From: an uncultured Prevotellaceae bacterium | GTDB taxonomy: Bacteria; Bacteroidota; Bacteroidia; Bacteroidales; Bacteroidaceae | DNA length: 64,000 bases | Assembly: GCA_947166305.1 (NCBI GenBank) | Contig: CAMVDV010000009.1 | Span: 11,619-75,618, forward strand | Direction of reading: 5' to 3' | Part shown: positions 1 to 64,000 of the stretch, one piece after another | Layout of the letters: each line of letters opens with the position of its first letter | Numbering within the stretch: the first letter of the stretch is position 1 | Program-made: the position numbers and the translations under genes | The notes under the pieces: generated by a model | What the model was told of the DNA's origin: nothing | What the model saw: the letters and a program-made list of their open reading frames with translations, nothing else | Databases searched by the model: none

Positions 1-76
1 AACGTGCCGAGGTTGCTGTTCTCGTGGTCGAGCACGGCGATGGCGTCGTAGGCAACGTAGGTTTTGTGCGTATTCA
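1..76 (-). CDS. 5' end of an unidentified CDS that runs out of the window (MNTHKTYVAYDAIAVLDHENSNLGT...)
   Basis: ATG (plus-strand cat 74-76) lies 36 nt downstream of a minus-strand -7 box. The frame is open to the window edge. It is too short to assign a family. Confidence 0.35.
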
Positions 77-111
77 TGGGGATTTTTAGCGAATTTATGT
101 TCCTTTGCTTG

Positions 112-119
112 CAAAGTTA
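112..119 (-). promoter_or_regulatory. Bacteroidota-type -7 box (TAACTTTG on minus strand)
   Basis: Plus strand reads caaagtta, matching the TAnnTTTG consensus, upstream of the CDS starting at 76. Confidence 0.45.
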
Positions 120-193
120 CGAAATATTTTTGGATTAGAGATGAGGGATTGGGGATTATTTTGTAATTTTGTACGTCAAACATAATATAATAA

Positions 194-221
194 TGTGTAT
201 GGATGCGCCGTGGCGTATCCG
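194..221. repeat. REP-like GC hairpin, degenerate copy (tgtgtatGGATGCGCCgtGGCGTATCCg)
   Basis: Same TGTAGGGAYGCGCCGTGGCGCGTCC motif as at 1245, 15763, 48493 and 52320. Confidence 0.6.
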
Positions 222-249
222 ATGAGATGTCCGCTTAAATGAAAAGAAT

Positions 250-1167
250 ATGATAAACCGCAGAACATTCCTTCGTGGCAGTCTGGCCGGAGCAGCCTTG
301 CTTGCCGCACCTTCCGCCCTTTCGGCCCGGGCCGAAACAAAGGCCGATGATGCCGACGACCGTAAGAACTCTACCGTCAAGCCGCAGGCCAAGGGCGACA
401 ACGGGGTGGGGGAGACGTTCCACCTCGGCATGGCTGGCTACACTTTCGTCAAGTTCGACATCGACCGCACCCTTGCCTTCATGAAGAAGATTGATGTCCA
501 CTATCTTTGCATCAAGGACTTCCACCTGCCGCTCAGTGCCGATGAGAGTCAGATAGCAAGCTTCAAGGCAAAACTTGCAGCCCACGACGTCGTGGGATAT
601 GCAGTCGGTCCCATCTATATGAAGGACGCGGCGGCCGTCGATGAGGCCTTTGCCTACGCCCAGCGTGTAGGAGTCAACCTCATTGTGGGCGTGCCTGGCG
701 TCTGGGGCGACAAGGCTCCGCGCATGGACGTGCTGGAGAGAGTGGAGCAAAAGGTCAGGGAGACCGACATACGCTACGCCATTCATCTGCACGGCCCCGA
801 CATGACGCTCTATCCCGACGCTACGTCCATCTGGAACGACATCAAGGATCGCGACCCTCGCCTCGGCATTTGCCTCGACATCGGCCATAACCTTCGCTAT
901 GGAGCCGACTCGATACGCGACCTGAAGCGCTACGCCAAGCGGGTCTTCGACATTCACCTCAAGGACGTCACCGCTGCCACGAAGGCCGGACACGCCGTGG
1001 AATTGGGCCGAGGCATCATCGACTTCCACCGCTTCGTCAAGATGCTTCGCAAGGTAGGCTACAGCGGTTCGGTCAGCCTGGAGTACGAGAAGGACATGAC
1101 CGACCCGTTCCTCGGCATCGCAGAGAGCGTCGGTTACTTCAAAGCCGTCATGGACGAAAAAGGTTAG
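250..1167 (+). CDS. Tat-signal sugar phosphate isomerase/epimerase (xylose-isomerase-like TIM barrel) family protein
   Basis: N-terminus MINRRTFLRGSLAGAALLAAPSALSARA has a twin-arginine motif. The body looks like AP_endonuc_2/xylose isomerase-like (HLHGPD, CLDIGH, SLEYE). Confidence 0.8.
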   Translation: MINRRTFLRGSLAGAALLAAPSALSARAETKADDADDRKNSTVKPQAKGDNGVGETFHLGMAGYTFVKFDIDRTLAFMKKIDVHYLCIKDFHLPLSADESQIASFKAKLAAHDVVGYAVGPIYMKDAAAVDEAFAYAQRVGVNLIVGVPGVWGDKAPRMDVLERVEQKVRETDIRYAIHLHGPDMTLYPDATSIWNDIKDRDPRLGICLDIGHNLRYGADSIRDLKRYAKRVFDIHLKDVTAATKAGHAVELGRGIIDFHRFVKMLRKVGYSGSVSLEYEKDMTDPFLGIAESVGYFKAVMDEKG

Positions 1168-1203
1168 AAAGTTGAAAAGTTGAAAAGTTAAAAGGTTGAA
1201 AAT
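1158..1203. repeat. Simple 8-9-nt tract (GTTGAAAAG type) overlapping the stop codon of the upstream gene
   Basis: Reads aaaggttagaaagttgaaaagttgaaaagttaaaaggttgaaaatg. Confidence 0.9.
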
Positions 1204-1244
1204 GAGTTCTCCGACTTCCCTTTCAGGGGGAAGAACAGGAGAAA

Positions 1245-1273
1245 TGTAGGGACGCTCCGTGGCGCGTCCGCCC
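1245..1273. repeat. REP-like GC hairpin
   Basis: Reads tgtagGGACGCTCCgtGGCGCGTCCgccc, with flank gcccaatcat shared with the 48493 copy. Confidence 0.8.
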
Positions 1274-1315
1274 AATCATGCGGGGGAAAAACTGAAAGAG
1301 GAAAAGCATGAACCC

Positions 1316-1403
1316 GAAAACCCTGCAGGATTATCGTGAAAACCCTGCAGGATTATTGCCATAACCCCACGGGATTATCGTGATAACCCTGTGGGATTAT
1401 AAC
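1316..1403. repeat. Tandem array, 4 x 22 bp (AACCCTGCAGGATTATCGTGAN)
   Basis: Four contiguous 22-bp units, each with a CCTGCAGG-like palindrome; 88 bp in total. Confidence 0.9.
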
Positions 1404-1450
1404 TTTTCAACCTTTTAACTTTTTAATTTTTTAACTTTTAACTTTTAACG
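1403..1450. repeat. Simple 8-nt tract (CTTTTAAC type), inverted relative to 1158-1203
   Basis: Reads cttttcaaccttttaactttttaattttttaacttttaacttttaacg. Confidence 0.9.
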
Positions 1451-1476
1451 CTCCTACAGGGTTTCTTTAATATCCC

Positions 1477-1564
1477 ATCAGCAAGCGTTCCTAAACGCAG
1501 CAGCAAACGTTCCTAAATGCAGCAGCAAGCGTTCCCAAACGCAGCAGCAAGCGTTTCATAACCC
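1477..1564. repeat. Tandem array, 4 x 22 bp (AGCAGCAAGCGTTCCTAAACGC)
   Basis: Four contiguous 22-bp units; 88 bp in total. Confidence 0.9.
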
Positions 1565-1593
1565 GGCAGCCTGCCCCTACTTTCCCGCGCTAT

Positions 1594-1628
1594 AACAAAG
1601 GAGAGAGCCCTCCGAAAGGACTCTCTCC
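1594..1628 (-). terminator. Intrinsic terminator after tRNA-Thr
   Basis: Minus strand reads GGAGAGAG-tcctttcggaggg-CTCTCTCC followed by TTTGTT. Confidence 0.6.
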
Positions 1629-1643
1629 AAATGCTCCCACCTG

Positions 1644-1716
<73 letters not shown>

Positions 1717-1727
1717 GTTTGCGGTTG

Positions 1728-1735
1728 CAAAGATA
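1728..1735 (-). promoter_or_regulatory. -7 box (TATCTTTG on minus strand) for tRNA-Thr
   Basis: Plus strand reads caaagata, 12 nt upstream of the tRNA 5' end. Confidence 0.55.
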
Positions 1736-1740
1736 CAACA

Positions 1741-1773
1741 AAAAGTGAAAAGTGAAAAGTGAAAAGAGAAAAA
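1741..1773. repeat. Simple tract (GTGAAAAG)n
   Basis: Reads aaaagtgaaaagtgaaaagtgaaaagagaaaaa. Confidence 0.9.
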
Positions 1774-1819
1774 TTATTGGCTCGGCAGTGTTTTTTTTGG
1801 ATTTTAACGCAAAAATGCG

Positions 1820-1827
1820 TACTTTTG
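1820..1827 (+). promoter_or_regulatory. -7 box TACTTTTG for mltG
   Basis: Matches TAnnTTTG, 26 nt upstream of the ATG at 1853. Confidence 0.55.
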
Positions 1828-1852
1828 CATACCGAAACAAACACTATCTACA

Positions 1853-2857
1853 ATGAATAGGAAGATTCTATGGCTTTTTGGAGCACTCGGTCTCGTGGCG
1901 GCAGGCGGCGCATTCCTCGTCTTCCTGCTGCTGGCGACTGAGGCTCCGGCAGGCGACGGCGAGCGTGGGCGGCTGATATATGTCGACCGCGACGACACGG
2001 CCGACAGCGTCAGAACGAAAAGCGGACTGGGCTGGAGATGGAACATATATAATAAGGTAGCAGACTATCAAGTGCGTACGGGACGCTATCGTGTCGCCCC
2101 CGGCACGAAATGCCTCAGCCTTTACCGACAACTGGCCCGAGGTATGCAGGAACCGATACAGCTCGTGGTGCCGACATCGCGAACGGTGGACAGGCTCGCA
2201 GCCGTGCTTTCGCAAAGCCTCATGGTGGACTCTGCCGAGATAGCCTCCGCGCTGACCGACAGCACCTACTGCGCCCATCGCGGCTACACAACGGCGAGCA
2301 TCCCGGCACTGTTCATCCCTAACACCTACGAGGTCTATTGGGACACGTCGGTGGACCAGTTCGTGGAGCGCATGGAGCGCGAGAACCTGCGCTTCTGGAC
2401 TGCCGAGCGGAAGCAGAAAGCCTTGGCCGTCGGGCTGACACACGAGGAGGTGGCAACCCTGGCAAGCATCGTGGACGAGGAGACCGCCAACGATGCGGAG
2501 AAACCCCTGATAGCCGGACTCTACATCAACCGCCTCCGTCGGGGAATGCCCTTGCAGGCTGACCCCACCGTGAAGTTTGCCGTGGGCGACTTCTCCCTGC
2601 GTCGCATCCTCAGCAAGCACTTGCGCATGGAAAGCCCCTACAACACCTATCTCCACCAGGGACTGCCGCCAGGACCCATCCGCATTGCAAGCATCGCAGG
2701 ACTCGAGGCCGTGCTGAACTGCGCAGAGCACAACTATCTGTATATGTGTGCCAAGGAAGACTTCTCGGGCACGCACAACTTCGCAGCAACGCTGCAGGAG
2801 CACTACAAGAACGCCCGCCGCTACGTCAAGGCACTCAACGAGCGTGGCATAAGATAA
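1853..2857 (+). CDS. mltG: Endolytic murein transglycosylase MltG (YceG-like)
   Basis: N-terminal TM helix followed by a YceG-like body (SPYNTYLHQGLPPGPIRIASIAGLEAVLN, HNFAATLQEH). Confidence 0.9.
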   Translation: MNRKILWLFGALGLVAAGGAFLVFLLLATEAPAGDGERGRLIYVDRDDTADSVRTKSGLGWRWNIYNKVADYQVRTGRYRVAPGTKCLSLYRQLARGMQEPIQLVVPTSRTVDRLAAVLSQSLMVDSAEIASALTDSTYCAHRGYTTASIPALFIPNTYEVYWDTSVDQFVERMERENLRFWTAERKQKALAVGLTHEEVATLASIVDEETANDAEKPLIAGLYINRLRRGMPLQADPTVKFAVGDFSLRRILSKHLRMESPYNTYLHQGLPPGPIRIASIAGLEAVLNCAEHNYLYMCAKEDFSGTHNFAATLQEHYKNARRYVKALNERGIR

Positions 2858-2858
2858 C

Positions 2859-2976
2859 GACCCCCCATCCCCCTTTAGGGGGAGGAAGGACCCTCTCTAA
2901 CTCCCCCCTTAAAGGGAGAGGACTCTGCGGCGGGAACTCCCCCTAAAAGGGGGGCGGGGGTCTGTAGTCGGGGGTC
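2859..2976. repeat. GC-rich multi-hairpin element, intergenic copy (about 1.3 units)
   Basis: Bounded by GACCCC...GGGGTC. Inner hairpins are CCCCCTTTAGGGGG, CTCCCCCCTTAAAGGGAGAG and CTCCCCCTAAAAGGGGGG. Confidence 0.9.
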
Positions 2977-3010
2977 TTTTATTAAAAATATAATACCTAA
3001 AAAAAACAAC

Positions 3011-4642
3011 ATGAGATTAAAGGCGACGGCCATCGTGCTGGCTTTCCTGACGACAGCAGGAGCATCAGCAGACATTGACAAAGCATTAGAAACCTTCGAC
3101 GAGCAGCCCGATGTGGCCACAGCCACTGGCTTCTTCGACGAACTCCTGAAGGAAGAATTCATCGACGAACAAGTTCGTTTCCCCATAGGCACACCCCCCG
3201 ACTCGCTGCAGCAGCAAGTGTGGTACTGGGCAGCCGAATGGTTCTACGACAAACAGCAGTATGAGAAGGCCGAAGCCTACGCCCTGAAAGCCCTGCCGAA
3301 GTACCATCCGTCCAATCCCGAGAAGGCCGACTGCCTCAACACCCTTGGCTGCATCTACGTCCGCCTCAGCGATTTCAAGCAGGCGGCAAGCTATGCCAGG
3401 CAAAGCGTGGAGATAGAAATGCAAGGAGGCAACCACGACCGCATATCCTCGAGCCTCAACACCCTGGCCGGCATTTACATGGCAGGATATCAGGCTAAAG
3501 AGGCAGAAGACATCATCCTCCAAGCCCTCGCACATGCAGAGCAAGCCGACAATCCGGGCCGTAAGGCTATCATCCTGGGCATGGCCTCAGAGATTTATCA
3601 CACGCTGGGTAACGACGAGAAGGCACTCTCCTACGCTGAGCAGGCCATCGAGCTGGAGAAACAACTGAACCGCCCCCAAAAGCTCCTGATACGCCTTTCG
3701 CAGAAAGGGTCGGCACTGCTCGGCCTTCATCGCTACGAGGAGGCAGAAGCCATCTACCGCCAGATAGCTCCACAGCTCAAGCAGATGGGCGACTATCATT
3801 CCTACGCTATCGCCCTCAACCACCTCGGCATGTCCCTTCTCTGCCAAGAACGGCAGCAGCAGGCCATACCTTATTACAGGGAAGCCGCCGACCTCTTCTC
3901 GCGCATGGGCGACCTCTACAACGAAATCCATTCGCACCGAGGACTCTACGAAAGCTACTGGGAACTGAATCCCGACTCGGCGAAGATAGAACTCGACCGC
4001 TTCGACTTGCTCAAGGACTCCCTCTACACGCACTCCACCGCCGAGGCTCTGTCGCGCTACAACGCCGAATTTAGCAACGACGTGTTGCAGCAGGAGAACA
4101 AGGAAGTGAGGCAAGCGCATCGCCGCACCATCATCCTCGGCACAGTCCTCTTGCTGCTGATAGCAGTCGGTGCGTGGCTTGCCATTCTCTACAGCCGTCG
4201 TCGCTGGCAGAGGCAGATGCAGGAACTGATAAAGGAAGTGGAAAAGACCCTCTCTAACTCTTCCTTAAAGAGAGAGGACTCAGCGAAGGAACTCCCCCTA
4301 AAGGGGGTCGGGGGGTCTGAAGAGTCTTTCCTCATGCGCGTCATCGAAGCCGTCAACGAAGCGATGCCTCAGGGCAACTTCGGCGTAGAGCAGATTGCTG
4401 CCGAGCTTGGCATGAGCGTGCAGACATTCCGTCGCCGTCTCTTTGACGCCGCAGGCGAGTCCCCGAAGTCCTTCATCCAAGCCATTCAGATGGAGCGAGC
4501 CGTAAAACTCCTTTCCGAAAAGCCCGACCTTTCCATCTCGCAGGTGGCAAATCTCTGCGGTTTCGACGAGGCAAGTTCCTTCGGACACACCTTCCGACGC
4601 ATCTACGGCTGTTCGCCTTCCGAATACAAAAAAACGCGATGA
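3011..4642 (+). CDS. Membrane-anchored TPR-repeat sensor with C-terminal AraC-type HTH
   Basis: Signal-like N-terminus, TPR-like repeats, TM helix TIILGTVLLLLIAVGAWLAILY, then an AraC HTH (SVQTFRRRLF..., ISQVANLCGFDEASSFGHTFRRIYGCSPSEY). Confidence 0.85.
   Translation: MRLKATAIVLAFLTTAGASADIDKALETFDEQPDVATATGFFDELLKEEFIDEQVRFPIGTPPDSLQQQVWYWAAEWFYDKQQYEKAEAYALKALPKYHPSNPEKADCLNTLGCIYVRLSDFKQAASYARQSVEIEMQGGNHDRISSSLNTLAGIYMAGYQAKEAEDIILQALAHAEQADNPGRKAIILGMASEIYHTLGNDEKALSYAEQAIELEKQLNRPQKLLIRLSQKGSALLGLHRYEEAEAIYRQIAPQLKQMGDYHSYAIALNHLGMSLLCQERQQQAIPYYREAADLFSRMGDLYNEIHSHRGLYESYWELNPDSAKIELDRFDLLKDSLYTHSTAEALSRYNAEFSNDVLQQENKEVRQAHRRTIILGTVLLLLIAVGAWLAILYSRRRWQRQMQELIKEVEKTLSNSSLKREDSAKELPLKGVGGSEESFLMRVIEAVNEAMPQGNFGVEQIAAELGMSVQTFRRRLFDAAGESPKSFIQAIQMERAVKLLSEKPDLSISQVANLCGFDEASSFGHTFRRIYGCSPSEYKKTR
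4246..4317. repeat. Multi-hairpin element copy inside the TPR/AraC CDS (72 bp, in frame)
   Basis: Reads gaccctctctaactcttccttaaagagagaggactcagcgaaggaactccccctaaagggggtcggggggtc and encodes TLSNSSLKREDSAKELPLKGVGGS. Confidence 0.85.
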
Positions 4643-4745
4643 AATGGGCAGAAAAGTGAATCTTCGGGTTCACTTTTCTGCATTTTGGAAGAAAATAACA
4701 AGTATTTTGGAAGATTTTATCAACTGACCCTTGGCAAAAAATTCG

Positions 4746-4753
4746 TAATTTTG
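4746..4753 (+). promoter_or_regulatory. -7 box TAATTTTG upstream of the sORF and giant gene
   Basis: Matches TAnnTTTG, 51 nt upstream of the ATG at 4804. No such box lies directly upstream of 5039. Confidence 0.45.
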
Positions 4754-4803
4754 CAACAGGAATCTATAATTTTCTTCATTTCTGCATTACTCATTTTTCT
4801 GTC

Positions 4804-4977
4804 ATGGCACTCTCAGAAAAACAACGAGCCGCTCACCAGCTCGCATCAGACTACCTCAGCTTCCTCGCTCAGCAGGAGGCTGTGGTGGACAGACTTTTCT
4901 GTCGCAAGTGGAAGGAAATAGAGCCTCAGATAGAACAACTCATCGAACGGAAGATCAAGGAATACCTCGCCTCGTAG
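4804..4977 (+). CDS. Candidate small protein, 57 aa (MALSEKQRAAHQLASDYLSFLAQQEAVVDRLFCRKWKEIEPQIEQLIERKIKEYLAS)
   Basis: The ORF is below the 60-aa track cutoff and was found by reading the sequence. GC and GC3 rise sharply at the ATG compared with the AT-rich flank. It looks helical and ends 62 nt before the giant gene. Confidence 0.45.
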   Translation: MALSEKQRAAHQLASDYLSFLAQQEAVVDRLFCRKWKEIEPQIEQLIERKIKEYLAS

Positions 4978-5038
4978 CGAAGCATCCTTGCCTATACATT
5001 ATTAATATATATATAATAAACAATAAAACTACACCACT

Positions 5039-8000
5039 ATGAAGACAAACCTAACATTTGCGAGAATCACAATGGCCCTGGCCATTGCATTGTTCCCGTT
5101 CTTGAAGGCCAATGCCTGGGATTGGGAGTGGACCGACACGTGGGGCGAAGCCGTTGCCTGGTGCGAAGAATGCGGAAACGAGTACATTATCTACGCCGAC
5201 AACTCTGCCGAGGCCGAGTCCGCTGCCGAAGACCTCTTCTGCAGCGACTGCGGCTGCTGCTCGGAAGATGTCAACATGGACTGCTATCGCGAGCACCATT
5301 GCCAGTTCTGCGATGGATGCATCGACAATGGAGAGTACCACGTAGGCATCTACAATCTGTTTGACGAGTACATACACTACGATTGTGCCATCGAACTCAT
5401 CGAATCCGGCGACGTCGATGCCTGCAGCTATTGCCACGAACTCTTCGGCGAAGGCGCCGTAGAGTGTGACTGCGGTGTGGGCGACAAGCACTGTACGGAC
5501 TGCTCCGAATCGAAGTGCGAGAAGTGCGGCAAGTGCTTGCTCATAGCCGGTGACGAGACCGATGCCGCATCGGGCGACGCCTGCATCGACCATGGCATTT
5601 GTGGCGAGTGCATGCCCGATGCCTCTGCCGATGACCAGACGCACTGTCGTATATGCTTCAACTGCGACGAGGACATCTGCGATGAGTGCGGCATGTGCGA
5701 GAGCTGTGCCGTATACGAGGAGCACTGCCCCGAATGCGGCTACTGCTTTGGCGACGAGGTGCAATGGTGCGCCGACGATGGGGAGCACTGCGTCAACTGT
5801 TGTAAAGACAACGGATGGTTATGCCCGGCTTGCGAAAGATGCGTGGACGGCGCAGGCATCTACATTTGCGACGACTGCGGCATGTGCGAAGAGTGCTGCC
5901 TGAGCGAGTCTGAGGGAGAAGGCTGCATACATGGCATTTGCACCGCCTCCTCAGAGTTCTACGACCACCTCTGCCCCGAGTGCGGCGAGTGTCCTCAGGA
6001 CGAGGAATGCGACTACTGCGGTCTCTGCATCAACTGTCAGACTGGCTATCACTGCGAGCACGAGCTCTGTCCAGACGGCTCTGAATGGGACGACCACGTC
6101 TGCCCCGACTGCGGTGAGTGCTTCGACGACGGCGAACTATGCGAGTTCTGCGGCCTCTGCGAAAACTGCCGCGAGCACTGCGAGCACGACTTCTGTCCTG
6201 AGAACGACGATGACAGCGACCACTTCATCTGCAACCAGTGCGGCGACTGCTTCGAGGCCATAGATCGTTGCGACGAGTGTGAGCTCTGTCTCGTCTGCTG
6301 TGACGACAACACTCAGTCCATGGGCTGCGACCACGGCTTCTGCGTCGTGAGCGACGACTTCGAAGAGCATTGGTGCTATGAGGACGATCAGTGCCTTGAA
6401 CTCTGCGAGCACGATCCGGAATGCACCCATTCGAATGTCACCTTGGACTACGCCATCAACGGCAATGCCCACTGGCGTGTCTGCGAAGACTGCGGACTCA
6501 CCGTCGACAAGGCACAGCACACAGGCGGCGAGCCTGTCACGTTGACGTCACCCAACGCTGCCACGCACACCAATGGCACAGCTCAGGTGAACTGCATCGT
6601 CTGCAACTACAAGATGGGCATCGTCCCCATCCCCTACGTTGAAGCACCCGCCGACGGCAGTCCGTACATTATTATACAGCCTACCGACTACACAGGCAAG
6701 ACCAACACCGCAGCATGGAAGGAGGAAGAAGATGACCGCTACGCCACCTTCAAGGTGAAGGCAGGCGGCGAAGGACTCTCCTATCAGTGGTATTGTCGCT
6801 ACGGCACCGGCAGCGGCACTAAACTCAGCGACGACAGCTACACACTAGGCACGCAGACGCCGACGCTCAAGACGCTGGTTTATGGCGAAGACTGCGAAAG
6901 GCAGAACCGCAACATCTATTGTATAGTAAGCAACAGCAAGGGCAGCGTCACCTCCGACGCCGCCTACTTCAAGGCAGAACATGTCTTCGGGCGCTACACC
7001 AAGAAGGACAATGAAACGCACGAGAACCACTGCTTCGGCGAAGGATGCAGCGTCGTGAAAGCCACCTCCAAGCACCGCTTCACGGAGTGGACGCTTGTAC
7101 GTCCTGCCACATCCTCCGAGACAGGATTGCGCGAGCAGCAGTGCATGGACTGCGCTTACAAGAAGAGCGAGAGCATCCCGATGGTTGAGCCCGACCACGT
7201 CCACAGCTACGACATAGCGAAGTACAATATGTCGCAGCACTGGTTCGTCTGCGCCTGCGGCATTGCCGGCCCCGATGCTGCCGTCGACCATGTATTCGAT
7301 GAGAGCGAGGTGGTTACCCCGGCAACCGAGACAAAGAGGGGCGAGAACAGGATTATCTGCAGCGCCTGCGGCTTCTTCAAGACAGAGAAGACCGACAAGC
7401 TGCCGCACGTACATGACTGGTACACGTTCGGAGAAATAAGTATTGTCTTGCCAAACGGTCATTCGGGTCCCGACCCGAAGAAGGGCAGCTACGGACCGAA
7501 CTCGCACACCATCAAGTGCAAGGGCTGCAATGAGAAGAAGACCGACCGACACGTTTGGGGTATGTTTGAATGCATGAGGGATGCCAAGGTTCAAGGCAAC
7601 GACACCATCGCCGGAAGGATTGTGCGCTACTGTGATATATGTTCCTACAAGGAAGAAAAGTTCTATCCCCTTGGCTCATGGCCCATCATGATTGCAGGCG
7701 GCACAGCTTACAAGGGACTCACTAACAGAGCTGGTCAGGTGATAAAATGGATTCCTGCCGCTTATGCCAAGAAGGGCGACAAGATAGAAGTTGCTTACGA
7801 TGCGCTTGCTGCCAGGTCGCTCGGGGACAATCAGCCTCAGAAGTTCGTAGAGTGGGTGGACGGCGCAAGCTGGATCGGCGAGACGAACATTCCTTGGGAC
7901 AATGGTCGGAGTAGCATCGACCTGCCTCGCCTTACCTTCCGCCTGAGCCGTACTACTCGCCGATATGGCTTCACGATGCCCGACGGCCCGGCCACCATCT

Positions 8001-9631
8001 TTGCCGTCACCGAGGCATGCGACCACAGCGGCAGCACGAAGCAAACCGCTCGCGTGGAGCCTACTTGCAGCAGCCACGGCTACGAGCCCAGCACGCTCTG
8101 CGCTGACTGCGACGAGGTTCTTGAGGAAGGCGCACGCATTCCTGCACTTGGGCACGACCTGCCCAGCACGCCTATCGCAGGAACCGAAGTCGTGGAGTAC
8201 TGCACGACATGGGTTCAGGATTATAATCAGTATGGAAAGCCGAACACCGCTACGCACGGCTACACGGGCGACTTCCTCTGCAACCGTTGCGGCCAGACGG
8301 TTAAGGGCGAGCCGACGCCCCTCCGCCATGGGAAACACGACAAGAACAATCAATACATAAGGCCTGGATATATTTGGACTAGCTATCAGAAATGGGTGGA
8401 GGCGACGAATCCCCCCACCTGCACCAAGGCTGGATACGAGGATGATCTCTATTGCATCTACTGCAACAAGCTTGTTCAGAAGGGCGAGCGCGTAGAAGCC
8501 CACGGGCATGACTGGGAGTCATGGTACGTAGTGCGCGAGGCCACGACGAAGGTGAAGGGCATGGAGCAGCGCGTCTGCGCCTACGACTATTCGCACGTCG
8601 AGACACGCATCACTGACTACAGCGGTCCGGACTACACGCTGAAGCCCGAAAGGCAGAAGCTCCGCTTCGAATGGACCTACGGAGAGCCTGTTCCGTCGCA
8701 GACCATCACGTTCAAGTCCACTGGCCGCGACAGCATCGGTTCCATTGAGTATGCCGAAGAGCCCAACGGTTACCTCGACGTGACCGTGGACGGCATGACC
8801 ATCACCGCCAAGCCTAATATCGACAATGTAAAATGGGAACGTAGCGACATGGAATACGACGTAGTAGTGACAGACCTTCTCACACCGGCAAACGAGACCA
8901 TCGAAAGCTTCACTGTTCCCGAGATTAAAGCCACCTGCATCATCAAGAAGACGCCCGAGAAGTACTTGCTGACCGTGGAAGACGGCTTGGCCACGACCTT
9001 CACCATGAGCAGACCCGAGTGGACTTACAGCACGGACAGGAGCAACATGCTGAAGGTGCGCGGCGGTGAGTTCGTAGAGCTGGAGCCTGAGGACGAATGG
9101 AAGCATGACTTCCTGCGTTGGGAGGTGATAAAAGGCTCCGACGACATACAGGAGGATGTGCATGAATCCAGGACGAAGAATACACGCTTCGTCATGTCGC
9201 CTGCCGACGTCACCATCCGCGCCATCTACAGGAAGAACGCTCCGACCATGAAGTTCAAGCAGACGGAAGTGACGGCAAGCGTGGAAGAGCCCTTCAAGGA
9301 GCCTGCACTCATCACGATACCGGGCAAGCTGCCTGTCACCTACAGCAGCTCCGACGAGAGGGTTGTACGGGTGAATCCCAAGACTGGCACCGTATCCTTC
9401 ATGGGAGCCGGCACCGCCGTCATCACGGCGACCTCTGCCGAGACCAACCACTATGCTTCCTCGGCAACGTCCTACACGCTCATCGTGCCGCAGGACTTCA
9501 TCACAGGAATAAAGACCCTCTCCGGCTCTCCCTTAAAGGGAGAGGGCATGTTCAACACTGGCGGCCAGCGCGTCGGCGACAGTTACCGTGGCATCGTCGT
9601 GACGAAGAACAAGAAGGAACTGAAGAAGTGA
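5039..9631 (+). CDS. Secreted 1530-aa cysteine-rich repeat protein with a C-terminal Big_2-like Ig domain and a short T9SS-like tail
   Basis: Signal peptide MKTNLTFARITMALAIALFPFLKANA. About 80 Cys fall in residues 42-462 as CxxC modules, with further His/CxxC modules after that. A Big_2-like segment (VTYSSSDERVVRVNPKTGTVSFMGAGTAVITATS) precedes the tail MFNTGGQRVGDSYRGIVVTKNKKELKK. Confidence 0.85.
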   Translation: MKTNLTFARITMALAIALFPFLKANAWDWEWTDTWGEAVAWCEECGNEYIIYADNSAEAESAAEDLFCSDCGCCSEDVNMDCYREHHCQFCDGCIDNGEYHVGIYNLFDEYIHYDCAIELIESGDVDACSYCHELFGEGAVECDCGVGDKHCTDCSESKCEKCGKCLLIAGDETDAASGDACIDHGICGECMPDASADDQTHCRICFNCDEDICDECGMCESCAVYEEHCPECGYCFGDEVQWCADDGEHCVNCCKDNGWLCPACERCVDGAGIYICDDCGMCEECCLSESEGEGCIHGICTASSEFYDHLCPECGECPQDEECDYCGLCINCQTGYHCEHELCPDGSEWDDHVCPDCGECFDDGELCEFCGLCENCREHCEHDFCPENDDDSDHFICNQCGDCFEAIDRCDECELCLVCCDDNTQSMGCDHGFCVVSDDFEEHWCYEDDQCLELCEHDPECTHSNVTLDYAINGNAHWRVCEDCGLTVDKAQHTGGEPVTLTSPNAATHTNGTAQVNCIVCNYKMGIVPIPYVEAPADGSPYIIIQPTDYTGKTNTAAWKEEEDDRYATFKVKAGGEGLSYQWYCRYGTGSGTKLSDDSYTLGTQTPTLKTLVYGEDCERQNRNIYCIVSNSKGSVTSDAAYFKAEHVFGRYTKKDNETHENHCFGEGCSVVKATSKHRFTEWTLVRPATSSETGLREQQCMDCAYKKSESIPMVEPDHVHSYDIAKYNMSQHWFVCACGIAGPDAAVDHVFDESEVVTPATETKRGENRIICSACGFFKTEKTDKLPHVHDWYTFGEISIVLPNGHSGPDPKKGSYGPNSHTIKCKGCNEKKTDRHVWGMFECMRDAKVQGNDTIAGRIVRYCDICSYKEEKFYPLGSWPIMIAGGTAYKGLTNRAGQVIKWIPAAYAKKGDKIEVAYDALAARSLGDNQPQKFVEWVDGASWIGETNIPWDNGRSSIDLPRLTFRLSRTTRRYGFTMPDGPATIFAVTEACDHSGSTKQTARVEPTCSSHGYEPSTLCADCDEVLEEGARIPALGHDLPSTPIAGTEVVEYCTTWVQDYNQYGKPNTATHGYTGDFLCNRCGQTVKGEPTPLRHGKHDKNNQYIRPGYIWTSYQKWVEATNPPTCTKAGYEDDLYCIYCNKLVQKGERVEAHGHDWESWYVVREATTKVKGMEQRVCAYDYSHVETRITDYSGPDYTLKPERQKLRFEWTYGEPVPSQTITFKSTGRDSIGSIEYAEEPNGYLDVTVDGMTITAKPNIDNVKWERSDMEYDVVVTDLLTPANETIESFTVPEIKATCIIKKTPEKYLLTVEDGLATTFTMSRPEWTYSTDRSNMLKVRGGEFVELEPEDEWKHDFLRWEVIKGSDDIQEDVHESRTKNTRFVMSPADVTIRAIYRKNAPTMKFKQTEVTASVEEPFKEPALITIPGKLPVTYSSSDERVVRVNPKTGTVSFMGAGTAVITATSAETNHYASSATSYTLIVPQDFITGIKTLSGSPLKGEGMFNTGGQRVGDSYRGIVVTKNKKELKK
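9514..9546. repeat. Partial multi-hairpin element (first hairpin) inside the giant CDS tail
   Basis: Reads gaccctctccggctctcccttaaagggagaggg and encodes TLSGSPLKGEG in the same phase as the other coding copies. Confidence 0.75.
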
Positions 9632-9726
9632 CGCCAAGGAAAGTCCCATTCTCCATCACCCAAAGTGGTGGGGGAGGGGACTTCCGCACGAAGACCCCCT
9701 GACCTCCTTTAGGGGGAATTCAGAAC

Positions 9727-9805
9727 ACCGCACGCGGGGATTGGCATCGCCGCACGCGGAAATGACAAACGCCGCACGCGAGAATCGCAATCTCCGCGTG
9801 CGGCG
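9727..9805. repeat. 22-bp-period tandem array, CGCCGCACGCG family (~3.6 units)
   Basis: Reads accgcacgcggggattggcat/cgccgcacgcggaaatgacaaa/cgccgcacgcgagaatcgcaat/ctccgcgtgcggcg. The last unit is inverted. Confidence 0.9.
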
Positions 9806-9814
9806 TTTCTTTTT
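9770..9814 (+). terminator. Intrinsic terminator of the giant gene, formed by the last two array units
   Basis: CGCCGCACGCG-loop-CGCGTGCGGCG followed by TTTCTTTTT. Confidence 0.65.
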
Positions 9815-9857
9815 CACCTTTTCACTTTTTCACCTTTTAGAGAGGGTCTTTACCTCT

Positions 9858-12377
9858 CTACAGTCTTCCCGAGCGTGAGATGAGGGAGTGTAGGCGGTCG
9901 GTCAGTGTGTCGGCCGAGAGCAGGCGCGAGATGGGCAGGTGCATCCTGTAGCGCCAGTAGTTCTTGGGATTGGCTGGTACGTTGATACGCTCCTCTTCCG
10001 GATGCGGATTTCGCAGGTCTTTATCCACCGAAAGCCAGTCCTGCAGACTGATGAGGCAAAGCATTGAGGGACTGCCGAGGTGCTGTGCCACGACTTCCTC
10101 GCAAAGCTCTGGGGTGAGGTCGGCCGGGGCTTCGCCGTCGTGCCCAAGCACATTGTTGTAGAAAAGCTGTGAGCGACGGACGTTCTCTCTCCACCAGAGG
10201 CGCAGCGTCGGCATGTCGTGGGTGAAGATGGTGTCGACGCTCTGATAGGGATTCTCCTGCAACGAGGCGAATGGGACGCCGTAGGCTTTCGGCATAGCCT
10301 GTATCTCGAGGCTCAGGATGCCGAGCTTCTGCATGACGGGGCCGACGCAGGCCGGCACCATTCCCAAGTCCTCGCCGCACACCAGCATGTTCGTTGCGTC
10401 GATGAGGGCGGGCAGTTTCTTCATGGCCTCAGCAGCCCAGAAGTCGTTGTGGCGGCGGAAGAAGTAGTCTTCGTAGAGGCGGATGAAGGCATTCTGCTCG
10501 TAGCTTCCGAGAGCATTCCATGCGTCCCGGCCAATCACGCCGATGCGGGGGTGGAAGAGTCCTGGCTGACAGTGCGGCACGAACAGTTCGTCGCGGAAGG
10601 TCACGCCGTAGGAAGCGATTTCTTCCTTCGTGAGAGGCAAGGCAGGAGAGAACTGTCCGAGCAGTGCATCGGGGTTCCCCTTGGGAATCTGCCAAATGCG
10701 GAAGAAGCCCAGGATGTGGTCGATGCGATAAGCACCGAAGTACTGTGCCATGCCTTGCAGCCGTTTCCTCCACCACTGATAGCCGTCGGCTGCCATGCGT
10801 TCCCAGTTGTAAGTGGGGAAACCCCAGTTCTGTCCGGACGGGGAGAAATCGTCGGGGGGAGCACCAGCCGTCATGTTCATGTTGAAGAGATGCGGCTCGT
10901 GCCATGCCTCCACGCTCTGTTGGCTGATACCGATGGGCAAGTCGCCTTTCAGGAAAATGCGTAGGCGGCGGGCATGGTCGGCGGCTTCGGCAAGCTGGCT
11001 GTGCAGCAGATGTTGCACGAAAGCATAGTAGCCGACTTCATGTCTGTGCCTTTCGACGTAGGCATCCACCTCGTCGCTGTTATAGGCAGACAGTTCGGGC
11101 CACTCGCTGAAGCGTGCCGTGCCATAAGTGTCGCGCAGGTGGCAGAAGACTTGATAGGGTTTGAGCCAAGACCAAGACCCCCCAACTACAGACCCCCCAT
11201 CCCCCTTTAGGGGGAGTTCCGCCGCTGAGTCCTCTCCCTTTAAGGGAGAGTTAGAGAGGGTCTCCTCCTCATAGAGCAGATGCAGGTACTCCTCCTTCAT
11301 TTTGATGACCTCCACATAGTCGAGGGCAGGCAATGCGTTCAGCTTCTGCCAGCGCTTCTTGAACTTTTCGAGCATCTTGGCATCGCGAAGAGGCAGTCTG
11401 CGCAGGTCGATGTAGATGGGATGCAGGGCATGGACGCTGATGGCATTATAGGGATAGCTGTCGGTCGGCGTGCGATTCTGCGTGGTGTCATTGATGGGAA
11501 GGAGCTGCACGGCGTGCATTCCGGCACGGGCTGCCCAGTCGCACATCTCTTTCAGGTCGCCGAAATCGCCTACGCCTTGGCTGCCTTCCGACTTCAAAGA
11601 GAACAGAGGAACGACCAGTCCCGCTGCCTTCCAAGGCGATGACGACAGACGGACCTCGCCATCCATCATGCAGACGACGTGGTTCTGCTCTGGCACGACG
11701 GACGGACATTGTCGATTGTCGCCTTCTTCCCACCTTGCCGAATGCTTCTCTCCTGTCACAACATATTTATATTGGAAAGGCAGACGCAGGCCGTCGGCAC
11801 TGATGGAGAGCAGCCATTCCTGCTGACTCGACGGCGTCATGGGCAAGGCGCGACGCACATCCCAGGCTCCGAGCGAAGGCTGGTCGCCGACGAGGGCAAC
11901 CCTTTCGCCTGCAGAAAGATGGGGAGCCTGCACGCGGAAAAGGAACGTGCGGGGGAAAAGGGCCACTCCTGCCGCCTGTCTCACCTCCATTCCCGACGCA
12001 ATCTGATAGGCTGCCGTGTAGCGATAAGAGTCGTCGGGCCTGTCGCGCCAGTGGTCGTAGAGGAAATAGGTGCGGGCATCGTCGGCAGGGAAGAGCCTCG
12101 GCACGGCATCCCATTCGCGTCGAAGCACACGCATCTGTTCCGTTTCGCCCCACGCCGACTGGCCCTTCGATGGACTCGACGGCACGATATTGTAGGAATA
12201 TCTGAACTGTTCGCCGCGAGCACGGAGGATGCTGATGCCTTTCCACATGAGTCCATCCGACGTTTCCAAGGGGATGCGATGCCGGTAGGCCTTGCCATCC
12301 GCAGAAAGGAAGCAAAGTTCCACCTCAAGGCTCTCTCCCCAATTCGTTCTGTATTCAATCGAAAAATGTAAAGTCAT
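9858..12377 (-). CDS. malQ: 4-alpha-glucanotransferase (GH77 amylomaltase) with N-terminal CBM20-like starch-binding modules
   Basis: GH77-like body (GDLPIGIS, DDFSPSGQNWGFPTYNW, YRIDHILGFFRIW, CGEDLGMVP). The N-terminus looks like CBM20. I chose the start at MTLHFSIEY because a -7 box lies 28 nt upstream; the ORF-track TTG at 12407 is unlikely. Confidence 0.9.
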   Translation of the reverse strand: MTLHFSIEYRTNWGESLEVELCFLSADGKAYRHRIPLETSDGLMWKGISILRARGEQFRYSYNIVPSSPSKGQSAWGETEQMRVLRREWDAVPRLFPADDARTYFLYDHWRDRPDDSYRYTAAYQIASGMEVRQAAGVALFPRTFLFRVQAPHLSAGERVALVGDQPSLGAWDVRRALPMTPSSQQEWLLSISADGLRLPFQYKYVVTGEKHSARWEEGDNRQCPSVVPEQNHVVCMMDGEVRLSSSPWKAAGLVVPLFSLKSEGSQGVGDFGDLKEMCDWAARAGMHAVQLLPINDTTQNRTPTDSYPYNAISVHALHPIYIDLRRLPLRDAKMLEKFKKRWQKLNALPALDYVEVIKMKEEYLHLLYEEETLSNSPLKGEDSAAELPLKGDGGSVVGGSWSWLKPYQVFCHLRDTYGTARFSEWPELSAYNSDEVDAYVERHRHEVGYYAFVQHLLHSQLAEAADHARRLRIFLKGDLPIGISQQSVEAWHEPHLFNMNMTAGAPPDDFSPSGQNWGFPTYNWERMAADGYQWWRKRLQGMAQYFGAYRIDHILGFFRIWQIPKGNPDALLGQFSPALPLTKEEIASYGVTFRDELFVPHCQPGLFHPRIGVIGRDAWNALGSYEQNAFIRLYEDYFFRRHNDFWAAEAMKKLPALIDATNMLVCGEDLGMVPACVGPVMQKLGILSLEIQAMPKAYGVPFASLQENPYQSVDTIFTHDMPTLRLWWRENVRRSQLFYNNVLGHDGEAPADLTPELCEEVVAQHLGSPSMLCLISLQDWLSVDKDLRNPHPEEERINVPANPKNYWRYRMHLPISRLLSADTLTDRLHSLISRSGRL
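11176..11262. repeat. Multi-hairpin element copy inside malQ (87 bp, in frame)
   Basis: It is the reverse complement of the 2889-2976 copy, so it has the same orientation relative to its host gene. It encodes TLSNSPLKGEDSAAELPLKGDGGSVVGGS. Confidence 0.9.
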
Positions 12378-12404
12378 GGTTGCTTTTTCTAATAATTTCC
12401 ATAA

Positions 12405-12412
12405 CAAAATTA
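12405..12412 (-). promoter_or_regulatory. -7 box (TAATTTTG on minus strand) for malQ
   Basis: Plus strand reads caaaatta. Confidence 0.5.
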
Positions 12413-12714
12413 GGGATAATTAAAGAAAATGGCAAGAACTGAGGAAGAAAAATGCTAAAATGCTTGCATAATCCGTCAAGAATGCCTAAATTTGCATTAT
12501 CAAATAAGTCCGAGATGGTCTTGGAGCGTCAAGACATTGACATCATAAGGGCGTGCTGGTCAGATCGGGATACTCATCAATTTACACTTCATTACCGAGA
12601 AATGTTTCGTATGCTAATGGCGTGCCATCCCATTCGTGGTTAGGTGGATTACAAAGGCAGCGAACCCTCAAAACCTGTTTTTCGGAGTTTCATCACATCG
12701 CCAGTGCGCCCCTT

Positions 12715-13821
12715 TTATTTTCCCTTCAACACGTGTTCCACTTCTTCGTCGCTGTCGGTCAGGCAGAGGATGAGGTTTTTGTATGTACCGTCGTCGACGA
12801 GCCTCATGAGCAAGGGCCAGATGGGTATTTTCTCTGTCCAGAAGTGTGTGTCGAGGAATATCATTGGCGATGCATAGCCGAAGGTGAGGTAGTGGTTCTG
12901 CACTGCCTCCTGGAAGATTTCCTGCAGGGTTCCGGCGCTGCCGGGTGTGTAGATGATGCCACCCTTGGCGATGGTGAGGATGCCGTCCTCGCGGATGCTG
13001 TTGTCGAAGTACTTTGCGATGTGTGTGGCGAAAGGCGTGGATGGTTCATGTCCATAGAGCCAAGTGGGGACGCCGAGGCTTGTGTAGCCCAGATTGGGGT
13101 ACTTGTTGTGTACTTGCCAAGCGGTGGAGAGCCAGAGAGGGTGAGTGTAGAGCGGTGCAACGCGCAGCATGTCGAGCGCTTCCTGCAGTTCGTCCGAGCT
13201 TCTTCCGGCCATCCATGCGCCCAGATGTGTTGCCTCCATTGCCCCCGGGCCTCCGCCGGTGATCATGAGGAAGCCTGCCTCGGTGAGTCGTTTGCTGAGC
13301 TTTGCCACCATTTCATACGAGATGTCGCAGCGCGAGATGCTGTGGCCGCCCATCACTCCGACGAGCCTGTGTTCGTCGAAGTCCTCAAGGAAGTCGTTCA
13401 GACAGTCTGTGATGGAGTGGTCATGCAAAGCCCTTGCCAGTGTTTCCTTCACGTCGGTGGCGTGCTTTCCCTTCTTCAGGTAGTGTCGATAGACGCGTCC
13501 GTCGAAGCATTGTTCGTAGCTTTCCGGCTGGTCGGGACGGTAGCCTTCGTAGAGTTCTTCGGGCGAATAGAGGTGATTGGGAAAGTCGAATGTCTCGCCC
13601 ATGTTGGGGAGGAAGAGGCAATCCCTTGACCGTCGTTTGAGTCCCATCGGCAGTCGGCAGCTCAGGAAGAGGCATTCGCGATAGGTATGGGAGAGTGCCT
13701 GCTCGGGAAACTCCGTGAAGTCTGTGCTCTGGAAGGCAACGTGGCGGAGTTCCTCCTCGGGCTGTGCGAGCTGGCAGGACAGTTCCTGCTGGTTTCTTAT
13801 CTGTAGGTATTTGTCTTTCAT
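12715..13821 (-). CDS. LOG-family / PpnN-like nucleotide 5'-monophosphate nucleosidase family protein
   Basis: Motifs GGGPGAMEATHLGAW and TPGSAGTLQEIFQ (LOG PGGxGTxxE-like). Its start overlaps the smpB stop as TGATG. Confidence 0.75.
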   Translation of the reverse strand: MKDKYLQIRNQQELSCQLAQPEEELRHVAFQSTDFTEFPEQALSHTYRECLFLSCRLPMGLKRRSRDCLFLPNMGETFDFPNHLYSPEELYEGYRPDQPESYEQCFDGRVYRHYLKKGKHATDVKETLARALHDHSITDCLNDFLEDFDEHRLVGVMGGHSISRCDISYEMVAKLSKRLTEAGFLMITGGGPGAMEATHLGAWMAGRSSDELQEALDMLRVAPLYTHPLWLSTAWQVHNKYPNLGYTSLGVPTWLYGHEPSTPFATHIAKYFDNSIREDGILTIAKGGIIYTPGSAGTLQEIFQEAVQNHYLTFGYASPMIFLDTHFWTEKIPIWPLLMRLVDDGTYKNLILCLTDSDEEVEHVLKGK

Positions 13822-14300
13822 CAGTAGTTCTTCTTGAACTGACGGGATATGTCTCGGCGGTCTTCCTTTTCCTTTAGTGTCTCTCGCTTATCGTATTCCT
13901 TCTTGCCACGGGCTATGTGTATGTCGAGTTTGGCGAGCCCTCTTTCGTCGATGAACAGTAGGGTAGGGACGATGCTGAAGCCTGGTGACTTCACCGTCTG
14001 CTGCATCTTGCGTATTTCCTTGCGGTTGAGCAGTAGCTTGCGGTCGCGCCTTTCGACGTGGTTGTTGTAGGAACCTTGCTCATAGTGTGCGATGTACATG
14101 TTCTTGACCCACACCTCGCCGCCGATGATGTAGCAGTATGTGTCCACGAGGCTTGCTTTGCCCTTGCGGATGCTCTTTATCTCGGTGCCGGTGAGGACGA
14201 GGCCTGCCGTGTAATTGTCCATGAGGAGGTAGTCGAACTCGGCGCGCTTGTTCTTGATGTTTATCTTCGGTCCCTTGTTGGGGATAAGGGTCTTTGACAT
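13821..14300 (-). CDS. smpB: SsrA-binding protein SmpB
   Basis: [35 protein letters not shown]..., [12 protein letters not shown]. Confidence 0.95.
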
Positions 14301-14417
14301 ATTTTTCTTAGTTAAGAATGAAGAGTTAAGAGTTAAGAAAGTGTGAAACGCACCGAGGCGCGTCCGTCTGCTGGTGCCGACAGCTCGGCGAGGTCAGCGA
14401 GGAAGTGTATCCTTCCC

Positions 14418-14921
14418 TCAGGGCTGGACGCTGACGAACTGCCCGAGGTGGTCGTCCACGTAGTGGGCTATCCTGTCGGTCAGTTCTTCTTCCATCTCGA
14501 CGAAGGTGTCGTCGAGGTCGTCAAACTCAGGGAATCTCTCGAAGAGGGCCATGAAGTCCTCGTCGCTGCAGTCGGCCGTCAGCTCCGCCCCGTACTTCTC
14601 ATAGAGCTTTCGCCCCTTGTAGATGAGCTTGCTGAAGTCGTGGGCTCCCCACAGACGCATTGCTTTTGCGAAGGGGTTGAGAAAGATGAATGGGCCGTAA
14701 CCGTTGTGGATGAGCTGGATGAAGCCGCCGTCCATCACCTCCTGGCGCAGGATGAAGTAGGCCAAGAGGGTGACCTGCTCGCCGCTCAGGAGCGGCAGTG
14801 TCTCTGCGTTCAGCTCGCCTCCGATGGCCTCGGACACTGCGTCGTGTACTGCCCCGAGGAAGGCATCCGTGCCTTCTTGCGCGGCCTGACGGAGCTTCTC
14901 TTCTGCTATCTTGACTTCCAT
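14418..14921 (-). CDS. DUF4375 / DMP19-like domain protein
   Basis: 167 aa, acidic, with a GGFIQLIHNGYG motif typical of the DMP19 C-terminal domain family. The family call is from memory. Confidence 0.55.
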   Translation of the reverse strand: MEVKIAEEKLRQAAQEGTDAFLGAVHDAVSEAIGGELNAETLPLLSGEQVTLLAYFILRQEVMDGGFIQLIHNGYGPFIFLNPFAKAMRLWGAHDFSKLIYKGRKLYEKYGAELTADCSDEDFMALFERFPEFDDLDDTFVEMEEELTDRIAHYVDDHLGQFVSVQP

Positions 14922-14938
14922 TTCGTGCCTTTTTGCTG

Positions 14939-14946
14939 CAAAGTTA
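14939..14946 (-). promoter_or_regulatory. -7 box (TAACTTTG on minus strand)
   Basis: Plus strand reads caaagtta, 18 nt upstream of the start at 14921. Confidence 0.55.
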
Positions 14947-15067
14947 CGAATAAGAGATGGAAAAGCAAAGGAAAATCCTGTTTATTTTACTTTCCGCTGC
15001 CCTCGCAGAGGGCTTTCTGCTGTCTTTCGGCGGTGGATTCTTCGCCACGCCCCGTGCGACGTTCTTT

Positions 15068-15155
15068 GCATGGTCATGATGCTGCAATTGCAGGTTCATG
15101 ATGTTGCAATTGCACGGTCATGACCATGCAATCATAACCCTGCAGGGTTCTGTGA
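15068..15155. repeat. Tandem array, 4 x 22 bp (GCANGGTCATGANNNTGCAATT x3 plus ATAACCCTGCAGGGTTCTGTGA)
   Basis: Contiguous 22-bp units, 88 bp in total. Same family as 57081-57168. Confidence 0.9.
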
Positions 15156-15282
15156 ACCTTCGTCTGCCCTGCCGTCGCTCATCCTGCTTTGTCCCGTCTG
15201 ACAGGAAAGGCGGTTTCTCCATTTCAGGTGCGCGATGGGAGCGAAAACGGCAGGGAGAAAGTTAAGATGTGTTAAAGTTTAG

Positions 15283-15301
15283 TACCTTGCGATACAAGGT
15301 A
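15283..15301. promoter_or_regulatory. Perfect palindrome TACCTTG-cgata-CAAGGTA, candidate PadR operator
   Basis: A 7-bp inverted repeat that ends 14 nt upstream of the padR -7 box. Confidence 0.4.
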
Positions 15302-15314
15302 TCTTATAAATGCT

Positions 15315-15322
15315 TACCTTTG
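15315..15322 (+). promoter_or_regulatory. -7 box TACCTTTG for the padR-pspC pair
   Basis: Matches TAnnTTTG, 29 nt upstream of the ATG at 15351. Confidence 0.55.
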
Positions 15323-15350
15323 CACTGACAAACCATCAGAGCCAGTAACC

Positions 15351-15680
15351 ATGAATCCCGACAATTCGAAATCGCAGATGCGCAAGGGTATGCTCGAATA
15401 CTGCATCATGCTCTTGCTCCGACGGCAGCCTTGCTACGCCAACGACATCATCCAGAAGCTCCGCGAGGCCGAGATGATCGTGGTGGAGGGCACGCTCTAT
15501 CCGCTGCTGTCGCGCTTGAAACGCGACGGACTGCTCGGCTACGAGTGGCGGGAGAGCACGCAGGGACCGCCGAGGAAATACTACGTCCTGACTCCCGAAG
15601 GGCAGGATGCCCTCCAACAGCTCGATGCCGGATGGGAGGAAATCCAGCGCACGGTGGCCATCTTGAAAGTTAAGAATTAG
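15351..15680 (+). CDS. PadR family transcriptional regulator
   Basis: LEYCIMLLL...YANDIIQKL...GTLYPLLSRLKRDGLLGYEWRES...PRKYYVLTPEG. Confidence 0.9.
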   Translation: MNPDNSKSQMRKGMLEYCIMLLLRRQPCYANDIIQKLREAEMIVVEGTLYPLLSRLKRDGLLGYEWRESTQGPPRKYYVLTPEGQDALQQLDAGWEEIQRTVAILKVKN

Positions 15681-15752
15681 GAGTTAAGAGTTAAGAGTTG
15701 GAAGTTTTAGTTAAGAGTTAAGAATTAAGAGTTAAGAAAATATGAGTTAAGC
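15667..15752. repeat. Simple tract (GTTAAGAG)n overlapping the padR stop
   Basis: Reads aagttaagaattaggagttaagagttaagagttggaagttttagttaagagttaagaattaagagttaag... Confidence 0.9.
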
Positions 15753-15762
15753 GTTGATAGTA

Positions 15763-15790
15763 TGTAGGGACGCGCCGTGGCGCGTCCGCC
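15763..15790. repeat. REP-like GC hairpin (perfect stem GGACGCGCC/GGCGCGTCC)
   Basis: Reads tgtagGGACGCGCCgtGGCGCGTCCgcc. Confidence 0.85.
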
Positions 15791-15831
15791 AGCAAGGACT
15801 TAAGTAATCATTAAAATCAAACGATACGACT

Positions 15832-16620
15832 ATGAAGAAGAACATCAGCATCAACCTCTTCGGTACATTATATAATATCGACGAGGACGCCTACAATCTG
15901 CTCGAGAGCTACCTGAGGAGTATGCAACGCCAGTTCAGCAGGCAGGAAGGGGGTGCGGAGATTGCCGACGACATTGAGCATCGCGTGGCAGAACTGCTGT
16001 GGCAACGGCGCGAAGCGGGCATGACGGCCGTGGACATCAAGACGGTGAAGGACATCATCGACACTATCGGCGACGCCGAACAGATAGCGGGCGGCGAGCC
16101 AAGGACGGCGGGCGGCGCCAACAACCTCAAGGACGACCTCAAGCAATTCGCCGAGGATGCCGGACGCTTCGCACGCGACTCCTACGACAAGGGCAAGGAG
16201 CACGTCCGCACGCACCGCTTCTATCGCTGTGCCGACGACAAGGTCTTGGGCGGCGTATGCTCAGGATTGTCCATCTACTTCAACGCCGGAGAACCCGTCA
16301 TCTGGCGCCTCGCAGCCATTCTGCTCACGCTCATCGGCATCGGACTGCCTTTGCCTCTCGTCTATCTCGTGGTCTGGCTCGTCACTCCGGCAGCCATCAC
16401 TCCCGAAGACCGCCTTCGTCAGCAAGGCAAGGACATCACGCCCGACAACTTGGCGCAGCAGGTTGCGCGCGACGCGGAACCCGTCGTCGTCAGAAACGAG
16501 AACAAGGGATGCCTGAAGGCCATCCTCATCGTGCTCGGCATCTGCGTCGTGCTGCCGGTCATCGCACTCCTCTTCATCTGGCTCGGAGCGTTCGGAGGAA
16601 TACTCTTCGATATTTTTTAG
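15832..16620 (+). CDS. PspC domain-containing membrane protein
   Basis: FYRCADDKVLGGVCSGLSIYFNAGEPVIWRLAAILLTL plus TM helices. It follows padR, as in many Bacteroidota. Confidence 0.85.
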   Translation: MKKNISINLFGTLYNIDEDAYNLLESYLRSMQRQFSRQEGGAEIADDIEHRVAELLWQRREAGMTAVDIKTVKDIIDTIGDAEQIAGGEPRTAGGANNLKDDLKQFAEDAGRFARDSYDKGKEHVRTHRFYRCADDKVLGGVCSGLSIYFNAGEPVIWRLAAILLTLIGIGLPLPLVYLVVWLVTPAAITPEDRLRQQGKDITPDNLAQQVARDAEPVVVRNENKGCLKAILIVLGICVVLPVIALLFIWLGAFGGILFDIF

Positions 16621-16658
16621 GCGAAACACAAAGGAGTGTGTCATAATACAACCAAGAA

Positions 16659-16754
16659 CTTTTAACCACGAACCAGCACGAGTTGCACGAATTTCGAATA
16701 AACTTTTAATCAAAAGCTGAACGATTCGTGTGATTCGTGCAATTCGTGGTTAAG
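16659..16754. repeat. Inverted arrays of CACGAAT-type 9-10-mers (hairpin element)
   Basis: Left arm cttttaaccacgaaccagcacgagttgcacgaatttcg; right arm cgattcgtgtgattcgtgcaattcgtggttaag. Confidence 0.8.
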
Positions 16755-16799
16755 TCATAAAAGAGGCTGTGCCCGTTCTTTCTGTCACGGTTTCTCCTC

Positions 16800-16822
16800 A
16801 GCCCCTGTACGGGGGCTTTTTT
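16800..16822 (+). terminator. Intrinsic terminator (AGCCCC-tgtacg-GGGGCT + TTTTTT)
   Basis: Stem-loop followed by a T-run in the convergent gap between pspC and sprA. Confidence 0.5.
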
Positions 16823-16855
16823 CTTGGGCTTTCGTTTCTGCCGGACCTCCGTGCG

Positions 16856-19800
16856 CTATCTCGTCAGGGAGAACTTCATGGTCATGCCGAAGTCCTGCGT
16901 GATGGTGGGATAGCTGCTGCTGGAGAGGAGTGGGGCAGAGCGTTGGCGGTCGTAGTAAAGGCTCAGCGTGACCATACGGCTCAGCGTGTAGTCCACCTGC
17001 GCGCTCGTCTTGAAGGCTTTGCTGCCGCTTGTTGCCTCGCAAAGGTTCGTCTGGAGGTCGCGCTTGATGGCGCTCTGGTTGCGGATGCTAAAGTCGAAGC
17101 GCAGGTTCAGGTCGTGGGCTATCTTCTGTCGGCCCGAGTTCTTTCCCCTGGCACCGCCTTGCCTGTCGTTGTTGTCGAGGTCGCCGTTCAGGTTGCCGGC
17201 ATTCCCCTTTCCCTTAGCCTTGCTGCCAGCCGCCACCTTCTCGCTGGCCTTCCGCAGTCGCAGCACGTCGCTCAGCCGGAAGTCATTGATCTTGTAGCCC
17301 CATCCGATGACGAAGTCCTTGGAACCCGTCTCCGTTAGCTGCGCACTCGTCATGCTCAGGTTGAGCACACGCGACGTCTTGTATTCCACCTTGGCGGTCA
17401 TGTTGTTGTTCAGCGTAGCGTTGATGCCGATGAGTGGCGAGAAGTTCTCGTTGATGCTGACGGTGCTGACGTCGAAGAGGCTGCCCGGCAGATAGCCGCC
17501 CGTCGTGGTGTTCTGCACGAAGCCAAGGCCTCCGCTGCCCATACACTCTATCCATGAGCTGTAGGAGTGGTAGGAGCCGACCGCATAGATGCTCTTGTAG
17601 GCATGGGTGAGGTTGACGCTCTTGAAGTGATCGCGCACCCATGGCAGATTACTCAGTCCCTTGTAGTTGATACTCCAGTTGGGCAGCATCTTCCAGAGCG
17701 ACGGGAAGATGTCGAGACCGCTGCCTCCTGCATAGGCATTGAGGAAGGCCGGCACCATGACGTCGGCACTGTACTTGTTCACGGTGCCGTTCTCGGGATT
17801 GAACGTGCCGCTCATGCCCGTGCCTTGCGGATAGCGTATGCCATGATAGCGGGCTTCGACGCGTTGCTGATAGACGTCGAGGTTCTCCTGGAACTTCTGG
17901 AACGTGCGGCTGTAGTAGCCGTTGTCGGCAGAGCCAATGCTTGCGAAGGCAGAGCCAATGCTGATGGTCGTCATGTTGAACGAACCGCTGTGCGTGGGCG
18001 GAGTGCCGTACATGTATTGAATACTCTTGTTCCTGTTGTCTGTCCGACTCATGTTGAGGTCGATCTTGAGGTCAGTGAAAGGCTCAAGCGTCATCTTCAC
18101 TTGCACGTCTTCCGTCTTGCTTGTCGTGGCGGGAGTCGCCACGCTGTCGCTGCCAAGAAGCCACCCTCGCTCCTTAGCCTTGTCGAGATAGGAGTCGTCC
18201 ACAAAGCCGAATGCAAAGTCGAGGCCCGGCGTGAAGACTCCACCCAGTTTCCTTTGTCCGAGCATGTCGCCCACGTCTGGCAGGAAGCCCGGCACGGAGA
18301 GGTTGTAGGTGTTGCGGTAGGTGACGCTCACGTTGCGCACCATCATCAGGAAGCGTGCCGCCGTCTGTGCCAAACCGTACCACTTCTGTTCCGAAAGTTT
18401 GGGCAAGGCAACGACATTGAGCCTTACGCTCGTGGTGTCGACCGGTGTCTTTACAATCTTGATGCTGTTCTCGTCAACCTTCTTGAACTTGATGTTGTAG
18501 GCAAAGCCACTGCTGTCGCGAGCCGTCACGCGGACGCGCTTCGACTTCTGGCCGTGGTTTATCACGAGATCGGAGTCGGGGAAGAGCGTAATCTCCTGCA
18601 CGAAGCCCTTGTTCTCTGGTTTCTTCTTGGTGCTGACGCCTGCCACGTTGCTCTGCTTGGTGGTTCCCTTCTGTCCTCTTGCCAAGATGCTGTCCACGGG
18701 TTCGCCTGTCTCCATCGATTCTTGCTCTGCTTTCTTGCGTGCATCCTTCTCCTTCTCCTTTTCCGCCTTCTTGGCTTTGTCCTCTCGCTCCTTTTCCATA
18801 CGCTTCTGATTAGCTCCGGCTCGGGCATTAGAGGCAGAGAATCGCTTGTTAGCCTCCTGCAGGAACTTGCTATGGTTGTAGAGTTTCTCGAGGTCAATCC
18901 TTCCGTTGATGTTGACGGTGCGCTGGGTGTTGATGTTGTTGCCAAGCGACGGACGTCCCTGACGCTCGGCTCCACGCTTCCAAGTGTAGTTGGCAGAGTA
19001 GGAAGCATCGGCAGATACCCAGTCGAGCACAGGAATCTTCTCGAGCGGAAGCTTGTAGCTTAGCTGCGTATTCTGCGTGTAGTCGAGCGGACGGCCAAAG
19101 TGTCGCAGGCTCATCTTCACGGAGTCCTTCCACGCTTCGTAGCGGTCGGGATAGAGGTCCTTGTTGATTTGTGTATAAGGCTCTTCAATCTCAGCCCTCG
19201 TGCCGCTCTGGAAGGAGAAGTGCAGGGCCTTGAAGATGTCCCACTTGAGCGAGAAGTTGCGGTTCCAAGTCCAGTTCTGACTGAAGGTGGCAGGCAGGGA
19301 TGAGAAGTCGCCAGGGTTTTCGAGGTCGCGCTCTTGAAGCTCGTAGTAGTTACGATTCATGTCGGTGGAGAACGTAATGCTCTGCGGCGCAAAGGCGAGG
19401 TTCTGTGCCTTGATGATGTCCAGCCATTTGCTCTTTCCCTTAAGGTTCTTGAATGGCTCCCATGACTTCCAGTTCGGGCTCCAGGAATAGTTGATGTTTG
19501 CCTTCCAGTTCAGTTCGCGTTCATAGACCGTCGTTTGCCCTTCCGTGTATTGTGTGGAACGACTGAAGCCGAAGGTGAAGTTGGCAGGGTCGTAGGGCAT
19601 GGGGTGCTTGGTGGAACTGATGTTGAGTCTTACACCATTGAAGGAGAGGTTCTTGTTAGTCTCCGTATGATTAGTCAGGCTTTTGAGTGAGTCGCGCTGC
19701 TGTTGGTTGGCAAGTGCGTCGAGGGCATCACCGAGGAGCATGTCGGTGTCGAAGGGATTGTACTTTGGCGAAACCTTCTCCTTACTATAACTATAGTACA

Positions 19801-22800
19801 TCGGCACGGTAAGCTTTGCCTTTTCGGGAAGGAGTCGGCCGAGGTCGAAGTTGGTGGTGATGGCATAGTTGAGGTTATCCTCGTTCTTTCGTTGTGCCAC
19901 ACTTTGCTCGATGCCGCCGAAGCCGGACGTTATCATCTTGGCCGTGGCGTTGACCGAGCCGAGGTCGCTCAGTTGTACTTGCAGGCTTCCCTGTGCTGCC
20001 CAACCGCCGTTGTTGCTGAATTCTTGCAGACGGAGTTCGTTGGCCCAGACCTCGATGCTTTTCGTCTTGCCGCTGTTGTTGCGGATGCCTATCATGATGG
20101 TCTTCACTTCGCCGAGCGTCGGGTTGCCCATGATGGAGATACGGTTGTTGGGATGATTCTCGTCGTAGGTCGTGAAGAGTCGGTTCATGGAAGCTATGCC
20201 GAGACTTGCTTGTGAGTTGCGTTGCTTCTTGAGGTCTGTGAAGAGGTCGAAGTTGATGTCGACCATATTCTCTGAAGGCCATACTGCCAGACAGCCTGCT
20301 GCGCTGTAGGTGTCGTAGTTGCCTTCGGGCGTAATCCTCAAGGGTACTTCGTATTCATAGTAGTTACTCTTGTAGTCGGAGCCAAGACGGATGAAGACGC
20401 TGCACTCGCCGTCGGCAGTGTTGGTGATGTTCTCTGCCAAAGCATTGGCATGGACATACATCTGCAGATGTTTGTACTGCCGCATGTCGTAGTTGCAGTT
20501 CTTGTATACAGCCTTGGCTTCGCTTCCTCCAAGGTTGCGTGCCACCATGCACATGGCTTGCTCGTTAGCCTCGACGAGTTGCGACTGCGAAGGGTCGGTG
20601 ATGCGCGTGATGCCGGGAGGCAACACATAGTTGACGGGCTGCTTGTCGTTGTTCTCTTCGATGCAGACGGTGCTGACTTCGAGTGTGCCGTTTCCTGTCG
20701 AAGCGACGTTGCCGTTGTAGAGCGGTTGCTGATAAGTCCTCCAGTCGCCTTGCACGAGGTCGAGGGTGGCGAGGCGGAGGATGGTTTCTTCCTCGAAGCC
20801 CGTCATGAAGATACGCATGAAGCGGATGCTTGTGAAGTCGCGGATGCTGCCTTCCTTGCTTTCGTATTCTGTGAGAGGGATGCGGAAGAGATACCATGTG
20901 CAATCTTCTGTGTTGCCGTTACGAAGCTTAACGCTTGCTATGCGCTTGTCGGCGATGTGGTTTTGTCCCACAACCATGTCTTCGGGACGAATGCTGACGT
21001 GGTACTGATAGTATTTCTCGTATTCGTTGAGCGTGTAGTCTTGATTGATGTCTTCCACGTCGGGTGTCGACTTCCATGCTGTCTCGTAGGATTCCGGACT
21101 CGTGTCGGAGTCTGCGCTGTTGCCTTGCGGCATGTTGATGCGCTTGTAGCGGTTGAGGATGGAGGTCTGCAGTTGGTCGAAGTCTGTGCCGCGATAGTAA
21201 TGATAGTTGTCGTTGGCGGGGTCATTGTAGAGGCTGTCATAGACTGCGGGCGACACTTTGCTTTGCATCTGTTGGAGGTAGTCGGTGTAGAGGCTGAAGT
21301 TGCGTTCTTCCTCATCGTTCAGTCCGTTGAGGCCGACATCTTGGCGAGCGCGTGCTCCTGCTTCGTTGTTGAAGGCATAAGTCACACTGCTGCTGTTGGG
21401 GATGCGTCCCCAATACCCTTCGGTGAAGTATTGTGGATTGCCATCGACAGGCATTCCGCTTTCAAAGTATTTCTTTCCGTCCTTCAGGATATCTTCGGAT
21501 ACTTCGCCGAGATTGAAATAGAGGTCTCCTCCGTGATTGCCCGGCTGGTTGCGTTTGTAGATGAAGGGATCCATCATCCAGAACTCGATGTATTGGATGT
21601 TCTGTGCCTCGAAGTCTGTGTTGTCGAGCTTGCGCATCATGCCGCCCCATGTTTCCTGCGGATGCTTGAGGTGTCCGTCCTGGTCAACATCTGTGGAGAG
21701 ATTGTATGCACCACGTTCTTTTGGATAGAAGGCGAGGTTGAGAACGTTCAGTCCCGTGGCGCTGGTGTAGTTGTTCTGCGACTTTTGTGGATAGAGCTCG
21801 CGCTCATAGACTTCGCGGACGTAGTGGCTCGAGAGTTGGTCGAGGTCGCTTTTGATGTGGCTGGGAGTGAGTGTACTGCTGCGTCGCGTGAAAATGGGAT
21901 CTACGTAGTACCAAGCCAGGAGCGAGCGGTTGTAGCCGTAGGCAGCGTCGCCCGTCAGCTTGCTTTCGGCAAACATGCTTGGTGTGCTCGACATGCTCCA
22001 ATAGGTTGGTTGCGTCAGACTGTTCTTGATGCTGCTGCTCTCGAAGTCGTCGAGGTAGGAAGCATCGCCTTGTACGCTGTGGTTCTGACCAGCGATGAGC
22101 TGTGCGAACTCTCCGTTGAAGGCGATGAAGCTGGGCTGTGTACACTGGATGAGCGGCAGTTTGTCGATGATGTTGGTGAGCCATTGGCTTTCTTTCTTCC
22201 AGCTGATGTGGAAGCCCCAGAGTGTGTTCTTCAGCGGTTCGTTGCCCATGCTCACCTTTGTTGTGAGGGGTTGTTCGCTGAGATACATCAGCGTGCCGCC
22301 CACGGTGAAGTTCTTGTTGATTTCGTAGTCAAGGTTCAGTCCGAGCATCGTCTTGCGTTGCATGCCGTAGGTGTCGTTGCTTTCCACTGAAGCGCTGATG
22401 TTCGTGCCTGCTTCGATGAGGCTTTGGTTGATGATCGTGACGCGCCCCATGTTGTAGTCCACCGTGTAGTCTGTGTTCTCGGTGAGTGTAGTTCCGCCGG
22501 CAGTGACGACAACGGAGCCTCGCGCCACGTTGGTCACGCCGAGGTCTATCTCTCCTGCATTCGTGCCTTTGTAACGGCCGGTGAGCATGAACTTGTCGTG
22601 TTCGGAGATTTGTTTAGCTACGGTCTTCGTGCTGTCGTAGAGTTCGCGGAAGCAATACTTGTTGGCGAGAGCCGGGTCGCCTATCCATTTGGCCAGGTGT
22701 TCGCCGAAAGGTTCTGCCACGGGGAAGATGATGCGTCCCTTGCTGATGGTGTAGCCTTCCACGAAGTCGAACTGGCCGTTGGGATGCGGATTGTTCTTTG

Positions 22801-24682
22801 CGTCCAGTCGGTCGAGGTTCATGGCCCTGATGAGGATGGTGTTCTTGAGCTTTTCTTCGGGCAGATAGCTCAGATAGACACCAGTGGAGTCGCTCTGGTA
22901 CTTGATGTCGAGGCGGAACTTGTCGGCCATCACTTTCTGAGTGCCGAGGTAATAGACGTTCTTCATCATCAGTCGCCAAGTGGGAAGTGCGGGGCTGCCG
23001 GTGGTTCCTTTAAGCAGTTTGACGAAGAGAGCCTTCGAGTTGTCGGTGATGTCGCTGGCAAATTCGCCCACTTGGTACGTTGTGCCCATGTAGGTGTACT
23101 CGTAGGCCACGGCCAGCACGTCGTCCACCTGCAGTGTGCTGGTAAGGCTGACGTAGCCAAGGGCATTGTTGACGGTGTACTCCGACGTAGAGAGCTTCCT
23201 GGCAGCCTGCAGCTTTTCGTAGTCGACGCTTCCGTAGAACTTGTTGATGCCGTCCAGTATGTTTGTGGCTTGCGATATGTCGCGGGCGTCGGCGTAGTCA
23301 GTGACCATACGCTCGTATTCCGTGTTCGAGCGGTTGCTCGGCACGTTGATGCCGGCGTTCGTCCAGAGTCCTGTATTATAGATGTAAGAGGGTTCGCCGA
23401 GGTCGGCCAGTGCGATGACGTTGCGGTTGTTCTCAGTCTTGCCGCTTTTGTTCGTGACCCAAATCTCCACGCGCTTGATGTTGATGCCGCTCGAGATGGT
23501 GGGCAGCGACTCCATGTTCTTGTCGTAACGCTCGCGGAAGAAGTGGGAGAGGAAGAAGTGACGGTTCTCTTCGTAGTTGGTTGCACTGAACTCAAAGTTG
23601 GTGGTCTGCGAGCCGCCCTTGCTGTTTACGCTGGAGCTGGCGCTCTTCTTCTGGCTGACTACGGACTGAATCTTCAGCTTGCCGAACTGTACGTCAGTGC
23701 GCAGACCGAAGAGGCTGCTCACACCTGAGACGAGGCTTATGTTCGAGGGGAACGATACGTTGCCGGCTTCGATGAGCTTGACGATTTCGTCTTCCTTGCC
23801 GTCGTATTTGAGTTTGAGGTTCTGGGCGTCGTAGTCGAAGGTGGCCTGCGTGTTGTAGTTCAGGTTCATGTTGATTTTGTCGCCCACCTTACCGTTGAGG
23901 CTGAGGTTGATCTTCTCGTCGAAGTCGAAGCCGATGGTCTTGCGCCTGGATGCAGCGAGGGCAGGATTGTTCACCTTCTTCGAGTTGATGCCCATCTTGA
24001 GCTCGGCGCTGCCTTGTGTCTTTATCTGCACACCGCCCGGGCCGAATATCTTTTCTGCAGGGCCGAGGTCGAAGTGCATGTCGGTGAAGTCGAACTTGTT
24101 TTTGCCTTCGGCTTCAAAGGCTTCTGCATTCTTCTGCCGCCAGTATTGCTGCATGCTGTTCTGCAAGGACCACTGCTGATACTCTTCGGGCGTCATCAGC
24201 AGGGGAGCGTTGATGAATCCCGTGGCAGTGCCGAGCGTATATCCAGACCTTCCTGGCAGGATGCTTCCTGATGAAGCTCCGGCTGCTCCTGTCTGCGACG
24301 AGCTTGACGATGAAGTGCTTCCGCCGCGGGTGCTGCTTGTCTTGGGCATAGAGCTTTGCCCGCCTTTTGTGCCCTGACCCTTTCCTGCACCGCCGCCTTC
24401 GCCTTCGGCGAGCGTGGTGCCAATGGTGTAGGTGTTGTCCTTTTCGTCGTAGATGACCTCGGTCTTCAGGTTGTCGGGGTCTTTCAGATCGGCTGTTTTC
24501 TTGCGGAGGTTCTTTGTGTTGTCGGCACCGGTCTTGCGTACGGAGTAGCGAGGTTTGCCGTCGGGCACAGTGTCAGCAGGTACAGACTGTGCCTGCCACC
24601 CTGTACCTACCATAGAAGGTGCTGCCGGCACGATGATACACAGCAGCACCACGAGAGCTAATATGAATTTGCGCGCGCTCAT
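16856..24682 (-). CDS. sprA: T9SS translocon protein SprA
   Basis: 2608-aa outer-membrane protein with a signal peptide, an N-terminal low-complexity G/S region, and size and sequence typical of SprA. Recognised by overall similarity from memory. Confidence 0.9.
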   Translation of the reverse strand: MSARKFILALVVLLCIIVPAAPSMVGTGWQAQSVPADTVPDGKPRYSVRKTGADNTKNLRKKTADLKDPDNLKTEVIYDEKDNTYTIGTTLAEGEGGGAGKGQGTKGGQSSMPKTSSTRGGSTSSSSSSQTGAAGASSGSILPGRSGYTLGTATGFINAPLLMTPEEYQQWSLQNSMQQYWRQKNAEAFEAEGKNKFDFTDMHFDLGPAEKIFGPGGVQIKTQGSAELKMGINSKKVNNPALAASRRKTIGFDFDEKINLSLNGKVGDKINMNLNYNTQATFDYDAQNLKLKYDGKEDEIVKLIEAGNVSFPSNISLVSGVSSLFGLRTDVQFGKLKIQSVVSQKKSASSSVNSKGGSQTTNFEFSATNYEENRHFFLSHFFRERYDKNMESLPTISSGINIKRVEIWVTNKSGKTENNRNVIALADLGEPSYIYNTGLWTNAGINVPSNRSNTEYERMVTDYADARDISQATNILDGINKFYGSVDYEKLQAARKLSTSEYTVNNALGYVSLTSTLQVDDVLAVAYEYTYMGTTYQVGEFASDITDNSKALFVKLLKGTTGSPALPTWRLMMKNVYYLGTQKVMADKFRLDIKYQSDSTGVYLSYLPEEKLKNTILIRAMNLDRLDAKNNPHPNGQFDFVEGYTISKGRIIFPVAEPFGEHLAKWIGDPALANKYCFRELYDSTKTVAKQISEHDKFMLTGRYKGTNAGEIDLGVTNVARGSVVVTAGGTTLTENTDYTVDYNMGRVTIINQSLIEAGTNISASVESNDTYGMQRKTMLGLNLDYEINKNFTVGGTLMYLSEQPLTTKVSMGNEPLKNTLWGFHISWKKESQWLTNIIDKLPLIQCTQPSFIAFNGEFAQLIAGQNHSVQGDASYLDDFESSSIKNSLTQPTYWSMSSTPSMFAESKLTGDAAYGYNRSLLAWYYVDPIFTRRSSTLTPSHIKSDLDQLSSHYVREVYERELYPQKSQNNYTSATGLNVLNLAFYPKERGAYNLSTDVDQDGHLKHPQETWGGMMRKLDNTDFEAQNIQYIEFWMMDPFIYKRNQPGNHGGDLYFNLGEVSEDILKDGKKYFESGMPVDGNPQYFTEGYWGRIPNSSSVTYAFNNEAGARARQDVGLNGLNDEEERNFSLYTDYLQQMQSKVSPAVYDSLYNDPANDNYHYYRGTDFDQLQTSILNRYKRINMPQGNSADSDTSPESYETAWKSTPDVEDINQDYTLNEYEKYYQYHVSIRPEDMVVGQNHIADKRIASVKLRNGNTEDCTWYLFRIPLTEYESKEGSIRDFTSIRFMRIFMTGFEEETILRLATLDLVQGDWRTYQQPLYNGNVASTGNGTLEVSTVCIEENNDKQPVNYVLPPGITRITDPSQSQLVEANEQAMCMVARNLGGSEAKAVYKNCNYDMRQYKHLQMYVHANALAENITNTADGECSVFIRLGSDYKSNYYEYEVPLRITPEGNYDTYSAAGCLAVWPSENMVDINFDLFTDLKKQRNSQASLGIASMNRLFTTYDENHPNNRISIMGNPTLGEVKTIMIGIRNNSGKTKSIEVWANELRLQEFSNNGGWAAQGSLQVQLSDLGSVNATAKMITSGFGGIEQSVAQRKNEDNLNYAITTNFDLGRLLPEKAKLTVPMYYSYSKEKVSPKYNPFDTDMLLGDALDALANQQQRDSLKSLTNHTETNKNLSFNGVRLNISSTKHPMPYDPANFTFGFSRSTQYTEGQTTVYERELNWKANINYSWSPNWKSWEPFKNLKGKSKWLDIIKAQNLAFAPQSITFSTDMNRNYYELQERDLENPGDFSSLPATFSQNWTWNRNFSLKWDIFKALHFSFQSGTRAEIEEPYTQINKDLYPDRYEAWKDSVKMSLRHFGRPLDYTQNTQLSYKLPLEKIPVLDWVSADASYSANYTWKRGAERQGRPSLGNNINTQRTVNINGRIDLEKLYNHSKFLQEANKRFSASNARAGANQKRMEKEREDKAKKAEKEKEKDARKKAEQESMETGEPVDSILARGQKGTTKQSNVAGVSTKKKPENKGFVQEITLFPDSDLVINHGQKSKRVRVTARDSSGFAYNIKFKKVDENSIKIVKTPVDTTSVRLNVVALPKLSEQKWYGLAQTAARFLMMVRNVSVTYRNTYNLSVPGFLPDVGDMLGQRKLGGVFTPGLDFAFGFVDDSYLDKAKERGWLLGSDSVATPATTSKTEDVQVKMTLEPFTDLKIDLNMSRTDNRNKSIQYMYGTPPTHSGSFNMTTISIGSAFASIGSADNGYYSRTFQKFQENLDVYQQRVEARYHGIRYPQGTGMSGTFNPENGTVNKYSADVMVPAFLNAYAGGSGLDIFPSLWKMLPNWSINYKGLSNLPWVRDHFKSVNLTHAYKSIYAVGSYHSYSSWIECMGSGGLGFVQNTTTGGYLPGSLFDVSTVSINENFSPLIGINATLNNNMTAKVEYKTSRVLNLSMTSAQLTETGSKDFVIGWGYKINDFRLSDVLRLRKASEKVAAGSKAKGKGNAGNLNGDLDNNDRQGGARGKNSGRQKIAHDLNLRFDFSIRNQSAIKRDLQTNLCEATSGSKAFKTSAQVDYTLSRMVTLSLYYDRQRSAPLLSSSSYPTITQDFGMTMKFSLTR

Positions 24683-24840
24683 GTTATATAATTAACGTAG
24701 GCGCGCGTCCTTTTATTGTATATATAGGGCTCTTTTTTTGTCTTTGGCATCAAAAGCGTCCGGCAGAGAGGAGAAAGGACACTTCGCGCGGGAACTCCAA
24801 GTTGCGAATAATCAAGGCACTATAGGGTCGTCTGTGAATC

Positions 24841-24980
24841 TCGTGTGGAGTTTGCGAACTTCTCGTGTGGAGTTTGCGAACTTCTCGTGTGGAGTTTGCG
24901 AACTTCTCACGTTTAGTTTGCGAACTAACCACGTTTAGTTTGTTAATTAACCACGTTTAGTTTACGAACTAACCACGTTG
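24841..24980. repeat. Tandem array, ~6.3 x 22 bp (TCGTGTGGAGTTTGCGAACTTC x3, then CACGTTTAGTTTGCGAACTAAC x3)
   Basis: Contiguous units in the divergent sprA/ruvA intergenic region. Same family as 43794-43873. Confidence 0.9.
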
Positions 24981-25005
24981 TCCGCCCCCAGAACCACCTC
25001 TCCTT

Positions 25006-25036
25006 GTGGGGATGCACCGTGGCGCGTCGCCACGGG
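25006..25036. repeat. REP-like hairpin, degenerate copy
   Basis: Reads tgtggGGATGCACCgtGGCGCGTCgccacgg. Confidence 0.5.
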
Positions 25037-25106
25037 CAAAACGGCTTACATGAGCTTTGCCTTGATTTTTTGTCCGCTGGAAGCGTGTTTTTTCAGTTTT
25101 TTTTCT

Positions 25107-25114
25107 TATCTTTG
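25107..25114 (+). promoter_or_regulatory. -7 box TATCTTTG for ruvA
   Basis: Matches TAnnTTTG, 23 nt upstream of the ATG at 25137. Confidence 0.55.
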
Positions 25115-25136
25115 CACGGAAAAACTTTAGAAACGC

Positions 25137-25733
25137 ATGATAGAATATCTGAAAGGAACGCTTGCCGAGCTTAGTCCCGCACTTGCCGTTGTAGAGTGCC
25201 ACGGGGTGGGCTACGGCGTGAACATTTCCCTGAACACCTTTTCTGCCATTCAGGGAAAGCAGGAGGTGAAGCTCTGGATAAGCGAGTCCATCCGCGAGGA
25301 TGCCTACCAGCTCTGGGGCTTCGGCACGAAGTCCGAGCGCGAACTCTTCCTGCTCCTGCTCAGCGTTAGCGGCATTGGCGCTGCCACCTGCCGTGTGATT
25401 CTCTCCTCGATGACCGTTGGCGAACTGGCATCTGCCATCAGCGAAGGCAATGTGGGAATGCTGAAGACGGTGAAAGGCATCGGGCCAAAGGCGGCGCAAC
25501 GCATCATCGTGGAACTGCGCGACAAGATAGGTTCGCTGGGCATCGACGCAGCATCGCCCTCCGCTCCGCAGTCCGTACCCCTCAACAAAGAGGTGATGGA
25601 CGAGGCCGTGGCTGCACTCTCCATGCTCGGCTTCAGTCCGGCACCGGCACACAAAGCCGTGCAGAAGATTCTCACCGACGAGCCTGAAGCTCCCGTGGAA
25701 CGTGTCATCAAGTTGGCACTAAAGATGCTGTAG
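25137..25733 (+). CDS. ruvA: Holliday junction branch migration protein RuvA
   Basis: MIEYLKGTL..., HhH motifs ([26 protein letters not shown]), C-terminal domain III. Confidence 0.95.
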
Positions 25734-25736
25734 CAT

Positions 25737-26510
<774 letters not shown>

Positions 26511-26610
26511 GAGAGGGCATAAAGGACGCTTCGACACGAGAGTAGGAAGTAATCGACTACTGAACTTTTGAAACAGAAATCGCTTACTTACCGCGAATTG
26601 CTTGTTCCTT

Positions 26611-26740
26611 CACCACGAATTGCACGAATTACACGAATTCGGCATATTATGAACTACCACGAATTTCACGAATTACACTAATTCTTGACGCTTATATAGT
26701 GCGCAGCCAATTCGTGCAATTCGTGTAATTCGTGGTTAAG
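26611..26740. repeat. Inverted arrays of (N)CACGAATT 9-mers; 130-bp hairpin element
   Basis: Left arm caccacgaattgcacgaattacacgaattcgg; right arm ccaattcgtgcaattcgtgtaattcgtggttaag; an extra inner copy at 26655-26677. Confidence 0.85.
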
Positions 26741-26789
26741 TACAATATAATCCGTACAATCGTGGTTATAATAACCTCCGCGACTTAAA

Positions 26790-27422
26790 TCACTTTGCTT
26801 TCTCGGCTGTGAACTTCAAGTTGCCGTTCTTCAGCTTGGTTACGACGAAGACTTGTCGGCGAAGTTCGCCTTTTTCGTGGTCGAAGATGCGCGACGAGTC
26901 GAAGGCTTTGCCCTTGACACGCGTCTCAAAGTGCAGGTGATCGCCCGTGGCACGTCCTGTACGTCCTTCCAGTCCTACAGGGTCTCCGGGCTGAAGCCAC
27001 TGCCCGACTTTGACAAGATTGCGTGAATGATGGCTGTAGAGCGTCTCAAGTCCGTTGGCATGACGCAGGATGACACAGTTCCCGTAAGCATAAAAAGGCC
27101 CCGAGAGGATGACTTCTCCGGGAAAGGCAGCCCTGGTCGTGTCGCCGGCAAACGTCTTTAGGTCAGTCCCTCCGTGGTGTCTTTCTCCACCAAACGGGCT
27201 GTTCACCTTTGCCCCCGGCAGCGGATAGTGCCACTCCTCCTTTGTATAATTGACAAAGTTGATGGTGAACTGATTGCGATTGGCAAACGGGTCTTTGGCC
27301 GCCTCCACCTTCATCACCTGCCATTCATCAATGTCAACTCTGTCGCTCTGTGCGCGAATCATTGAACATTGACTATTGACCATTGACCATTGAAGCAACA
27401 GGCAAAGCAAGACTCTGTTCAT
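26790..27422 (-). CDS. M23 family metallopeptidase
   Basis: HHGGTDLK, GNCVILRHANGLETLYSHHS, GRATGDHLHFE; signal-like N-terminus. Confidence 0.85.
   Translation of the reverse strand: MNRVLLCLLLQWSMVNSQCSMIRAQSDRVDIDEWQVMKVEAAKDPFANRNQFTINFVNYTKEEWHYPLPGAKVNSPFGGERHHGGTDLKTFAGDTTRAAFPGEVILSGPFYAYGNCVILRHANGLETLYSHHSRNLVKVGQWLQPGDPVGLEGRTGRATGDHLHFETRVKGKAFDSSRIFDHEKGELRRQVFVVTKLKNGNLKFTAEKAK
27361..27395. repeat. Heptamer tract (ATTGAMN x5) inside the M23 signal-peptide codons
   Basis: Reads attgaac attgact attgacc attgacc attgaag and encodes LQWSMVNSQCSM on the minus strand. Confidence 0.85.
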
Positions 27423-27449
27423 CCCAAATTATGAATTATGAATTAAGAA

Positions 27450-28094
27450 TTATGAATTGATAAAGATTCCGTTGTAGTTTCGGCCGGTGTTGATGGTCTC
27501 ACGGCGCGCGCTGTAGAAGTTTTCGCTTGTCCTTGTGCACGTTCCTTGAACGTAGATGTCGGTGAGTCCTGCTTCTTCCAAGAGCCATCGGTTAGCGTCC
27601 CAAAGGTCGATGTGCCAGCGTTCCATCCTTCGTGCGATGCGACCGACGGGGAATCCTGCCGAGAGGAAAGCCTCATAGACCTCGTCGCCCACCTCGAAGC
27701 GACTGAGAGATATGCCCGGGCCGATGATGGCATGAAGGTCGGACGGGCTGTGAGGCTGCATCTCGAGAACTGTCTTCTGGACAATCCTGCTGACGGTTCC
27801 TCGCCATCCGGCATGGACTGCTGCTATGACGCGCTGCTTCGTGTCGTAGAGAAGGACTGGGATGCAGTCGGCAGTCTTCACGCAGACACAGAGCCCTGGA
27901 CGGTCTGCGATGACCGCATCGGTGTCCTCCGGCCGCCCGGCTTCCGTCACCCAACGGACATGGTCGCTGTGCGTCTGTCGCGGCAGGGCAAGTTCTTCCA
28001 GCCGAAGCCCCACGTCCTCCACACCGCTTCCCTTGCCCGTGGAGAACGCCGTGAGCCACGAGGGAGTGTCGTAGATGATTAAGTTCTTGTCCAT
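27450..28094 (-). CDS. pgeF: Peptidoglycan editing factor PgeF (YfiH / laccase-domain family)
   Basis: LPRQTHSDHV, ADCIPVLLYD, AAVHAGWRGT, CT..S..FYSARR. Confidence 0.85.
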   Translation of the reverse strand: MDKNLIIYDTPSWLTAFSTGKGSGVEDVGLRLEELALPRQTHSDHVRWVTEAGRPEDTDAVIADRPGLCVCVKTADCIPVLLYDTKQRVIAAVHAGWRGTVSRIVQKTVLEMQPHSPSDLHAIIGPGISLSRFEVGDEVYEAFLSAGFPVGRIARRMERWHIDLWDANRWLLEEAGLTDIYVQGTCTRTSENFYSARRETINTGRNYNGIFINS

Positions 28095-28146
28095 TGAAGT
28101 TTTAGCTCAACCATTTTCAATGTTGTCCGCAGAACATTGAACTCTT

Positions 28147-29328
28147 TCAATCCTCCTCTCCCGGAATGTCAGGGAGGTCTTCGTCCCACTCGTCCACGTC
28201 CTCGATGGCATCGGCATTCAGGATTTCAATCTCTTCGTCCTCGCCCTCGTCGAGCAGTTCCTGACGGAAAGCAGCGAGATCTTTGTTGCGATGGACAATG
28301 CTCTCCTGATGCGTGATGGCTGCCAACTTGTTGCTCTCGCTGTTGAGAGCCTTCCAGAGGAGGTCTTTCAGTTCGTCGAGTCCACTGCCAGTGACGGCAC
28401 TGATGAAGACGTGCGGCAGGTCGTCGGGCAGGTCGGCCGAGAGCATTTCCTGTAGCTCATCGTCCAGCAGGTCGCTCTTCGTGACGGCAAGCACTCTTTG
28501 CTTATCGAGCATCTCGGGATTGAAGTTGCGCAGCTCGCCGAGCAGAACCTCATATTCATGCTTGATGTCGTCCGTGTCGCCAGGCACCATGAAGAGCAGA
28601 AGCGAGTTGCGCTCGATGTGGCGAAGGAAGCGAAGTCCCAGGCCACGACCTTCGCTGGCACCTTCGATGATGCCTGGAATGTCGGCCATCACAAAGGATT
28701 GTCCGCCTCGATAAGGCACGATGCCAAGCGAAGGTTCCATCGTCGTGAAGGGATAGCCTGCTATCTTCGGCCTTGCACTCGACACAGAACTGAGCAACGT
28801 GCTCTTGCCTGCATTGGGAAATCCCACAAGACCGACGTCGGCAAGGAGCTTCAACTCAAGGATGACGGTACGCTCCACCATCGGCTCGCCCGGCTGAGCA
28901 TAACGCGGAGCCTGGTTGGTGGAAGTGGCGAAGTGCTTGTTGCCCATGCCGCCTCTGCCGCCTTTGAGAAGCATTACGACCTGTCCGTCTGTCGTAACGT
29001 CACAGATATATTCGCCAGTTTCGGCATCATAGACGACCGTTCCGCAAGGCACGTCGATGTATTTGTCCTCGCCGTCGGCACCAGTGCTGCCGCTTGGTCC
29101 GCCGTTTCCGCCGTGACCTGCGAAGACATGTCGCTCGTAGCGAAGGTGAAGGAGCGTCCAGTAGTTGTGGTTCCCGCGCAGATAAACGTGGCCACCACGC
29201 CCGCCGTCACCGCCATCCGGACCGCCATTGGGAACGTATTTTGCCCGATGCATGTGCATGGAACCACGTCCACCCTTGCCTGAGCGACAGCATATCTTGA
29301 CGTAATCTACGAAGTTGCTTTCAGCCAC
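28147..29328 (-). CDS. obg: GTPase Obg/CgtA
   Basis: Obg fold (FVDYVKI..GKGGRGS), G domain ([22 protein letters not shown]), acidic C-terminal tail. Confidence 0.95.
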
Positions 29329-29393
29329 CTTACATTTATCATTTAGTCATTCAACTAATTCCCGTTTGTTACCTAAAAGGAGACAAAGGGTGA

Positions 29394-29972
29394 TTACTTG
29401 ACGGTATCGAGGAACTTGAAGATGGAAGCAATCATATCTTCTTTGTTCGGGGTGTTGGCCCAATAGAAGGTGTGGCGGATGCCTTCCTTCTCGAACCATT
29501 CAATCAGCGGAGCCGTCTGTTTCTGATAAACCTCAAAGCGCTTCTTGATGGTTTCCTCGTTGTCGTCGGCCCGACCTTGCTCCTTTGCACGACGAAGCAG
29601 ACGGAACATGAGGATGTCTTCCTCCACCACAAGCTCAATCATGATGCCCAGTTCGTGGCCACGCTCCTGAAGCATCTTTTTCAAGGCCTCGGCCTGTGCG
29701 ATGGTACGGGGGAAGCCGTCGAAGATAACTCCCTTGCCTGCCGGCTGAGCATCGTAGGTCTTGGCCAGGATGTCAATCATGAGTTCGTCGGGGATGAGCT
29801 GGCCGTTGTTGATGTAGCCTTGGGCTATCTTGCCAAGCTCTGTTCCGTTCTTGATTTCGGCACGAAGCACGTCGCCCGTACTGATGTGCCCCATGCCATA
29901 ACGTTCTACAATCTCGTCGCTGTAGGTGCCTTTGCCGGAACCCGGGGCACCGAAAATGATGATGTTCTTCAT
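29394..29972 (-). CDS. adk: Adenylate kinase
   Basis: IIIFGAPGSGKGT, HISTGDVLR, short-lid form. Confidence 0.95.
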   Translation of the reverse strand: MKNIIIFGAPGSGKGTYSDEIVERYGMGHISTGDVLRAEIKNGTELGKIAQGYINNGQLIPDELMIDILAKTYDAQPAGKGVIFDGFPRTIAQAEALKKMLQERGHELGIMIELVVEEDILMFRLLRRAKEQGRADDNEETIKKRFEVYQKQTAPLIEWFEKEGIRHTFYWANTPNKEDMIASIFKFLDTVK

Positions 29973-29975
29973 TGT

Positions 29976-30518
29976 TTATATTAATGTATAAATGTCTTTC
30001 GTGTTACGTCCGAAGCCGTCGTAGTCGAGGCCGTAGCCAACGACGAAATCGTCGGGAATCTCTTTGCAGCAATACTTTATGTCGAGCTTTACCTGCAACT
30101 TGCTTGGCTTGAGCAGCAGTGTGCAAATGTCGATGCTCTGCGGATTGTGTCCTTTGAGGGTGTCGAGCATGTGGGCCATGGTCAATCCTGTATCGACGAT
30201 GTCCTCGACGATGATGACGGGTCGGCCTGTAATGTCGGTGTTCATGCCGATGATCTCGCGGACGTTGCCCGTGGTGGCCGTGCCTTCGTAGGAAGCAAGC
30301 TTGACGAATGAGATTTCGCAGGGCAGGTCGACTTCGCGCAAGAGGTCGGCTGCAAAGACAAACGAGCCGTTGAGCACGGCCAGGAAGACTGGCTGGCGGC
30401 CTTCGTAGTCGCGGGTTATTTCGGCGGCAACGCGCTGTACTTGTTGCCGGATTTCCTGTTCGGTGATGGAGACGGAGAAGGTCTTGTCCTTCACTTTGAT
30501 GGTTGGTTGTTGTTGCAT
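29976..30518 (-). CDS. hpt: Hypoxanthine phosphoribosyltransferase
   Basis: PRPP motif VIIVEDIVDTGLT, and GYGLDY. Confidence 0.9.
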   Translation of the reverse strand: MQQQPTIKVKDKTFSVSITEQEIRQQVQRVAAEITRDYEGRQPVFLAVLNGSFVFAADLLREVDLPCEISFVKLASYEGTATTGNVREIIGMNTDITGRPVIIVEDIVDTGLTMAHMLDTLKGHNPQSIDICTLLLKPSKLQVKLDIKYCCKEIPDDFVVGYGLDYDGFGRNTKDIYTLI

Positions 30519-30525
30519 GGTATTG

Positions 30526-31176
30526 TCAGTTCTTTGGGTTTGTGTTTGTCCACCAGGGGTCGTTCGTGTCGCGTGGTGCGTTCCGTGTCGTTCCTGTCAG
30601 GGCGGCACCGCGCACGCGGCTGAGCGTCTCTGGCGTCATTTGCAGGAAACTGGCTATGTGTACCATCGGCGCACGGAGTATGATTTCGGGTTTCTCGCGC
30701 AGCAGTCTGTCGTAGCGCTCTGCTGCGTTCTCGAATCGCTGGCTGTCGGCATGTTCCTGACTGCTGATGGCAACGTGTTCAAGTATCTTCCTGTAGAGCA
30801 TTTCCATCTCTTGGTTGCGCACCATGAGGCCGTGGAGTGCGTCGTAGGGGATGGCGTAGAGGGTGGTATTCTCCAGTGCTTCCACTATGAGGCGGCTTGG
30901 TTCTTGCTTGAGGAAGCTCTCGATGCAGAAGACAATGCGCCCCTCGAAGGAGAAGTGCTCCGTGACGTCCCTCTTGTTCTTGTAGTAGTATTGCCTGACC
31001 ATGCCTCTCTCGACGTAGTAGAGGGCACTGCACACCTTTCCCTCTTCGAGTATCGTGTCGCCCTTCTGGAACTTCATGGGGACGAGGATGCTGGCCAGTT
31101 TCTCCACTCCGAGCGGTGTCATTGGGCAATAGATGCGGGAGATGTCCCGCGCAATGTCGTGACATAGGTTCATCAT
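30526..31176 (-). CDS. Crp/Fnr family transcriptional regulator (cNMP-binding domain)
   Basis: cNMP-binding beta-roll (FQKGDTILEEGKVCSALYYVERGMVRQY) plus a C-terminal HTH (HIASFLQMTPETLSRVR). Confidence 0.8.
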   Translation of the reverse strand: MMNLCHDIARDISRIYCPMTPLGVEKLASILVPMKFQKGDTILEEGKVCSALYYVERGMVRQYYYKNKRDVTEHFSFEGRIVFCIESFLKQEPSRLIVEALENTTLYAIPYDALHGLMVRNQEMEMLYRKILEHVAISSQEHADSQRFENAAERYDRLLREKPEIILRAPMVHIASFLQMTPETLSRVRGAALTGTTRNAPRDTNDPWWTNTNPKN

Positions 31177-31222
31177 AGGACTTTCTCTTTCTACCTTAAT
31201 ATATATATGTATACTTGTCTCT

Positions 31223-33004
31223 TCAATCCAGTTTGAGCACTGCGAGGAATGCTTTCTGCGGCACCTGCACGTTGCCTATCTGCTTCATGCGCTTCTTTCC
31301 CTTCTTTTGTTTCTCGAGGAGTTTGCGCTTACGGCTGACGTCGCCGCCGTAACACTTGGCGAGCACGTCCTTGCGCACCTGCTTCACCGTCTCGCGGGCT
31401 ATTATCTTTGCGCCGATGGCGGCTTGGATGGCGATGTCGAACTGCTGGCGTGGCAGCAGCTCTTTGAGTTTCTCGCACATCCTTCGGCCGAAGGTTTCTG
31501 CATTGTCGAAATGGGTCAGAGTGGAAAGAGCGTCCACGGGTTCGCCATTGAGGAGGATGTCCATCTTGACGAGCTTGCTGGGTCGGAAGCCATCTTGGTG
31601 GTAGTCGAACGAGGCATATCCCTTGCTTATGCTCTTGAGCTTATCGTAGAAGTCGATGACAATCTCGCCCAGGGGCATGGCATACTGCAGCTCGACGCGG
31701 TTGCCGCTGATGTATTCCTGCTTGAGCAGTTCGCCTCGTTTGCCCAGACAGAGTGTCATGATGGGGCCGATGAAGTTGGCTGTGGTGATGACGGAAGCGC
31801 GGATGTAGGGTTCCTCAATGTGGTCGATGAGCGTCTGGTCGGGCATTCCGCTGGGATTGTGCACTTCCTGCACGTTTCCTTGCTTGTCGTAGACGAGATA
31901 GGAAACGTTGGGGACGGTGGTGATGACGTCCATGTTGAACTCGCGGTCGAGCCTTTCCTGAATGATTTCCATGTGGAGGAGTCCGAGGAATCCGCATCGG
32001 AAGCCGAAACCCAGTGCCACGGAGCTTTCGGGCTGGAAGGTGAGGCTGGCATCGTTGAGCTGCAGCTTCTCGAGCGAAGCGCGGAGGTTCTCGAAGTCCT
32101 CTGTCTCGATGGGATAGACGCCGGCAAAGACCATGGGCTTCACTTCTTCGAAACCTGCGATGGCCTCTTGGCATGGGTTCTCCACGGTGGTGATGGTGTC
32201 GCCCACCTTCACTTCTGTTGCGGTCTTGATGCCTGAGACGATGTAGCCAACGTCGCCGCATCGGAGCGTCTGGCGCGGCACCATGTCCATCTTGAGCACG
32301 CCTATCTCGTCGGCTTTGTATTCCTTTCCTGTGTTGATGAACTGGACGAGGTCGCCGCTGCGCATGGTTCCGTTCACAATCTTGAAGTATGCGATGATGC
32401 CTCGGAAGGAGTTGAACACGGAGTCGAAGATGAGTGCCTGTAGCGGAGCCTTCTCGTCGCCCTTGGGGCACGGGATGCGTTCCACCACGGCGCGCAGTAT
32501 TTCGTCCACGCCCATGCCCGTCTTGCCGCTGGCACGAATGATTTCTTCCCTCTTGCAGCCCAGCAGATCGACGATTTCGTCCTCCACTTCCTCGGGCATG
32601 GCGTTGGGCATGTCGCATTTGTTGATGACGGGGATGATTTCGAGGTCGTGGTCGATGGCCATATAGAGGTTGCTGATGGTCTGTGCCTGCACGCCTTGTG
32701 TGGCATCGACCACAAGCAATGCGCCCTCGCAGGCGGCGATGCTGCGGCTCACCTCGTAGCTGAAGTCCACATGTCCTGGGGTGTCGATGAGGTTGAGGAC
32801 GTACTTCTGTCCGTCCAGGCTGTATTCCATCTGTATGGCATGGCTTTTGATGGTGATGCCACGCTCTTGCTCCAGGTCCATATCGTCGAGCATCTGGCCC
32901 TTGGTCACAGTGATGGTCTTGGTCTGCTCCAGCAGGCGGTCGGCCAGAGTGCTCTTGCCGTGGTCGATGTGGGCAATGATGCAGAAGTTGCGTATGTTTT
33001 GCAT
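31223..33004 (-). CDS. lepA: Elongation factor 4 (LepA)
   Basis: [32 protein letters not shown], and the LepA C-terminal domain. Confidence 0.97.
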
Positions 33005-33063
33005 TGTTCGGTCTTGGTTTGAGGCCTCCCTTGCAGGGGAGTGAGGCGATAAGTTTCCGTGTG

Positions 33064-33071
33064 CAAAGTTA
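33064..33071 (-). promoter_or_regulatory. -7 box (TAACTTTG on minus strand) for lepA
   Basis: Plus strand reads caaagtta, 60 nt upstream of the start at 33004. Confidence 0.5.
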
Positions 33072-33162
33072 CGAAAAAAACTTCAAAACTCCTACTTCGT
33101 CGCTCATTATTTTTCCTTATCCAAGCAAAAGCACTTCGGCCTCCTGCCTCTATGAGACTCGG

Positions 33163-33190
33163 AGAAAAGGTGAAAAAGTGAAAAGGAGAA
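33163..33190. repeat. Simple tract (GTGAAAAG type)
   Basis: Reads agaaaaggtgaaaaagtgaaaaggagaa. Confidence 0.8.
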
Positions 33191-33250
33191 CAATCAGAAA
33201 AGAGGGAGAAAGGATGGCGCGACGAAATGGCTCGTGTCCGTGGCGTAAGA

Positions 33251-33331
33251 TTTCCGCGTGCGGCGTTGGCAATCCCCGCGTGCGGCGTTGGCAATCCCCG
33301 CGTGCTGCGATGGCAATCCCCGCGTGCTGCG
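33251..33331. repeat. 22-bp-period tandem array, CGCCGCACGCG family (reverse orientation, ~3.7 units)
   Basis: Reads tttccgcgtgcggcgttggcaa/tccccgcgtgcggcgttggcaa/tccccgcgtgctgcgatggcaa/tccccgcgtgctgcg. Confidence 0.9.
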
Positions 33332-33354
33332 TTTTAATTCTTTTTCAGTCCCAT

Positions 33355-33412
33355 TTTTACTTTTCTTTTTCACTTTTTAACCATTTCACTTTTTCACTTT
33401 TTCACTTTTTTT
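33355..33412. repeat. Simple tract (CTTTTTCA type), inverted relative to 33163-33190
   Basis: Reads ttttacttttctttttcactttttaaccatttcactttttcactttttcactttttttt. Confidence 0.85.
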
Positions 33413-33414
33413 TG

Positions 33415-33422
33415 TATCTTTG
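33415..33422 (+). promoter_or_regulatory. -7 box TATCTTTG only 8 nt before the ATG of the ABC binding protein
   Basis: Matches TAnnTTTG. The spacing implies a leaderless or near-leaderless mRNA. Confidence 0.4.
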
Positions 33423-33429
33423 CACCGCC

Positions 33430-34590
33430 ATGCAAGTAAAAACACATATTCTGTGCCTCTTTTCGCTTCTGCTGACGGCCTGCGGCGGCGGCAGAACCGA
33501 AGTCCCCGCCGCGACGGGCGACACGCTCGCCATGCGTCATGCCAAGAACCTCATCATCGTGCAGTACGCCGATCATGCGGAAGTGACGCTCCGTAATCCA
33601 TGGGACACGACGGGCGTGTTGGCAAAATACTGCCTTAGCCCCCTCCCGACCTCCCCCTTGGGGGAGGAGACCCGACGCGGAAGCCTCTCCTCCTCGGGGG
33701 AGAGGTTTGGAGAGGGGGCTGGAGAAGGACAGCTTGTCAGCGTCCCTCTGCAGAATGTGGCCGTCTTTGGCAGCGTACACGGTGCCCTGCTCTATGAACT
33801 GGGAGTGGGCGATGCCGTGGGCGGCGTGTGCGACCTCGAATACTTCAACCTGCCGTTCTACAAGAAAGGCGTGGCCGAAGGGCGCATAGCCAACCTCGGC
33901 AACAGCATCCAGCCAAGCCTCGAGAACATCATCAACCTTGGTCCGGATGCCCTGATGCCAAGCCCTTTCGAGAACAGCGGCGGCCTGGGGCGCGTGGAGC
34001 GACTGGGCATCCCCATCATCTGGTGTGCCGACTATATGGAACACACGCCCCTCGGTCGCGCCGAATGGATGCGGTTCTACGGACGGCTCTTTGGCCGTGG
34101 ACAGGAAGCCGACAGCATCTTCAGCCTCGTGGAGCAGCGCTACGAAGCACTCTGCACTCTGGCTAAAGAGGCAAAGACAAGGCCTCGGCTGCTGCCCGAG
34201 ATGCCTTGGAGCGGACAATGGACGCTCCCCGGAGCCGGAAGCAGTTCGACAAAGTTATATACGGACGCCGGAGCCGACTATCTCTTCGCCCATCTCGCCG
34301 GAGCCGGTGGCATTCCGCTCAGCACGGAGAAGGTTGTGGACAAGGGCATCAGTGCCGACATCTGGCTTATCAAGCATCATGGGCCGCTCATCCGCAGCCA
34401 GATGACGGCGGACACCCCGCTGTTGGAGGGCATCAAGGCGCCCATCTGGTGGTGCGACACCTCGCGTTCGCTCCTCTACGAAGAGACTCCCTTCCATCCC
34501 GAAAGGCTCTTGGAGAACCTCATCGCCATCCTTCATCCCGAACTCGGCATCGAGCCGGAGTACAAATACTTTGAAGAATTAAAAAGGTGA
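33430..34590 (+). CDS. ABC transporter substrate-binding lipoprotein (BtuF/FecB-like, iron-siderophore/cobalamin type)
   Basis: Lipoprotein signal MQVKTHILCLFSLLLTAC at an internal Met of the 33004 ORF; the upstream part of that ORF is repeat DNA. It is followed by a FecCD permease. Confidence 0.8.
   Translation: MQVKTHILCLFSLLLTACGGGRTEVPAATGDTLAMRHAKNLIIVQYADHAEVTLRNPWDTTGVLAKYCLSPLPTSPLGEETRRGSLSSSGERFGEGAGEGQLVSVPLQNVAVFGSVHGALLYELGVGDAVGGVCDLEYFNLPFYKKGVAEGRIANLGNSIQPSLENIINLGPDALMPSPFENSGGLGRVERLGIPIIWCADYMEHTPLGRAEWMRFYGRLFGRGQEADSIFSLVEQRYEALCTLAKEAKTRPRLLPEMPWSGQWTLPGAGSSSTKLYTDAGADYLFAHLAGAGGIPLSTEKVVDKGISADIWLIKHHGPLIRSQMTADTPLLEGIKAPIWWCDTSRSLLYEETPFHPERLLENLIAILHPELGIEPEYKYFEELKR
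33637..33720. repeat. Nested-palindrome element variant inside the binding-protein CDS (84 bp, in frame)
   Basis: Outer repeat AGCCCCCTC...GAGGGGGCT with inner hairpins CCTCCCCCttgGGGGAGG and CCTCTCCtcctcggGGAGAGG. Encodes SPLPTSPLGEETRRGSLSSSGERFGEGA. Confidence 0.85.
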
Positions 34591-34611
34591 AAAGTTGAAA
34601 AAGTGAAAAGG
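34581..34611. repeat. Simple tract (GTGAAAAG type) forming the whole spacer between the binding-protein and permease genes
   Basis: Reads aaaaaggTGAaaagttgaaaaaGTGaaaag and contains the TGA stop (34588-34590) and the GTG start (34603-34605). Confidence 0.9.
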
Positions 34612-35613
34612 TCGCTCATCTTACTCATCATCGCATTGTTGCTGCTTGCCATCGCCAACGTGTTGTGGGGATCGCTCTCCATTCCTGTAGGAGACGTGTG
34701 GCAAATCCTTTGCGGAAGCGAAGTGGAAGGGCATCCGGCATGGAGCGTTATTGTCCGCCAAGGGCGCGTCCCGCAGATGCTGACCGCTCTGCTCACCGGC
34801 TCAGCCCTTGGCACTTGCGGCCTATTGCTGCAGACTGCCTTCCGCAACCCCTTGGCCGGTCCGTCGATTCTCGGCATCGATTCGGGCGCAAACCTCGGCG
34901 TTGCCATCGTATTGCTGATGCTCGGCGGCACAGTCTCGATAGGAAGCATGACGCTCGGCGGGCACTTACTCGTGGTGGTGGCTGCGATGGCGGGAGCACT
35001 CGGCATCATGGCCTTGCTAATGGTGCTGAGCAGACTGCTCCGCAGCCAAGTGATGCTGCTCATCACGGGCGTCATCATCAGCTACGTCACAGGCAGTATC
35101 ATCCAATTGCTCAACTATTCTGCCACGGAACAAGGTGTCCACAACTTCGTCATCTGGGGCATGGGCAACTTCGCCTCCGTCGGCATCGAGCGTCTGCCCG
35201 TGTTCTGTTCGCTCTCCGTCGCCGGCCTGCTGCTGGCTTTGCTGCTCGTCAAGCCGCTCGACGCCCTGCTCTTGGGCGACCGCTACGCTGAGAATCTGGG
35301 CATCAGGATAGGCTATGTCCGGCAGATGCTCCTGCTCGTCACTGGTCTGCTCACTGCCACTACGACCGCCTTCTGCGGCCCCATTTCGTTCATCGGCCTT
35401 GCCGTACCGCATCTGGCCCGCCTTGCACTCGGCACATCGAGCCACAGAACCTTGATGCCCGCCACGATGCTCATCGGGGCAAACCTCGCCCTGATGTGCA
35501 ACCTGCTCAGCGCTTTGCCACGCGACGGCAGTCTCATCCCCATCAGCGTCATCACCCCTCTCATCGGAGCGCCCGTCGTTCTGCACGTCATACTGAAGCA
35601 AAGAACCAGTTAA
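34603..35613 (+). CDS. FecCD/BtuC-family ABC transporter permease
   Basis: Multi-TM protein with typical FecCD motifs (AFRNPLAGPSILGI, ISFIGLAVPHLARL). Confidence 0.9.
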   Translation: MKRSLILLIIALLLLAIANVLWGSLSIPVGDVWQILCGSEVEGHPAWSVIVRQGRVPQMLTALLTGSALGTCGLLLQTAFRNPLAGPSILGIDSGANLGVAIVLLMLGGTVSIGSMTLGGHLLVVVAAMAGALGIMALLMVLSRLLRSQVMLLITGVIISYVTGSIIQLLNYSATEQGVHNFVIWGMGNFASVGIERLPVFCSLSVAGLLLALLLVKPLDALLLGDRYAENLGIRIGYVRQMLLLVTGLLTATTTAFCGPISFIGLAVPHLARLALGTSSHRTLMPATMLIGANLALMCNLLSALPRDGSLIPISVITPLIGAPVVLHVILKQRTS

Positions 35614-35615
35614 TG

Positions 35616-35680
35616 TACAATTTAACTATTTACAATTTACAATTTACAATTTACAATTGATTTACTATTTAACTATTAAC
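35616..35680. repeat. Simple tract (TACAATTT)n
   Basis: Reads tacaatttaactatttacaatttacaatttacaatttacaattgatttactatttaactattaac. Confidence 0.9.
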
Positions 35681-35691
35681 AAATCTTACAT

Positions 35692-37284
35692 ATGAAGAAG
35701 CAAATCCTTTCCCTCCTTGTTGCAGCAATGAGCATGACCGCTGCTGCAGAAGTGAACTACCAAGTCGTTCCCCTGCCTCAGAAGATTGAAATCGAGCCGG
35801 GCGGCAAGTTCTTCACCCTCGTCCAGGGCTTGACCGTGGGCTATCCCGCCGATAATGCCTTGATGAAGCGCAACGCAGAGTTTGCAGAAGAGTACTTCGG
35901 CTTCCTCCCAAAAACAGCCGACAAGAAAGGTGCCGACGTGAGTCTTACACTCGGATTGAAGTCGGATAATCCCGATGCCTATGTCATAACAGTCGGGAAG
36001 AAAGGCATCAACATCCAAGGCGCAAGCGAAAGCGGCGTATTCTACGGCCTTCAGACGCTCCGCAAAAGTATCATGAACGAACAAGGCGAGGTTCGACTGC
36101 CCTTCGCAACCGTCAGTGCGGAGCCTCGATTCGCTTATCGCGGCACGGAACTCGACTGCGCCCGACACTTCTTCCCTGTCAGTTTCGTCAAGAAGTTCAT
36201 CGACATCCTTGCCCTCCACGGCATCAATCGCTTCCATTGGCACTTGACGGACGACCAAGGCTGGCGCTTCGAGGTGAAAGCCCTTCCCGAACTGGCTGAG
36301 AAGGCAAGCGTTCGTCCCCACACCATCATCGGCAGGAATGTTGGTCTCGCCGACCCTTCCAATGCCATCTTCGATGATACTCCCGAAACAGGATACTACA
36401 CGCAGCAGGAACTCCGCGACGTAGTGCGCTATGCTGCCGAACGCTTCATCACCATTGTCCCCGAGATTGACCTGCCAGGCCACATGGTGGCGGCGCTAAG
36501 CGTCTATCCCGAGCTCGGCTGCACAGGCGGTCCGTATGAAGTTTGGTGCACATGGGGCATTGCCGACGACGTGCTCTGTGCAGGCAACCCCAAGACGTTG
36601 GAGTTTCTCAAGACCGTCTATGGAGAACTTTGCGACGTCTTTCCCGGCGAACTGATTCACATCGGAGGCGACGAAAGCCCGCGTGTTCGGTGGAAGTCTT
36701 GCCCCAAGTGTCAGGCAAAGATGAAGGAGCTTGGGCTCGAGAAAGAGGCTCAGCTGCAGACCTATATAAATAAGGAGATGGAATCCTTCCTCCAGAAACG
36801 CGGACGACAGATTATTGGATGGGACGAGACGCTGGAGGGCGGACTGAGCGAGAAGGCTGCCGTGATGAGTTGGCGTGGCTATGAAGGCGGCAAGGCTGCG
36901 GCCAAGCTGCATCATCATGTGGTCATGACGCCCACCTCACATTGCTATATCGACTATTATCAGCTCAAGAATACCAATGCCCAGCCCCTTGCCATCGGTG
37001 GATACCTGCCCTTGAGCAAAGTTTACAGCATGGAGCCAGTCCCAGCAGACTTGACCGACGAGGAAGCCCAGTACATCATGGGGGCGCAATGCAATCTCTG
37101 GACGGAATATGTCGTCAGCCCTGACCACGCCGAGTACATGCTCCTGCCGCGTCTGGCAGCCATGAGTGAGGTGCAGTGGCTGCAGCCCGAGGCAAAGAAC
37201 TACGAGCAGTTCCTCGGCAGACTGGAAGGCTTGAAGGGATGCTACAAGAAGCTTGGCTACAAGTATTGCACGGGAAACGAATAA
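35692..37284 (+). CDS. Beta-N-acetylhexosaminidase (GH20)
   Basis: Signal peptide; RGTELDCARHFF, HWHLTDDQGWR, HIGGDE. Confidence 0.9.
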   Translation: MKKQILSLLVAAMSMTAAAEVNYQVVPLPQKIEIEPGGKFFTLVQGLTVGYPADNALMKRNAEFAEEYFGFLPKTADKKGADVSLTLGLKSDNPDAYVITVGKKGINIQGASESGVFYGLQTLRKSIMNEQGEVRLPFATVSAEPRFAYRGTELDCARHFFPVSFVKKFIDILALHGINRFHWHLTDDQGWRFEVKALPELAEKASVRPHTIIGRNVGLADPSNAIFDDTPETGYYTQQELRDVVRYAAERFITIVPEIDLPGHMVAALSVYPELGCTGGPYEVWCTWGIADDVLCAGNPKTLEFLKTVYGELCDVFPGELIHIGGDESPRVRWKSCPKCQAKMKELGLEKEAQLQTYINKEMESFLQKRGRQIIGWDETLEGGLSEKAAVMSWRGYEGGKAAAKLHHHVVMTPTSHCYIDYYQLKNTNAQPLAIGGYLPLSKVYSMEPVPADLTDEEAQYIMGAQCNLWTEYVVSPDHAEYMLLPRLAAMSEVQWLQPEAKNYEQFLGRLEGLKGCYKKLGYKYCTGNE

Positions 37285-37340
37285 AAAGGTGAAAAGGTTA
37301 AAAAGTGAAAAGGTGAAAAAGTGAAGAGTGAAGAATTTGC
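37284..37340. repeat. Simple tract (GTGAAAAG / GTGAAGA type) spanning the GH20 stop and the ATPase GTG start
   Basis: Reads aaaaaggtgaaaaggttaaaaagtgaaaaggtgaaaaagtgaagagtgaagaatttgc. Confidence 0.9.
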
Positions 37341-38121
37341 TGCCGCCAGGGGGCAGAGTCCCTTCCCCTTCGAGGGAGGTCGGGAGGAGGCCGGTTCTGT
37401 TGAGCTACGCCATCTCACCGTTGGCTACAGCCAGAGAGCCGTTCTTTCCGACATCAACCAGACGCTCCGGCCTGGCCGAATGGTCAGTCTGCTCGGGTCG
37501 AATGGTGTGGGCAAGAGCACGATTCTGCGGACGCTGTCGGGCTTCCAGCCGCCCCTTTCGGGCAAAGTGATGCTCGACGGCCGCGACCTCTCTGCTCTTT
37601 CTCTCTCTGAACGCAGCAAGACTGTCTCCGTGGTGCTGACCGAGCGTGTGGAGGTGCCGTACATGCGGGTCGCAGACCTCGTCGGCATGGGCCGCTCGCC
37701 CTATACAGGCTTCTTCGGAACTCTGACGGAGGCGGACAGGGAAATCGTTCGGGAGGCCATCGATATGGTGGGAATTAGCAGCCTTGCCGAGCGAACGGTG
37801 GACACACTGAGCGACGGCGAGCGGCAGAAGGCTTTGCTTGCCAAAGCGCTGGCACAGCAGACGCCGGTCATCCTCCTTGACGAGCCGACGGCTTTCCTTG
37901 ACTTCCATGCCAAGCTGTCCACGATGCGACTGATGCAGAAACTTGCCCACGAGACGTGCAAAGCCATCCTGCTGAGCACGCACGACGTGGGGATGGCCCT
38001 GCGGCTGAGCGACGAACTGTGGGTGGTGCAAGACGGTGTCATACACGCCGGCACGGCCGATTCGCTGCGAGCTGACGGTACGCTCGATGCCTTTCTGAAG
38101 GGCGAAGACAAGTACGTCTGA
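37321..38121 (+). CDS. ABC transporter ATP-binding protein (FecE/BtuD-like)
   Basis: Walker A GSNGVGKST, signature LSDGERQK, Walker B ILLDEP. The only in-frame start upstream of Walker A is GTG at 37321, which gives a ~25-aa repeat-derived leader. Confidence 0.85.
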   Translation: MKSEEFAAARGQSPFPFEGGREEAGSVELRHLTVGYSQRAVLSDINQTLRPGRMVSLLGSNGVGKSTILRTLSGFQPPLSGKVMLDGRDLSALSLSERSKTVSVVLTERVEVPYMRVADLVGMGRSPYTGFFGTLTEADREIVREAIDMVGISSLAERTVDTLSDGERQKALLAKALAQQTPVILLDEPTAFLDFHAKLSTMRLMQKLAHETCKAILLSTHDVGMALRLSDELWVVQDGVIHAGTADSLRADGTLDAFLKGEDKYV

Positions 38122-38147
38122 ACCTCCCGAACACAGGGATAAAAAAG

Positions 38148-38250
38148 TCCGCTCGCGACGCCTCTGATTTTCGCCTGCGACGTTTGCCATCGCCGCACGC
38201 GAAGATTCCCATCGTCGCACGCGAAAATCGGCATCGCCGCACGCGACGTT
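38148..38250. repeat. 22-bp-period tandem array, CGCCGCACGCG family
   Basis: Reads ...cgcctgcgacgtttgccat/cgccgcacgcgaagattcccat/cgtcgcacgcgaaaatcggcat/cgccgcacgcgacgttttc. Confidence 0.85.
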
Positions 38251-38352
38251 TTCAGCCGCCGTCAGCGATGCTCTCCGATGCCGATGGCAACGGCCTTTCC
38301 GAAGGAAGCGAGAAAAGCGCCCGACGCAGCCGCCGAGCCAGCTTCCTGGCCA

Positions 38353-39648
38353 TCAATCCTTAAAGTCCAGTTGCCAGAGTTTCGTGCCGTTACTGCCCTT
38401 GATGAGAATCGTCGTGTCCGTGATAGGCTCCTCCTTCAGGGCGGCCTTCACCTCATCGACGTTGCTGAAACAGCGCATCGTGCCCGTTGCCACCTTCCCG
38501 AACTCTTCGCCTACGAGCCATACGCGCTCCAGGTCCATGCCCATCAACTGCTCCACGATGCGTCGGTGCTCGGTCTGGCTTTCCTTGCCCAGCTCGCGCA
38601 TGTCGCCCAGCACCACCATCTTGTGAGCATCTTCAATAAAAGAGAAGTTCGTCAGGGCTGCCTTCATGCTCGATGGGTTGGCATTGTAAGCATCCACGAT
38701 GAGGCGATTGCTGCCCACTTCGCGCCACTCGCTGCGGCTGTTGGTGGGCCTGTATGCCTCCAGCGCATGGCAAATCTGCTCGGGAGCAATGCCGAAGTAG
38801 CGACCGACGCTGACGGCGGCCCTGAGATTGGCGATGTTGTAGGCGCCCACAAGGTGTGTCTGCACATCGTGCCAAACGCCATCGTCCTCTTCCTTCCACT
38901 GCATCTCGACAAAAGGCACTGCCTGAGCCACACGTCCCTCCACATAGGGCAAGGCATCCTCGTGGAGCGTAAAGCCACGATGCAAGGCCATCTCGAGCAG
39001 TTCCTCGTCGAAAGCATTCAGGAATATCTTGCAGCCACGGCTGTGAAGGTCGTCGTAGAGCTCACCCTTCGTCTGCTTCACGCCCTCGAATCCCCCAAAG
39101 CCCTCCAGATGAGCGCGGCCAACGTTGGTGATCAGTCCGTAGTCAGCTTGCACGATTCGGCAGAGGTCGGCTATCTCACCGGGGTGGTTGGCACCAGTTT
39201 CCACGATGGCAATGTCGTGTTCTGGCTTGATGCGAAGCAAGGTGAGGGGCACGCCGATGTGGTTGTTCAAGTTGCCTTCGGTGTAAAGCACATTCCTGCC
39301 CTCGGAAAGGACGGCGCTGATGAGTTCCTTCGTCGTGGTCTTGCCGTTGGTTCCCGTCACCTGGAGAACCGTACCGCCCCACGCCTTTCGATGATAGGCC
39401 GCGAGTTCCTGCAAGGCCTTCAATACGTCGGGTACAAGAATGAGGCGCTCGTCCTGCTTCGCTACTTCGGGATTATCGACCACGGCAAAAGCACAGCCCT
39501 TGGCAAGAGCCTGCACGGCATAGTCGTTTCCATCGAACGAAGCACCCTTCAGCGCAAAGAAGATGCTCCCTTCGGGGCATTGGCGGCTGTCGGTCGTCAC
39601 CTGCGGATGCGCCTTATACAAGGCATATAAATCTTCTGTTTTCATCAT
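38353..39648 (-). CDS. murF: UDP-N-acetylmuramoyl-tripeptide--D-alanyl-D-alanine ligase MurF
   Basis: VTTDSRQCPEGSIFFALKGASFDGNDYA, VTGTNGKTTTKE. I placed the start at the internal MMKTEDLY because a -7 box lies 21-24 nt upstream. Confidence 0.9.
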   Translation of the reverse strand: MMKTEDLYALYKAHPQVTTDSRQCPEGSIFFALKGASFDGNDYAVQALAKGCAFAVVDNPEVAKQDERLILVPDVLKALQELAAYHRKAWGGTVLQVTGTNGKTTTKELISAVLSEGRNVLYTEGNLNNHIGVPLTLLRIKPEHDIAIVETGANHPGEIADLCRIVQADYGLITNVGRAHLEGFGGFEGVKQTKGELYDDLHSRGCKIFLNAFDEELLEMALHRGFTLHEDALPYVEGRVAQAVPFVEMQWKEEDDGVWHDVQTHLVGAYNIANLRAAVSVGRYFGIAPEQICHALEAYRPTNSRSEWREVGSNRLIVDAYNANPSSMKAALTNFSFIEDAHKMVVLGDMRELGKESQTEHRRIVEQLMGMDLERVWLVGEEFGKVATGTMRCFSNVDEVKAALKEEPITDTTILIKGSNGTKLWQLDFKD

Positions 39649-39668
39649 TATGGTTCGTTTTTCCATTG

Positions 39669-39676
39669 CAAAGTTA
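39669..39676 (-). promoter_or_regulatory. -7 box (TAACTTTG on minus strand) for murF
   Basis: Plus strand reads caaagtta. Confidence 0.5.
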
Positions 39677-39718
39677 AATCTTTTTTCGCAAATCTTTGTC
39701 ATTTATATAAATAATGTG

Positions 39719-39726
39719 TACTTTTG
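39719..39726 (+). promoter_or_regulatory. -7 box TACTTTTG for folP-cdaA
   Basis: Matches TAnnTTTG. It overlaps the ORF-track TTG start at 39724, which is therefore unlikely to be used. Confidence 0.5.
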
Positions 39727-39747
39727 CATGACTTTTTCAAACAAATT

Positions 39748-40563
39748 GTGCTCTCAAGACCATCATACAGCATCAACGTAGGCGGCAAACTGCTCTCGCT
39801 GGAAGTTCCCATCGTGATGGGCATCCTCAATGCTACGCCCGACTCCTTTTATCAGCACGACGAGCAGGCTGATGCCATTCGGCAGCGTGCACGGAAGATG
39901 CTGGAGGAGGGAGCAACTATCCTCGACGTCGGTGCTTGCTCCACGCGTCCAGGCTCAGCACCTGTCGACGAGCAGGAAGAGATGCGTCGCCTCCGCAAAG
40001 CATTGGATGCCATCATAAACGAGGCTCCCGATGTCATCTTGAGCGTCGACACCTTCCGCGCGTCGGTAGCCAGGATGGCGGTCGAGGAGTTTGGCGTGCA
40101 GATAGTCAACGATATCAGCGGCGGCGAGCTTGATAAGGAGATGTTCAAAACTGTAGCAGAACTCGGCGTACCGTATGTCTTGACACATAACAGTCCCTTT
40201 GTCGAAGGGACTTTCCTTCGGGAGATGGGCAGCAAGGCAGAAACGCTTCACGAACTTGGTGTCTGCGACATCATTCTTGACCCGGGCTTTGGTTTCAACA
40301 AGACATTGGAACAAAACTATGCCATCATGCAGAACCTCGAAGTGTTGCACGAACTTGGTTTGCCTCTGCTCGTAGGCATCAGTCACAAGAGCATGATATA
40401 CAAACTGCTTGGCACATCGCCCGATGAGGCTCTGAACGGCACGACCGTCCTCAACACCATCGCATTGATGAAGGGTGCGCACATCCTCCGCGTCCACGAA
40501 GTAAGAGAAGCGATGGAGTGCATCAGGATAACCTCGAAATTAAATATGGTAAATGGTAATTGA
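39748..40563 (+). CDS. folP: Dihydropteroate synthase
   Basis: VMGILNATPDSF, ILDVGACSTRPG, NDISGG. I placed the start at the in-frame GTG at 39748 (uncertain). The last codons (KLNMVNGN) lie in a simple tract. Confidence 0.88.
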   Translation: MLSRPSYSINVGGKLLSLEVPIVMGILNATPDSFYQHDEQADAIRQRARKMLEEGATILDVGACSTRPGSAPVDEQEEMRRLRKALDAIINEAPDVILSVDTFRASVARMAVEEFGVQIVNDISGGELDKEMFKTVAELGVPYVLTHNSPFVEGTFLREMGSKAETLHELGVCDIILDPGFGFNKTLEQNYAIMQNLEVLHELGLPLLVGISHKSMIYKLLGTSPDEALNGTTVLNTIALMKGAHILRVHEVREAMECIRITSKLNMVNGN

Positions 40564-40581
40564 TTAAAATTGTAAATAAAG
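40537..40581. repeat. Simple tract (AAATGGTA/AAATTGTA type) covering the folP 3' end and the folP-cdaA spacer
   Basis: Reads aaattaaatatggtaaatggtaattgattaaaattgtaaataaag. Confidence 0.8.
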
Positions 40582-41361
40582 TTGCCCAACATTAGTTTCA
40601 AAGACATAGTAGACATTTTCCTTGTGGCAATGGCTCTCTTCTATTGCTACAAGCTGATGAAGCAGTCGCGCTCGGTGAACATCTTCTACGGCGTATTGCT
40701 CTTCATCAGTTGTTGGGTCATCATCAGCAAAGTGCTGGAGATGAAGTTGCTTGGCGGCATCCTCGACCAGCTTGTCAGCGTAGGCGCACTTGCCATCATC
40801 GTGCTCTTCCAAGAAGACATTCGTCGCTTCTTCTACTATCTTGGCGCACGCAAACAGGCACATCGCTTCTTGCGCTTCTTCAGGCTCGACAGACACAAGA
40901 ACGTCGGCGAGTTCCGCAACGAACGTGAAACCATCTTCCCCATCGTCATGGCTTGCATGAACATGAGCAAGCAACGCGTCGGCGCACTCATCGTCTTGCA
41001 GAACGACTTGCCGCTCACCGAGTTCATCCGTACAGGCGAGGAGGTCGATGCCAAGATAACACAACGCCTCATTGAGAACATCTTCTTCAAGAACAGTCCC
41101 CTGCACGACGGCGCCATGATTGTCGTGAAGGGACGCATTGCTGCTGCATCGTGCATCCTGCCCATCAGTCACGACCTCGACATTCCCAAAGAATATGGTC
41201 TTCGCCATCGTGCTGCGAAAGGAATCAGCAAAGAGACCGACGCCCTTGCAATAGTGGTGAGTGAAGAAACAGGCAACATCAGTGCCGCATACGCCGATAT
41301 GCTCCGCTCGCATCTCTCTGCCGAAGAACTTGAAACGCTGCTCATGAAGGGAAAGTTCTGA
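40582..41361 (+). CDS. cdaA: Diadenylate cyclase CdaA (DisA_N domain)
   Basis: N-terminal TM helices; GALIVL, SPLHDGAMIV, GLRHRAAKGISKETDALAIVVSEETG. Apparent TTG start. Confidence 0.88.
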   Translation: MPNISFKDIVDIFLVAMALFYCYKLMKQSRSVNIFYGVLLFISCWVIISKVLEMKLLGGILDQLVSVGALAIIVLFQEDIRRFFYYLGARKQAHRFLRFFRLDRHKNVGEFRNERETIFPIVMACMNMSKQRVGALIVLQNDLPLTEFIRTGEEVDAKITQRLIENIFFKNSPLHDGAMIVVKGRIAAASCILPISHDLDIPKEYGLRHRAAKGISKETDALAIVVSEETGNISAAYADMLRSHLSAEELETLLMKGKF

Positions 41362-41438
41362 AGAACGAAGAATGAAGAATTTGCTTCCGCATTGCAAATA
41401 AATAGTAAATAGTAAATCGTCAAATAGTAAATCTCATT

Positions 41439-42452
41439 ATGACATTAATGGAACAAATCATCGCTCGCGCCAAGTCGCAAAAGCAGCGCATCGTGCTGCC
41501 GGAAAGCTTGGAGGAGCGAACCATCACGGCTGCAGACAAAGCGCTGGCAGACGACCTTGCCGACATCATCCTCATCGGCAACGAGAGTGAAATCCTGGCT
41601 TATGCCGATAAGTTGGGACTGAAGTACATCAATAAGGCAACCATCATCGACCCTGCCACAAACCCGAAGACAGAGGCTTACGTCCAGCTTCTCTACAATC
41701 TTCGCAAGAACAAGGGCATGACCGAAGAGCAAGCACGCGAGAAGGTGAAAGATCCGCTCTATTATGGTTGCCTCATCATCAAGAACGGCGATGCCGACGG
41801 ACAGATTTCGGGAGCACTCTCCACCACTGGCGACACGCTTCGGCCGGCACTCCAAATCATCAAATGTGCCCCAGGCATCAGTTGCGTGAGCGGTGCGATG
41901 TTGATGATAACTCAAGCCAAGGAGTATGGCGAGGACGGCGTACTGGTGATGGGCGACGTGGCAGTAACTCCGATGCCCGATGCAAACCAGTTGGCACAGA
42001 TAGCTGTCTGCACAGCTCAGACGGCGCGAAGCGTGGCCGGATTCAAAGAGCCGCGTGTTGCCATGCTCAGCTTCAGCACGAAGGGAAGTGCAAGCCACGA
42101 GGTGGTGGACAAAGTGGTTGAAGCCACGAAGAAGGCTCAGGAGATGGACCCCACGCTTCAGATCGACGGCGAGCTGCAGGCAGATGCAGCCCTCGTGCCG
42201 AGCGTAGGCATGAAGAAGGCTCCCGGCAGTCACATCGCTGGCAAAGCAAACGTTTTGGTTGTACCTTGCCTCGAGGTTGGCAACATCGGCTATAAGCTCG
42301 TGCAACGTCTTGCCGGAGCAGAAGCCATCGGCCCCATCCTGCAAGGCATCGCCCGCCCCGTCAACGACCTCAGCCGCGGATGCTCTGTGGACGACATCTA
42401 CAAGATGATTGCCATCACCGCGTGCCAGGCTCAGCAGGCAAAAGCATGCTGA
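41439..42452 (+). CDS. pta: Phosphate acetyltransferase
   Basis: RIVLPES.EERT, DGQISGALSTTGDTLRPALQIIK, PILQGIARPVNDLSRGCS. Confidence 0.95.
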   Translation: MTLMEQIIARAKSQKQRIVLPESLEERTITAADKALADDLADIILIGNESEILAYADKLGLKYINKATIIDPATNPKTEAYVQLLYNLRKNKGMTEEQAREKVKDPLYYGCLIIKNGDADGQISGALSTTGDTLRPALQIIKCAPGISCVSGAMLMITQAKEYGEDGVLVMGDVAVTPMPDANQLAQIAVCTAQTARSVAGFKEPRVAMLSFSTKGSASHEVVDKVVEATKKAQEMDPTLQIDGELQADAALVPSVGMKKAPGSHIAGKANVLVVPCLEVGNIGYKLVQRLAGAEAIGPILQGIARPVNDLSRGCSVDDIYKMIAITACQAQQAKAC

Positions 42453-42457
42453 AAAAC

Positions 42458-42547
42458 TTTCACATTTCACAATTTTACAATTTCACAATTTTACAATTTA
42501 ACCCGGAACCTGAGACCTCATAACCCGGAACCTGAGACCTCATAACC
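42458..42547. repeat. Simple tract (TTTCACAA/TTTTACAA) followed by 2 x 22 bp (CCGGAACCTGAGACCTCATAAC)
   Basis: Read directly from the sequence. Confidence 0.9.
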
Positions 42548-42561
42548 TTCTTCACTAAAAT

Positions 42562-43752
42562 ATGAAAATACTTGTTCTTAACTGCGGAAGCAGTTCTATT
42601 AAGTATGCACTTTATGACATGGACAGCCACGACGTCGTGACGAGCGGCGGCATTGAGAAGATTGGCTTGCCCGATTCGTTTATTACCGTCAAGCTCCACG
42701 GCGAGAAGCACAAGATGGAGCACCCCATCCGCGAGCACACCGAGGGCGTTCAGCTCATCTTCAAGGTGCTGACGGAAGGCGACTATGCTGTGCTTGGGAG
42801 CCTCAGCGAGATTGATGCCGTGGGCCATCGCATGGTGCATGGAGGCGAGAAGTTTAACCAGTCGGTGCGCCTCACGCCCGAAGTGATGGAGGCCTTTGCC
42901 GAGTGCAACGACTTGGCACCCTTGCACAACCCTGCCAACATTAAAGGTGTGAACGCAGTCAAGGCGCTTTTGCCCGACATTCCTCAGGTGGGTGTGTTCG
43001 ACACCGCTTTCCATCAGACCATGCCCGACTACGCTTACATGTACGCACTGCCTTACGAACTCTACAAGAAGTATGGCGTGCGTCGCTACGGTTTCCACGG
43101 CACGAGCCATCGCTACGTCAGTCAGCGCGTCTGCGAGTTCCTTGGAGTGAAGCCCGAAGGCAAGCGTATCATCACTTGCCACATTGGCAACGGAGCCTCG
43201 ATTGCTGCCGTGAAGGATGGCAAGTGCATTGACACTTCGATGGGACTGACGCCTCTCGAGGGTCTCATCATGGGCACACGAAGCGGCGACATTGATGCCG
43301 GTGCCGTCACTTACCTGATGGACAAGTTCCAACTCGACACGCATGGTATCTCCGACCTTCTGAACAAGAAGTCGGGACTGGCAGGTGTGAGCGAGCTGAG
43401 CAGCGACTTCCGCGACATCCTGGCAGGCATCGCAGCCGGCAACGACAAGGCTCGTCTGGCAAAAGAGATGTACACGTATCGCATCAAGAAGTACATCGGA
43501 GCCTACGCAGCCGCTATGGGAGGCGTCGACATCATCCTCTTCACGGGCGGAGCAGGCGAGAACCAATGGGAAGTGCGCGAGGGCGCGACGACCGGCTTGG
43601 AGTATATGGGCGTCAAGATGGACCAGGCGCGCAACCGCAGTTGCCGTGCCACGGAAGCCATCCTCTCGGCCGACGACAGCAAGGTCACCGTTTGCTGCAT
43701 TCCCACGGACGAGGAGCTGATGATTGCCCTCGACACTCAAGCGCTCTGCTGA
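42562..43752 (+). CDS. ackA: Acetate kinase
   Basis: MKILVLNCGSSSIKY, GHRMVHGG, RRYGFHGTSH, FTGGAGEN. Confidence 0.95.
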   Translation: MKILVLNCGSSSIKYALYDMDSHDVVTSGGIEKIGLPDSFITVKLHGEKHKMEHPIREHTEGVQLIFKVLTEGDYAVLGSLSEIDAVGHRMVHGGEKFNQSVRLTPEVMEAFAECNDLAPLHNPANIKGVNAVKALLPDIPQVGVFDTAFHQTMPDYAYMYALPYELYKKYGVRRYGFHGTSHRYVSQRVCEFLGVKPEGKRIITCHIGNGASIAAVKDGKCIDTSMGLTPLEGLIMGTRSGDIDAGAVTYLMDKFQLDTHGISDLLNKKSGLAGVSELSSDFRDILAGIAAGNDKARLAKEMYTYRIKKYIGAYAAAMGGVDIILFTGGAGENQWEVREGATTGLEYMGVKMDQARNRSCRATEAILSADDSKVTVCCIPTDEELMIALDTQALC

Positions 43753-43793
43753 AAACAGTCGGCCGAGCCATCGTCCCGAGTCCTTCGGGCGAA

Positions 43794-43873
43794 CGCGACA
43801 CGTTTAATTCGACAACTAAACACGTTTAGTTCGCCAACTAAACACGTTTAGATTGCCAACTAAACGTGTCGCG
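43794..43873. repeat. 22-bp-period array (CTAAACACGTTTAGTTCGCCAA family) with inverted outer ends CGCGACACGTTTA / TAAACGTGTCGCG
   Basis: About 3.6 units. Same family as the second half of 24841-24980. Confidence 0.9.
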
Positions 43874-43943
43874 TTTGGCTATGCTTTTGGTTATGACTTT
43901 CCCTTTTTCATGAAAAGCGTCCGCATCAAATCGATTTGGGGAG

Positions 43944-45467
43944 TTACTTTGTAATCTCGTAGTCGAAATTGTCAAAGTGGGCGATGCCCCCGTTGCCGTA
44001 ACAAAAGAGGCCGAGGCGGACGCCTTTCCAGTTGGCTTCGCGCATCTGGAACGGTTCGCCTGCCGAGACGAAGCGTTTGCCATCGGTGCTGTACAGGAAC
44101 TGATAGCGATTGTCGGGCACGCTGATTGTCAGCCGCAGGTGGATGCGCTTCGTTTTCTTTGTGCTGACGACGGTTCGCTCGCCGTTTACCTCCGTGTAGA
44201 TGCCTTCGGGACAAAGCCCCATGCCACGGAAATCGCGCCCCATGCAGACGAGTCCCGCGCTGGCCTTGTCGAGCTGTGAACCGTCGAGCAGAGCGGTCGC
44301 CACGCCTTCGTAGCCCATCGTCATCTGCGTGAGCGTGCCCCTGGCTTCCTTCAGTTTGTCGGCTGGTAGGGCTTTGAGAGAGAGGAACCCTTTGCGAAGT
44401 CCGAGGCTCCACTGCCCTTCGACGGGATTGTGATTCCATTGCCATTGCAGGCCGAGCCCATTCTCTTCGTCGAACGAATCGCTCGTTTGGGGCAAGGAAG
44501 GCTGTTCGGCCGACGCCGTTTTCGGCTTTGTCCAAACCTCCACAGGCTCGCCGATGCCGTTGCCGTCGATGTCAACGCCGATGAGCGGCCAGTCGTCGCG
44601 CCATCGGGCAGGCTGCAAGTGAAGCACTCTGCCAAGTTGCTGTGTCTGCTGAAAGTTGTAGAACCACCACTCGCCATCGGGCGTGTTGACGAGCGCACCT
44701 TGATGCGGTCCGTTGAAACGTGTACTGCCTTGTTCCATGACGACACGCTTCTCGTAAGGGCCGTAGATGTTCTTCGAGCGAAGGATGGTCTGCCATCCGC
44801 TGCCTACGCCGCCTTCGGGGATGATGAGATAGTAATACCCGCCACGCTTGAGCCACTTTGTTCCCTCTGCCACAGGGCCTGTATAGATGGTCACGCCGTC
44901 ATCGAGCAACTCCTTTCCGTCGGCAGACATACGGTGCAGAATGATGGGGCCGGCACCAAGCTGACTGCGCCCCATGTACGCTTTGCCGTCTTCGTCCCAA
45001 AAGGGACACGGGTCTTCCCAGCCGCTCACTTCCCAGACATGATGCGGTTTCGTCCAAGGCCCGCGGGCATCTGTTGCCGTGGAGACGAAGAGCCCTTCAT
45101 CGGGCGTGCAGTAATAGACAAAGAACTTGCCGTCGTGATGGCGTATGCTCGGAGCCCAGGCTCCACGGCTGTAGTGCTTCATCTCGTCCCAACCCGGCAG
45201 GTCGTAGCGACTGAAGACGTGGCTGATGAAGTGCCAGTTGACCATGTCTTTGCTTTCGAGAACCTGCATACCGAGATGGTTGAAGTTGCTCGAGACCATG
45301 AAATAGCGGTCGCCGACACGGATGACGTCGGGGTCGCTGTAGTCGGCGTTGAGGACAGGATTGCAGTAAGTGCCGTTCCCTTGGTCGCCCCAAACGAGTT
45401 TGTTCTGGGGCGACGCGAGGGAACTATGAAGCAGGAATGATGCAATCAGCAGCAGGATGTTTCTCAT
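43944..45467 (-). CDS. GH43 family glycoside hydrolase (beta-xylosidase/arabinofuranosidase-like) with a C-terminal beta-sandwich
   Basis: Signal peptide; NPVLNADYSDPDVIRVGDRYFMV, WAPSIRHHDGKFFVYY. Confidence 0.85.
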   Translation of the reverse strand: MRNILLLIASFLLHSSLASPQNKLVWGDQGNGTYCNPVLNADYSDPDVIRVGDRYFMVSSNFNHLGMQVLESKDMVNWHFISHVFSRYDLPGWDEMKHYSRGAWAPSIRHHDGKFFVYYCTPDEGLFVSTATDARGPWTKPHHVWEVSGWEDPCPFWDEDGKAYMGRSQLGAGPIILHRMSADGKELLDDGVTIYTGPVAEGTKWLKRGGYYYLIIPEGGVGSGWQTILRSKNIYGPYEKRVVMEQGSTRFNGPHQGALVNTPDGEWWFYNFQQTQQLGRVLHLQPARWRDDWPLIGVDIDGNGIGEPVEVWTKPKTASAEQPSLPQTSDSFDEENGLGLQWQWNHNPVEGQWSLGLRKGFLSLKALPADKLKEARGTLTQMTMGYEGVATALLDGSQLDKASAGLVCMGRDFRGMGLCPEGIYTEVNGERTVVSTKKTKRIHLRLTISVPDNRYQFLYSTDGKRFVSAGEPFQMREANWKGVRLGLFCYGNGGIAHFDNFDYEITK

Positions 45468-45488
45468 GGTTTCATGGATGTTTGGGGG

Positions 45489-46373
45489 CTATTTCTTCAG
45501 AAAACCTTCGGCAGTGAAGTATTTGCTCTTGCTCAGAGGCTCGATGCTTCCGAATTTGCTCCATTCGCTGTCGGCCTTGAACTGGGCAAGGAAGGCATCG
45601 GGAACATAGAGCGTGCAGCCCTGATTCGGGGTGCAGTTCTTGGGCATTGCGTAGTATTCGGTGCTGAGCAGGTAGATTTTCTTCCATTTGTCAGCCGAGG
45701 GCACGAGGCCGAACATACGGTTCTTGAAGTCGTTGGGCACGGAGAACTCCTCGATGCCTGTGCATCCTTCGAAGGCTTCGTCCTCGAGTTTCTGCATCGT
45801 GATGGCCATCAGGACGCTGCGCAACTTGCGGCAACCGCCGAAAGCGCCGTTGCGAATCCAATAGATGTGCTCGCCGAATCGTGCTGTCTCAAGCGACGTG
45901 CAGCCCTTGAAGGCATCGAGACCTATCGTGTAAACATCTACATAGAGGTTCTTCAGGGCAGAGCATCCCATGAACGACTCGTCGTTGATGACCGGCATTT
46001 CGCCCTGGAAATGTACCTTCTCGAGCGACGTACAACCCTCGAAGGCATTGTTGGCTATGTGCTTAATCTTAGGGCTTACCCACACTTCCTTTATGTTCTT
46101 GTTTCCCTTGAACTCATCGGTGTTAATACTCTGGATTTGAGAACCGAATCCCATCTTTTCTTCTGTCGGCGCATACTTGTCGGCACGATGCTTGCTTGTG
46201 TAGAAAAAGATGTCGCTTGCCGGTGTTTCGGTGGCTTCGGTGTCGGTCACGACTTTTGTTTCCTGCGTCGTCTGTTTCTTGTCGCAACTGCTTAAGCCCA
46301 TCAGCACGAAGAATGCTGCAAAGGCAAATGAAAGTTTAGATTTCATAGTGGATAGAGTTTGTTTGGTTATCAA
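45489..46373 (-). CDS. BspA-type leucine-rich-repeat (LRR_5) lipoprotein
   Basis: Lipobox LMGLSSC; repeated AFEGCTSLE / AFKGCTSLE / AFGGCRKL / AFEGCTGIE units. Confidence 0.8.
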   Translation of the reverse strand: MITKQTLSTMKSKLSFAFAAFFVLMGLSSCDKKQTTQETKVVTDTEATETPASDIFFYTSKHRADKYAPTEEKMGFGSQIQSINTDEFKGNKNIKEVWVSPKIKHIANNAFEGCTSLEKVHFQGEMPVINDESFMGCSALKNLYVDVYTIGLDAFKGCTSLETARFGEHIYWIRNGAFGGCRKLRSVLMAITMQKLEDEAFEGCTGIEEFSVPNDFKNRMFGLVPSADKWKKIYLLSTEYYAMPKNCTPNQGCTLYVPDAFLAQFKADSEWSKFGSIEPLSKSKYFTAEGFLKK

Positions 46374-46396
46374 TTTGTTTTTGTCATTTCTTTGTG

Positions 46397-46404
46397 CAAA
46401 TTTA
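46397..46404 (-). promoter_or_regulatory. -7 box (TAAATTTG on minus strand) for the LRR-GH43 pair
   Basis: Plus strand reads caaattta, 24 nt upstream of the start at 46373. Confidence 0.5.
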
Positions 46405-46417
46405 CAAATAATTCTTT

Positions 46418-46495
46418 ATTCATCAACCTTTTCATTCCTCCATTTCTTCATTTCTTTTATTTTTCATTCTTTCGTTTCTTCATTTTTCATTTTAT
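46418..46495. repeat. Simple tract (TTCATTTC type)
   Basis: Reads ttcatcaaccttttcattcctccatttcttcatttcttttatttttcattctttcgtttcttcatttttcatttt. Confidence 0.85.
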
Positions 46496-46498
46496 TCG

Positions 46499-46506
46499 TA
46501 CCTTTG
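46499..46506 (+). promoter_or_regulatory. -7 box TACCTTTG for the ABC-F gene
   Basis: Matches TAnnTTTG, 11 nt upstream of the ATG at 46517. Confidence 0.5.
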
Positions 46507-46516
46507 CAGTCGATTT

Positions 46517-48430
46517 ATGGTATCAATAGACAATTTAAGCGTAGAGTTTAGCTCCAAGCCGCTTTTCAACGACATCAGCTACGTCATCAACGACCACGAC
46601 CGTATTGCGCTCGTCGGCAAGAACGGTGCAGGCAAGAGCACGATGCTCAAGATCATTGCCGGCATCCAAGAGCCGACAAGCGGAACGGTGAGTGTGCCGC
46701 GTGATGCCACGATAGCCTACCTGCCGCAAGTGATGGTGCTCACCGACGAACGTACCGTCCGCGAGGAAGCAGAACGTGCATTCGCCGGCATCACAGAGAT
46801 AGAAGAAGAACTCAATAGCCTCAACAGGCAACTTGCTGAACGTACAGATTACGAGAGCGATGAGTATATGTCGCTCGTGGAACGCTTCACGCATCTCAAC
46901 GAGCACTTCCAGATGATGGGAGGCATGAATTATCAGGCTGAATTGGAGCGGACGCTACAGGGACTTGGCTTCAAAAGAGAAGACCTCGATCGGCCTACGA
47001 GCGAGTTCAGCGGCGGTTGGCGAATGCGCATCGAGCTGGCAAAACTGCTGCTGCAGCATCCCGACGTCCTGCTTCTCGACGAGCCCACCAACCATCTCGA
47101 CATCGAGAGCATCCAATGGCTCGAGAACTTCCTTCAGACAAGCGCTAAGGCCGTGGTGCTCGTCAGCCACGACCGTGCATTTATAAATAATGTAACAAAC
47201 CGCACCATCGAGATTACCTGTGGTCGCATCTACGACTACAAGGTGAAGTATGACGAGTACGTCAGCCTTCATGCCGAGCGACGCGAGCAGCAACTTCGTG
47301 CCCTCGAGAATCAGCAAAAGGAGATTGCCGACGCCAAGGCCTTCATCGAACGCTTCCGCTATCAAGCCACGAAAGCCATCCAGGTGCAGCAGAAGATTAG
47401 GCAACTGGAGAAGATAGTGCCCATCGAAGTGGACGAGGTGGACAACAGCGCTTTGCGACTGAAGTTCACCTGCTCGATGCGAAGCGGCGACTTCCCCGTC
47501 ATCTGCGACGAGGTGGGCAAAAGCTACGGCGAGCACATCGTGTTCAAAGGCGTGAACCTAACCATCCGCCGAGGCGAGAAAGTGGCTTTCGTCGGCAGAA
47601 ACGGCGAGGGCAAAACGACGCTCGTGAAATGCATCATGGGCGAGATTCCTTTCGACGGGAGCCTCAAGATTGGGCACAACGTGCAGATAGGCTACTTTGC
47701 ACAGAATCAGGCACAAATGCTCGATGGTGAGCTGACCGTCTTCGACACCATCGACCGCGTGGCACGAGGCGACATCCGACTCAAAATCCGCGACATCCTG
47801 GGCGCATTCATGTTTGGCGGCGAGGCGAGCGAGAAGAAGGTGAAATTCCTTTCGGGAGGCGAACGCACCCGATTGGCGATGATAAAGCTGCTGCTCGAAC
47901 CCGTGAACTGCCTTATCCTCGACGAGCCGACCAACCATCTGGACATGCGCTCGAAGGACGTGCTGAAGGCTGCCATCCGCGATTTCGACGGCACGGTCAT
48001 CGTGGTGAGCCACGACCGCGAATTCCTCGATGGCCTTGTGACGAAAGTCTATGAATTTGGTGGCGGCAAGGTGAGAGAGCACCTTGGAGGCATCTACGAT
48101 TACCTAGCAGCAAGTCGCCCCGCCGCTACCCTCTTGGCTGAAAGCCCAATAAGCAATGAAACAGCGGGAATGAAGCCTTTCCCAAAAGGAGGAAGCGAGG
48201 GAGCCGCCTCTTATGCCGAGCAGAAAGCCTTGGCTCGCGAACAGAAGCGAAAGGAGAAGGCGTTGGCGGAAGCAGAGGAAAAGGTGACGCAGCTGGAAGC
48301 AGCCATCAAGATCCTCGAGGACCAGATGTCAACACCCGAAGGCAGCCAGGACGCCTCGCTCTACGAGAAGCATGGCCGACTGAAAGCTCAGCTCAAACAA
48401 GCCGAGGAAGAATGGGAGGCGCTGATATAA
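46517..48430 (+). CDS. ABC-F family ATPase (two ABC domains, C-terminal coiled coil)
   Basis: Two Walker A sites (GKNGAGKST, GRNGEGKTT), two signature motifs (FSGGWRMR, LSGGERTR), and an interdomain linker. Confidence 0.9.
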   Translation: MVSIDNLSVEFSSKPLFNDISYVINDHDRIALVGKNGAGKSTMLKIIAGIQEPTSGTVSVPRDATIAYLPQVMVLTDERTVREEAERAFAGITEIEEELNSLNRQLAERTDYESDEYMSLVERFTHLNEHFQMMGGMNYQAELERTLQGLGFKREDLDRPTSEFSGGWRMRIELAKLLLQHPDVLLLDEPTNHLDIESIQWLENFLQTSAKAVVLVSHDRAFINNVTNRTIEITCGRIYDYKVKYDEYVSLHAERREQQLRALENQQKEIADAKAFIERFRYQATKAIQVQQKIRQLEKIVPIEVDEVDNSALRLKFTCSMRSGDFPVICDEVGKSYGEHIVFKGVNLTIRRGEKVAFVGRNGEGKTTLVKCIMGEIPFDGSLKIGHNVQIGYFAQNQAQMLDGELTVFDTIDRVARGDIRLKIRDILGAFMFGGEASEKKVKFLSGGERTRLAMIKLLLEPVNCLILDEPTNHLDMRSKDVLKAAIRDFDGTVIVVSHDREFLDGLVTKVYEFGGGKVREHLGGIYDYLAASRPAATLLAESPISNETAGMKPFPKGGSEGAASYAEQKALAREQKRKEKALAEAEEKVTQLEAAIKILEDQMSTPEGSQDASLYEKHGRLKAQLKQAEEEWEALI

Positions 48431-48491
48431 AAATGAGAAAATGAGAAAATGAGAAAATGAAAAAATAAGAAAATAAGAAAAGCTGAAAAGA
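48429..48491. repeat. Simple tract (GAGAAAAT / AAGAAAAT)n
   Basis: Reads aaaaatgagaaaatgagaaaatgagaaaatgaaaaaataagaaaataagaaaagctgaaaaga. Confidence 0.9.
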
Positions 48492-48492
48492 G

Positions 48493-48527
48493 TGTAGGGA
48501 TGCGCCGTGGCGCGTCCGCCCAATCAT
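48493..48527. repeat. REP-like GC hairpin with conserved flank
   Basis: Reads tgtagGGATGCGCCgtGGCGCGTCCgcccaatcat. Confidence 0.85.
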
Positions 48528-48534
48528 ACTGAAA

Positions 48535-48572
48535 GGGTGAAAAGGTTAAAAAGTTAAAGAGCTGAAAATAAA
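48535..48572. repeat. Simple tract (GTTAAAAG type)
   Basis: Reads gggtgaaaaggttaaaaagttaaagagctgaaaataaa. Confidence 0.85.
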
Positions 48573-48611
48573 GAAGAGTAATTTCTAAAACAATCAAATA
48601 AAGTATAGAAA

Positions 48612-50657
48612 ATGAAGAAGAATCATCTCATGATGGCCTTTGCTTTTGCTGCAATGGCTGCTGCTTGCACCCCGGGGAGCAAGCAATTGGCTTCGGGCAT
48701 CGACCTGGCCAATCTGGACTCTACCTATCTGCCCGGGACGGATTTCTACATGTTTGCCACGGGCGGCTGGCAGAAGGCACATCCGCTGAAGGCTGAATAC
48801 AGCCGCTTCGGCTCGTTCGACGTGCTGCAGGAGGACAACAACGAACGCCTGCGCTCGCTCATCGACAGCGTGTCGGCACAGCAGAACGAGAAGGGAAGCA
48901 TCGAGCAGAAGATTGCCGACTTCTACAAGAGTGCAATGGACAGCACCAATCTGAACGAACACTATTGGGGCGCGCTGGAGGAGTTCCTGCTCTGCGACGG
49001 CTATCAGAGCTCGCCCGAGGTGACGGCAGATTGGCTGAAGAACGTCTGGCCGCGCATGCAGCGACAGGGCGTGCCGGGACTCTTCGGCATGTATATCGGT
49101 GCCGACGAGAAGGACTCGAAGAACAACCTCGTGAGCATCTATCAGGGCGGACTGACGCTCGGGCAGAAGGACTACTATGTGGACCAAGACCCTAAGACAC
49201 AGGAAATCCGAAAGGCTTACAGGCAGTACATTTCCGACCTCTGCCATCTGCAGGGCTTCAGCGAGAAGGATGCCCAGCGCATCAGCGACGACGTGCTGCG
49301 CATCGAGACGCGGCTGGCCGTCAGCAGCAAGAGCCGCACCGAGCTGCGCGACCCCGAAGCCAACTACAACAAGCTCTCTTATGCTGAGCTGAAGGAGCAG
49401 TTTGCGGGCATCGACTGGGATGCCTACTTCAGCAACTTCGGCATGGAGGGCGTGAAAGAGGTTTGTCTGGGCCAGCCCGTAGCCATTCATGAGGTGGAGA
49501 AGGTGCTGAAAGAGGAGACACCCGAGGCGCTGCAGAACCTCTACCTTTGGCACGCTCTCGACATGGCCTCGTCCTTCATCGACGACAAGAGCCGCGCCCT
49601 CAACTTCAATTTCTACGGCAAGGTGATGAGCGGCAAGGAGGAAGACCGTCCGCGCTGGAAGCGTGCCGTGGATGCCGTGGGCGGCGGACTTGGCGAAGCG
49701 CTCGGACAGCTCTATGTGGCAAAGTATTTCCCGCCAGAAGCTAAGGAGCGCATGGAGAAGCTCGTGGCCAACTTGCAGGTGGCGCTCGGCGAGCGCATCG
49801 ACGTGCAGGACTGGATGAGCGACGAGACGAAGAAGGTGGCGCACGAGAAGCTCGATGCCTTCTACGTCAAGGTGGGCTATCCCAATAAGTGGAAGGACTA
49901 CAGCGACCTGGAAATCGTTGCCGACAGCTATCTGCGCAACGTGCTTGCCGTGGGCGAATGGGAGCTGAAGGACATGGTGAAGACCAAGTTCAACAAGCCC
50001 GTAGACCGCGACGAATGGTTCATGACGCCGCAAACGGTGAATGCCTACTACAACCCCACGACCAATGAAATCTGTTTCCCTGCCGGCATCCTGCAGCCGC
50101 CCTTCTTCGACATGCAGGCCGACGATGCCTTCAACTACGGTGCCATCGGCGTGGTCATCGGGCATGAGATGACGCATGGCTTCGACGACCAGGGCTCGAA
50201 GTACGACAAGACGGGCAATCTGGTGACGTGGTGGAGCGAAGAGGACACGAAGCGGTTTGAGGAGCGCATCGAGGTGATGCGTGCTTTCCACGACAGCATC
50301 GAGGTGATGCCCGGGCTCCATGCCAACGGCTCGCTCACGCTCGGCGAGAACATGGCCGACCACGGAGGTCTGATGGTAGCTTTCCAAGCCTTCAAGAATG
50401 CAACGAAGAGCCATCCTCTCGGCGTCATCGACGGCTTCACGCCCGAGCAGCGTTTCTTCCTTGCCTACGCTAACGTATGGGGTCAGAACATCCGCGACGA
50501 GGAAATCCAGAAGCGCGTGAAGAGCGACCCGCATCAGCTGGGTATGTGGCGCGTGAACGGCCAGCTGCCGCATATCGATGCCTGGTACGATGCCTTCGGC
50601 ATCTCGGAGAGCGACCCGATGTTCGTTCCGAAGGCCGAGCGCGTCACCATCTGGTAG
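48612..50657 (+). CDS. M13 family metalloendopeptidase (PepO-like) lipoprotein
   Basis: Lipobox AMAAAC; NAYYNPTTNEI, VIGHEMTHGFDDQG, GENMADHGG. Confidence 0.9.
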   Translation: MKKNHLMMAFAFAAMAAACTPGSKQLASGIDLANLDSTYLPGTDFYMFATGGWQKAHPLKAEYSRFGSFDVLQEDNNERLRSLIDSVSAQQNEKGSIEQKIADFYKSAMDSTNLNEHYWGALEEFLLCDGYQSSPEVTADWLKNVWPRMQRQGVPGLFGMYIGADEKDSKNNLVSIYQGGLTLGQKDYYVDQDPKTQEIRKAYRQYISDLCHLQGFSEKDAQRISDDVLRIETRLAVSSKSRTELRDPEANYNKLSYAELKEQFAGIDWDAYFSNFGMEGVKEVCLGQPVAIHEVEKVLKEETPEALQNLYLWHALDMASSFIDDKSRALNFNFYGKVMSGKEEDRPRWKRAVDAVGGGLGEALGQLYVAKYFPPEAKERMEKLVANLQVALGERIDVQDWMSDETKKVAHEKLDAFYVKVGYPNKWKDYSDLEIVADSYLRNVLAVGEWELKDMVKTKFNKPVDRDEWFMTPQTVNAYYNPTTNEICFPAGILQPPFFDMQADDAFNYGAIGVVIGHEMTHGFDDQGSKYDKTGNLVTWWSEEDTKRFEERIEVMRAFHDSIEVMPGLHANGSLTLGENMADHGGLMVAFQAFKNATKSHPLGVIDGFTPEQRFFLAYANVWGQNIRDEEIQKRVKSDPHQLGMWRVNGQLPHIDAWYDAFGISESDPMFVPKAERVTIW

Positions 50658-50773
50658 GCGAGGGCGACGGGTTCGCCTGTGTTTCAGTAATTCAAAGACA
50701 TTTTTTTGTTTGGGATAAGGATGTACCGCTGTGCATCCTTATTTCGTATGTGGTGTGCCGCTGGGGGCTGAAT

Positions 50774-50871
50774 GAAAGTTGAAAAATTGAAAAGTTAAAA
50801 AGTTGACGTGTCGATTTTGCTGAACCGACGTGTTGACTTTGCTGAATCGACGTGTAGATTTGGCCGTGTCT
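50774..50871. repeat. Simple tract (GTTGAAAA type) followed by 3 x 22 bp (ACGTGTCGATTTTGCTGAACCG)
   Basis: Read directly from the sequence. Confidence 0.85.
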
Positions 50872-50921
50872 TCGCGTCGCGTTGCAGCAGGGCTTTTGCC
50901 GTGTTCCGCCTTTTCACGATG

Positions 50922-50929
50922 CAAAGTTA
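50922..50929 (-). promoter_or_regulatory. Orphan -7 box (TAACTTTG on minus strand) with no CDS downstream
   Basis: Plus strand reads gatgCAAAGTTAcgac, identical in style to the promoters of real genes here. Downstream on the minus strand lie only the 22-mer array and the simple tract. Confidence 0.35.
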
Positions 50930-51025
50930 CGACATCTGGCGGCCGCGCTGTCTGTCTTTGTCTATTATTGTCTGAAATTGTCTGAAAAAGTTGCGGTTCT
51001 GCTTGCATAAGTCGCAGATTTTTCG

Positions 51026-51033
51026 TAACTTTG
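51026..51033 (+). promoter_or_regulatory. -7 box TAACTTTG for the DUF4248-like gene
   Basis: Matches TAnnTTTG, 19 nt upstream of the ATG at 51052. Confidence 0.5.
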
Positions 51034-51051
51034 TAGAAAAAAGGAGGAACG

Positions 51052-51240
51052 ATGAAAAGCATGTACAAATGTGAGTTGGCCATGGCCGCCGGTGTGAACT
51101 ACCGCACCTTCCAGCGCTGGCTGAGCAGGAACCGCGAGCAGCTGGAAGCGCTTGGTGCAAAGCCTCGCGGACAGATCCTGCCGCCCAAGGCCGTGAAATG
51201 GGTGTGCGACGAATACGGCATCGACTACCCCGCCGCCTGA
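51052..51240 (+). CDS. DUF4248-like small protein (62 aa)
   Basis: MKSMYKCELAMAAGVNYRTFQRWLSRNREQLEALGAKPRGQILPPKAVKWVCDEYGIDYPAA resembles the Bacteroidales DUF4248 family (from memory). It has its own promoter box. Confidence 0.55.
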   Translation: MKSMYKCELAMAAGVNYRTFQRWLSRNREQLEALGAKPRGQILPPKAVKWVCDEYGIDYPAA

Positions 51241-51316
51241 AGCCCTCCTGCCGTATGCGGGAGGCTTCAGCATTACGGCGCAAATAAACATCTTTGCGGA
51301 AACGTGCAAGAAAAAT

Positions 51317-51488
51317 CGAAGCAGACGAAGCAGGCGAAGCAACATTTTTTTTGAGGGGTGTGCTGCTATTATATTAATAATATAGGCATACTTTAGCTAA
51401 TATATTAGTGATATACAGCGACTTGTGTGTCATTTTCGCCCGCTTCGCCCGCTTCGGTTGCTTCGGTTGCTTCGGTTGCTTCGTTTCG
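51317..51488. repeat. Inverted 9-mer tracts (CGAAGCANN ... GCTTCGGTT x4) flanking an AT-rich core
   Basis: Left tract cgaagcagacgaagcaggcgaagcaac; right tract gcccgcttcgcccgcttcggttgcttcggttgcttcggttgcttcgtttcg. Confidence 0.8.
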
Positions 51489-51765
51489 TTTTCCCTGCGT
51501 TTCCCTGCAAGCCACTCCACAATCAAAAAATGCCCATTTCATCGCGTATTTTGGCATTTTGTTGGAAAAGAATTTAGCCCTCCGGAAGAACACCGAAGCA
51601 AGCGAAACAGCATGAGAAATGACATCCGATATTCATGTATCGGACTTTCAGAAGGCCACGGATGCACGGGTTGCTTGGATTGCACCGTCTTTCAGAGCAT
51701 TTCGTCGGCAGACTGTTCCGTTCGGTGCACTTCGGGTGGTCAGCCTTGTCCAAGAGGCATTCCGC

Positions 51766-52230
51766 CTACTGCAAGTTGTGATGCAGGAGGCGGAAGCGGG
51801 CCATTTCCTCGTACGTCGTGCCCGGTCGTCCGTAGTTGGCGAAGGGATAGATGCTGATGCCTCCACGGGGCACAAAGATGCCAGTCACCTCGATGTACTT
51901 AGGGTCCATTAGTCGGATGAGGTCTTTCATGATGACGTTGACGCAGTCTTCGTGGAAGCTGCCGTGATTTCTGAACGAGAAGAGGTAGAGCTTCAGGCTC
52001 TTGCTCTCTACCATCCGACGGTCGGGCAGGTAGCTGATGCGAATCTCTGCGAAGTCGGGCTGTCCGGTGATTGGGCAGAGCGCCGTGAATTCTGGGCAGT
52101 TGAAGCGCACCCAGTAGTCGTTTTCCGGGTGCTTGTTCTCGAATGTCTCGAGCACCTCCGGCGCATAGTCCTGCCGGTAGTCCGTCTTCTTGCCAAGGGC
52201 TTTGAGGCCCTCTTGTTTTCTGTCTTCCAT
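51766..52230 (-). CDS. queF: NADPH-dependent 7-cyano-7-deazaguanine reductase QueF
   Basis: [25 protein letters not shown]; FRNHGSFHE. Confidence 0.95.
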
Positions 52231-52319
52231 AGGATAAGGTTAAAGTGAATAGTTAGCAAGCGAGCTTTTGAATTTTGATTAGCGGACGAAATTTTGAATT
52301 TATTTTGTTTCTTCGTTGA

Positions 52320-52346
52320 GCGGACGCGCCACGGCGCGTCCCTACA
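52320..52346. repeat. REP-like GC hairpin (reverse orientation) between queC and queF
   Basis: Reads gcGGACGCGCCacGGCGCGTCCctaca, flanked on both sides by aaattttgaatttatt. Confidence 0.85.
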
Positions 52347-52378
52347 TTTCGCCATGACAGCGTCCCGAAATTTTGAAT

Positions 52379-53032
52379 TTATTCCTTTCGGCTTAGGTAT
52401 CTTTTCAGTCCTTCGCGTCGGAGCTTGCACGAGGGGCAGTGTCCGCATCCGTCGCCCACGATGCCGTTGTAGCAGGTGAGGGTGCGGTGGCGAATGATGT
52501 CGAGCACGCCGAGCTCGTCGGCAAGAGCCCACGTCTGCGCCTTGTCGAGCCACATGAGCGGGGTGTGCAGGCGGAACTGCTCGTCCATGGCGAGATTGAG
52601 CGTCGTGTTGAGGCTCTTGATGAAGCCGTCGCGGCAGTCGGGATAGCCGCTGAAGTCGGCTTGTCCCACGCCCGTGATGATGTCGTAGATGCCATGGTTG
52701 CGTGCATAGATGGCAGCTATGGAGATGAAGAAGAGGTTGCGGCCGGGCACGAAGGTGGTGGGATAGGGCGTGCCTTCCTGCTTCTCCTCCTCGATGTCGA
52801 GGTTTGGGTTGGTGAGGCTGCACGAAGGGCTGAGCTGCGAGATGAAGCTGATGTCCATGCAGTCCCACTCGACGCCAGCCTCCTGGCAGAGCTGCCGGGC
52901 TATCTCGACTTCCTTTTCGTGTCTCTGCCCATAGCGGAAGCTGAGGGCGCGCACCTCGTCGAAGTGCTTCAATGCCCAGTAGAGGCAGGTGGTGGAGTCT
53001 TGTCCGCCGGAAAGAACTACGAGAGATTTCAC
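52379..53032 (-). CDS. queC: 7-cyano-7-deazaguanine synthase QueC
   Basis: [12 protein letters not shown]; C-terminal Cys cluster CYNG...GCGHCPSC. Apparent GTG start. Confidence 0.95.
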
Positions 53033-53033
53033 G

Positions 53034-53106
53034 TTATTTACTTTATTTACGATTTGACAATTTACAATTTACTATTTATTTACGATTTGTTGTTATTTAC
53101 GATTTT
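53034..53106. repeat. Simple tract (ATTTACGA/ATTTACAA type)
   Basis: Reads ttatttactttatttacgatttgacaatttacaatttactatttatttacgatttgttgttatttacgatttt. Confidence 0.85.
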
Positions 53107-53211
53107 GGGAGATAGAAGAAGATAGAGGGAGATAGAAGACGATACCGCTTACAGCTAAAGCATTTGTCCTCTATCTTCGTCGCTGAAAGCGACATATCTT
53201 CTTCTATCTTC
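53107..53211. repeat. Inverted GATAGAAGA-type tracts (long imperfect hairpin) with an inner hairpin GTCGCtgaaaGCGAC
   Basis: Left arm gggagatagaagaagatagagggagatagaagacgata; right arm tcctctatcttcgtcgctgaaagcgacatatcttcttctatcttc. Confidence 0.75.
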
Positions 53212-53224
53212 TTTTTTCTTCATT

Positions 53225-54043
53225 CTATTTCTCACCAATCGCCTTCTGGTATTCTTCCCAAAGGGCATCGGTGGTGTTCTGCGGCTTGTCGCCGAGGATG
53301 TGCTTCATGGCCTTGTCCCACGACCAGGGCTTGAGCTCAACGGCCGAGCGGTTGAACTTTCGCAGGAAGTCCTTGTCCTTGTTGAGCATGAGCCAATAGA
53401 GGAAATAGCCCGTCACGCGGTAGCCCTTGCGCCACGAGTCGCCACGGGTGCGGTCCTTGCCCTGAAAGTCTTGGTCGAAGCATCCGCAAGCCACGCGGAC
53501 GGCATCGGCCAGTCCTTCGATGAAGAGCCAGTATTCGCTCTTCCCGTCATACTCGCCGCATCCTTCGGGCGAGAGCTGATAGGCGTGGGTCAGTTCGTGG
53601 TAGAGCACGCCGCGCGTCTCGTAGTCGAGTCGAAGGGTGTCGCTGCCGGCAAAGCAACGTTCTATCCAGTTTGTGCTGTAGCGGATGCCGACGTAGTCGC
53701 CAGCGCCGTATTTCTCACTGATGCCGTTGTAGTCCTTGATGGTGTAGACGATGCGTTTGAGGCGCGGCACGTTGGGGTCTTTGGGGCCCCAATAGAGGGT
53801 CTGAAGGACGCGGAGGGCATTCTCCTGGATGTAGGGTGCGGGATTGGGGATGATGCTGTGGTAGATTCTGGAGCCTTCGCTTGCGGGTGCTTCGTCGTGG
53901 AACTCCACGTCGCCCGGATTGTAGTTCTTCCACTTCTTCTCCACCTTGATGGGGGCGTGGTACTTGGTGTCCTTGTAGACGGCTTGCGCCTGAATGCCGA
54001 GGGCTATCGCTGCTGCGGCGACGAATGTGAATGTACGCTTCAT
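53225..54043 (-). CDS. Secreted basic-secretory-protein (BSP)-like putative metallopeptidase
   Basis: Signal peptide; HELTHAYQ zinc-motif region followed by FIEGLADAVR. The family assignment is from memory. Confidence 0.6.
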   Translation of the reverse strand: MKRTFTFVAAAAIALGIQAQAVYKDTKYHAPIKVEKKWKNYNPGDVEFHDEAPASEGSRIYHSIIPNPAPYIQENALRVLQTLYWGPKDPNVPRLKRIVYTIKDYNGISEKYGAGDYVGIRYSTNWIERCFAGSDTLRLDYETRGVLYHELTHAYQLSPEGCGEYDGKSEYWLFIEGLADAVRVACGCFDQDFQGKDRTRGDSWRKGYRVTGYFLYWLMLNKDKDFLRKFNRSAVELKPWSWDKAMKHILGDKPQNTTDALWEEYQKAIGEK

Positions 54044-54045
54044 AT

Positions 54046-54250
54046 TAAAAGGTTAAAAGGTTAAAAGGTTAAAAAGTTAAAAGGTTTTGAGGTTATGGGG
54101 TTATGAGGTTATGGGGTTTTGAGGTTATGAGGTTATGGGGTTATGAGGTTATGGGGTTATGAGGTTATGGGGTTATGAGGTTATGGGGTTATGAGGTTAT
54201 GGGGTTTGAGGTTATGAGGTTAAAAAGTTAAAGGGTTAAAAGGTGAAAAT
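54046..54250. repeat. 205-bp simple-repeat block: (GGTTAAAA)n, then about 14 x GGTTATGR, then (GGTTAAAA)n
   Basis: It fills the entire gap between the BSP-like start codon and the SbcC-like stop codon. It is the longest tract in the window. Confidence 0.95.
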
Positions 54251-54254
54251 GTTA

Positions 54255-56819
54255 TCAGGCGAGGTTTGCTTCGGGGGCGGCGGAGTTGCGTTCGGCGGCA
54301 AGGGCTTTTTCGTGGTCCTCGAGCTGCACGGAGAGTCGCGCTATCTGCATGAGGGTGTCGCTGAGCTGCTTGGAGAGTGTCTGCTGCTTGGCGGCGATGC
54401 TTTCCTGAATGTCGGGCACGGCCACGTTGCAATGCCCGTCTTCCGTGTCGAGGGCAATGAGGCGGCTGTTCAAATCCTCCACCTTGGCTTGGCAGAGCAG
54501 CAGGTCGGTGCTTATCTGCTTGAGCTTGCTGCGTATCTGGCTCCAGTCCTTTCCGTCGGCAAAGACTTCGTCGAGCTCGTTTTGCTGCACGGGCGGATGC
54601 TGAAGGTTGAAGGCATGCATCCAGAGGTCGAGCTTCTCGCCGAGCCCGCTGCGTTCGCCTTCGAGCTGGGCGATGTGGTTCTTGTAGTAGTCGTGCCTGC
54701 CCTGCATGATGTCGTCGGCGTGGCGAATGTCGCTCAGCCGCTCTCGTTCCTCGTCGAAGCGTTCGCGAGTGCCAACGACGTTTTGCAGCCGTTTCTGCAG
54801 GAGCGTCTTTGCGTCGCGTTCGGGAATCATGCGGTCGTAGGCCTTGAGGTTCTCGGCTTTGCGTCCCTCGATGTCTTCGGTGTGCTTCGTGACGGTGGCC
54901 GTGGTGCGCTGGAGCGAGCTGCGGAGGGCTGTCATGCCTTCGAGGTTGGCTTTTTCCACTTGGAGTGCTGCGCTTTCGGCGCTGATTTCCTTCTCCACGG
55001 CCTGCCAGTCGGCTATGAGCTTCTGCATCTTCTCGTAGAGTTGCTCGGGAGCTTTCTGCCAAATGGCGTACCAGTCCTTGAGCGTAATGCTTTGCTGCAT
55101 GTTCTCATAGATGCGGGTGAACTGCTTTGATGTGCTTTCCAGTCGCAAACTCACTTGCTCTACTTCGCGGCTGAGCACTTGGCATCCCGTGTTTAGTTCG
55201 CCCAAACGGACGCCAAGCTCGCTCTTCTTCTGCTCTATCTTCTGCAGTTTTTCGCTGAGGCCTGCGATGCTGCTCTGATGGAAGGTGAATGTCTCGAGTT
55301 CCTTCTCGGCCGTCTCTGCATCTCGGCTGACGTTCTCGATGAACTGTCGCAGCATCGCGGTGCGGGCGTCGAGGTTGGTGCTCTCGGAGCATTCGGCGAA
55401 GGTGGAATCGAGGCTGGCATAGAGTTTCCACTCCTGCACGTCTTCGTTCTGACGGATGCGGATGGTGTTGAGGGCTTCTTCCTCTGCGCTCAAGGCGCCT
55501 TTTCTTGTGGCAAGCTCGACCCGCATCTCGGCAAGCTGCTGAGTGCCGGCGGTGGCTTCGGAGGCAAGGAGTTCGTAGTCCGTCTTCATCTGTCCGATGA
55601 GTTTACTCTGGTCGAGCATGGTGTCGCTGTGGTAGGGATGATGCGTAGCCCCGCAGACTGAGCAGGCCGTGCCTTCCCTCAAGTCTGCGCGAAGCTGTAT
55701 GACATCCTGCCCTTTGCTCAGCAAGTAGGTGTATTCCTTTTCCTTGCATAGCCGATGGGCCTTTCCTACTTCCTCTTCGAGCTGTCGGACGCCGTCTTCG
55801 AGGTGTTGGATGTCGAGCCGCAGGGCCGTCACCTTTCGGCTTTTCTCCTCGATGCTTTCGTATCCTGTGCTGATGCGTTTCCAGAGAGAGAGTGCTGAGA
55901 GGAGCGTCTGCCGTCGGCCTTTGAGCATGAGGGCGCGCTCCTGGAGCATGAGGCCGTCTTGTCCCTGGATGTAGGAGCGGTGCATGGCAAGCTCGGCCTC
56001 CGTGCTTTCGGTCTGCTGCACGAGGTCCTGGAACTGGGCGAATGCTTTGCCCAGATGCTCGTTCTCTTCGTTCTGCCGCTTGATGGCCTGCATCCGCTTC
56101 TGCACAAGCTCGTTGCGGAGCTTGTCGGTCTCTTCCATGCTGCCCAATTGGACGAGGATTGCCTCGCCATGCCTTATCATGTTCTCGTGTATCTCCATGC
56201 TTTGCCTGCGGGAATTCAGGCGGTCGAGCTGTGACTGATGTGCCGCTACGCTCTTTTCCTTTTCGGCGATGAGCGAGGAGAGCGCGTCGGTCTCTTCTTT
56301 TACCTTGTTATAATAGTCATGGAGGAAGGCGGCTTCTATGTCGAGCACGTCGTTTGCGCCCGTAAGCCTGTAGGCTGAGCAGACGGGGTCGAAGGAGTCG
56401 GTGAGGCTCAGCGCGGCGTTCTTGTAGGCTTCGCGTGCCTGCTGCAGCCTTTTCTCTGCGTCGGTCACTTGCTGCCTGCCGCCTTCTGCCTCTCTCTCCA
56501 GCAGGCTCAGCCCGCGCTTGTCTTCGCCGAGCTGACGGGAGAGCACGGAGAGCTTCTGATAGATGCCGTGTATGCCCTCGAAGAGGTCGTAGCGTTCCAG
56601 CATGGCGGCTTCTCTCTCCATGGTCGCCTTCTGCTTGCCGAGCTCGAAGAGGCGGGTCTTCTCGCGCTGCAGGAGCATACTTGTCTCCTGATACCTGCGC
56701 AGCCAGAGGCTTTGTGCCTTGACGCGTTCCAGACTCTCCTCGAGCCCTCGCAGCTTTGTCTCTGCCAGACGCTTGGCATCCTTCACGTGCTCGAGCTGTG
56801 TGCTGTTGAGTATTCTCAT
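54255..56819 (-). CDS. SbcC/Rad50-like coiled-coil protein with a zinc hook but no ATPase head domains (truncated gene or headless paralog)
   Basis: 854 aa, heptad-rich throughout, with CSVCGATHHPY at residues 386-396 (CxxC hook). There is no Walker A at the N-terminus, and no signature or Walker B at the C-terminus. Confidence 0.65.
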   Translation of the reverse strand: MRILNSTQLEHVKDAKRLAETKLRGLEESLERVKAQSLWLRRYQETSMLLQREKTRLFELGKQKATMEREAAMLERYDLFEGIHGIYQKLSVLSRQLGEDKRGLSLLEREAEGGRQQVTDAEKRLQQAREAYKNAALSLTDSFDPVCSAYRLTGANDVLDIEAAFLHDYYNKVKEETDALSSLIAEKEKSVAAHQSQLDRLNSRRQSMEIHENMIRHGEAILVQLGSMEETDKLRNELVQKRMQAIKRQNEENEHLGKAFAQFQDLVQQTESTEAELAMHRSYIQGQDGLMLQERALMLKGRRQTLLSALSLWKRISTGYESIEEKSRKVTALRLDIQHLEDGVRQLEEEVGKAHRLCKEKEYTYLLSKGQDVIQLRADLREGTACSVCGATHHPYHSDTMLDQSKLIGQMKTDYELLASEATAGTQQLAEMRVELATRKGALSAEEEALNTIRIRQNEDVQEWKLYASLDSTFAECSESTNLDARTAMLRQFIENVSRDAETAEKELETFTFHQSSIAGLSEKLQKIEQKKSELGVRLGELNTGCQVLSREVEQVSLRLESTSKQFTRIYENMQQSITLKDWYAIWQKAPEQLYEKMQKLIADWQAVEKEISAESAALQVEKANLEGMTALRSSLQRTTATVTKHTEDIEGRKAENLKAYDRMIPERDAKTLLQKRLQNVVGTRERFDEERERLSDIRHADDIMQGRHDYYKNHIAQLEGERSGLGEKLDLWMHAFNLQHPPVQQNELDEVFADGKDWSQIRSKLKQISTDLLLCQAKVEDLNSRLIALDTEDGHCNVAVPDIQESIAAKQQTLSKQLSDTLMQIARLSVQLEDHEKALAAERNSAAPEANLA

Positions 56820-56974
56820 TTCTTCTGTTCTTCTGTCTTTTTCTTGTTAACCATGAAGACCACTTCCATGCAGCGTTGCTGCTGGAAAGGCCTGCCGTTG
56901 GAGCCGATGCTTTCGGGGGGTGGTCGCAAGGACTGTACCGATGTCGGGAAACGTCGGCTCCTTTCTGTGCGGTG

Positions 56975-56982
56975 CAAAGGTA
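56975..56982 (-). promoter_or_regulatory. -7 box (TACCTTTG on minus strand) upstream of the SbcC-like gene
   Basis: Plus strand reads caaaggta, 156 nt upstream of the ATG at 56819, which is a long leader. Confidence 0.35.
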
Positions 56983-57080
56983 CGAAAAGATGTGCGAAAA
57001 AGCAAATTTATTGCATTATTTCCGTCCGTCAATGCTTCCGCGGCGTGCCGTGCGAGGAAGATCGGCGCGCCGAGGTCTGC

Positions 57081-57168
57081 AGAACCCTGTAGGGTTTTGT
57101 TTGCAGGGTCATGACCATGCAATTGCAGCATCATGACCCTGCAATTGAATGGTCATGATGCTGCAATC
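57081..57168. repeat. Tandem array, 4 x 22 bp (AGAACCCTGTAGGGTTTTGTTT plus GCANNNTCATGANNNTGCAATT x3)
   Basis: 88 bp in total. Same family as 15068-15155, with the CCCTGNAGGG unit at the opposite end. Confidence 0.9.
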
Positions 57169-57187
57169 AACACGGCACGCGGTGTTG

Positions 57188-58852
57188 TCAGTCGGAAAGT
57201 AGGACGACGCCGGAAAGGGCAGGCAAGCTGATGCGCAAGGGCTGGGCAGAAGTGATGCCGAGGCTCAGCTTGCGGCCGCTCAGGGCATCGGTCAGTCTCC
57301 GTCGCGCCCTTTCGCGGATGCCGGTATGCTCAAAGAAGTGGCGGGGGAGGGAGAGCGATATGTCCTCGTCCGAAGCAGAGAAGTTGCTGACAATGAGTGC
57401 GAACTTCCCTCCAGAGTGACGCACAAATGCGTACTGACGATGGAGGTGTGGGTTGACATACATCAGGTCGTAGAAGCCATCGCCACAGCATGGTTCCTGC
57501 TGCCGAAGCGCGAGGATGCGGCAATAGAGTTCCCTGAGCGCCGCCTCGCCGCTGCTCAGGAGCTTGCCGTCAAAGCGTCCGCCGTTCCTCCAGCGTCGGA
57601 TGGTGGGGACAGACCAGTAGTCGAAGATGCTTGTACGCCCGTCCTGTCCGCTGAAACCCTCGGCGTCCATGCCCCGTTCGCCCAGCTCTTGTCCGAAGTA
57701 GAGCATGAAGGGAGAGGGCATGAGGCTGCTCACGAGTAGTGCCGGGACAGCCGCCTCGCCGCTACCAAGCAGGAAATTGCTTGCCAGACGCTGTTCGTCG
57801 TGGTTCTCAAGGAAGTTGAGCATCTGCCCTCGGATATCGTCCACTGCCTGCCAACAGCCTGTGATGCTCTGTGCCGACTGCCCCCTTGTCACGGCCAGGA
57901 GCGTGTCGTAGAGCCCCACCTTATCGTAGAGGTAGTCGAAATGGCCGCGCCGTATGTAGTCACGATAAAGGGCTGGATTATAGACTTCGGCAATGAAGAT
58001 GATGCCCGGGAAGCGCTCCTTCACCTGTGGCAACGCCCACTCCCAGAACTCCACGGGCACCATTTCTGCCATATCGACACGGAATCCGTCGATGCCCTTC
58101 GCTGCCCAGTGGAGCAGAATGTGCAGCATCTTGTGCCATGTGGCAGGGGTGGGGGAGAAGTGACCCGTTCTTCCTCCCACGACATCGACGCCATAGTTCA
58201 GCTTAACGGTCTCGTACCAGTCGCATCGCCCCGGGCGTGGAGAGAAACAATCGTTGCCCGTGGCGCGTGCCGGAGCCTCGGTGTAGGTGCTGCAGGGCAC
58301 GATGTCGTCGAGGCAAAGGCTTTGGCCGGGAAGGTAGTAGAAGTTGTTCTGCGGCGAGAAGGCACAGGACTTGTCGTCGTCCTCGCCAAGGTCGCGTACG
58401 TCGGAGGGCTTGGCAAGCGAGCGATACTGCCGTGATACATGGTTGGGCACGAAGTCGATGATGACTTTCAGGCCTGCCTTGTGCGTCCTCTCCACGAGCA
58501 GTTCGAACTCATGGACACGCCTCGATGGGTCGTGGGCAATGTCGGGATCGACATCATAGTAGTCTCTGATGGCATACGGGCTGCCGGCTTCGCCCTTCAC
58601 CACATCGGGGTTGTCGATGGGAAGGCCCAGGGCGGAGTGGTCCGTCCGCGTGGCATGTGCTATGATGCCTGTGTACCATATATGCGTACAGCCAAGGCTT
58701 CGGATATTTTCCAATGCCTTGGCTGTGAAGTCCTGCATCGTTCCGCACCCATTCTGCTGCTTCGTGCCGAAGGGGACAAGGCCCTTCCTGTCGTTGCCAA
58801 AGAGCCGGGTGAAGACTTGATAGACGGTTGGGGACAATTTGCTATACGTCAA
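57188..58852 (-). CDS. GH13 alpha-amylase family protein (no signal peptide seen)
   Basis: DFVPNHV, GFRVDMAEMVP, FIAEVY, FLENHDEQR. Confidence 0.85.
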   Translation of the reverse strand: MTYSKLSPTVYQVFTRLFGNDRKGLVPFGTKQQNGCGTMQDFTAKALENIRSLGCTHIWYTGIIAHATRTDHSALGLPIDNPDVVKGEAGSPYAIRDYYDVDPDIAHDPSRRVHEFELLVERTHKAGLKVIIDFVPNHVSRQYRSLAKPSDVRDLGEDDDKSCAFSPQNNFYYLPGQSLCLDDIVPCSTYTEAPARATGNDCFSPRPGRCDWYETVKLNYGVDVVGGRTGHFSPTPATWHKMLHILLHWAAKGIDGFRVDMAEMVPVEFWEWALPQVKERFPGIIFIAEVYNPALYRDYIRRGHFDYLYDKVGLYDTLLAVTRGQSAQSITGCWQAVDDIRGQMLNFLENHDEQRLASNFLLGSGEAAVPALLVSSLMPSPFMLYFGQELGERGMDAEGFSGQDGRTSIFDYWSVPTIRRWRNGGRFDGKLLSSGEAALRELYCRILALRQQEPCCGDGFYDLMYVNPHLHRQYAFVRHSGGKFALIVSNFSASDEDISLSLPRHFFEHTGIRERARRRLTDALSGRKLSLGITSAQPLRISLPALSGVVLLSD

Positions 58853-58933
58853 TTTGCTATATACTATATATATAATGTAGGAATGGCAAAGGCTGAGTGG
58901 TCAAAAAGGCTGTCGTGGCTCGTCAACCTTTAG

Positions 58934-58990
58934 CCTTTCAACTTTTAACGTTTTAACGTTTTAACCTTTTCACCTTTTAACCTTTTCACC
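58934..58990. repeat. Simple tract (CTTTTAAC/CTTTTCAC)n abutting the fabD stop
   Basis: Reads cctttcaacttttaacgttttaacgttttaaccttttcaccttttaaccttttcacc. Confidence 0.9.
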
Positions 58991-59887
58991 TCAGATGCCT
59001 TGGATTGTGATGCCTTCCAAGCCCTTTGCGATCTTAACTATCATGCCTTGCAGTGCTTTGCCTGGGCCGCATTCGGTGAAATCCGTGGCTCCGACGGCAA
59101 TCATGTTCTGCACTTCTGCCGTCCAGCGCACGCTTGCCGTGAGCTGACTGATGAGGTTTTGCTTTATCTCGGCAGCATCTGTGTGTGCTTTTCCATCGAC
59201 GTTCTGATAGACAGGGCATACGGGTGTGTGGAACTCCGTCTGCTCTATGGCTGCCTGAAGCTCGTCCTTGGCCGGCTGCATGAGTGGGCTGTGGAACGCA
59301 CCGCCTACGGGTAGTACCAGAGCGCGCTTGGCTCCGGCTTCTTTCAGCCTTTCGCAAGCGGCATTAACCCCTTCCATGCTGCCGCTGATGACCAGCTGTC
59401 CGGGGCAATTGTAGTTGGCTGGCACGACAACTCCCTTTCCTTCTTCGCTCACCTGCTTGCACACTTGCTCCACGGCTTCGTCGGGCAGGCCGATGATGGC
59501 TGCCATTGTGCCGGGAACGGCCTCGCATGCTTTCTGCATGGCAAGGGCTCGGGCGTGGACAAGGCGCAGCCCATCCTCGAAGGAGAGTGCTCCAGCTGCC
59601 ACAAGTGCGCTGAATTCGCCCAGGCTGTGACCGCCCACCATGTCGGGACGGAACGCCTCGCCCATGCAGAGGGCGGTGCATACGCTGTGAAGGAAGACGG
59701 CTGGCTGTGTCACCTTCGTTTGCTTCAGCTCGTCGGCGTCGCCCTCGAACATAATATCGGTGATGCGAAAACCGAGAATATCGTTTGCTTTTTCAAAAAG
59801 TTCCTTTGCCTTCGGGTTGGTGTCGTAGAGTTCTTTGCCCATACCCGTGAACTGTGCTCCCTGACCGGGAAATACAAATGCTTTCAT
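58991..59887 (-). CDS. fabD: Malonyl CoA-ACP transacylase FabD
   Basis: FVFPGQGAQ, GHSLGEFSAL, AFHSPLM. Confidence 0.95.
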   Translation of the reverse strand: MKAFVFPGQGAQFTGMGKELYDTNPKAKELFEKANDILGFRITDIMFEGDADELKQTKVTQPAVFLHSVCTALCMGEAFRPDMVGGHSLGEFSALVAAGALSFEDGLRLVHARALAMQKACEAVPGTMAAIIGLPDEAVEQVCKQVSEEGKGVVVPANYNCPGQLVISGSMEGVNAACERLKEAGAKRALVLPVGGAFHSPLMQPAKDELQAAIEQTEFHTPVCPVYQNVDGKAHTDAAEIKQNLISQLTASVRWTAEVQNMIAVGATDFTECGPGKALQGMIVKIAKGLEGITIQGI

Positions 59888-59921
59888 TGTCCTTTTGTTG
59901 TTTATGTTATCTTAGCGCGTG

Positions 59922-59929
59922 CAAAGGTA
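59922..59929 (-). promoter_or_regulatory. -7 box (TACCTTTG on minus strand) for fabD
   Basis: Plus strand reads caaaggta, 35 nt upstream of the start at 59887. Confidence 0.5.
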
Positions 59930-60090
59930 CGACAAAAAGTTGAAACGCGGAAAGGATAAAGGGCTAAAGTTGTAATTTTAGCCCTTTGTCCCTTCGTTCC
60001 TCAGCTCTGATGCCGTCAGGCTGACGGATTTGTGTCCAACTTCCTCTGCTCCGACTCTCGGAAGCGTCGGCTCCTGACTCTCAACTTCCC

Positions 60091-64000
<3,910 letters not shown>

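Follow-up and report, generated by a model that had tools for sequence, protein, structure and literature searches.

A repeat island beside a tRNA-Thr gene in a rumen Bacteroidales bacterium, probably assembled from independent classes of small intergenic repeats

The repeat island at 1158-1564 is probably a juxtaposition of independent classes of small repeats, which saturate the intergenic DNA of this lineage, rather than one element. Four classes meet in it: 7-9 bp simple tracts without C or without G (long simple sequence repeats); minisatellites of 22-bp units, many of them circular palindromes made of two inverted 11-mers; a REP hairpin with a GTAG head; and ordinary terminator hairpins. 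The island makes up the 475-bp spacer between a xylose-isomerase-like TIM-barrel gene and a convergent tRNA-Thr gene. This part of the core chromosome, in a Prevotella/Bacteroidaceae-like member of the rumen Bacteroidales, has housekeeping neighbours according to Pfam. The spacer beside tRNA-Thr has no genes inside. In the window (the whole stretch of 64,000 nucleotides that was analysed) Rfam 15 recognized only tRNA and the Bacteroidales-1 (6S) RNA and offered no family for any of the repeats, and a search of 1100-1900 with E values up to 5 returned nothing meaningful.

Components of the island

The initial annotation had listed in this spacer two simple tracts inverse to each other, a small hairpin, a REP hairpin and two unrelated 22-bp arrays. 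All of them were found there by TRF, an inverted-repeat search or reading of the sequence, with small corrections of the coordinates (Table 1).

Table 1 Features of the repeat island, of its flanks and of the inverted-tract modules in the window
Feature	Position	Strand	Details
TIM-barrel, sugar-isomerase-like gene	250-1167		convergent with tRNA-Thr
Left simple tract, A-rich and C-free	1158-1202	+	units GTTGAAAA / GTTAAAAG, period 8-9; TRF 1168-1202, period 8, 4.4 copies; composition A19 T8 G8 C0
Small hairpin CTTCCC-tttcagg-GGGAAG	1215-1233	.	read from the sequence; paired in both minimum-free-energy folds
REP-like element, TGTAG head and palindrome GGACGCTCC-GT-GGCGCGTCC	1245-1279	+	flank common to the copy at 48493-48527
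22-bp tandem array D, unit AACCCTGCAGGATTATCGTGAA	1297-1400	+	~4.7 units, the first (from 1297) degenerate; TRF 1316-1400, 3.9 copies, 79% matches; family D13 spans 1297-1400
Right simple tract, T-rich and G-free, units TAACTTTT	1400-1450	+	right arm of the long inverted repeat; TRF 1400-1446, period 8, 6 copies; composition A12 T28 G0 C7
Single inverted array-D unit TCCTACAGGGTTTCTTTAATATCCCA	1452-1477	-	pairs I12-I14 (13 nt, 92% complementary) and I19
22-bp tandem array E, unit CAGCAAGCGTTCCTAAACGCAG	1476-1564	+	~4 units; family D11; TRF 1479-1555, 3.5 copies, 90% matches
tRNA-Thr intrinsic terminator	1600-1628	-	13-bp stem, then TTTGTT; terminator scan
tRNA-Thr, anticodon CGT	1643-1716	-	ARAGORN; Rfam tRNA 70.2 bits
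tRNA-Thr promoter region	1728-1772	-	Bacteroidetes -7 box TATCTTTG at 1728-1735 (-7 box scan)
Sister copies of the 26608-26740 module	16677-16748; relative L091 1669-1745		
Module (CACGAATTR)n ... (YAATTCGTG)n	26608-26740	.	convergent genes on either side; arms 32 nt, 91% complementary
Module of A-rich tract, 22-bp array (33254-33333) and T-rich tract	33164-33410	.	TRF; -7 box scan; arms 33164-33203 / 33364-33403, 40 nt, 78% complementary
Module (CGAAGCAGA)n ... (GCTTCGGTT)n	51314-51486	.	AT-rich core of ~100 bp; TRF; arms 51314-51343 / 51457-51486, 30 nt, 83% complementary
Module (AGATAGAAGA)n ... (TATCTTCTTC)n	53110-53221	.	TRF; arms 15 nt at 100% (53110-53124 / 53195-53209), 27 nt at 81% complementary

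The left inverted-repeat arm reaches back to 1158 and overlaps the final codons and the stop of the TIM-barrel gene. Over 35 nt (1168-1202 / 1404-1438) the two arms, 201 nt apart, are 91% complementary, and each of their three mismatches places a G opposite a T. The unit variants follow each other in the same order in both arms, hence the tracts constitute a true inverted repeat and more than one motif that has been flipped. The earlier proposal was that the tracts act like terminal inverted repeats; they are an inverted pair, but of simple tracts and not of IS-like ends.

Both arrays (1316-1400 and 1479-1555) run head-to-tail without spacers, with period 22 and 0% indels in TRF, as minisatellites do. 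This tandem unit of 22 bp, sharply fixed in length and in many cases palindromic, is the most unusual constituent of the island. The unit of array D is a circular palindrome with a dyad score of 8/11, whose dyad centres, CTG|CAG and CG|TG, lie 11 bp apart; the unit of array E is a hairpin with a 5-bp stem (GCGTT/AACGC) plus an 8-nt spacer and, in a unit search of the window, was found only at 1476-1564. The inverted array-D copy at 1452-1477 had been overlooked in the initial annotation; with it, D units in inverted orientation stand on both sides of the T-rich tract. The hairpin at 1215-1233 is of the CCC..TTTA..GGG type, which is common in the genome. With z scores of -6.65 (plus strand) and -7.6 (minus strand), the region folds far better than its shuffles do. 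The intrinsic terminator of tRNA-Thr, absent from the initial list, lies beyond array E, and on the minus strand a T-rich (CACTTTT)x4.6 tract (1741-1772, TRF) directly precedes the -7 box of the tRNA gene.

The REP hairpin (REP hairpin sequence GTAGGGACGCGCCGTGGCGCGTCC; GTAGGGACGCTCCGTGGCGCGTCC at 1246-1269) is built on an imperfect palindrome, the two halves of which (9 nt, stem I22) are 89% complementary across a 2-nt gap. Allowing at most one mismatch, four copies are found in the window (1246+, 15764+, 48494+ and 52322-), where chance predicts 0, together with two further degenerate ones; all of these copies within the 64 kb are intergenic. GTAGGGA, and with it the 5' GTAG, begins 4/4 copies, each of the four lies 33-84 nt past a stop codon in the orientation of the gene that ends there, and over 35 nt (family D9) the island copy shares 94% identity with the one at 48493. 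Some MAGs placed in other phyla contain the identical 24-mer as well. REP and BIME elements and REPINs are reportedly palindromes with a GTAG head that RAYT transposases spread; a Pfam scan of 35 window proteins gave no RAYT (Y1 transposase). The hairpin at 1246-1269 is similar to REP/BIME elements in its GTAG head, its imperfect 9-bp palindrome and its several intergenic copies downstream of genes, and the island is also similar to BIMEs in that palindromes are clustered in alternating orientation; the 22-bp arrays, unlike BIMEs, have a much shorter period and are far more diverse in sequence.

Recurrence, polarity and the 22-bp period

The initial annotation saw the tract, array and inverted tract layout also at 33163-33412, and related inverted-tract modules near 51317-51488 and 53107-53211. 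The first has matching arms on both sides of a 22-bp array, the other two are likewise present, and two more modules are situated at 26608-26740 and 16677-16748. The 33164-33410 module stands between divergent genes encoding LepA and a periplasmic binding protein (Pfam), with its T-rich tract abutting a -7 box. We rejected the idea that promoters require a T-rich tract upstream, as only 3/13 recognizable -7 boxes have one. Among neighbouring tracts related in sequence, 13/13 pairs are inverted (4 in the window and 9 in relatives) and 0 direct, and the tables show the A-rich arm first in 14/15 related pairs; when adjacent tracts of any sequence are counted, the order is A-then-T in 23 instances and T-then-A in 9.

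The island is modular, as had been suggested: tract, REP and 22-bp array each recur separately across the window and in the genomes of related rumen Bacteroidaceae, and each also stands alone in many other intergenic regions. The tract sequences differ between modules, and the same tracts occur singly beside most genes. When the module cores were compared within the window, no homology was found except the separately dispersed REP; for the 1203-1399 core, the repeat census of the window yielded no second copy apart from REP.

The repeats are not random low complexity, which agrees with the earlier reading. TRF finds 42 arrays in the 7.3 kb of intergenic DNA, 12 of them of period 22, against means of 0.83 and 0.02, respectively, in 100 dinucleotide-preserving shuffles. 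About 30 short-period arrays are intergenic, versus fewer than one array of any period in the shuffles, which gives them the run lengths of long simple sequence repeats. Arrays cover 28% of the intergenic but 0.6% of the coding bases. Intergenic self-match peaks sharply at lag 22 (50.6 per kb, compared with 1.8 at lag 21 and 3.4 at lag 23) and is 0.05 per kb at lag 22 in coding DNA. Arrays of 22 bp occupy 11 intergenic loci of the window, some with tracts and others without. In 951 kb of relatives' DNA around orthologues of the TIM gene there are 113 arrays of period 7, 63 of period 22, one of period 23 and none of period 20, while a distant Bacteroidota outgroup has 3 of period 22 and none of period 7; the spectrum replicates in 913 kb around ackA (31 of period 22, 48 of period 7).

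Of 62 distinct 22-bp units, 31 have at least 7/11 dyad pairs (~7 expected), and 35 fit a unit family with the consensus ACGTGTTAAGTTTGCAAACTTA, which has a symmetric information profile. A second family, TTGCA-N12-TGCAA, is common to several genera. In an independent set, 5/26 units from the clade and 0/14 from other Bacteroidaceae fit the ACGTGTTAAGTTTGCAAACTTA family; a single family for all 22-bp units was rejected accordingly (35/62 in the first set but only 5/40 in the second). We also dropped the notion of a -7 promoter box (TAAGTTTG) in the family consensus, which is rare in individual arrays and falls on positions that carry little information. Mismatches at dyad positions, counted to compare RNA with DNA pairing, comprise 139 G:T versus 110 A:C; a single fixed mismatch, recurring unit after unit, dominates the counts, so the totals favour neither. 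Contiguous units with start-to-start distances of exactly 22 and without unique spacers rule out a CRISPR array, and twelve period-22 arrays in 64 kb of housekeeping chromosome with no rep gene rule out plasmid-type iterons.

Turnover of units in related genomes

An exact-protein look-up of the TIM gene gave no conspecific sequence for the locus, and scans of genomes and metagenomes gave at most 78% amino-acid identity for this gene. The nearest genomes are RUG10906 (LepA 96% identical in amino acids; syntenic block 79% in nucleotides) and RUG12173 (AckA 94%). Across 16 close genome pairs, which are short-read MAGs in which repeats may be mis-assembled, most indels of at least 5 bp fall in arrays or tracts. 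The 22-bp arrays of paired genomes have lengths exactly 22 or 66 bp apart (L020/L104, L003/L085, L013/L097, L048/L136, L016/L106 and L003/L023), that is, the arrays vary in copy number by whole units as minisatellites/VNTRs do, and the tracts of relatives that are 95-99% identical differ by 7, 8, 14 or 28 bp, the whole-unit changes characteristic of long simple sequence repeats. Three 22-bp indels lie outside arrays; none of the three is a tandem duplication, and the birth of an array was not caught.

Downstream of the TIM gene the orthologous array sequences differ in ~14/38 relatives. A 395-bp block with an 8.5-copy array directly after the TIM-gene orthologue is present in one and absent from the other of L011 and L100. 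In L003 and L016 a heptamer tract, a gene for a 23S-rRNA-IVS protein (PF05635, E = 1e-32) and an inverted heptamer tract form a module. L085 (with 96.8% identity to L003), L023 and L001 lack it at that site, and in L007 it is located at a different locus. The initial suggestion of mobility finds partial support in relatives, in the gain and loss of whole units between conspecific genomes and in this variably present module; it finds no support for a single cassette at 1158-1450.

Origin, possible roles and relation to known repeats

The arrays and tracts of the relatives grow and shrink by whole units, i.e. they show slipped-strand behaviour, and the repeats most likely arose by slippage combined with copying from hairpin templates. 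Such copying within one strand (quasi-palindrome correction) could both make and keep the matched inverted arms and the palindromic units, whereas the REP copies would have been spread by a REP-associated transposase. Slippage alone leaves the preference for period 22 over 20, 21 and 23 unexplained.

RNA of either strand would carry an A-rich arm, then a stable hairpin cluster and then a U-rich arm, and the layout of the island, as read from its sequence, resembles a bidirectional terminator or insulator. Such a layout might keep the two convergent transcripts from colliding and supply structured 3' ends to both. Bidirectional intrinsic terminators consist of an A-tract, a hairpin and a U-tract shared by convergent genes. 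The island has in common with them the A-rich arm, hairpins and U-rich arm on both strands and the convergent genes; it differs in arms that are 35-45 nt of tandem units versus 7-9 nt, in a core of 200 nt with several hairpins and in the occurrence of the same layout at 33164-33410, where the genes are divergent and call for no terminator. The U-rich arms begin 8-12 nt beyond the nearest stems, not adjacent to a stem, and a terminator scan detected the tRNA terminator only; for the TIM gene it gave none of canonical form on the plus strand.

A mobile origin of the whole block would offer a different account. In that case 1158-1450 would be a single non-autonomous, MITE-like element with the simple tracts as its terminal inverted repeats, akin to the modules at 33164-33410, 51314-51486 and 53110-53221. 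The specificity of the 35-nt arms, which goes beyond a shared motif, the recurrence of the layout (inverted 13:0), the IVS-protein module of the same layout that comes and goes between L003/L016 and L085/L023/L001 and sits elsewhere in L007, and the 395-bp block that distinguishes L011 from L100 all agree with it. However, the flanks at 1158 and 1450 (GACGAAAAAGGTTAG| and |CGCTCCTACAGG) have no common direct repeat that would mark a target-site duplication; the arms are tandem 8-bp tracts without an IS-like terminal repeat, in a window that contains no IS and no transposase among the 35 of its proteins that were scanned against Pfam; and neither the BrickBuilt unit nor plasmid or phage collections show similarity. 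The cores of the modules are unrelated but for the dispersed REP, array-E units are confined to one locus, and tracts that vary from module to module are found single beside most genes. We consider such an element decidedly improbable, and the earlier idea of one mobile cassette at this locus was not upheld. An integrative element targeting the tRNA is ruled out, as the tRNA 3' end is not duplicated and the spacer has no genes.

A further rival to juxtaposed independent repeats, the reading that we prefer, would have a dimeric DNA-binding protein (nucleoid-associated, partition-like or regulatory) occupy the 22-bp arrays as tandem sites, since a 22-bp unit spans two helical turns and all dyad centres would fall on one face of the helix. 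The sharp period spike at 22, the paired dyad centres 11 bp apart, the symmetric family that accommodates 35/62 units and the second family crossing genera are in line with this. The great diversity of the units and the poor fit of the independent set (5/26 and 0/14) are not, nor is the position of arrays D and E themselves outside the ACGTGTTAAGTTTGCAAACTTA family; moreover, ~12 arrays per 64 kb are spread through housekeeping regions, whether the adjoining genes are convergent, divergent or in tandem, and no candidate binding protein was identified, which makes this account very unlikely. Somewhat less doubtful, although still on the unlikely side, is that the repeats are functionless, a neutral by-product of some lineage-specific property of replication or repair by which slipped or hairpin intermediates go uncorrected; the repeats would then accumulate under weak selection. 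Their confinement to intergenic DNA, their fast turnover between close genomes, the differing arrays at orthologous sites downstream of the TIM gene (~14/38 relatives) and their presence beside gene pairs of every orientation would all follow. Neutrality does not obviously predict the polarity rule (14/15 related pairs; 23:9 for any adjacent tracts), and it does not predict the orientation of REP with the upstream gene in 4/4 copies, the strict lack of C or G in the tracts or the sharp 22-bp period. More speculatively, and in our estimate with a low probability, a largely sequence-independent and hitherto unrecognised 'ruler' in Bacteroidaceae creates or preserves the exact 22-bp arrays, with two inverted 11-mers (two helical turns) per unit; the A-then-T tract modules would form a class beside it, and the island would be a functional punctuation element made up of both. 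Either a protein or a replication intermediate that depends on hairpins might be the ruler. The inverted tracts would then serve as stems of long double-stranded RNA, at which processing or termination takes place, and would sometimes delimit mobile gene cassettes, the one with the 23S-rRNA-IVS protein for example.

Among described repeats, the BrickBuilt minisatellite/MITE of Porphyromonas gingivalis is a single family with a conserved 'leader' and 'tail' and terminal inverted repeats matching an IS; its 23-nt units with dyad symmetry are arranged head-to-tail, are strictly intergenic and change by whole copies between strains (Klein et al. 2015, PMC4596501). The 22-bp arrays belong to a bacterium of the same order and share with BrickBuilt the intergenic location, dyad-symmetric units of about two helical turns (22 here, 23 there) and whole-unit copy-number change between strains (here seen in relatives). 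They differ from it in that their unit sequences are numerous and unrelated and come without leader or tail, with simple tracts or nothing as flanks, and the BrickBuilt unit is absent from the window.

For long simple sequence repeats, units of 5-11 nt are given in the summary that PMC4679880 provides of the work of Mrazek, Guo and Shah (2007). Like these repeats, including the cyanobacterial and Beggiatoa heptamers, the tracts consist of tandem 7-9-nt units with heptamers dominant in relatives, are intergenic and often abut start or stop codons, and have a patchy phylogenetic distribution; the TAACTGA heptamer repeat is absent from the window. They are unlike them in the coexistence of many unit sequences in one genome, in tracts entirely without C or G and in the inverted pairs of fixed A-then-T polarity. 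To our knowledge, inverted pairing with this polarity is undescribed for long simple sequence repeats.

The cassettes of L003, L007 and L016 recall the 23S rRNA intervening sequences, in which a gene for a four-helix-bundle protein (PF05635) occurs, as here the gene is enclosed by long inverted arms. By analogy with rRNA intervening sequences, these arms could form a double-stranded RNA stem. Unlike the intervening sequences, the cassette is outside rRNA and has arms of tandem heptamers; in the modules of the window there is no PF05635-type gene.

More than one quarter of the non-coding DNA of the window consists of a few rule-bound repeat types, and the same rules apply across many uncultured rumen Bacteroidaceae. 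Such repeats will mislead gene callers and predictors of promoters, terminators and sRNAs, as well as short-read assemblers, on an abundant gut and rumen group, and their whole-unit changes between strains make them ready strain-typing markers. A period as sharp as 22 bp in sequences so diverse indicates either some constraint of structure or a mechanism dedicated to it. The polarity rule hints that the tracts help to keep transcription units apart; little has been mapped of terminators and RNA processing in this phylum. In Bacteroides thetaiotaomicron, for which genetics and transcript-end maps exist, both the 22-bp period and the polarity rule are directly testable.

Composition of the island beside tRNA-Thr

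The island fills a 475-bp spacer (1168-1642) between a xylose-isomerase-like gene (the TIM gene) and tRNA-Thr(CGT), which are convergent. The window, whose gene calls were made from GC3 plus Pfam, is Bacteroidales core chromosome (G+C ~56%) with housekeeping neighbours according to Pfam (YceG, SmpB, RuvA, Obg, Adk, LepA, Mur ligase, FolP, AckA and QueC/QueF), and the public genomes closest to it are MAGs of uncultured rumen Bacteroidaceae/Prevotellaceae. Every island element listed in the initial annotation was recovered by Tandem Repeats Finder (TRF) and a repeat search (see table). The two tracts (short-period simple tandem repeats) pair specifically with each other as an inverted repeat whose 35-nt arms are 91% complementary and 201 nt apart; its three mismatches are all G opposite T. 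The spacer is far better folded than shuffled sequence (z = -6.65 on the plus and -7.6 on the minus strand). Elsewhere in the window, a full-length Bacteroidales-1 RNA (proposed 6S RNA; 128.6 bits) lies at 12549-12717 (+), and the gene at 12715-13821 (-) abuts it, or overlaps it by a few bases, with its 3' end.

Coordinates of the island elements and of dispersed elements in the window and in loci of other genomes (L-numbers)
Feature	Position	Strand	Remark
TAT-signal, xylose-isomerase-like TIM-barrel gene	250-1167	+	
A-rich 8-9-bp tract	1158/1168-1202		starts within stop codon of TIM gene
Small hairpin	1215-1233		
GTAG-headed palindrome (REP hairpin)	1246-1269		
22-bp array D	1297/1316-1400		
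T-rich 8-bp tract	1400-1450		
Single inverted copy of array D unit	1452-1477		absent from the initial annotation
Second 22-bp array E	1476-1564		unrelated to array D
tRNA-Thr terminator	1600-1628	-	
tRNA-Thr(CGT)	1643-1716	-	
Double-hairpin element	4240-4322, 11186-11268, 9511-9545, 2858-2990		
Related hairpin indels	L020 3137-3181, L002 2975-3031		
CACGAATTR element	16677-16748, 26608-26740, L091 1669-1745, L183 about 3130-3175		
Heptamer-bracketed PF05635 module	L003 8119-8652		
Heptamer-bracketed PF05635 module	L016 9380-9890		
Heptamer-bracketed PF05635 module	L007 1702-2139		locus different from L003/L016

Repeat classes in the window and in its relatives

TRF arrays cover 28% of the bases in the intergenic set (33 regions, 7272 bp, 11.4% of the window) versus 0.6% of coding bases. 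The 42 intergenic arrays, 12 of them of period 22, compare with means of 0.83 and 0.02 in 100 dinucleotide-preserving shuffles, which bears out the earlier view that the island is not chance low complexity. A self-match profile independent of TRF has sharp peaks at lags 8 and 22, each with multiples (at lag 22, 50.6 hits per kb; at lags 21 and 23, 1.8 and 3.4). The island is therefore one case of a genome-wide habit.

Relatives, all short-read MAGs, share this habit. Across 951 kb around orthologues of the TIM gene (~105 loci), TRF returned 113, 39 and 45 arrays of periods 7, 8 and 14, and 0, 18, 63 and 1 of periods 20, 21, 22 and 23, respectively; more distant Bacteroidota (465 kb) gave none of period 7 and three of period 22. 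The ackA region, an independent set, repeated the pattern, with 31, 15, 9 and 48 arrays of periods 22, 21, 23 and 7 in 913 kb from the clade, and the pattern reaches Bacteroides, Phocaeicola and Paraprevotella (14, 5, 1 and 24, respectively, in 505 kb).

Half of the distinct 22-bp units (31 of 62, ~7 expected) pair at 7 or more of 11 positions about a circular dyad; such a palindromic unit is two inverted 11-mers, with a dyad centre every 11 bp. Of these 62 units, which make up the first data set, 35 fit one family with the consensus ACGTGTTAAGTTTGCAAACTTA and a symmetric information profile, to which six window arrays belong (9728, 24839/24893, 33254, 38177, 43798 and 50805), and a second family, TTGCA-N12-TGCAA, is common to 15066, 57101 and several relatives. 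A single general ACGTGTTAAGTTTGCAAACTTA family was rejected: in the ackA data set it fits just 5 of 26 units from the clade and none of the 14 from other Bacteroidaceae. Array D, which shares the two-centre architecture (CTG|CAG and CG|TG), scores outside this family, and the array E unit, a 5-bp-stem hairpin with an 8-nt spacer, has no copy elsewhere in the window. Conservation across the arrays thus concerns the period, in many cases also the dyad, rather than the sequence. The palindrome AACCCTGYAGGGTT, the core of the array D unit, also occurs at 15136-15149 and 57083-57096, adjoining both TTGCA-N12-TGCAA arrays (15066-15123 and 57101-57158) on opposite sides, so that one composite seems to be present at the two loci in opposite orientations.

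Nearly all short tracts lack C or G entirely. All 13 pairs of neighbouring tracts with shared sequence were inverted (4 from the window and 9 from relatives), and none was direct; a repeat search verified the arms of this tract-core-inverted-tract layout, whose recurrence was claimed initially, at every locus then named and at two more. By partly manual counts, 14 of 15 related pairs have the A-rich arm first, A-then-T order outnumbers T-then-A by 23 to 9 among adjacent tracts irrespective of sequence, and ~24 of 29 window tracts are A-rich on the plus strand at the left of an intergenic region or T-rich at its right, independently of flanking gene orientation. A T-rich tract abuts the Bacteroidetes -7 box TAnnTTTG at 33365-33410, 46431-46492 and 1741-1772 (minus strand), which is the case for only 3 of the 13 recognisable -7 boxes. 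The longest tract in the window, at 54044-54254, is a C-free compound, (TTAAAAGG)5, (AGGTTATG)21.8, (AGGTTAAA)5.8, that makes up the entire 211-bp spacer between two minus-strand genes. Within the N-terminal part of an M23 peptidase gene lies a heptamer tract, (CATTGAC)x4.9 at 27360-27393; the nearest relative, RUG10906, has a period-7 tract at about the matching place (L192 9483-9517), which suggests that this repeat is translated and conserved.

The REP hairpin, GTAGGGACGCGCCGTGGCGCGTCC, has four window copies with at most one mismatch (1246, 15764, 48494 and 52322; none expected), each 33-84 nt past a stop codon and oriented as that gene, three of them preceded by an A-rich tandem tract. 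It bears the hallmarks of GTAG-type REPs. Exact matches to the 24-mer (loci L161-L191) occur in numerous contigs from two Porphyromonadaceae MAGs and several Prevotella MAGs, and also, with unrelated flanks, in MAGs that carry the labels Anaerolineae, Peregrinibacteria and Rhodothermia. Such a distribution is unusually broad for a REP and might reflect horizontal spread, convergence or contaminated bins.

Two further hairpin elements were observed. One, with tandem 9-mer arms CACGAATTR / YAATTCGTG and ending …AATTCGTGGTTAAG, is a conserved dispersed family; its copies at two window loci and in two relatives separate convergent genes, and one of them immediately follows a REP copy. The other, a double hairpin of ~87 nt (…CCCTTAAAGGGAGAGG…CCCCCTAAAGGGGG…), sits in frame within two unrelated genes, encoding aa 410-438 of a TPR-AraC regulator (VEKTLSNSSLKREDSAKELPLKGVGGSEE) and aa 380-408, within the catalytic domain, of a GH77 4-alpha-glucanotransferase (EEETLSNSPLKGEDSAAELPLKGDGGSVV); of its other copies, one is partial in a 1530-aa protein and one is non-coding, between genes. 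Genomes of relatives that are 97% identical are told apart by 45- and 57-nt indels of this hairpin type, which keep the reading frame. The element resembles the Rickettsia palindromic elements, which insert into coding sequences.

Turnover and the mobile-cassette reading

Exact-protein look-up and genome and metagenome scans found no conspecific sequence for the window, and turnover was measured in relatives, many of which form pairs 95-99% identical; 16 such pairs were compared. Indels of at least 5 bp fall mostly within arrays or tracts, with length differences of exactly 22 or 66 bp in 22-bp arrays and of 7, 8, 14 or 28 bp in tracts; these whole-unit changes are slipped-strand, VNTR-type behaviour. 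A 22-bp array lies 3' of the TIM orthologue in ~14 of 38 relatives, with differing unit sequences, and tRNA-Thr is not syntenic there. One relative (L011) carries directly after the TIM orthologue a block of 395 bp, made up of an 8.5-copy array and a further 230 bp; at that place another relative that is 97.7% identical (L100) has just one unit. Neither terminal repeats nor a duplication are visible.

The initial proposal that the island is a possibly mobile cassette fared differently at the island and in relatives. The island has no target-site duplication, IS-like ends or duplicated tRNA-Thr end, the window repeat census shows no second copy of its core, and plasmid and phage collections gave no match, which argues against a single mobile cassette there. 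Its parts each occur alone at other loci too, and the BrickBuilt unit is absent from the window. In relatives, the same layout is variably present as a module, at two loci: in L003, L016 and L007 a 357-bp gene whose product is a 23S-rRNA-intervening-sequence / four-helix-bundle protein (PF05635, E = 1e-32; TIGR02436) lies between heptamer tracts in inverted orientation, (GACAACR)n ... (YGTTGTC)n. The module is missing at the L003 site in L085 (96.8% identical to L003), L023 and L001, which have instead a 150-bp stretch encoding the adjacent gene's signal peptide. The L003 heptamer tract itself seems to provide, on translation, a substitute signal peptide (MSSVVRCPLSIVFFLLSVVCCPLS…) for the neighbouring gene.

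Origin and possible role of the island

We consider the island to be probably a patchwork of independent lineage-wide repeat classes, with an origin by slippage as seen in relatives. Slippage would generate the repeats, and hairpin-templated copying may contribute. The closest described parallels are BrickBuilt, a 23-nt minisatellite of P. gingivalis (PMC4596501), REP/BIME elements, and both the long simple sequence repeats that Mrazek and colleagues described and the heptamer repeats known from Beggiatoa and cyanobacteria (PMC4679880). As far as the literature was searched, three features appear to be undescribed: a period sharply fixed at 22 bp across Bacteroidaceae in arrays whose units are diverse and palindromic, tracts lacking C or G, and always-inverted, A-first tract pairs.

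Because the layout is its own reverse complement, RNA of either strand would run A-rich arm, structured core, U-rich arm, by analogy the design of a bidirectional terminator. A terminator scan of the island found no canonical plus-strand terminator, and the layout is present between divergent genes as well. The island may be tolerated, or may be mildly useful as a structured bidirectional stop or insulator between the TIM gene and tRNA-Thr, a putative function that we put forward with considerably less confidence than the patchwork origin.

Follow-up and report, generated by a model that had tools for sequence, protein, structure and literature searches.

The stretch of DNA analysed here (the window, 64,000 nt in length) is derived from a metagenome (ENA ERZ14209542), and the closest named homologs of its proteins come from MAGs labelled 'Bacteroidaceae bacterium' and 'Prevotellaceae bacterium'. 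One nucleotide past the stop codon of ORF 1853-2857, which Pfam assigns to YceG (MltG family), begins an intergenic composite, which spans positions 2859-2976 on the plus strand and is followed by the sequence TTTTATT. An earlier note on this DNA had described a 118-bp block past the mltG stop, bounded by GACCCC...GGGGTC and built from short hairpins, and all of these features are indeed present. Specifically, the sequence and profile HMMs resolve this block, hereafter copy A, into an inverted right-type unit (2859-2888), a left unit (2889-2922) and a right unit (2936-2963), together with a 13-nt terminal duplicate ending in GGGGGTC. The RNA fold of copy A has a free energy of -66 kcal/mol (z=-1.8).

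Related sequences occur elsewhere in the window. A profile HMM trained on three copies and run on the window (window HMM) matched positions 11179-11262 (minus strand, E=1e-28), 2889-2976 (plus, E=4e-26), 4246-4322 (plus, E=2e-25), 2859-2920 (minus, E=5e-7), 9692-9722 (minus, E=3e-5) and 9514-9547 (plus, E=8e-5). The same units of the window were recovered by a generic unit HMM trained only on other genomes. In addition, a repeat search of the window paired 4240-4322 with 11186-11268 as 83-nt segments that are 89% complementary, and 11 pyrimidine-first GC-rich hairpins were counted in the window, compared to about 2 in shuffled sequences.

Copy B (4244-4322, plus strand, E=2e-25) consists of a left and a right unit and lies in frame in ORF 3011-4642, whose product carries TPR repeats, a TM helix and an AraC-type HTH (Pfam domains). 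It encodes TLSNSSLKREDSAKELPLKGVGGS in the variable linker past the TM helix; the hairpin of its left unit has decayed by two substitutions, and its fold gives z=-0.3. Copy C (9513-9547, plus strand; E=1e-5 with the generic unit HMM) is a single left unit, in frame near the C-terminus of ORF 5039-9631, where it encodes TLSGSPLKGEG. Downstream of the same ORF, copy D (9692-9722; E=8e-4 with the generic unit HMM) is a single intergenic unit reading TTCCCCCTAAAGGAGGTCAGGGGGTCT on the minus strand. Copy E (11176-11263, minus strand, E=1e-28) is composed of a left unit, a right unit and a terminal duplicate, and lies in frame in ORF 9858-12377(-), which codes for a GH77/CBM20 4-alpha-glucanotransferase; the peptide derived from the element, TLSNSPLKGEDSAAELPLKGDGGSVVGGS, corresponds to residues 373-401. 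Copies B and E both join a left unit to a right unit of the type CTCCCCCTAAAGGGGGNNGGGGGGTC, and both are read in the family frame TLSNSPLKGE, as TLSNSSLKREDSAKELPLKGVGGS in copy B and as TLSNSPLKGEDSAAELPLKGDGGS in copy E.

Copy F (33637-33720, plus strand) lies in frame in ORF 33430-34590, coding for a PF01497 substrate-binding protein, and encodes SPLPTSPLGEETRRGSLSSSGERFGEGA in a hypervariable loop. Its ends read AGCCCCC...GGGGGCT, it follows the same plan of a double hairpin with inverted ends, and its fold gives z=-4.1. The HMM matches of this copy are weak (E=0.003 with the window model and about 1 with the generic unit model). Used as a query, it gave about 100 matches (counting both strands and the window's own copies) to double-hairpin elements in other loci, the closest of which belong to its own subfamily. 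On the basis of its architecture, its fold and these matches, we count copy F as confirmed, as a member of a sister subfamily.

The earlier note had placed further copies near 4246-4317, 9514-9546, 9693-9721 and 11176-11262, all of which coincide with significant HMM matches, and a variant of the same architecture at 33637-33720, which agrees with what we found for copy F. The remaining two of its eight sites, taken as possible decayed traces (37345-37392 and about 48150-48215), did not hold up: they score no better than chance with both models (E>2 with the window HMM, no match at E<50 with the generic unit HMM), and their resemblance by eye to decayed right-hand units does not count as evidence. 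The other six are confirmed, and they bear out the claim of a family found both between genes (copies A and D) and in frame inside ORFs (copies B, C, E and F). No Rfam family matched the elements when the window was searched.

The basic unit of the family is about 31 nt long and comprises an (A)GACCC head, a linker of 7-9 nt (e.g. TCTCTAA) and a 7-bp hairpin (e.g. CTCTCCC-TTAAA-GGGAGAG). Across the superfamily the head is either (A)GACCC or (A)GCCCC, and the stem has a C-rich and a G-rich arm enclosing an A/T loop. The usual element joins a left unit, a spacer of 0-50 nt and an inverted right unit (e.g. TCTCCCC-TTTAA-GGGGAGA-TTTAGAGGGGTC(T)), with an overall length of about 35-120 nt. Since TTAAA is the reverse complement of TTTAA, the pair of units constitutes a true inverted repeat. 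When copies from other genomes were compared, the inverted ends AGACCC...GGGTCT proved to be sharp at dozens of unrelated sites; a TGTAG sequence after the right end was seen in a few copies only. On folding, the canonical 80-nt element gives a stem of about 35 bp (-44.6 kcal/mol, z=-4.95). Facing units in 1.38 Mb of related loci are most often 50-150 nt apart.

Stem pairing was assessed on units picked by head and loop alone, with no pairing required. Under these conditions 79% of the stem cells were paired, compared to 42-59% after sliding the partners, and three stem positions switch between T-A and C-G. Therefore, we conclude from this alternation and from the degree of pairing that the stems have been kept through compensatory change across the subfamilies.

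The family extends well beyond the window, as the earlier note had proposed to examine by scanning related genomes. An exact pattern for the left unit was found in 81 stretches from about 20 species-level genomes, nearly all of them rumen MAGs of Prevotellaceae/Bacteroidaceae, from cattle, sheep, goat, yak, roe deer and reindeer, while the right-unit pattern of the window was found in at least 120 stretches of metagenome contigs. Single units were also present in one Alloprevotella MAG and in one Paludibacteraceae MAG. Viral contigs gave no pattern match, hence no sign of phage carriage. A concatenated 52-aa query of element peptides, run against a database of 5.8 billion proteins, gave 22 word candidates and no matches, a result that is uninformative on the number of carriers. 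An assembly artefact was rejected as the source of the repeats, given that copies with locus-specific variants were found repeatedly in assemblies made independently from different animals.

The sequence itself shows that, on either strand, only one frame of the left unit is free of stops. Consistent use is made of it: 73 of 86 pattern matches lie in a long ORF in the same orientation and in the same frame, G|ACC CTC TCT AAC TCT CCC TTA AAG GGA GAG, which gives TLSNSPLKGE. After merging orthologous sites, 56 independent sites remained, of which 49 (about 88%) lie within long ORFs, 41 in the sense and 8 in the antisense orientation (about 5:1). The other seven are at a gene edge or intergenic: at three sites the element provides the last residues and the stop codon at the 3' end of an ORF, two sites are at a 5' edge and two are intergenic. 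The antisense frame is likewise open, therefore the sense bias is not due to stop codons. Taken as random insertion followed by selection, the distribution would be expected to include more than 7 non-internal sites out of 56 and no sense bias, which disfavours that explanation. The pattern scans and the tabulation of sites reveal a widespread family, of which the earlier note had understated both the share residing in ORFs, in a single frame and with a sense bias, and the nucleotide conservation of some orthologous copies described below.

The genes hosting the elements are unrelated to one another, and among them are those for housekeeping enzymes such as leucyl-tRNA synthetase (LeuRS), NAD-dependent DNA ligase (LigA), a DEAD-box helicase, adenylosuccinate lyase, threonine synthase, an M24 aminopeptidase, phosphofructokinase (PFK), an RNB-domain RNase (RNase R/II family), GcvT (glycine-cleavage T protein) and MurB. 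One ORF of 2239 aa contains at least five element-derived peptides. The lengths of the in-gene copies are multiples of three and the host frame stays open; on these grounds RNA splicing and translational bypass were rejected as ways in which the internal copies would be dealt with. In the window, the orientation of the elements tracks that of the host gene within a few kb (copies B and C are on the plus strand in plus-strand genes, copy E on the minus strand in a minus-strand gene), which points to transcription or translation, and not replication, as the relevant axis.

The right-unit family, as seen in the metagenome scan of at least 120 stretches, is seen more often at gene junctions, and in-frame single units occur as well. 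In the junction type, two units flank an AT-rich spacer of 40-60 nt, able to hold a stop and a start codon. One element spanning a junction has its arrangement conserved in five species (L012, L037, L044, L048 and L069): the left unit closes the upstream ORF (..GED*), a spacer of about 55 nt includes the start codon of the gene that follows, and the right unit is translated as the N-terminus of the downstream protein. As a separate observation, copy C and units in L064, L077 and L131 are single hairpin units placed in frame in unrelated proteins, within regions resembling T9SS-type C-terminal sorting domains, next to a 'YDLSGR'-like strand; the sorting domain is a putative one, judged from the sequence motif.

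Comparison of orthologous sites shows that the elements are present in some lineages and missing in others, as the earlier note had suggested checking. Most GH77 orthologs, including distant ones, are devoid of the element and read LYEEQ-RRSICQKAEYRAFVSENAE-WLQPY, compared to LYEEE-[element peptide]-WLKPY in the window, and several other lineages have different element-like peptides at this position. In the AlphaFold2 model of the GH77 protein (mean pLDDT 81.5, pTM 0.85), residues 376-400 have pLDDT values below 50 and are placed between predicted helices 354-375 and 405-418. According to this model, the element peptide, missing from most orthologs, is predicted to be a disordered loop. A second low-confidence loop, SPSKGQSAWGETE, is found at residues 70-81 in the CBM20 part of the same protein (window positions 12134-12170(-)), where other orthologs carry clear element-type peptides, e.g. 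SLPIEGEVW. A decayed copy in this loop of the window was considered and rejected, as the DNA there has no recognisable unit.

At the site of copy F, the loop of the PF01497 protein has anywhere between 0 and about 45 residues, depending on the ortholog, and orthologs 91% identical do not have the copy. In L204, a close relative whose flanks are about 97% identical, an unrelated segment of 42-57 nt takes the place of the 84-nt copy F. The linker between TM helix and HTH that hosts copy B is hypervariable in all homologs at or below 60% identity, for which reason no clean empty allele could be defined for it. In other genomes, orthologous sites contain full elements, single-hairpin derivatives, termini-only remnants such as AGAC-GCA-GAAGGGTCT in L037, nested or tandem units, and swapped subfamilies. 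Filled alleles lack 11-57 nt that are found in the other allele; resident sequence is thus replaced and not simply added to, which counts against transposition. No target-site duplication was seen at the copies compared with alleles lacking them, a comparison that covers only a few informative sites. Altogether, the wide spread of the family and the orthologs lacking the element indicate that we are dealing neither with a motif confined to the window nor with conserved coding sequence devoid of empty sites.

A strain 95.6% identical to the window (L083) allowed a comparison at short range. Copy A is present in this strain with differences at 7 of 118 positions, copies C and D are identical, copy B keeps the consensus hairpin, and copy E differs at about 14 of 100 positions, its outer terminal part being changed. 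For copies A, B and E, the divergence between the window and this strain is no lower than that of the background.

A different picture was obtained when orthologous copies were compared between species. In 16 codon-phased pairwise comparisons from five orthologous sets, which were ascertained by an intact left unit in both species, 716 of 722 positions of the element outside the search pattern were identical (99.2%), whereas the flanks in the same comparisons had identities of 0.92, 0.93 and 0.73 at codon positions 1, 2 and 3, respectively. The contrast between 99.2% and the 73% at flanking third positions disfavours tolerated junk as an account of these shared copies. Orthologs also have in common spacer variants that are private to their locus, which favours one ancestral insertion that has not changed since, and disfavours repeated insertion or conversion by copies elsewhere. 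Concerted evolution was considered as the cause of the conservation and found unlikely, since every locus retains its own spacer variant. In the same loci, elements that were not picked by the pattern are mostly 20-50% identical or absent in the other species. In our reading, the copies do not all turn over alike: many are gained and lost, and a subset is kept unchanged.

All together, these data support the view that the window samples a superfamily of small non-autonomous elements, dispersed in a clade of rumen Prevotellaceae and tolerated in frame inside genes, a reading to which we assign a probability of roughly 0.75. Copies would have spread to many unrelated sites in this clade of uncultured bacteria, and over time they would have been gained, lost, nested and replaced. 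Multiplication would proceed by transposition, with the enzyme supplied in trans; this step is suggested by the dispersal of the copies, their defined inverted ends and their presence or absence at orthologous sites. The survivors inside genes would be translated as hydrophilic loops rich in Ser, Pro, Leu, Lys, Gly and Glu (e.g. TLSNSPLKGEDS..SPLRGDLEGS), probably located in insertion-tolerant linkers and surface loops, where the peptides may be merely tolerated.

With regard to the enzyme, the window contains no transposase, in line with the earlier note: no transposase family was matched by any long ORF in the Pfam search. In the 1.38 Mb of related loci, no IS-sized class of inverted unit pairs was found, and a tblastn search of these loci with an IS200 TnpA query, which is a weak test, gave chance-level matches only. 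The window also contains a second repeat family, unrelated in sequence and with all copies between ORFs, represented by the GTAG-headed palindrome GTAGGGACGCGCCGTGGCGCGTCC. Four copies within 3 mismatches are present, at 1246-1269(+), 15764-15787(+), 48494-48517(+) and 52322-52345(-), compared to 0 expected. This family looks like a classical GTAG-type REP, so that a RAYT transposase may exist elsewhere in the genome.

The conservation data bear on a possible, if somewhat improbable, explanation, which is compatible with a mobile origin: the elements, or a subset of them, would be a maintained cis-acting module whose residence in the sense orientation is selected. Such a module could be a structured RNA in mRNAs, recognised by a nuclease such as RNase III or by an RNA-binding protein, or else a protein-bound DNA site. 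The identity of 716/722 compared to 73% at flanking third positions, the locus-private spacer variants kept in orthologs, the 41:8 sense bias despite a frame open on both strands, the orientation of copies B, C (plus) and E (minus) with their host genes, and the stem of about 35 bp of the canonical element (z=-4.95) are all consistent with a function of this kind. However, in these loci the elements not captured by the pattern mostly lack conservation between species (20-50% identity or absent), the elements vary at least like the background between the window and the 95.6% identical strain, the hairpin of copy B has been lost and no Rfam family matches; moreover, the conserved sets are those in which an intact left unit was required in both species.

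A related idea, which we consider unlikely, is that of a conserved signal at the level of the sense-strand nucleic acid, either a structured RNA tag through which one processing or binding factor would act on a set of mRNAs, or a sequence upheld by a correction or drive mechanism. The suggestion comes from the combination of about 99% identity between orthologs at about 27% synonymous divergence, the preservation of private variants and the 5:1 sense bias.

The replacement of resident sequence leads to a further alternative to dispersal by transposition, namely that the repeats are filler, or ectopic gene conversion, introduced during break repair at variable loops with other copies as templates. 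Spread templated by repair would account both for the replacement and for the pile-up of elements at the same sites. Filled alleles do lack the 11-57 nt of the other allele, no target-site duplication was found, one and the same site can hold different subfamilies depending on the lineage (GH77 after LYEEQ; L074 compared to L036; L005/L067 compared to L041), and nested and tandem units are seen (L048 and L106). Nevertheless, the inverted ends AGACCC...GGGTCT are sharp at dozens of unrelated sites, and sharply defined inverted ends are typical of termini recognised by an enzyme. In addition, no flanking homology between donor and target is evident, and the short 'empty' alleles often resemble termini-only remnants, as in L037, so that what appears as replacement may be a later internal deletion. 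We therefore regard filling during repair as decidedly improbable as the main route of spread. Finally, the low complexity of the encoded peptides (S/P/L/K/G/E) and their location in variable linkers might suggest ordinary linkers of independent origin or ancestral coding sequence and no repeat family at all, a notion with hardly any likelihood left, given that stretches of 60-90 nt are near-identical between unrelated genes, third codon positions included, that the same sequence is intergenic in copies A and D, that both orientations occur and that the stems are perfectly complementary.

To our knowledge, there is essentially one textbook example of in-frame palindromic repeats, the Rickettsia palindromic elements (RPEs). 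Their existence is usually put down to relaxed selection in an intracellular parasite. A search of open-access full texts and bioRxiv yielded no account of elements of this kind in Prevotella or in Bacteroidota. RPEs are in-frame palindromic insertions in unrelated genes, which give rise to a family-specific peptide at positions tolerated by the fold (PMC10969869). The rumen family is likewise short and palindromic, resides in frame in unrelated and often housekeeping genes, and is read in a fixed frame as a family-specific peptide; in the three hosts examined (the GH77 loop, the copy F loop and the copy B linker) the positions appear compatible with the fold. In this respect the parallel with RPEs drawn by the earlier note is apt, as in-frame residence in housekeeping genes is common to both (PMC10969869). 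The two differ in that the rumen hosts are free-living Bacteroidota, while those of RPEs are obligate intracellular Alphaproteobacteria, and in that the rumen element is shorter and modular, with two hairpin units of about 31 nt, compared to about 100-150 bp for RPEs. In addition, about 88% of the independent sites of the rumen family are intragenic, compared to 'nearly half' in RPEs, and a preference for the sense orientation and a conserved nucleotide sequence in some orthologous copies distinguish the rumen family. In view of the phylum and the base composition, sequence homology with RPE-1 to RPE-10 of Rickettsia would not be expected.

The second system to be compared is that of REP/BIME/REPIN sequences, in which inverted REP hairpins surround a spacer and orthologous sites are long-lived and vertically inherited (PMC3116915, PMC3337134). 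The rumen unit is similarly a GC-rich imperfect palindrome of 20-40 nt, arranged as two inverted units with a short spacer and present at high copy number, and orthologous sites also persist. However, its head is GACCC/GCCCC instead of the GTAG or CGTC of REPs, its copies are mostly intragenic (49/56 in long ORFs), unlike the extragenic REPs, and no RAYT was found with the rumen family in the sequence examined. Intragenic REPs are known in Proteobacteria, where they lie inside ORFs, provide short peptide insertions and sometimes stop codons (Di Nocera et al. 2013, PMC3733652). The rumen units resemble them by lying within ORFs, with three sites at ORF 3' ends, but there the intragenic copies are a minority of extragenic families, and here they are the large majority (PMC3733652). 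RPEs are the closest parallel in behaviour, and REPIN/BIME sequences the closest in architecture.

MITEs (Correia/NEMIS, ERIC, BOX and RUP) share with the rumen element the small size (<300 bp), the multicopy state, the terminal inverted repeats, the stable fold and the lack of a transposase gene of its own, with dozens to hundreds of copies in related genomes. In contrast, no target-site duplication or parent IS has been identified for the rumen family, which is found mostly in frame in genes, and typical MITEs are intergenic (PMC10969869). The MITE- or REP-like behaviour proposed in the earlier note is hence supported as far as small size, multicopy state, inverted ends and REPIN layout are concerned; the absence of a target-site duplication, of a GTAG/CGTC head and of an extragenic location sets the family apart. 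Mitochondrial GC clusters and double-hairpin elements, as well as coding palindromes, are also GC-rich hairpin mobile repeats that invade coding regions (PMC4478555, PMC6649704), but they are organellar and have no sequence relationship to the rumen family, and the likeness is one of analogy only.

A second large case of in-frame palindromic repeats, in abundant free-living rumen bacteria and with multiple copies in enzymes such as LeuRS, LigA and MurB, means that the phenomenon is not bound to an intracellular lifestyle. The elements inflate and diversify proteins in rumen metagenome catalogues, create spurious variable regions in alignments, and can mislead ortholog clustering. The nucleotide conservation and the sense bias make the acquisition of a host function testable.

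Other repeats and RNAs were observed in the window. Arrays of A/T-rich repeats with an 8-bp period, of the types AAAAGGTT, GAAAAGTG and TTCACTTT, occupy many intergenic regions, the longest being about 250 nt. They map to approximately 1142-1205, 1391-1455, 9798-9843, 33165-33204, 33354-33418, 34565-34620, 37275-37337, 48430-48579, 50765-50812, 54031-54288 and 58929-58994. The length of these arrays varies between strains, as in the 55-nt gain of L083 near 4791, and in some orthologs a repeat of this type is translated in variable loops as 'NSSLFTLHSS'. Tandem arrays with a 22-bp period, belonging to several families, are intergenic and in both orientations, and the units of one of them contain CGCACGCG; the arrays lie at 1297-1400, 1454-1563, 9707-9808, 24832-24994, 33233-33334, 38172-38295 and 43767-43885, and 15047-15159 pairs with 57073-57185. 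Finally, the Rfam search identified the family Bacteroidales-1, a suggested 6S-like RNA, at 12549-12717 (plus strand, 128.6 bits), and a tRNA at 1644-1716 (minus strand).

Follow-up and report, generated by a model that had tools for sequence, protein, structure and literature searches.

The three-gene locus we analyzed in a 64,000-nucleotide stretch of DNA (hereafter the window) is probably one copy of a portable rumen Prevotella cassette, in which a membrane regulator drives an operon of a small open reading frame (sORF) and a gene for a giant secreted protein. An earlier reading, made from the sequence without database searches, had proposed such a sensor-regulated operon, and comparison with related loci supported the proposal and pointed to a broader scope. 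The two-gene layout stood, but the conserved unit is the regulator, a pair of direct repeats and the sORF, with the giant gene as one of several interchangeable cargo genes. The cassette would thus act as a portable switch placed before different large secreted surface proteins. All three open reading frames lie where they had been placed, at 3011-4642, 4804-4977 and 5039-9631 (543, 57 and 1530 aa), on the + strand, as are the parts of the locus described below.

The product of the first gene (3011-4642) is a one-component regulator anchored in the membrane, comprising a signal peptide, a TPR sensor, one TM helix and an AraC-type HTH. The earlier description of it as such a sensor agreed with Pfam matches to TPR_12 (E 4.9e-26) and HTH_18/HTH_AraC (E 8.9e-23, the HTH_18 match spanning aa 462-541), and with a single TM segment at aa 371-397 (4121-4201), the sole Kyte-Doolittle 19-mer peak above 1.6 (maximum 2.75). 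Because this one hydrophobic peak is followed by the basic string SRRRWQR, and the N-terminus carries a signal-like segment, we infer a periplasmic TPR region and a cytoplasmic HTH. The best solved relative of the AraC/XylS-type DNA-binding domain (aa 436-543; 4316-4639) was PDB 12aw_A, a "hybrid two-component system protein" fragment of the Bacteroides HTCS type (E 4.9e-13, aa 436-541). Unlike an HTCS, it lacks a histidine kinase, a receiver domain and a phosphorelay; the signal must cross directly over one TM helix of the regulator. The regulator also resembles SusR of Bacteroides thetaiotaomicron, a one-component regulator of the inner membrane, specific to Bacteroidota, whose sensor is periplasmic and whose DNA-binding domain is cytoplasmic. 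The TPR region of the window's regulator weakly matched the precomputed TPR_SusR family and the NCBIfam SusR model (score 35 bits, cut-off 480). It differs from SusR in having an AraC-type output domain, SusR's being said to resemble no known family (PMC3878776), in its predicted targets, here genes for secreted surface proteins and for small lipoproteins rather than a glycan-utilization locus, and in the conserved small gene that belongs to the cassette unit. More than 1356 relatives of the regulator were found at E<=1e-20, the named ones being from rumen Prevotella/Bacteroidaceae MAGs. Between the regulator gene and the downstream promoter is a terminator-like hairpin (4648-4681; dG -23 kcal/mol, z -6.8; 0 of 200 shuffles folded equally well), at which the regulator transcript probably ends; a hairpin of other sequence is at the equivalent place in L030, L035, L041-L045, L050 and L054. 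The sequence-only reading had missed this hairpin, as well as the two direct repeats, the degenerate second box and the short T9SS signal described below.

The gap that follows is AT-rich as had been claimed (GC 0.45 in 4501-5000 vs ~0.57 in the flanks), and the Bacteroidetes-type -7 promoter box TAATTTTG was found in it as an exact match at the position given earlier (4746-4753). Upstream of the box are the direct repeats, a distal copy ATTTTGGAAGAAAATAACAA (4682-4701), which is a putative regulator-binding half-site with a core invariant in a five-locus alignment, and a promoter-proximal copy ATTTTGGAAGATTTTATCAA (4704-4723); both share an invariant ATTTTGGAAGA and take the form ATTTTGGAAGA-N9. 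In the alignment, the repeats and the -7 box stand as conserved islands amid diverged intergenic DNA. A metagenome scan for the repeat pair returned 18 sites in 17 DNA stretches, giving 24 distinct sites together with the loci already known. The distance from the start of the proximal repeat to the -7 box was exactly 41 nt at 24/24 sites, the box was kept as TAnnTTTGCAgCag at every one of them, and the consensus of the distal repeat was TTTTGGAAGAAAATaACAA, a repeat that occurs only together with the cassette. The -7 motif as such is over-represented in the window (37 matches vs 15.7 expected). Spacing from repeat to repeat is 22 nt in the window; elsewhere it is 31-32 nt, longer by about one helical turn, and this shift together with the fixed 41-nt phasing argues that the repeats are protein-binding sites. 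AraC-type HTCS and SusR-like regulators of Bacteroides are likewise predicted to act as dimers on direct repeats on one DNA face (PMC3878776); the SusR spacing is 67 or 77 bp, compared with 22 or 32 bp here. We propose that the regulator senses a periplasmic signal through its TPR region and passes it through the TM helix to the AraC domain, that two regulator molecules or a dimer would then bind the two repeats, with the proximal repeat taking the place of a -33 element, and that the bound regulator would activate the promoter at 4746-4753.

Eleven distinct sites, the window and 10 others with differing chromosomal flanks, have a regulator orthologue (61-77% identical) directly 5' of the repeat pair and -7 box, and the loci of this kind differ in their downstream genes as well. 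The orthologue ends ~45-50 nt before the distal repeat in L030, L035, L041-L045/L047, L050 and L054, and ~250 nt before it in L052. When regulators were found by protein identity alone, three of three had repeats and an sORF downstream. Co-occurrence of the three genes in related genomes, on which the sequence-only reading had staked its proposal, was seen in L041 and L054, where regulator, sORF and Cys-rich giant recur together just as in the window, and in more distant form in L024. There, a regulator of 44% identity and a giant of 41% identity have the same layout, with the hairpin, two direct repeats, a near -7 box and a 41-codon sORF kept; the repeat pair is at the same position and differs in sequence from the window's, and since this diverged regulator comes with a different repeat sequence, regulator and repeats co-vary. 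The cargo behind the cassette in rumen Prevotella metagenomes includes the Cys-rich giant, an LRR family, a BspA-like protein and small lipoproteins. Some orthologues of the giant (L004, L006, L009 and L011) keep repeats and sORF with no adjacent regulator, and others (L002/L007, L005, L008 and L010) are without regulator, sORF or repeats, so the giant should be expressible without the cassette. Repeat-plus-promoter sites without a regulator in the recovered DNA numbered 10 distinct sites, and in three cases there were two repeat copies without an adjacent regulator on one contig; such extra copies on the same contigs suggest that the regulator may serve a regulon.

The 57-codon ORF (4804-4977) is a real gene under purifying selection, since its median dN/dS is 0.19 (pairwise differences per codon position 195/78/254) and its family comprises, at E<=1e-3, 34 cluster representatives. 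With one exception these are 57-120 aa long, they share the pattern EKQKAA..L..DYL..L..QE..V.R, and the frame is kept in all copies. The product had no Pfam, NCBIfam or PDB match, and neither Pfam nor NCBIfam matched the Cys-rich region of the giant, in keeping with the earlier reading, which had recognized neither as a named family. With no hydrophobic segment found in it, the 57-aa protein would be a soluble cytoplasmic partner induced along with the downstream gene, most likely a trans-acting modulator of the regulator. A role as chaperone for one particular cargo is less likely, given that unrelated downstream genes follow the same sORF and that some paralogous operons have lost it. In secretion systems, AraC activators are paired with small proteins, as in ExsA-ExsD/ExsC, InvF-SicA and MxiE-IpgC. 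The likeness is by analogy only: an AraC-family activator, a small soluble partner gene beside genes for secreted proteins, and a secreted output. The small proteins are unrelated in sequence, and the window's regulator is membrane-bound with a predicted export route of Sec plus T9SS.

Whether the giant shares the regulated promoter bears on an alternative that we consider unlikely, namely that the regulator controls the sORF only and transcription of the giant starts mainly at a separate promoter within the intervening gap, making two transcription units. This gap is short, as had been stated, at 61 nt (4978-5038) rather than 62. It had been described as having no promoter box for the giant, which held for an exact TAnnTTTG but missed a degenerate -7-like box, CATCCTTG, at 4983-4990. 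The box is intact as TATCTTTG just 5' of the downstream gene in many related loci, and at 12 scanned related sites a TATCTTTG or TACTTTTG box is ~45 nt 5' of the downstream start codon; because of these second boxes the downstream gene may have its own promoter, and regulation could then act mainly on the sORF. A sigma-70-like TTGCCT-18-TATAAT match at 4988-5017 and the conservation of regulator and sORF as a pair irrespective of the following gene point the same way. However, the second box is degenerate in the window itself, sigma-70 hexamers are not generally expected as promoters in Bacteroidota, and there is no terminator between sORF and giant, the gap having no stable hairpin (dG -2.1, z +0.6). 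Furthermore, in L035 and L049 the repeat-controlled promoter is directly 5' of the downstream gene, in L035 without an intervening sORF, and copies from which the sORF is deleted still keep the repeats and first promoter 5' of the downstream gene. We therefore favor a regulated operon, in which one transcript would carry the 57-codon and 1530-codon genes and end at the hairpin at 9767-9816. This intrinsic terminator, common to the operon and a convergent malQ-like gene, has its stem at 9767-9808 followed by a T-run (dG -28.9 kcal/mol, z -5.7), matching the strong terminator earlier placed at 9770-9814.

It is also doubtful, we think, that the repeats are a recombination-prone promoter cassette or the site of another factor, conserved through recent duplication and cargo swapping. 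The repeats do occur in several copies per contig, an identical cassette at one and the same chromosomal site can be followed by different genes (L054, L030, L035 and L002), and the sORF is precisely deleted from within some cassette copies. A conserved 12-mer, CGATGAAATGGG, is at the regulator stop codon and is found reverse-complemented beside regulator-less repeat copies, where it adjoins AT-rich tandem repeats. A recombination scar would nevertheless not be expected to hold the phasing and helical-turn spacing seen here, which are what protein binding predicts. The repeats are invariant between regulators of 61-77% identity while the spacers diverge, a different repeat pair occupies the same position beside the 44%-identical regulator, and the regulator gene is the sole gene that consistently adjoins the repeats, all of which favors them as sites for the regulator.

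For the giant protein (1530 aa; 111 Cys and 50 His in total) 155 homologues were found. Those from Bacteroidales and from (rumen) Clostridia include near full-length matches, and the family has so far been seen almost only in gut and rumen anaerobes of two phyla. A Sec signal peptide was read at aa 1-26 (5039-5116; ...FLKANA|WDWEW), with an N-terminus conserved in orthologues. The only Pfam match was to Big_2 near the C-terminus (aa ~1403-1483; 9245-9487), just under the cut-off in the window's giant (E 1.8e-4) and above it in homologues, and an AlphaFold2 model of this region matched Big_2 and Ig-like domains by Foldseek. The last 41 residues, after an IT|GI motif, form a predicted short T9SS C-terminal signal (aa 1490-1530, GIKTLSGSPLKGEGMFNTGGQRVGDSYRGIVVTKNKKELKK; 9506-9628), a tail common to unrelated downstream proteins of other cassettes. 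The giant is predicted to be a T9SS substrate with a Prevotella-type short signal because the tail fits published short-CTD features, its model has a three-strand sheet, and the T9SS translocon protein SprA is encoded in the window, 7 kb away. In Prevotella intermedia, such signals have 40-55 residues after a T/GI-type cleavage motif and a single predicted three-strand sheet, and cleavage and glycan attachment are reported for several cargo proteins (PMC11969387). In the giant's tail, motif B (aromatic...G, basic), motif D (G-x-Y/N then I/V) and motif E (basic residues) can be recognized. Two aromatic positions, one in motif B and one in motif D, are Y in orthologues but F and V, respectively, in the window copy. 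The tail had no match to curated T9SS CTD models, and the host is an uncultured rumen Prevotella relative in which secretion is predicted from sequence. These features suggest Sec export, followed by T9SS transport and anchoring at the cell surface.

Between the head and Big_2 is a stalk (aa 481-1200; 6479-8638; 31 Cys, 24 His) of Cys/His beta modules and an Ig-like domain, the module being H-x-H...HW-x-C-x-CG...AT...G...C-x-x-CG. Over three stretches it matched the Thomasclavelia ramosa IgA protease PDB 9qa6_A by profile (E 1.9e-14), which makes the modules homologous to that protein's CTD2 and CTD4, described as an uncharacterized Zn-binding "periscope" fold with predicted Zn sites and proposed to be Zn-stapled spacers projecting the functional domain off the cell (PMC12415215). 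The giant differs in having no M64 protease domain, its distal domain being the Cys-rich head, and in its predicted anchor, a T9SS tail in a Gram-negative cell rather than a Gram-positive cell-wall anchor. The acidic head, 455 residues with ~100 conserved Cys/His, would be held out by this stalk, whose beta modules are Ig-like or probably stapled by Zn. The protein had been called very unusual; it is predicted to be a T9SS substrate, and part of its length matches an already described module, whereas the predicted fold of its head matches no solved structure.

The head (aa 27-480; 5117-6478) has 79 Cys, 23 His and 118 Asp+Glu in ~455 aa (pI 4.05), the Cys and His being invariant or nearly so among 35-47 homologues. 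Its AlphaFold2 model, which carries no ligands, had a mean pLDDT of 90.1, and Foldseek found no PDB match below E 0.15 (TM<=0.1), the only weak neighbors being zinc-finger arrays. The head is most likely a multi-zinc module for binding a ligand. The alternative that the head is a device for redox chemistry or metal handling suited to the reducing rumen, working through iron-sulfur clusters, sequestration of metals or extracellular electron transfer, is unlikely. The extreme ligand density, repeated C-x2-C-G-x-C and H-C-x-H-x2-C-P strings that resemble ferredoxin motifs, the near confinement of the family to anaerobes and the lack of a known fold match would suit such a device. However, there were no Fer4-type Pfam matches and only a single CxxCH in the giant, and the adjoining stalk modules and the weak Foldseek neighbors both point to zinc. 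Moreover, the signal is Sec and not Tat, and Sec-exported proteins cross the membrane unfolded, as the giant therefore would.

That the three genes are unrelated neighbors and the 57-codon ORF a chance frame in a 5' leader would fit the several giant orthologues without regulator and sORF, but this very improbable reading is already contradicted by the comparative data, with the cassette recurring in at least 11 distinct contexts and the sORF showing the selection, retained frame and family given above. In L014, a TPR-HK-RR-AraC hybrid adjoins a relative of the giant.

The three co-directional genes proposed in the sequence-only reading were borne out as open reading frames on the forward strand: a regulator gene (3011-4642) encoding TPR and AraC-type HTH domains, a 57-codon gene of a conserved family (the sORF, 4804-4977), and a giant gene (5039-9631) whose 1530-residue product has 111 Cys and 50 His residues and Big_2 as its only Pfam match. 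The region between regulator and giant is AT-rich, as had been claimed, and carries the -7 box TAATTTTG at exactly 4746-4753 (+, exact motif match). Upstream of this box, on the same strand, are a hairpin 3' of the regulator gene (4648-4681, dG -23, z -6.8) and two repeats recognized by alignment with related loci, the distal ATTTTGGAAGAAAATAACAA (4682-4701) and, nearer to the box, the proximal ATTTTGGAAGATTTTATCAA (4704-4723). The strong terminator predicted after the giant gene was found as a hairpin at 9767-9808 followed by a T-run (dG -28.9 kcal/mol, z -5.7), and an Rfam search over the whole window gave no match inside the locus. The element CGCCGCACGCG is present in three direct copies, with starts at 9728, 9749 and 9770 (within 9660-9781), the last being the 5' arm of the terminator; just 5' of these copies are G/C-run elements (GGGGGAGGGGAC...CCCCCTGACCTCCTTTAGGGGGA), and a similar CCCCC...GGGGG hairpin lies 3' of an mltG-like gene (2861-2882).

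The expectation that the three genes would keep company in related genomes was upheld only in part. Genome representatives scanned with a profile of the giant yielded 26 loci (25 of them from ruminant gut MAGs), and tblastn across these showed that the trio is not conserved as such: L024 was the one locus where the regulator itself adjoined a giant relative, and an HTCS variant of it did so in L014. Among orthologues of the giant, the closest (L004, L006, L009, L011) had the sORF and repeats and no regulator by tblastn, and others (L002/L007, L005, L008, L010) had neither regulator, sORF nor repeats. What does recur is a cassette of regulator, repeats and sORF, which was recognized only after tracing the sORF and then the repeat motif. 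Tracing the sORF led to L030-L032, which have a regulator 76% identical to that of the window, the repeats, and an sORF 82% identical, followed by a 1558-residue LRR protein having only its last ~50 residues in common with the window giant. Regulator orthologues (61-77% identical) stop shortly upstream of the distal repeat at 10 sites besides the window (L030, L035, L041, L042, L043, L044/L047, L045, L050, L052, L054), and when regulators were picked by protein similarity only, the repeats and sORF were downstream in all three cases. The cargo, i.e., the gene downstream of the cassette, was variously the Cys-rich giant, a member of the 'EYYGIKVGGVSVTSDN' LRR family, a BspA-like LRR protein, or a lipoprotein of 147 or 177 residues.

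A single chromosomal position, flanked by genes for a 2-hydroxyacid dehydrogenase and a radical-SAM protein, carries four arrangements in related genomes: regulator, sORF and giant (L054); regulator, sORF and LRR protein (L030); regulator and LRR protein (L035); and the giant alone (L002/L007). On three contigs there were two repeat-plus-promoter sites each, the copies being without a regulator, which fits one regulator serving several operons. A more fitting description of the unit is a portable cassette of regulator, repeats and sORF whose predicted T9SS cargo can be exchanged, and the cassette copies probably form a regulon. Genes of the 'EYYGIKVGGVSVTSDN' LRR family also stand in tandem with the giant (L006, 13312-17922; L014, 4511-7777) or with each other (L039, 6204-11279); the former tandems indicate that both large-protein families co-localize besides replacing one another.

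When the window was aligned with four related loci, the two repeats and the -7 box stood out as invariant islands amid diverged DNA, and a metagenome scan for the repeat pair found 18 sites in 17 DNA stretches. The distance from the start of the proximal repeat to the start of the -7 box was 41 nt in 24 of 24 distinct sites, at which the repeat-to-repeat spacing was 22 nt or else 31-32 nt, a difference of about one helical turn, so that both repeats would stay on one face of the DNA. The diverged locus L024 (regulator 44% and giant 41% identical to those of the window) retains every element of the layout, with a hairpin, two direct repeats at 21-nt spacing, an approximate -7 box, a 41-codon sORF and the giant; the repeats themselves differ in sequence (TTTCACAAAATGATAAAAC and TTTTACGAAATGATAACAC). 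In L024 the regulator and its neighboring repeats changed together, which is the best indication we have that the regulator binds there, and from this co-variation and the conserved phasing we infer that it would bind sequence-specifically to repeated half-sites near or overlapping the -35 region, as AraC/XylS proteins do. Autoregulation through the same repeats was considered and rejected, as the window has no further copy except a half-site, ATTTTGGGAGA, with one mismatch, at 53102-53112 (+), which is intergenic and has no second repeat. A 12-mer, CGATGAAATGGG, at 4637-4648 overlaps the regulator stop codon, and its reverse complement, CCCCCATTTCATCG, occurs ~12 nt before the distal repeat at regulator-less sites (L006, L034, L036, L039, L046, L048, L049), where it is preceded by AT-rich tandem repeats (GTTCAAT heptamers and TTTTCATTTTTAA units). 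The 12-mer may serve for recombination or as a further site of protein binding.

The -7 box (TAnnTTTG) is present and conserved at the repeat-bearing promoter; there is no conserved TTTG at -33, the region being taken by the proximal repeat. A hairpin is found at the same place after the regulator gene in other loci with a different sequence, and this retention of position fits a terminator that insulates the regulator transcript. A sigma-70 promoter/terminator scan was set aside because this is not the expected promoter type in Bacteroidota; it also missed both hairpins, the loops or stems being beyond its limits. Whether the giant gene has a promoter of its own bears directly on the proposed operon. 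The intergenic gap to the sORF was counted by us as 61 nt rather than 62 nt, and folding revealed no stable hairpin in it. The earlier statement that the giant has no promoter box held insofar as the gap has no exact -7 box; comparison with related loci showed a degenerate copy, CATCCTTG, at 4983-4990 (+). In many of those loci a second -7-like box, TATCTTTG, lies ~45 nt 5' of the start codon of the downstream gene, and that gene may also have its own start there. In L035 and L049, on the other hand, the repeat-controlled promoter adjoins the downstream gene directly. Given this layout and the degenerate state of the second box in the window, co-transcription of sORF and giant from the upstream promoter is the best reading for the window, and the broader proposal of a sensor-controlled operon is supported by the comparative genomics.

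The regulator has the TPR repeats, AraC-type HTH and single hydrophobic segment that had been ascribed to it. HTH_18 scored 80.8 bits (cut-off 33.6) and HTH_AraC 49.7 bits (cut-off 26.6) in Pfam, the C-terminal double helix-turn-helix that is the hallmark of AraC/XylS proteins is present, and PDB relatives of the domain include AdpA, GadX and XylR, the closest being a solved HTCS fragment. A signal-like N-terminus is followed by TPRs (aa about 60-330), the hydrophobic segment (aa 371-397) and the HTH (aa 436-543). Since the basic stretch SRRRWQR directly follows the hydrophobic segment, the positive-inside rule would place the TPRs in the periplasm and the HTH in the cytoplasm, and with this predicted topology the protein has the SusR-like architecture of periplasmic sensor, one TM helix and cytoplasmic DNA-binding domain. 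Membership in the HTCS family is dismissed by the lack of any HisKA, HATPase_c or receiver domain in the 543 residues (Pfam); kinase and receiver domains are present in the L014 neighbor of the giant's relative. As a SusR-family member the regulator fares little better, matching NF058541 at 35.3 bits against a cut-off of 480, and over the TPR segment only. SusR and AraC-type HTCS are Bacteroidota regulators predicted to bind direct repeats (PMC3878776), and the regulator here is likewise an envelope sensor with presumed direct-repeat sites; however, its targets are predicted T9SS surface proteins and not glycan-utilization genes. The regulator is thus similar to both in its working and a member of neither.

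In all copies of the sORF the frame and length are kept, differences are concentrated at third codon positions, and the median pairwise dN/dS is 0.19. A word-indexed search found only three clusters, and the family became visible by a full HMMER scan, which gave 34 cluster representatives (33 of them 57-120 residues long) sharing the pattern EKQKAA..L..DYL..L..QE..V.R... The protein has no hydrophobic segment, and a profile search against the PDB returned nothing below E 0.8. As had been supposed for both the sORF and the Cys-rich head of the giant, neither matched any family in Pfam or NCBIfam. At six sites (L036, the first site of L040, L042, L043, L046, L048) the sORF has been precisely deleted apart from its last ~8 codons (AAGATTGCGGAACATTTGGCGTCTTAAG), which have the promoter on one side and the second -7-like box on the other, and an intact sORF was found on the same contig in three instances (in L034 for L036, at the second site for L040, and in L039 for L046). 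Because the sORF precedes unrelated cargo and appears dispensable in cis, we consider a trans-acting regulatory role for its protein more likely than a cargo-specific one.

The giant begins with a signal peptide (aa 1-26) followed by a head (aa 27-480) with 79 Cys, 23 His and 118 acidic residues and a pI of 4.05, a stalk (aa 481-1200) of Cys/His beta modules and an Ig-like domain, and a C-terminal part with a beta-rich region, Big_2 and the tail. Across 35-47 homologs nearly every Cys and His of the head is invariant. Multihaem cytochromes can be dismissed, with CxxCH at one of 47 CxxC motifs. A 4Fe-4S ferredoxin was rejected as well: no Fer4 family matched at E<=0.01 (Pfam), and the head, which has three clear copies of H-x-C-x2-C-x2-C-x5-6-C-x2-C-x2-C-x2-C, has the Cys spacing C-x2-C-x2-C-x5-6-C-x2-C-x2-C-x2-C where ferredoxins have pairs of C-x2-C-x2-C-x3-C-P motifs. 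The AlphaFold2 model of the head had a mean pLDDT of 90.1 with little regular secondary structure, and Foldseek against the PDB gave nothing below E 0.15, the weak neighbors being zinc-finger arrays. The stalk matched PDB 9qa6_A, the T. ramosa IgA protease, by profile (E 1.9e-14) over three stretches with Cys and His in register, its modules being homologous by sequence to the periscope domains of that protease. These domains (CTD2/CTD4) were described as an uncharacterized Zn-binding 'periscope' fold projecting the active domain from the cell, the zinc being a prediction there (PMC12415215).

Among the 155 homologs of the giant were near full-length matches (33-40% identity) in rumen Clostridia, consistent with transfer between phyla; these have SLH, dockerin or InlB-B-repeat modules at the C-terminus instead. 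In four clostridial loci (L021, L025, L028, L029) genes for a LuxR-type response regulator, a HisKA_7TM membrane protein and a HATPase_c protein flank the giant homolog, and L026 keeps the response regulator; this sensor system is of another kind than that of the window, making a dedicated sensor beside the giant a recurring theme. A precomputed family on giant homologs is PF26918. Two of the closer homologs, P0004 (64% identical) and P0024 (44%), end in a type I dockerin and are, by similarity, probably Bacteroidales; in P0024 the dockerin is followed by EF-Tu domains 2 and 3, which is unusual in a surface protein.

The tail of the giant has IT/GI at aa 1488-1491, continues 41 residues to the C-terminus and ends in KNKKELKK. 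Orthologs share the tail consensus DxITGI...YDLxGRK...GIYIxxGKKVLxK, and this tail also terminates the cargo proteins of other cassettes, which are otherwise unrelated. A type A CTD (TIGR04183/Por_Secre_tail) was rejected, as the isolated tail gave no match even at E<=10 and is too short for a seven-strand beta sandwich. In P. intermedia a short CTD of 40-55 residues has been described that is cleaved at T/GI, forms a single three-strand sheet and carries motif B (Tyr...Gly plus a basic residue), motif D (G-x-Y/N then Ile) and motif E (basic residues), cleavage sites having been confirmed for five short CTDs and C-terminal glycosylation observed on six cargo proteins (PMC11969387). The window tail is within 40-55 residues from its T/GI-type motif, and AlphaFold2 (aa 1400-1530) placed three strands in it, at model residues 105-107, 119-123 and 126-130 (pLDDT 73-85); a Foldseek search with this Big_2-plus-tail model gave only Big_2/Ig-like matches and no T9SS CTD. 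Compared by eye with the published description, motifs B, D and E would be FNTGGQRV, RGIVV and KNKKELKK, with F and V where Tyr is expected, making the efficiency of the window tail as a signal uncertain, while the ortholog consensus YDLxGRK...GIYIxxGKKVLxK and the cargo tails of other cassettes fit the motifs fully. A Sov/SprA T9SS translocon of 2608 residues is encoded 7 kb from the locus (16856-24682, -; TIGR04189, 2653 bits). The giant fits a predicted T9SS substrate with a Prevotella-type short signal. A LacZ-type beta-galactosidase elsewhere in the window (60109-63702, -; 1197 residues from the first ATG) has a long-CTD-like tail (...LYDLNGR...GIYIF...KKLKVKN) with no curated T9SS CTD match at E<=1e-3, and curated CTD models may miss signals of this organism.

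Prevotella is a dominant genus of rumen and gut; little is known of how it chooses the surface proteins it displays, and we know of no cargo-specific T9SS regulator. The locus offers a testable circuit of sensor, 20-bp repeat pair with fixed geometry, small partner protein and target operons, which would extend SusR/HTCS logic from glycan use to surface display. Published T9SS regulation is PorXY-SigP control of T9SS component genes (PMC7712824). Our search of the open-access literature found no description of the regulator family, repeat motif, small protein or Cys-rich head. The unit as a whole is a variant of known systems, and two of its parts, the 57-residue protein and the multi-Cys head, are uncharacterized. 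A joint reading goes further, and we regard it as possible and rather doubtful as a whole: regulator, repeats and 57-residue protein would make up an undescribed portable switch for the T9SS surface repertoire of rumen Prevotella, in which a single membrane sensor would control a regulon of surface proteins that can replace each other, recombination at the upstream cassette and at the shared C-terminal signal would swap the gene lying between them, and the small protein would represent a novel type of co-regulator, acting with a membrane-bound AraC protein; the head would be a novel multi-metal domain outside the cell, with up to about 25 sites and with exchange between rumen Bacteroidota and Clostridia, and it might act chemically (metal or redox) rather than by simple adhesion.

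With a confidently modeled fold, ~100 conserved Cys/His, no solved relative and a presence in two phyla of one habitat, the head is a candidate for structural work and for the study of gene transfer among rumen bacteria. Short T9SS signals have so far been reported from P. intermedia only, and the locus suggests that rumen relatives use them too; the repeat motif and sORF are easy markers with which to search metagenomes for the regulon. Outside the locus, the window also carries a full-length Bacteroidales-1 RNA, a suggested Bacteroidales 6S RNA, at 12549-12717 (+; Rfam RF01693, 128.6 bits).
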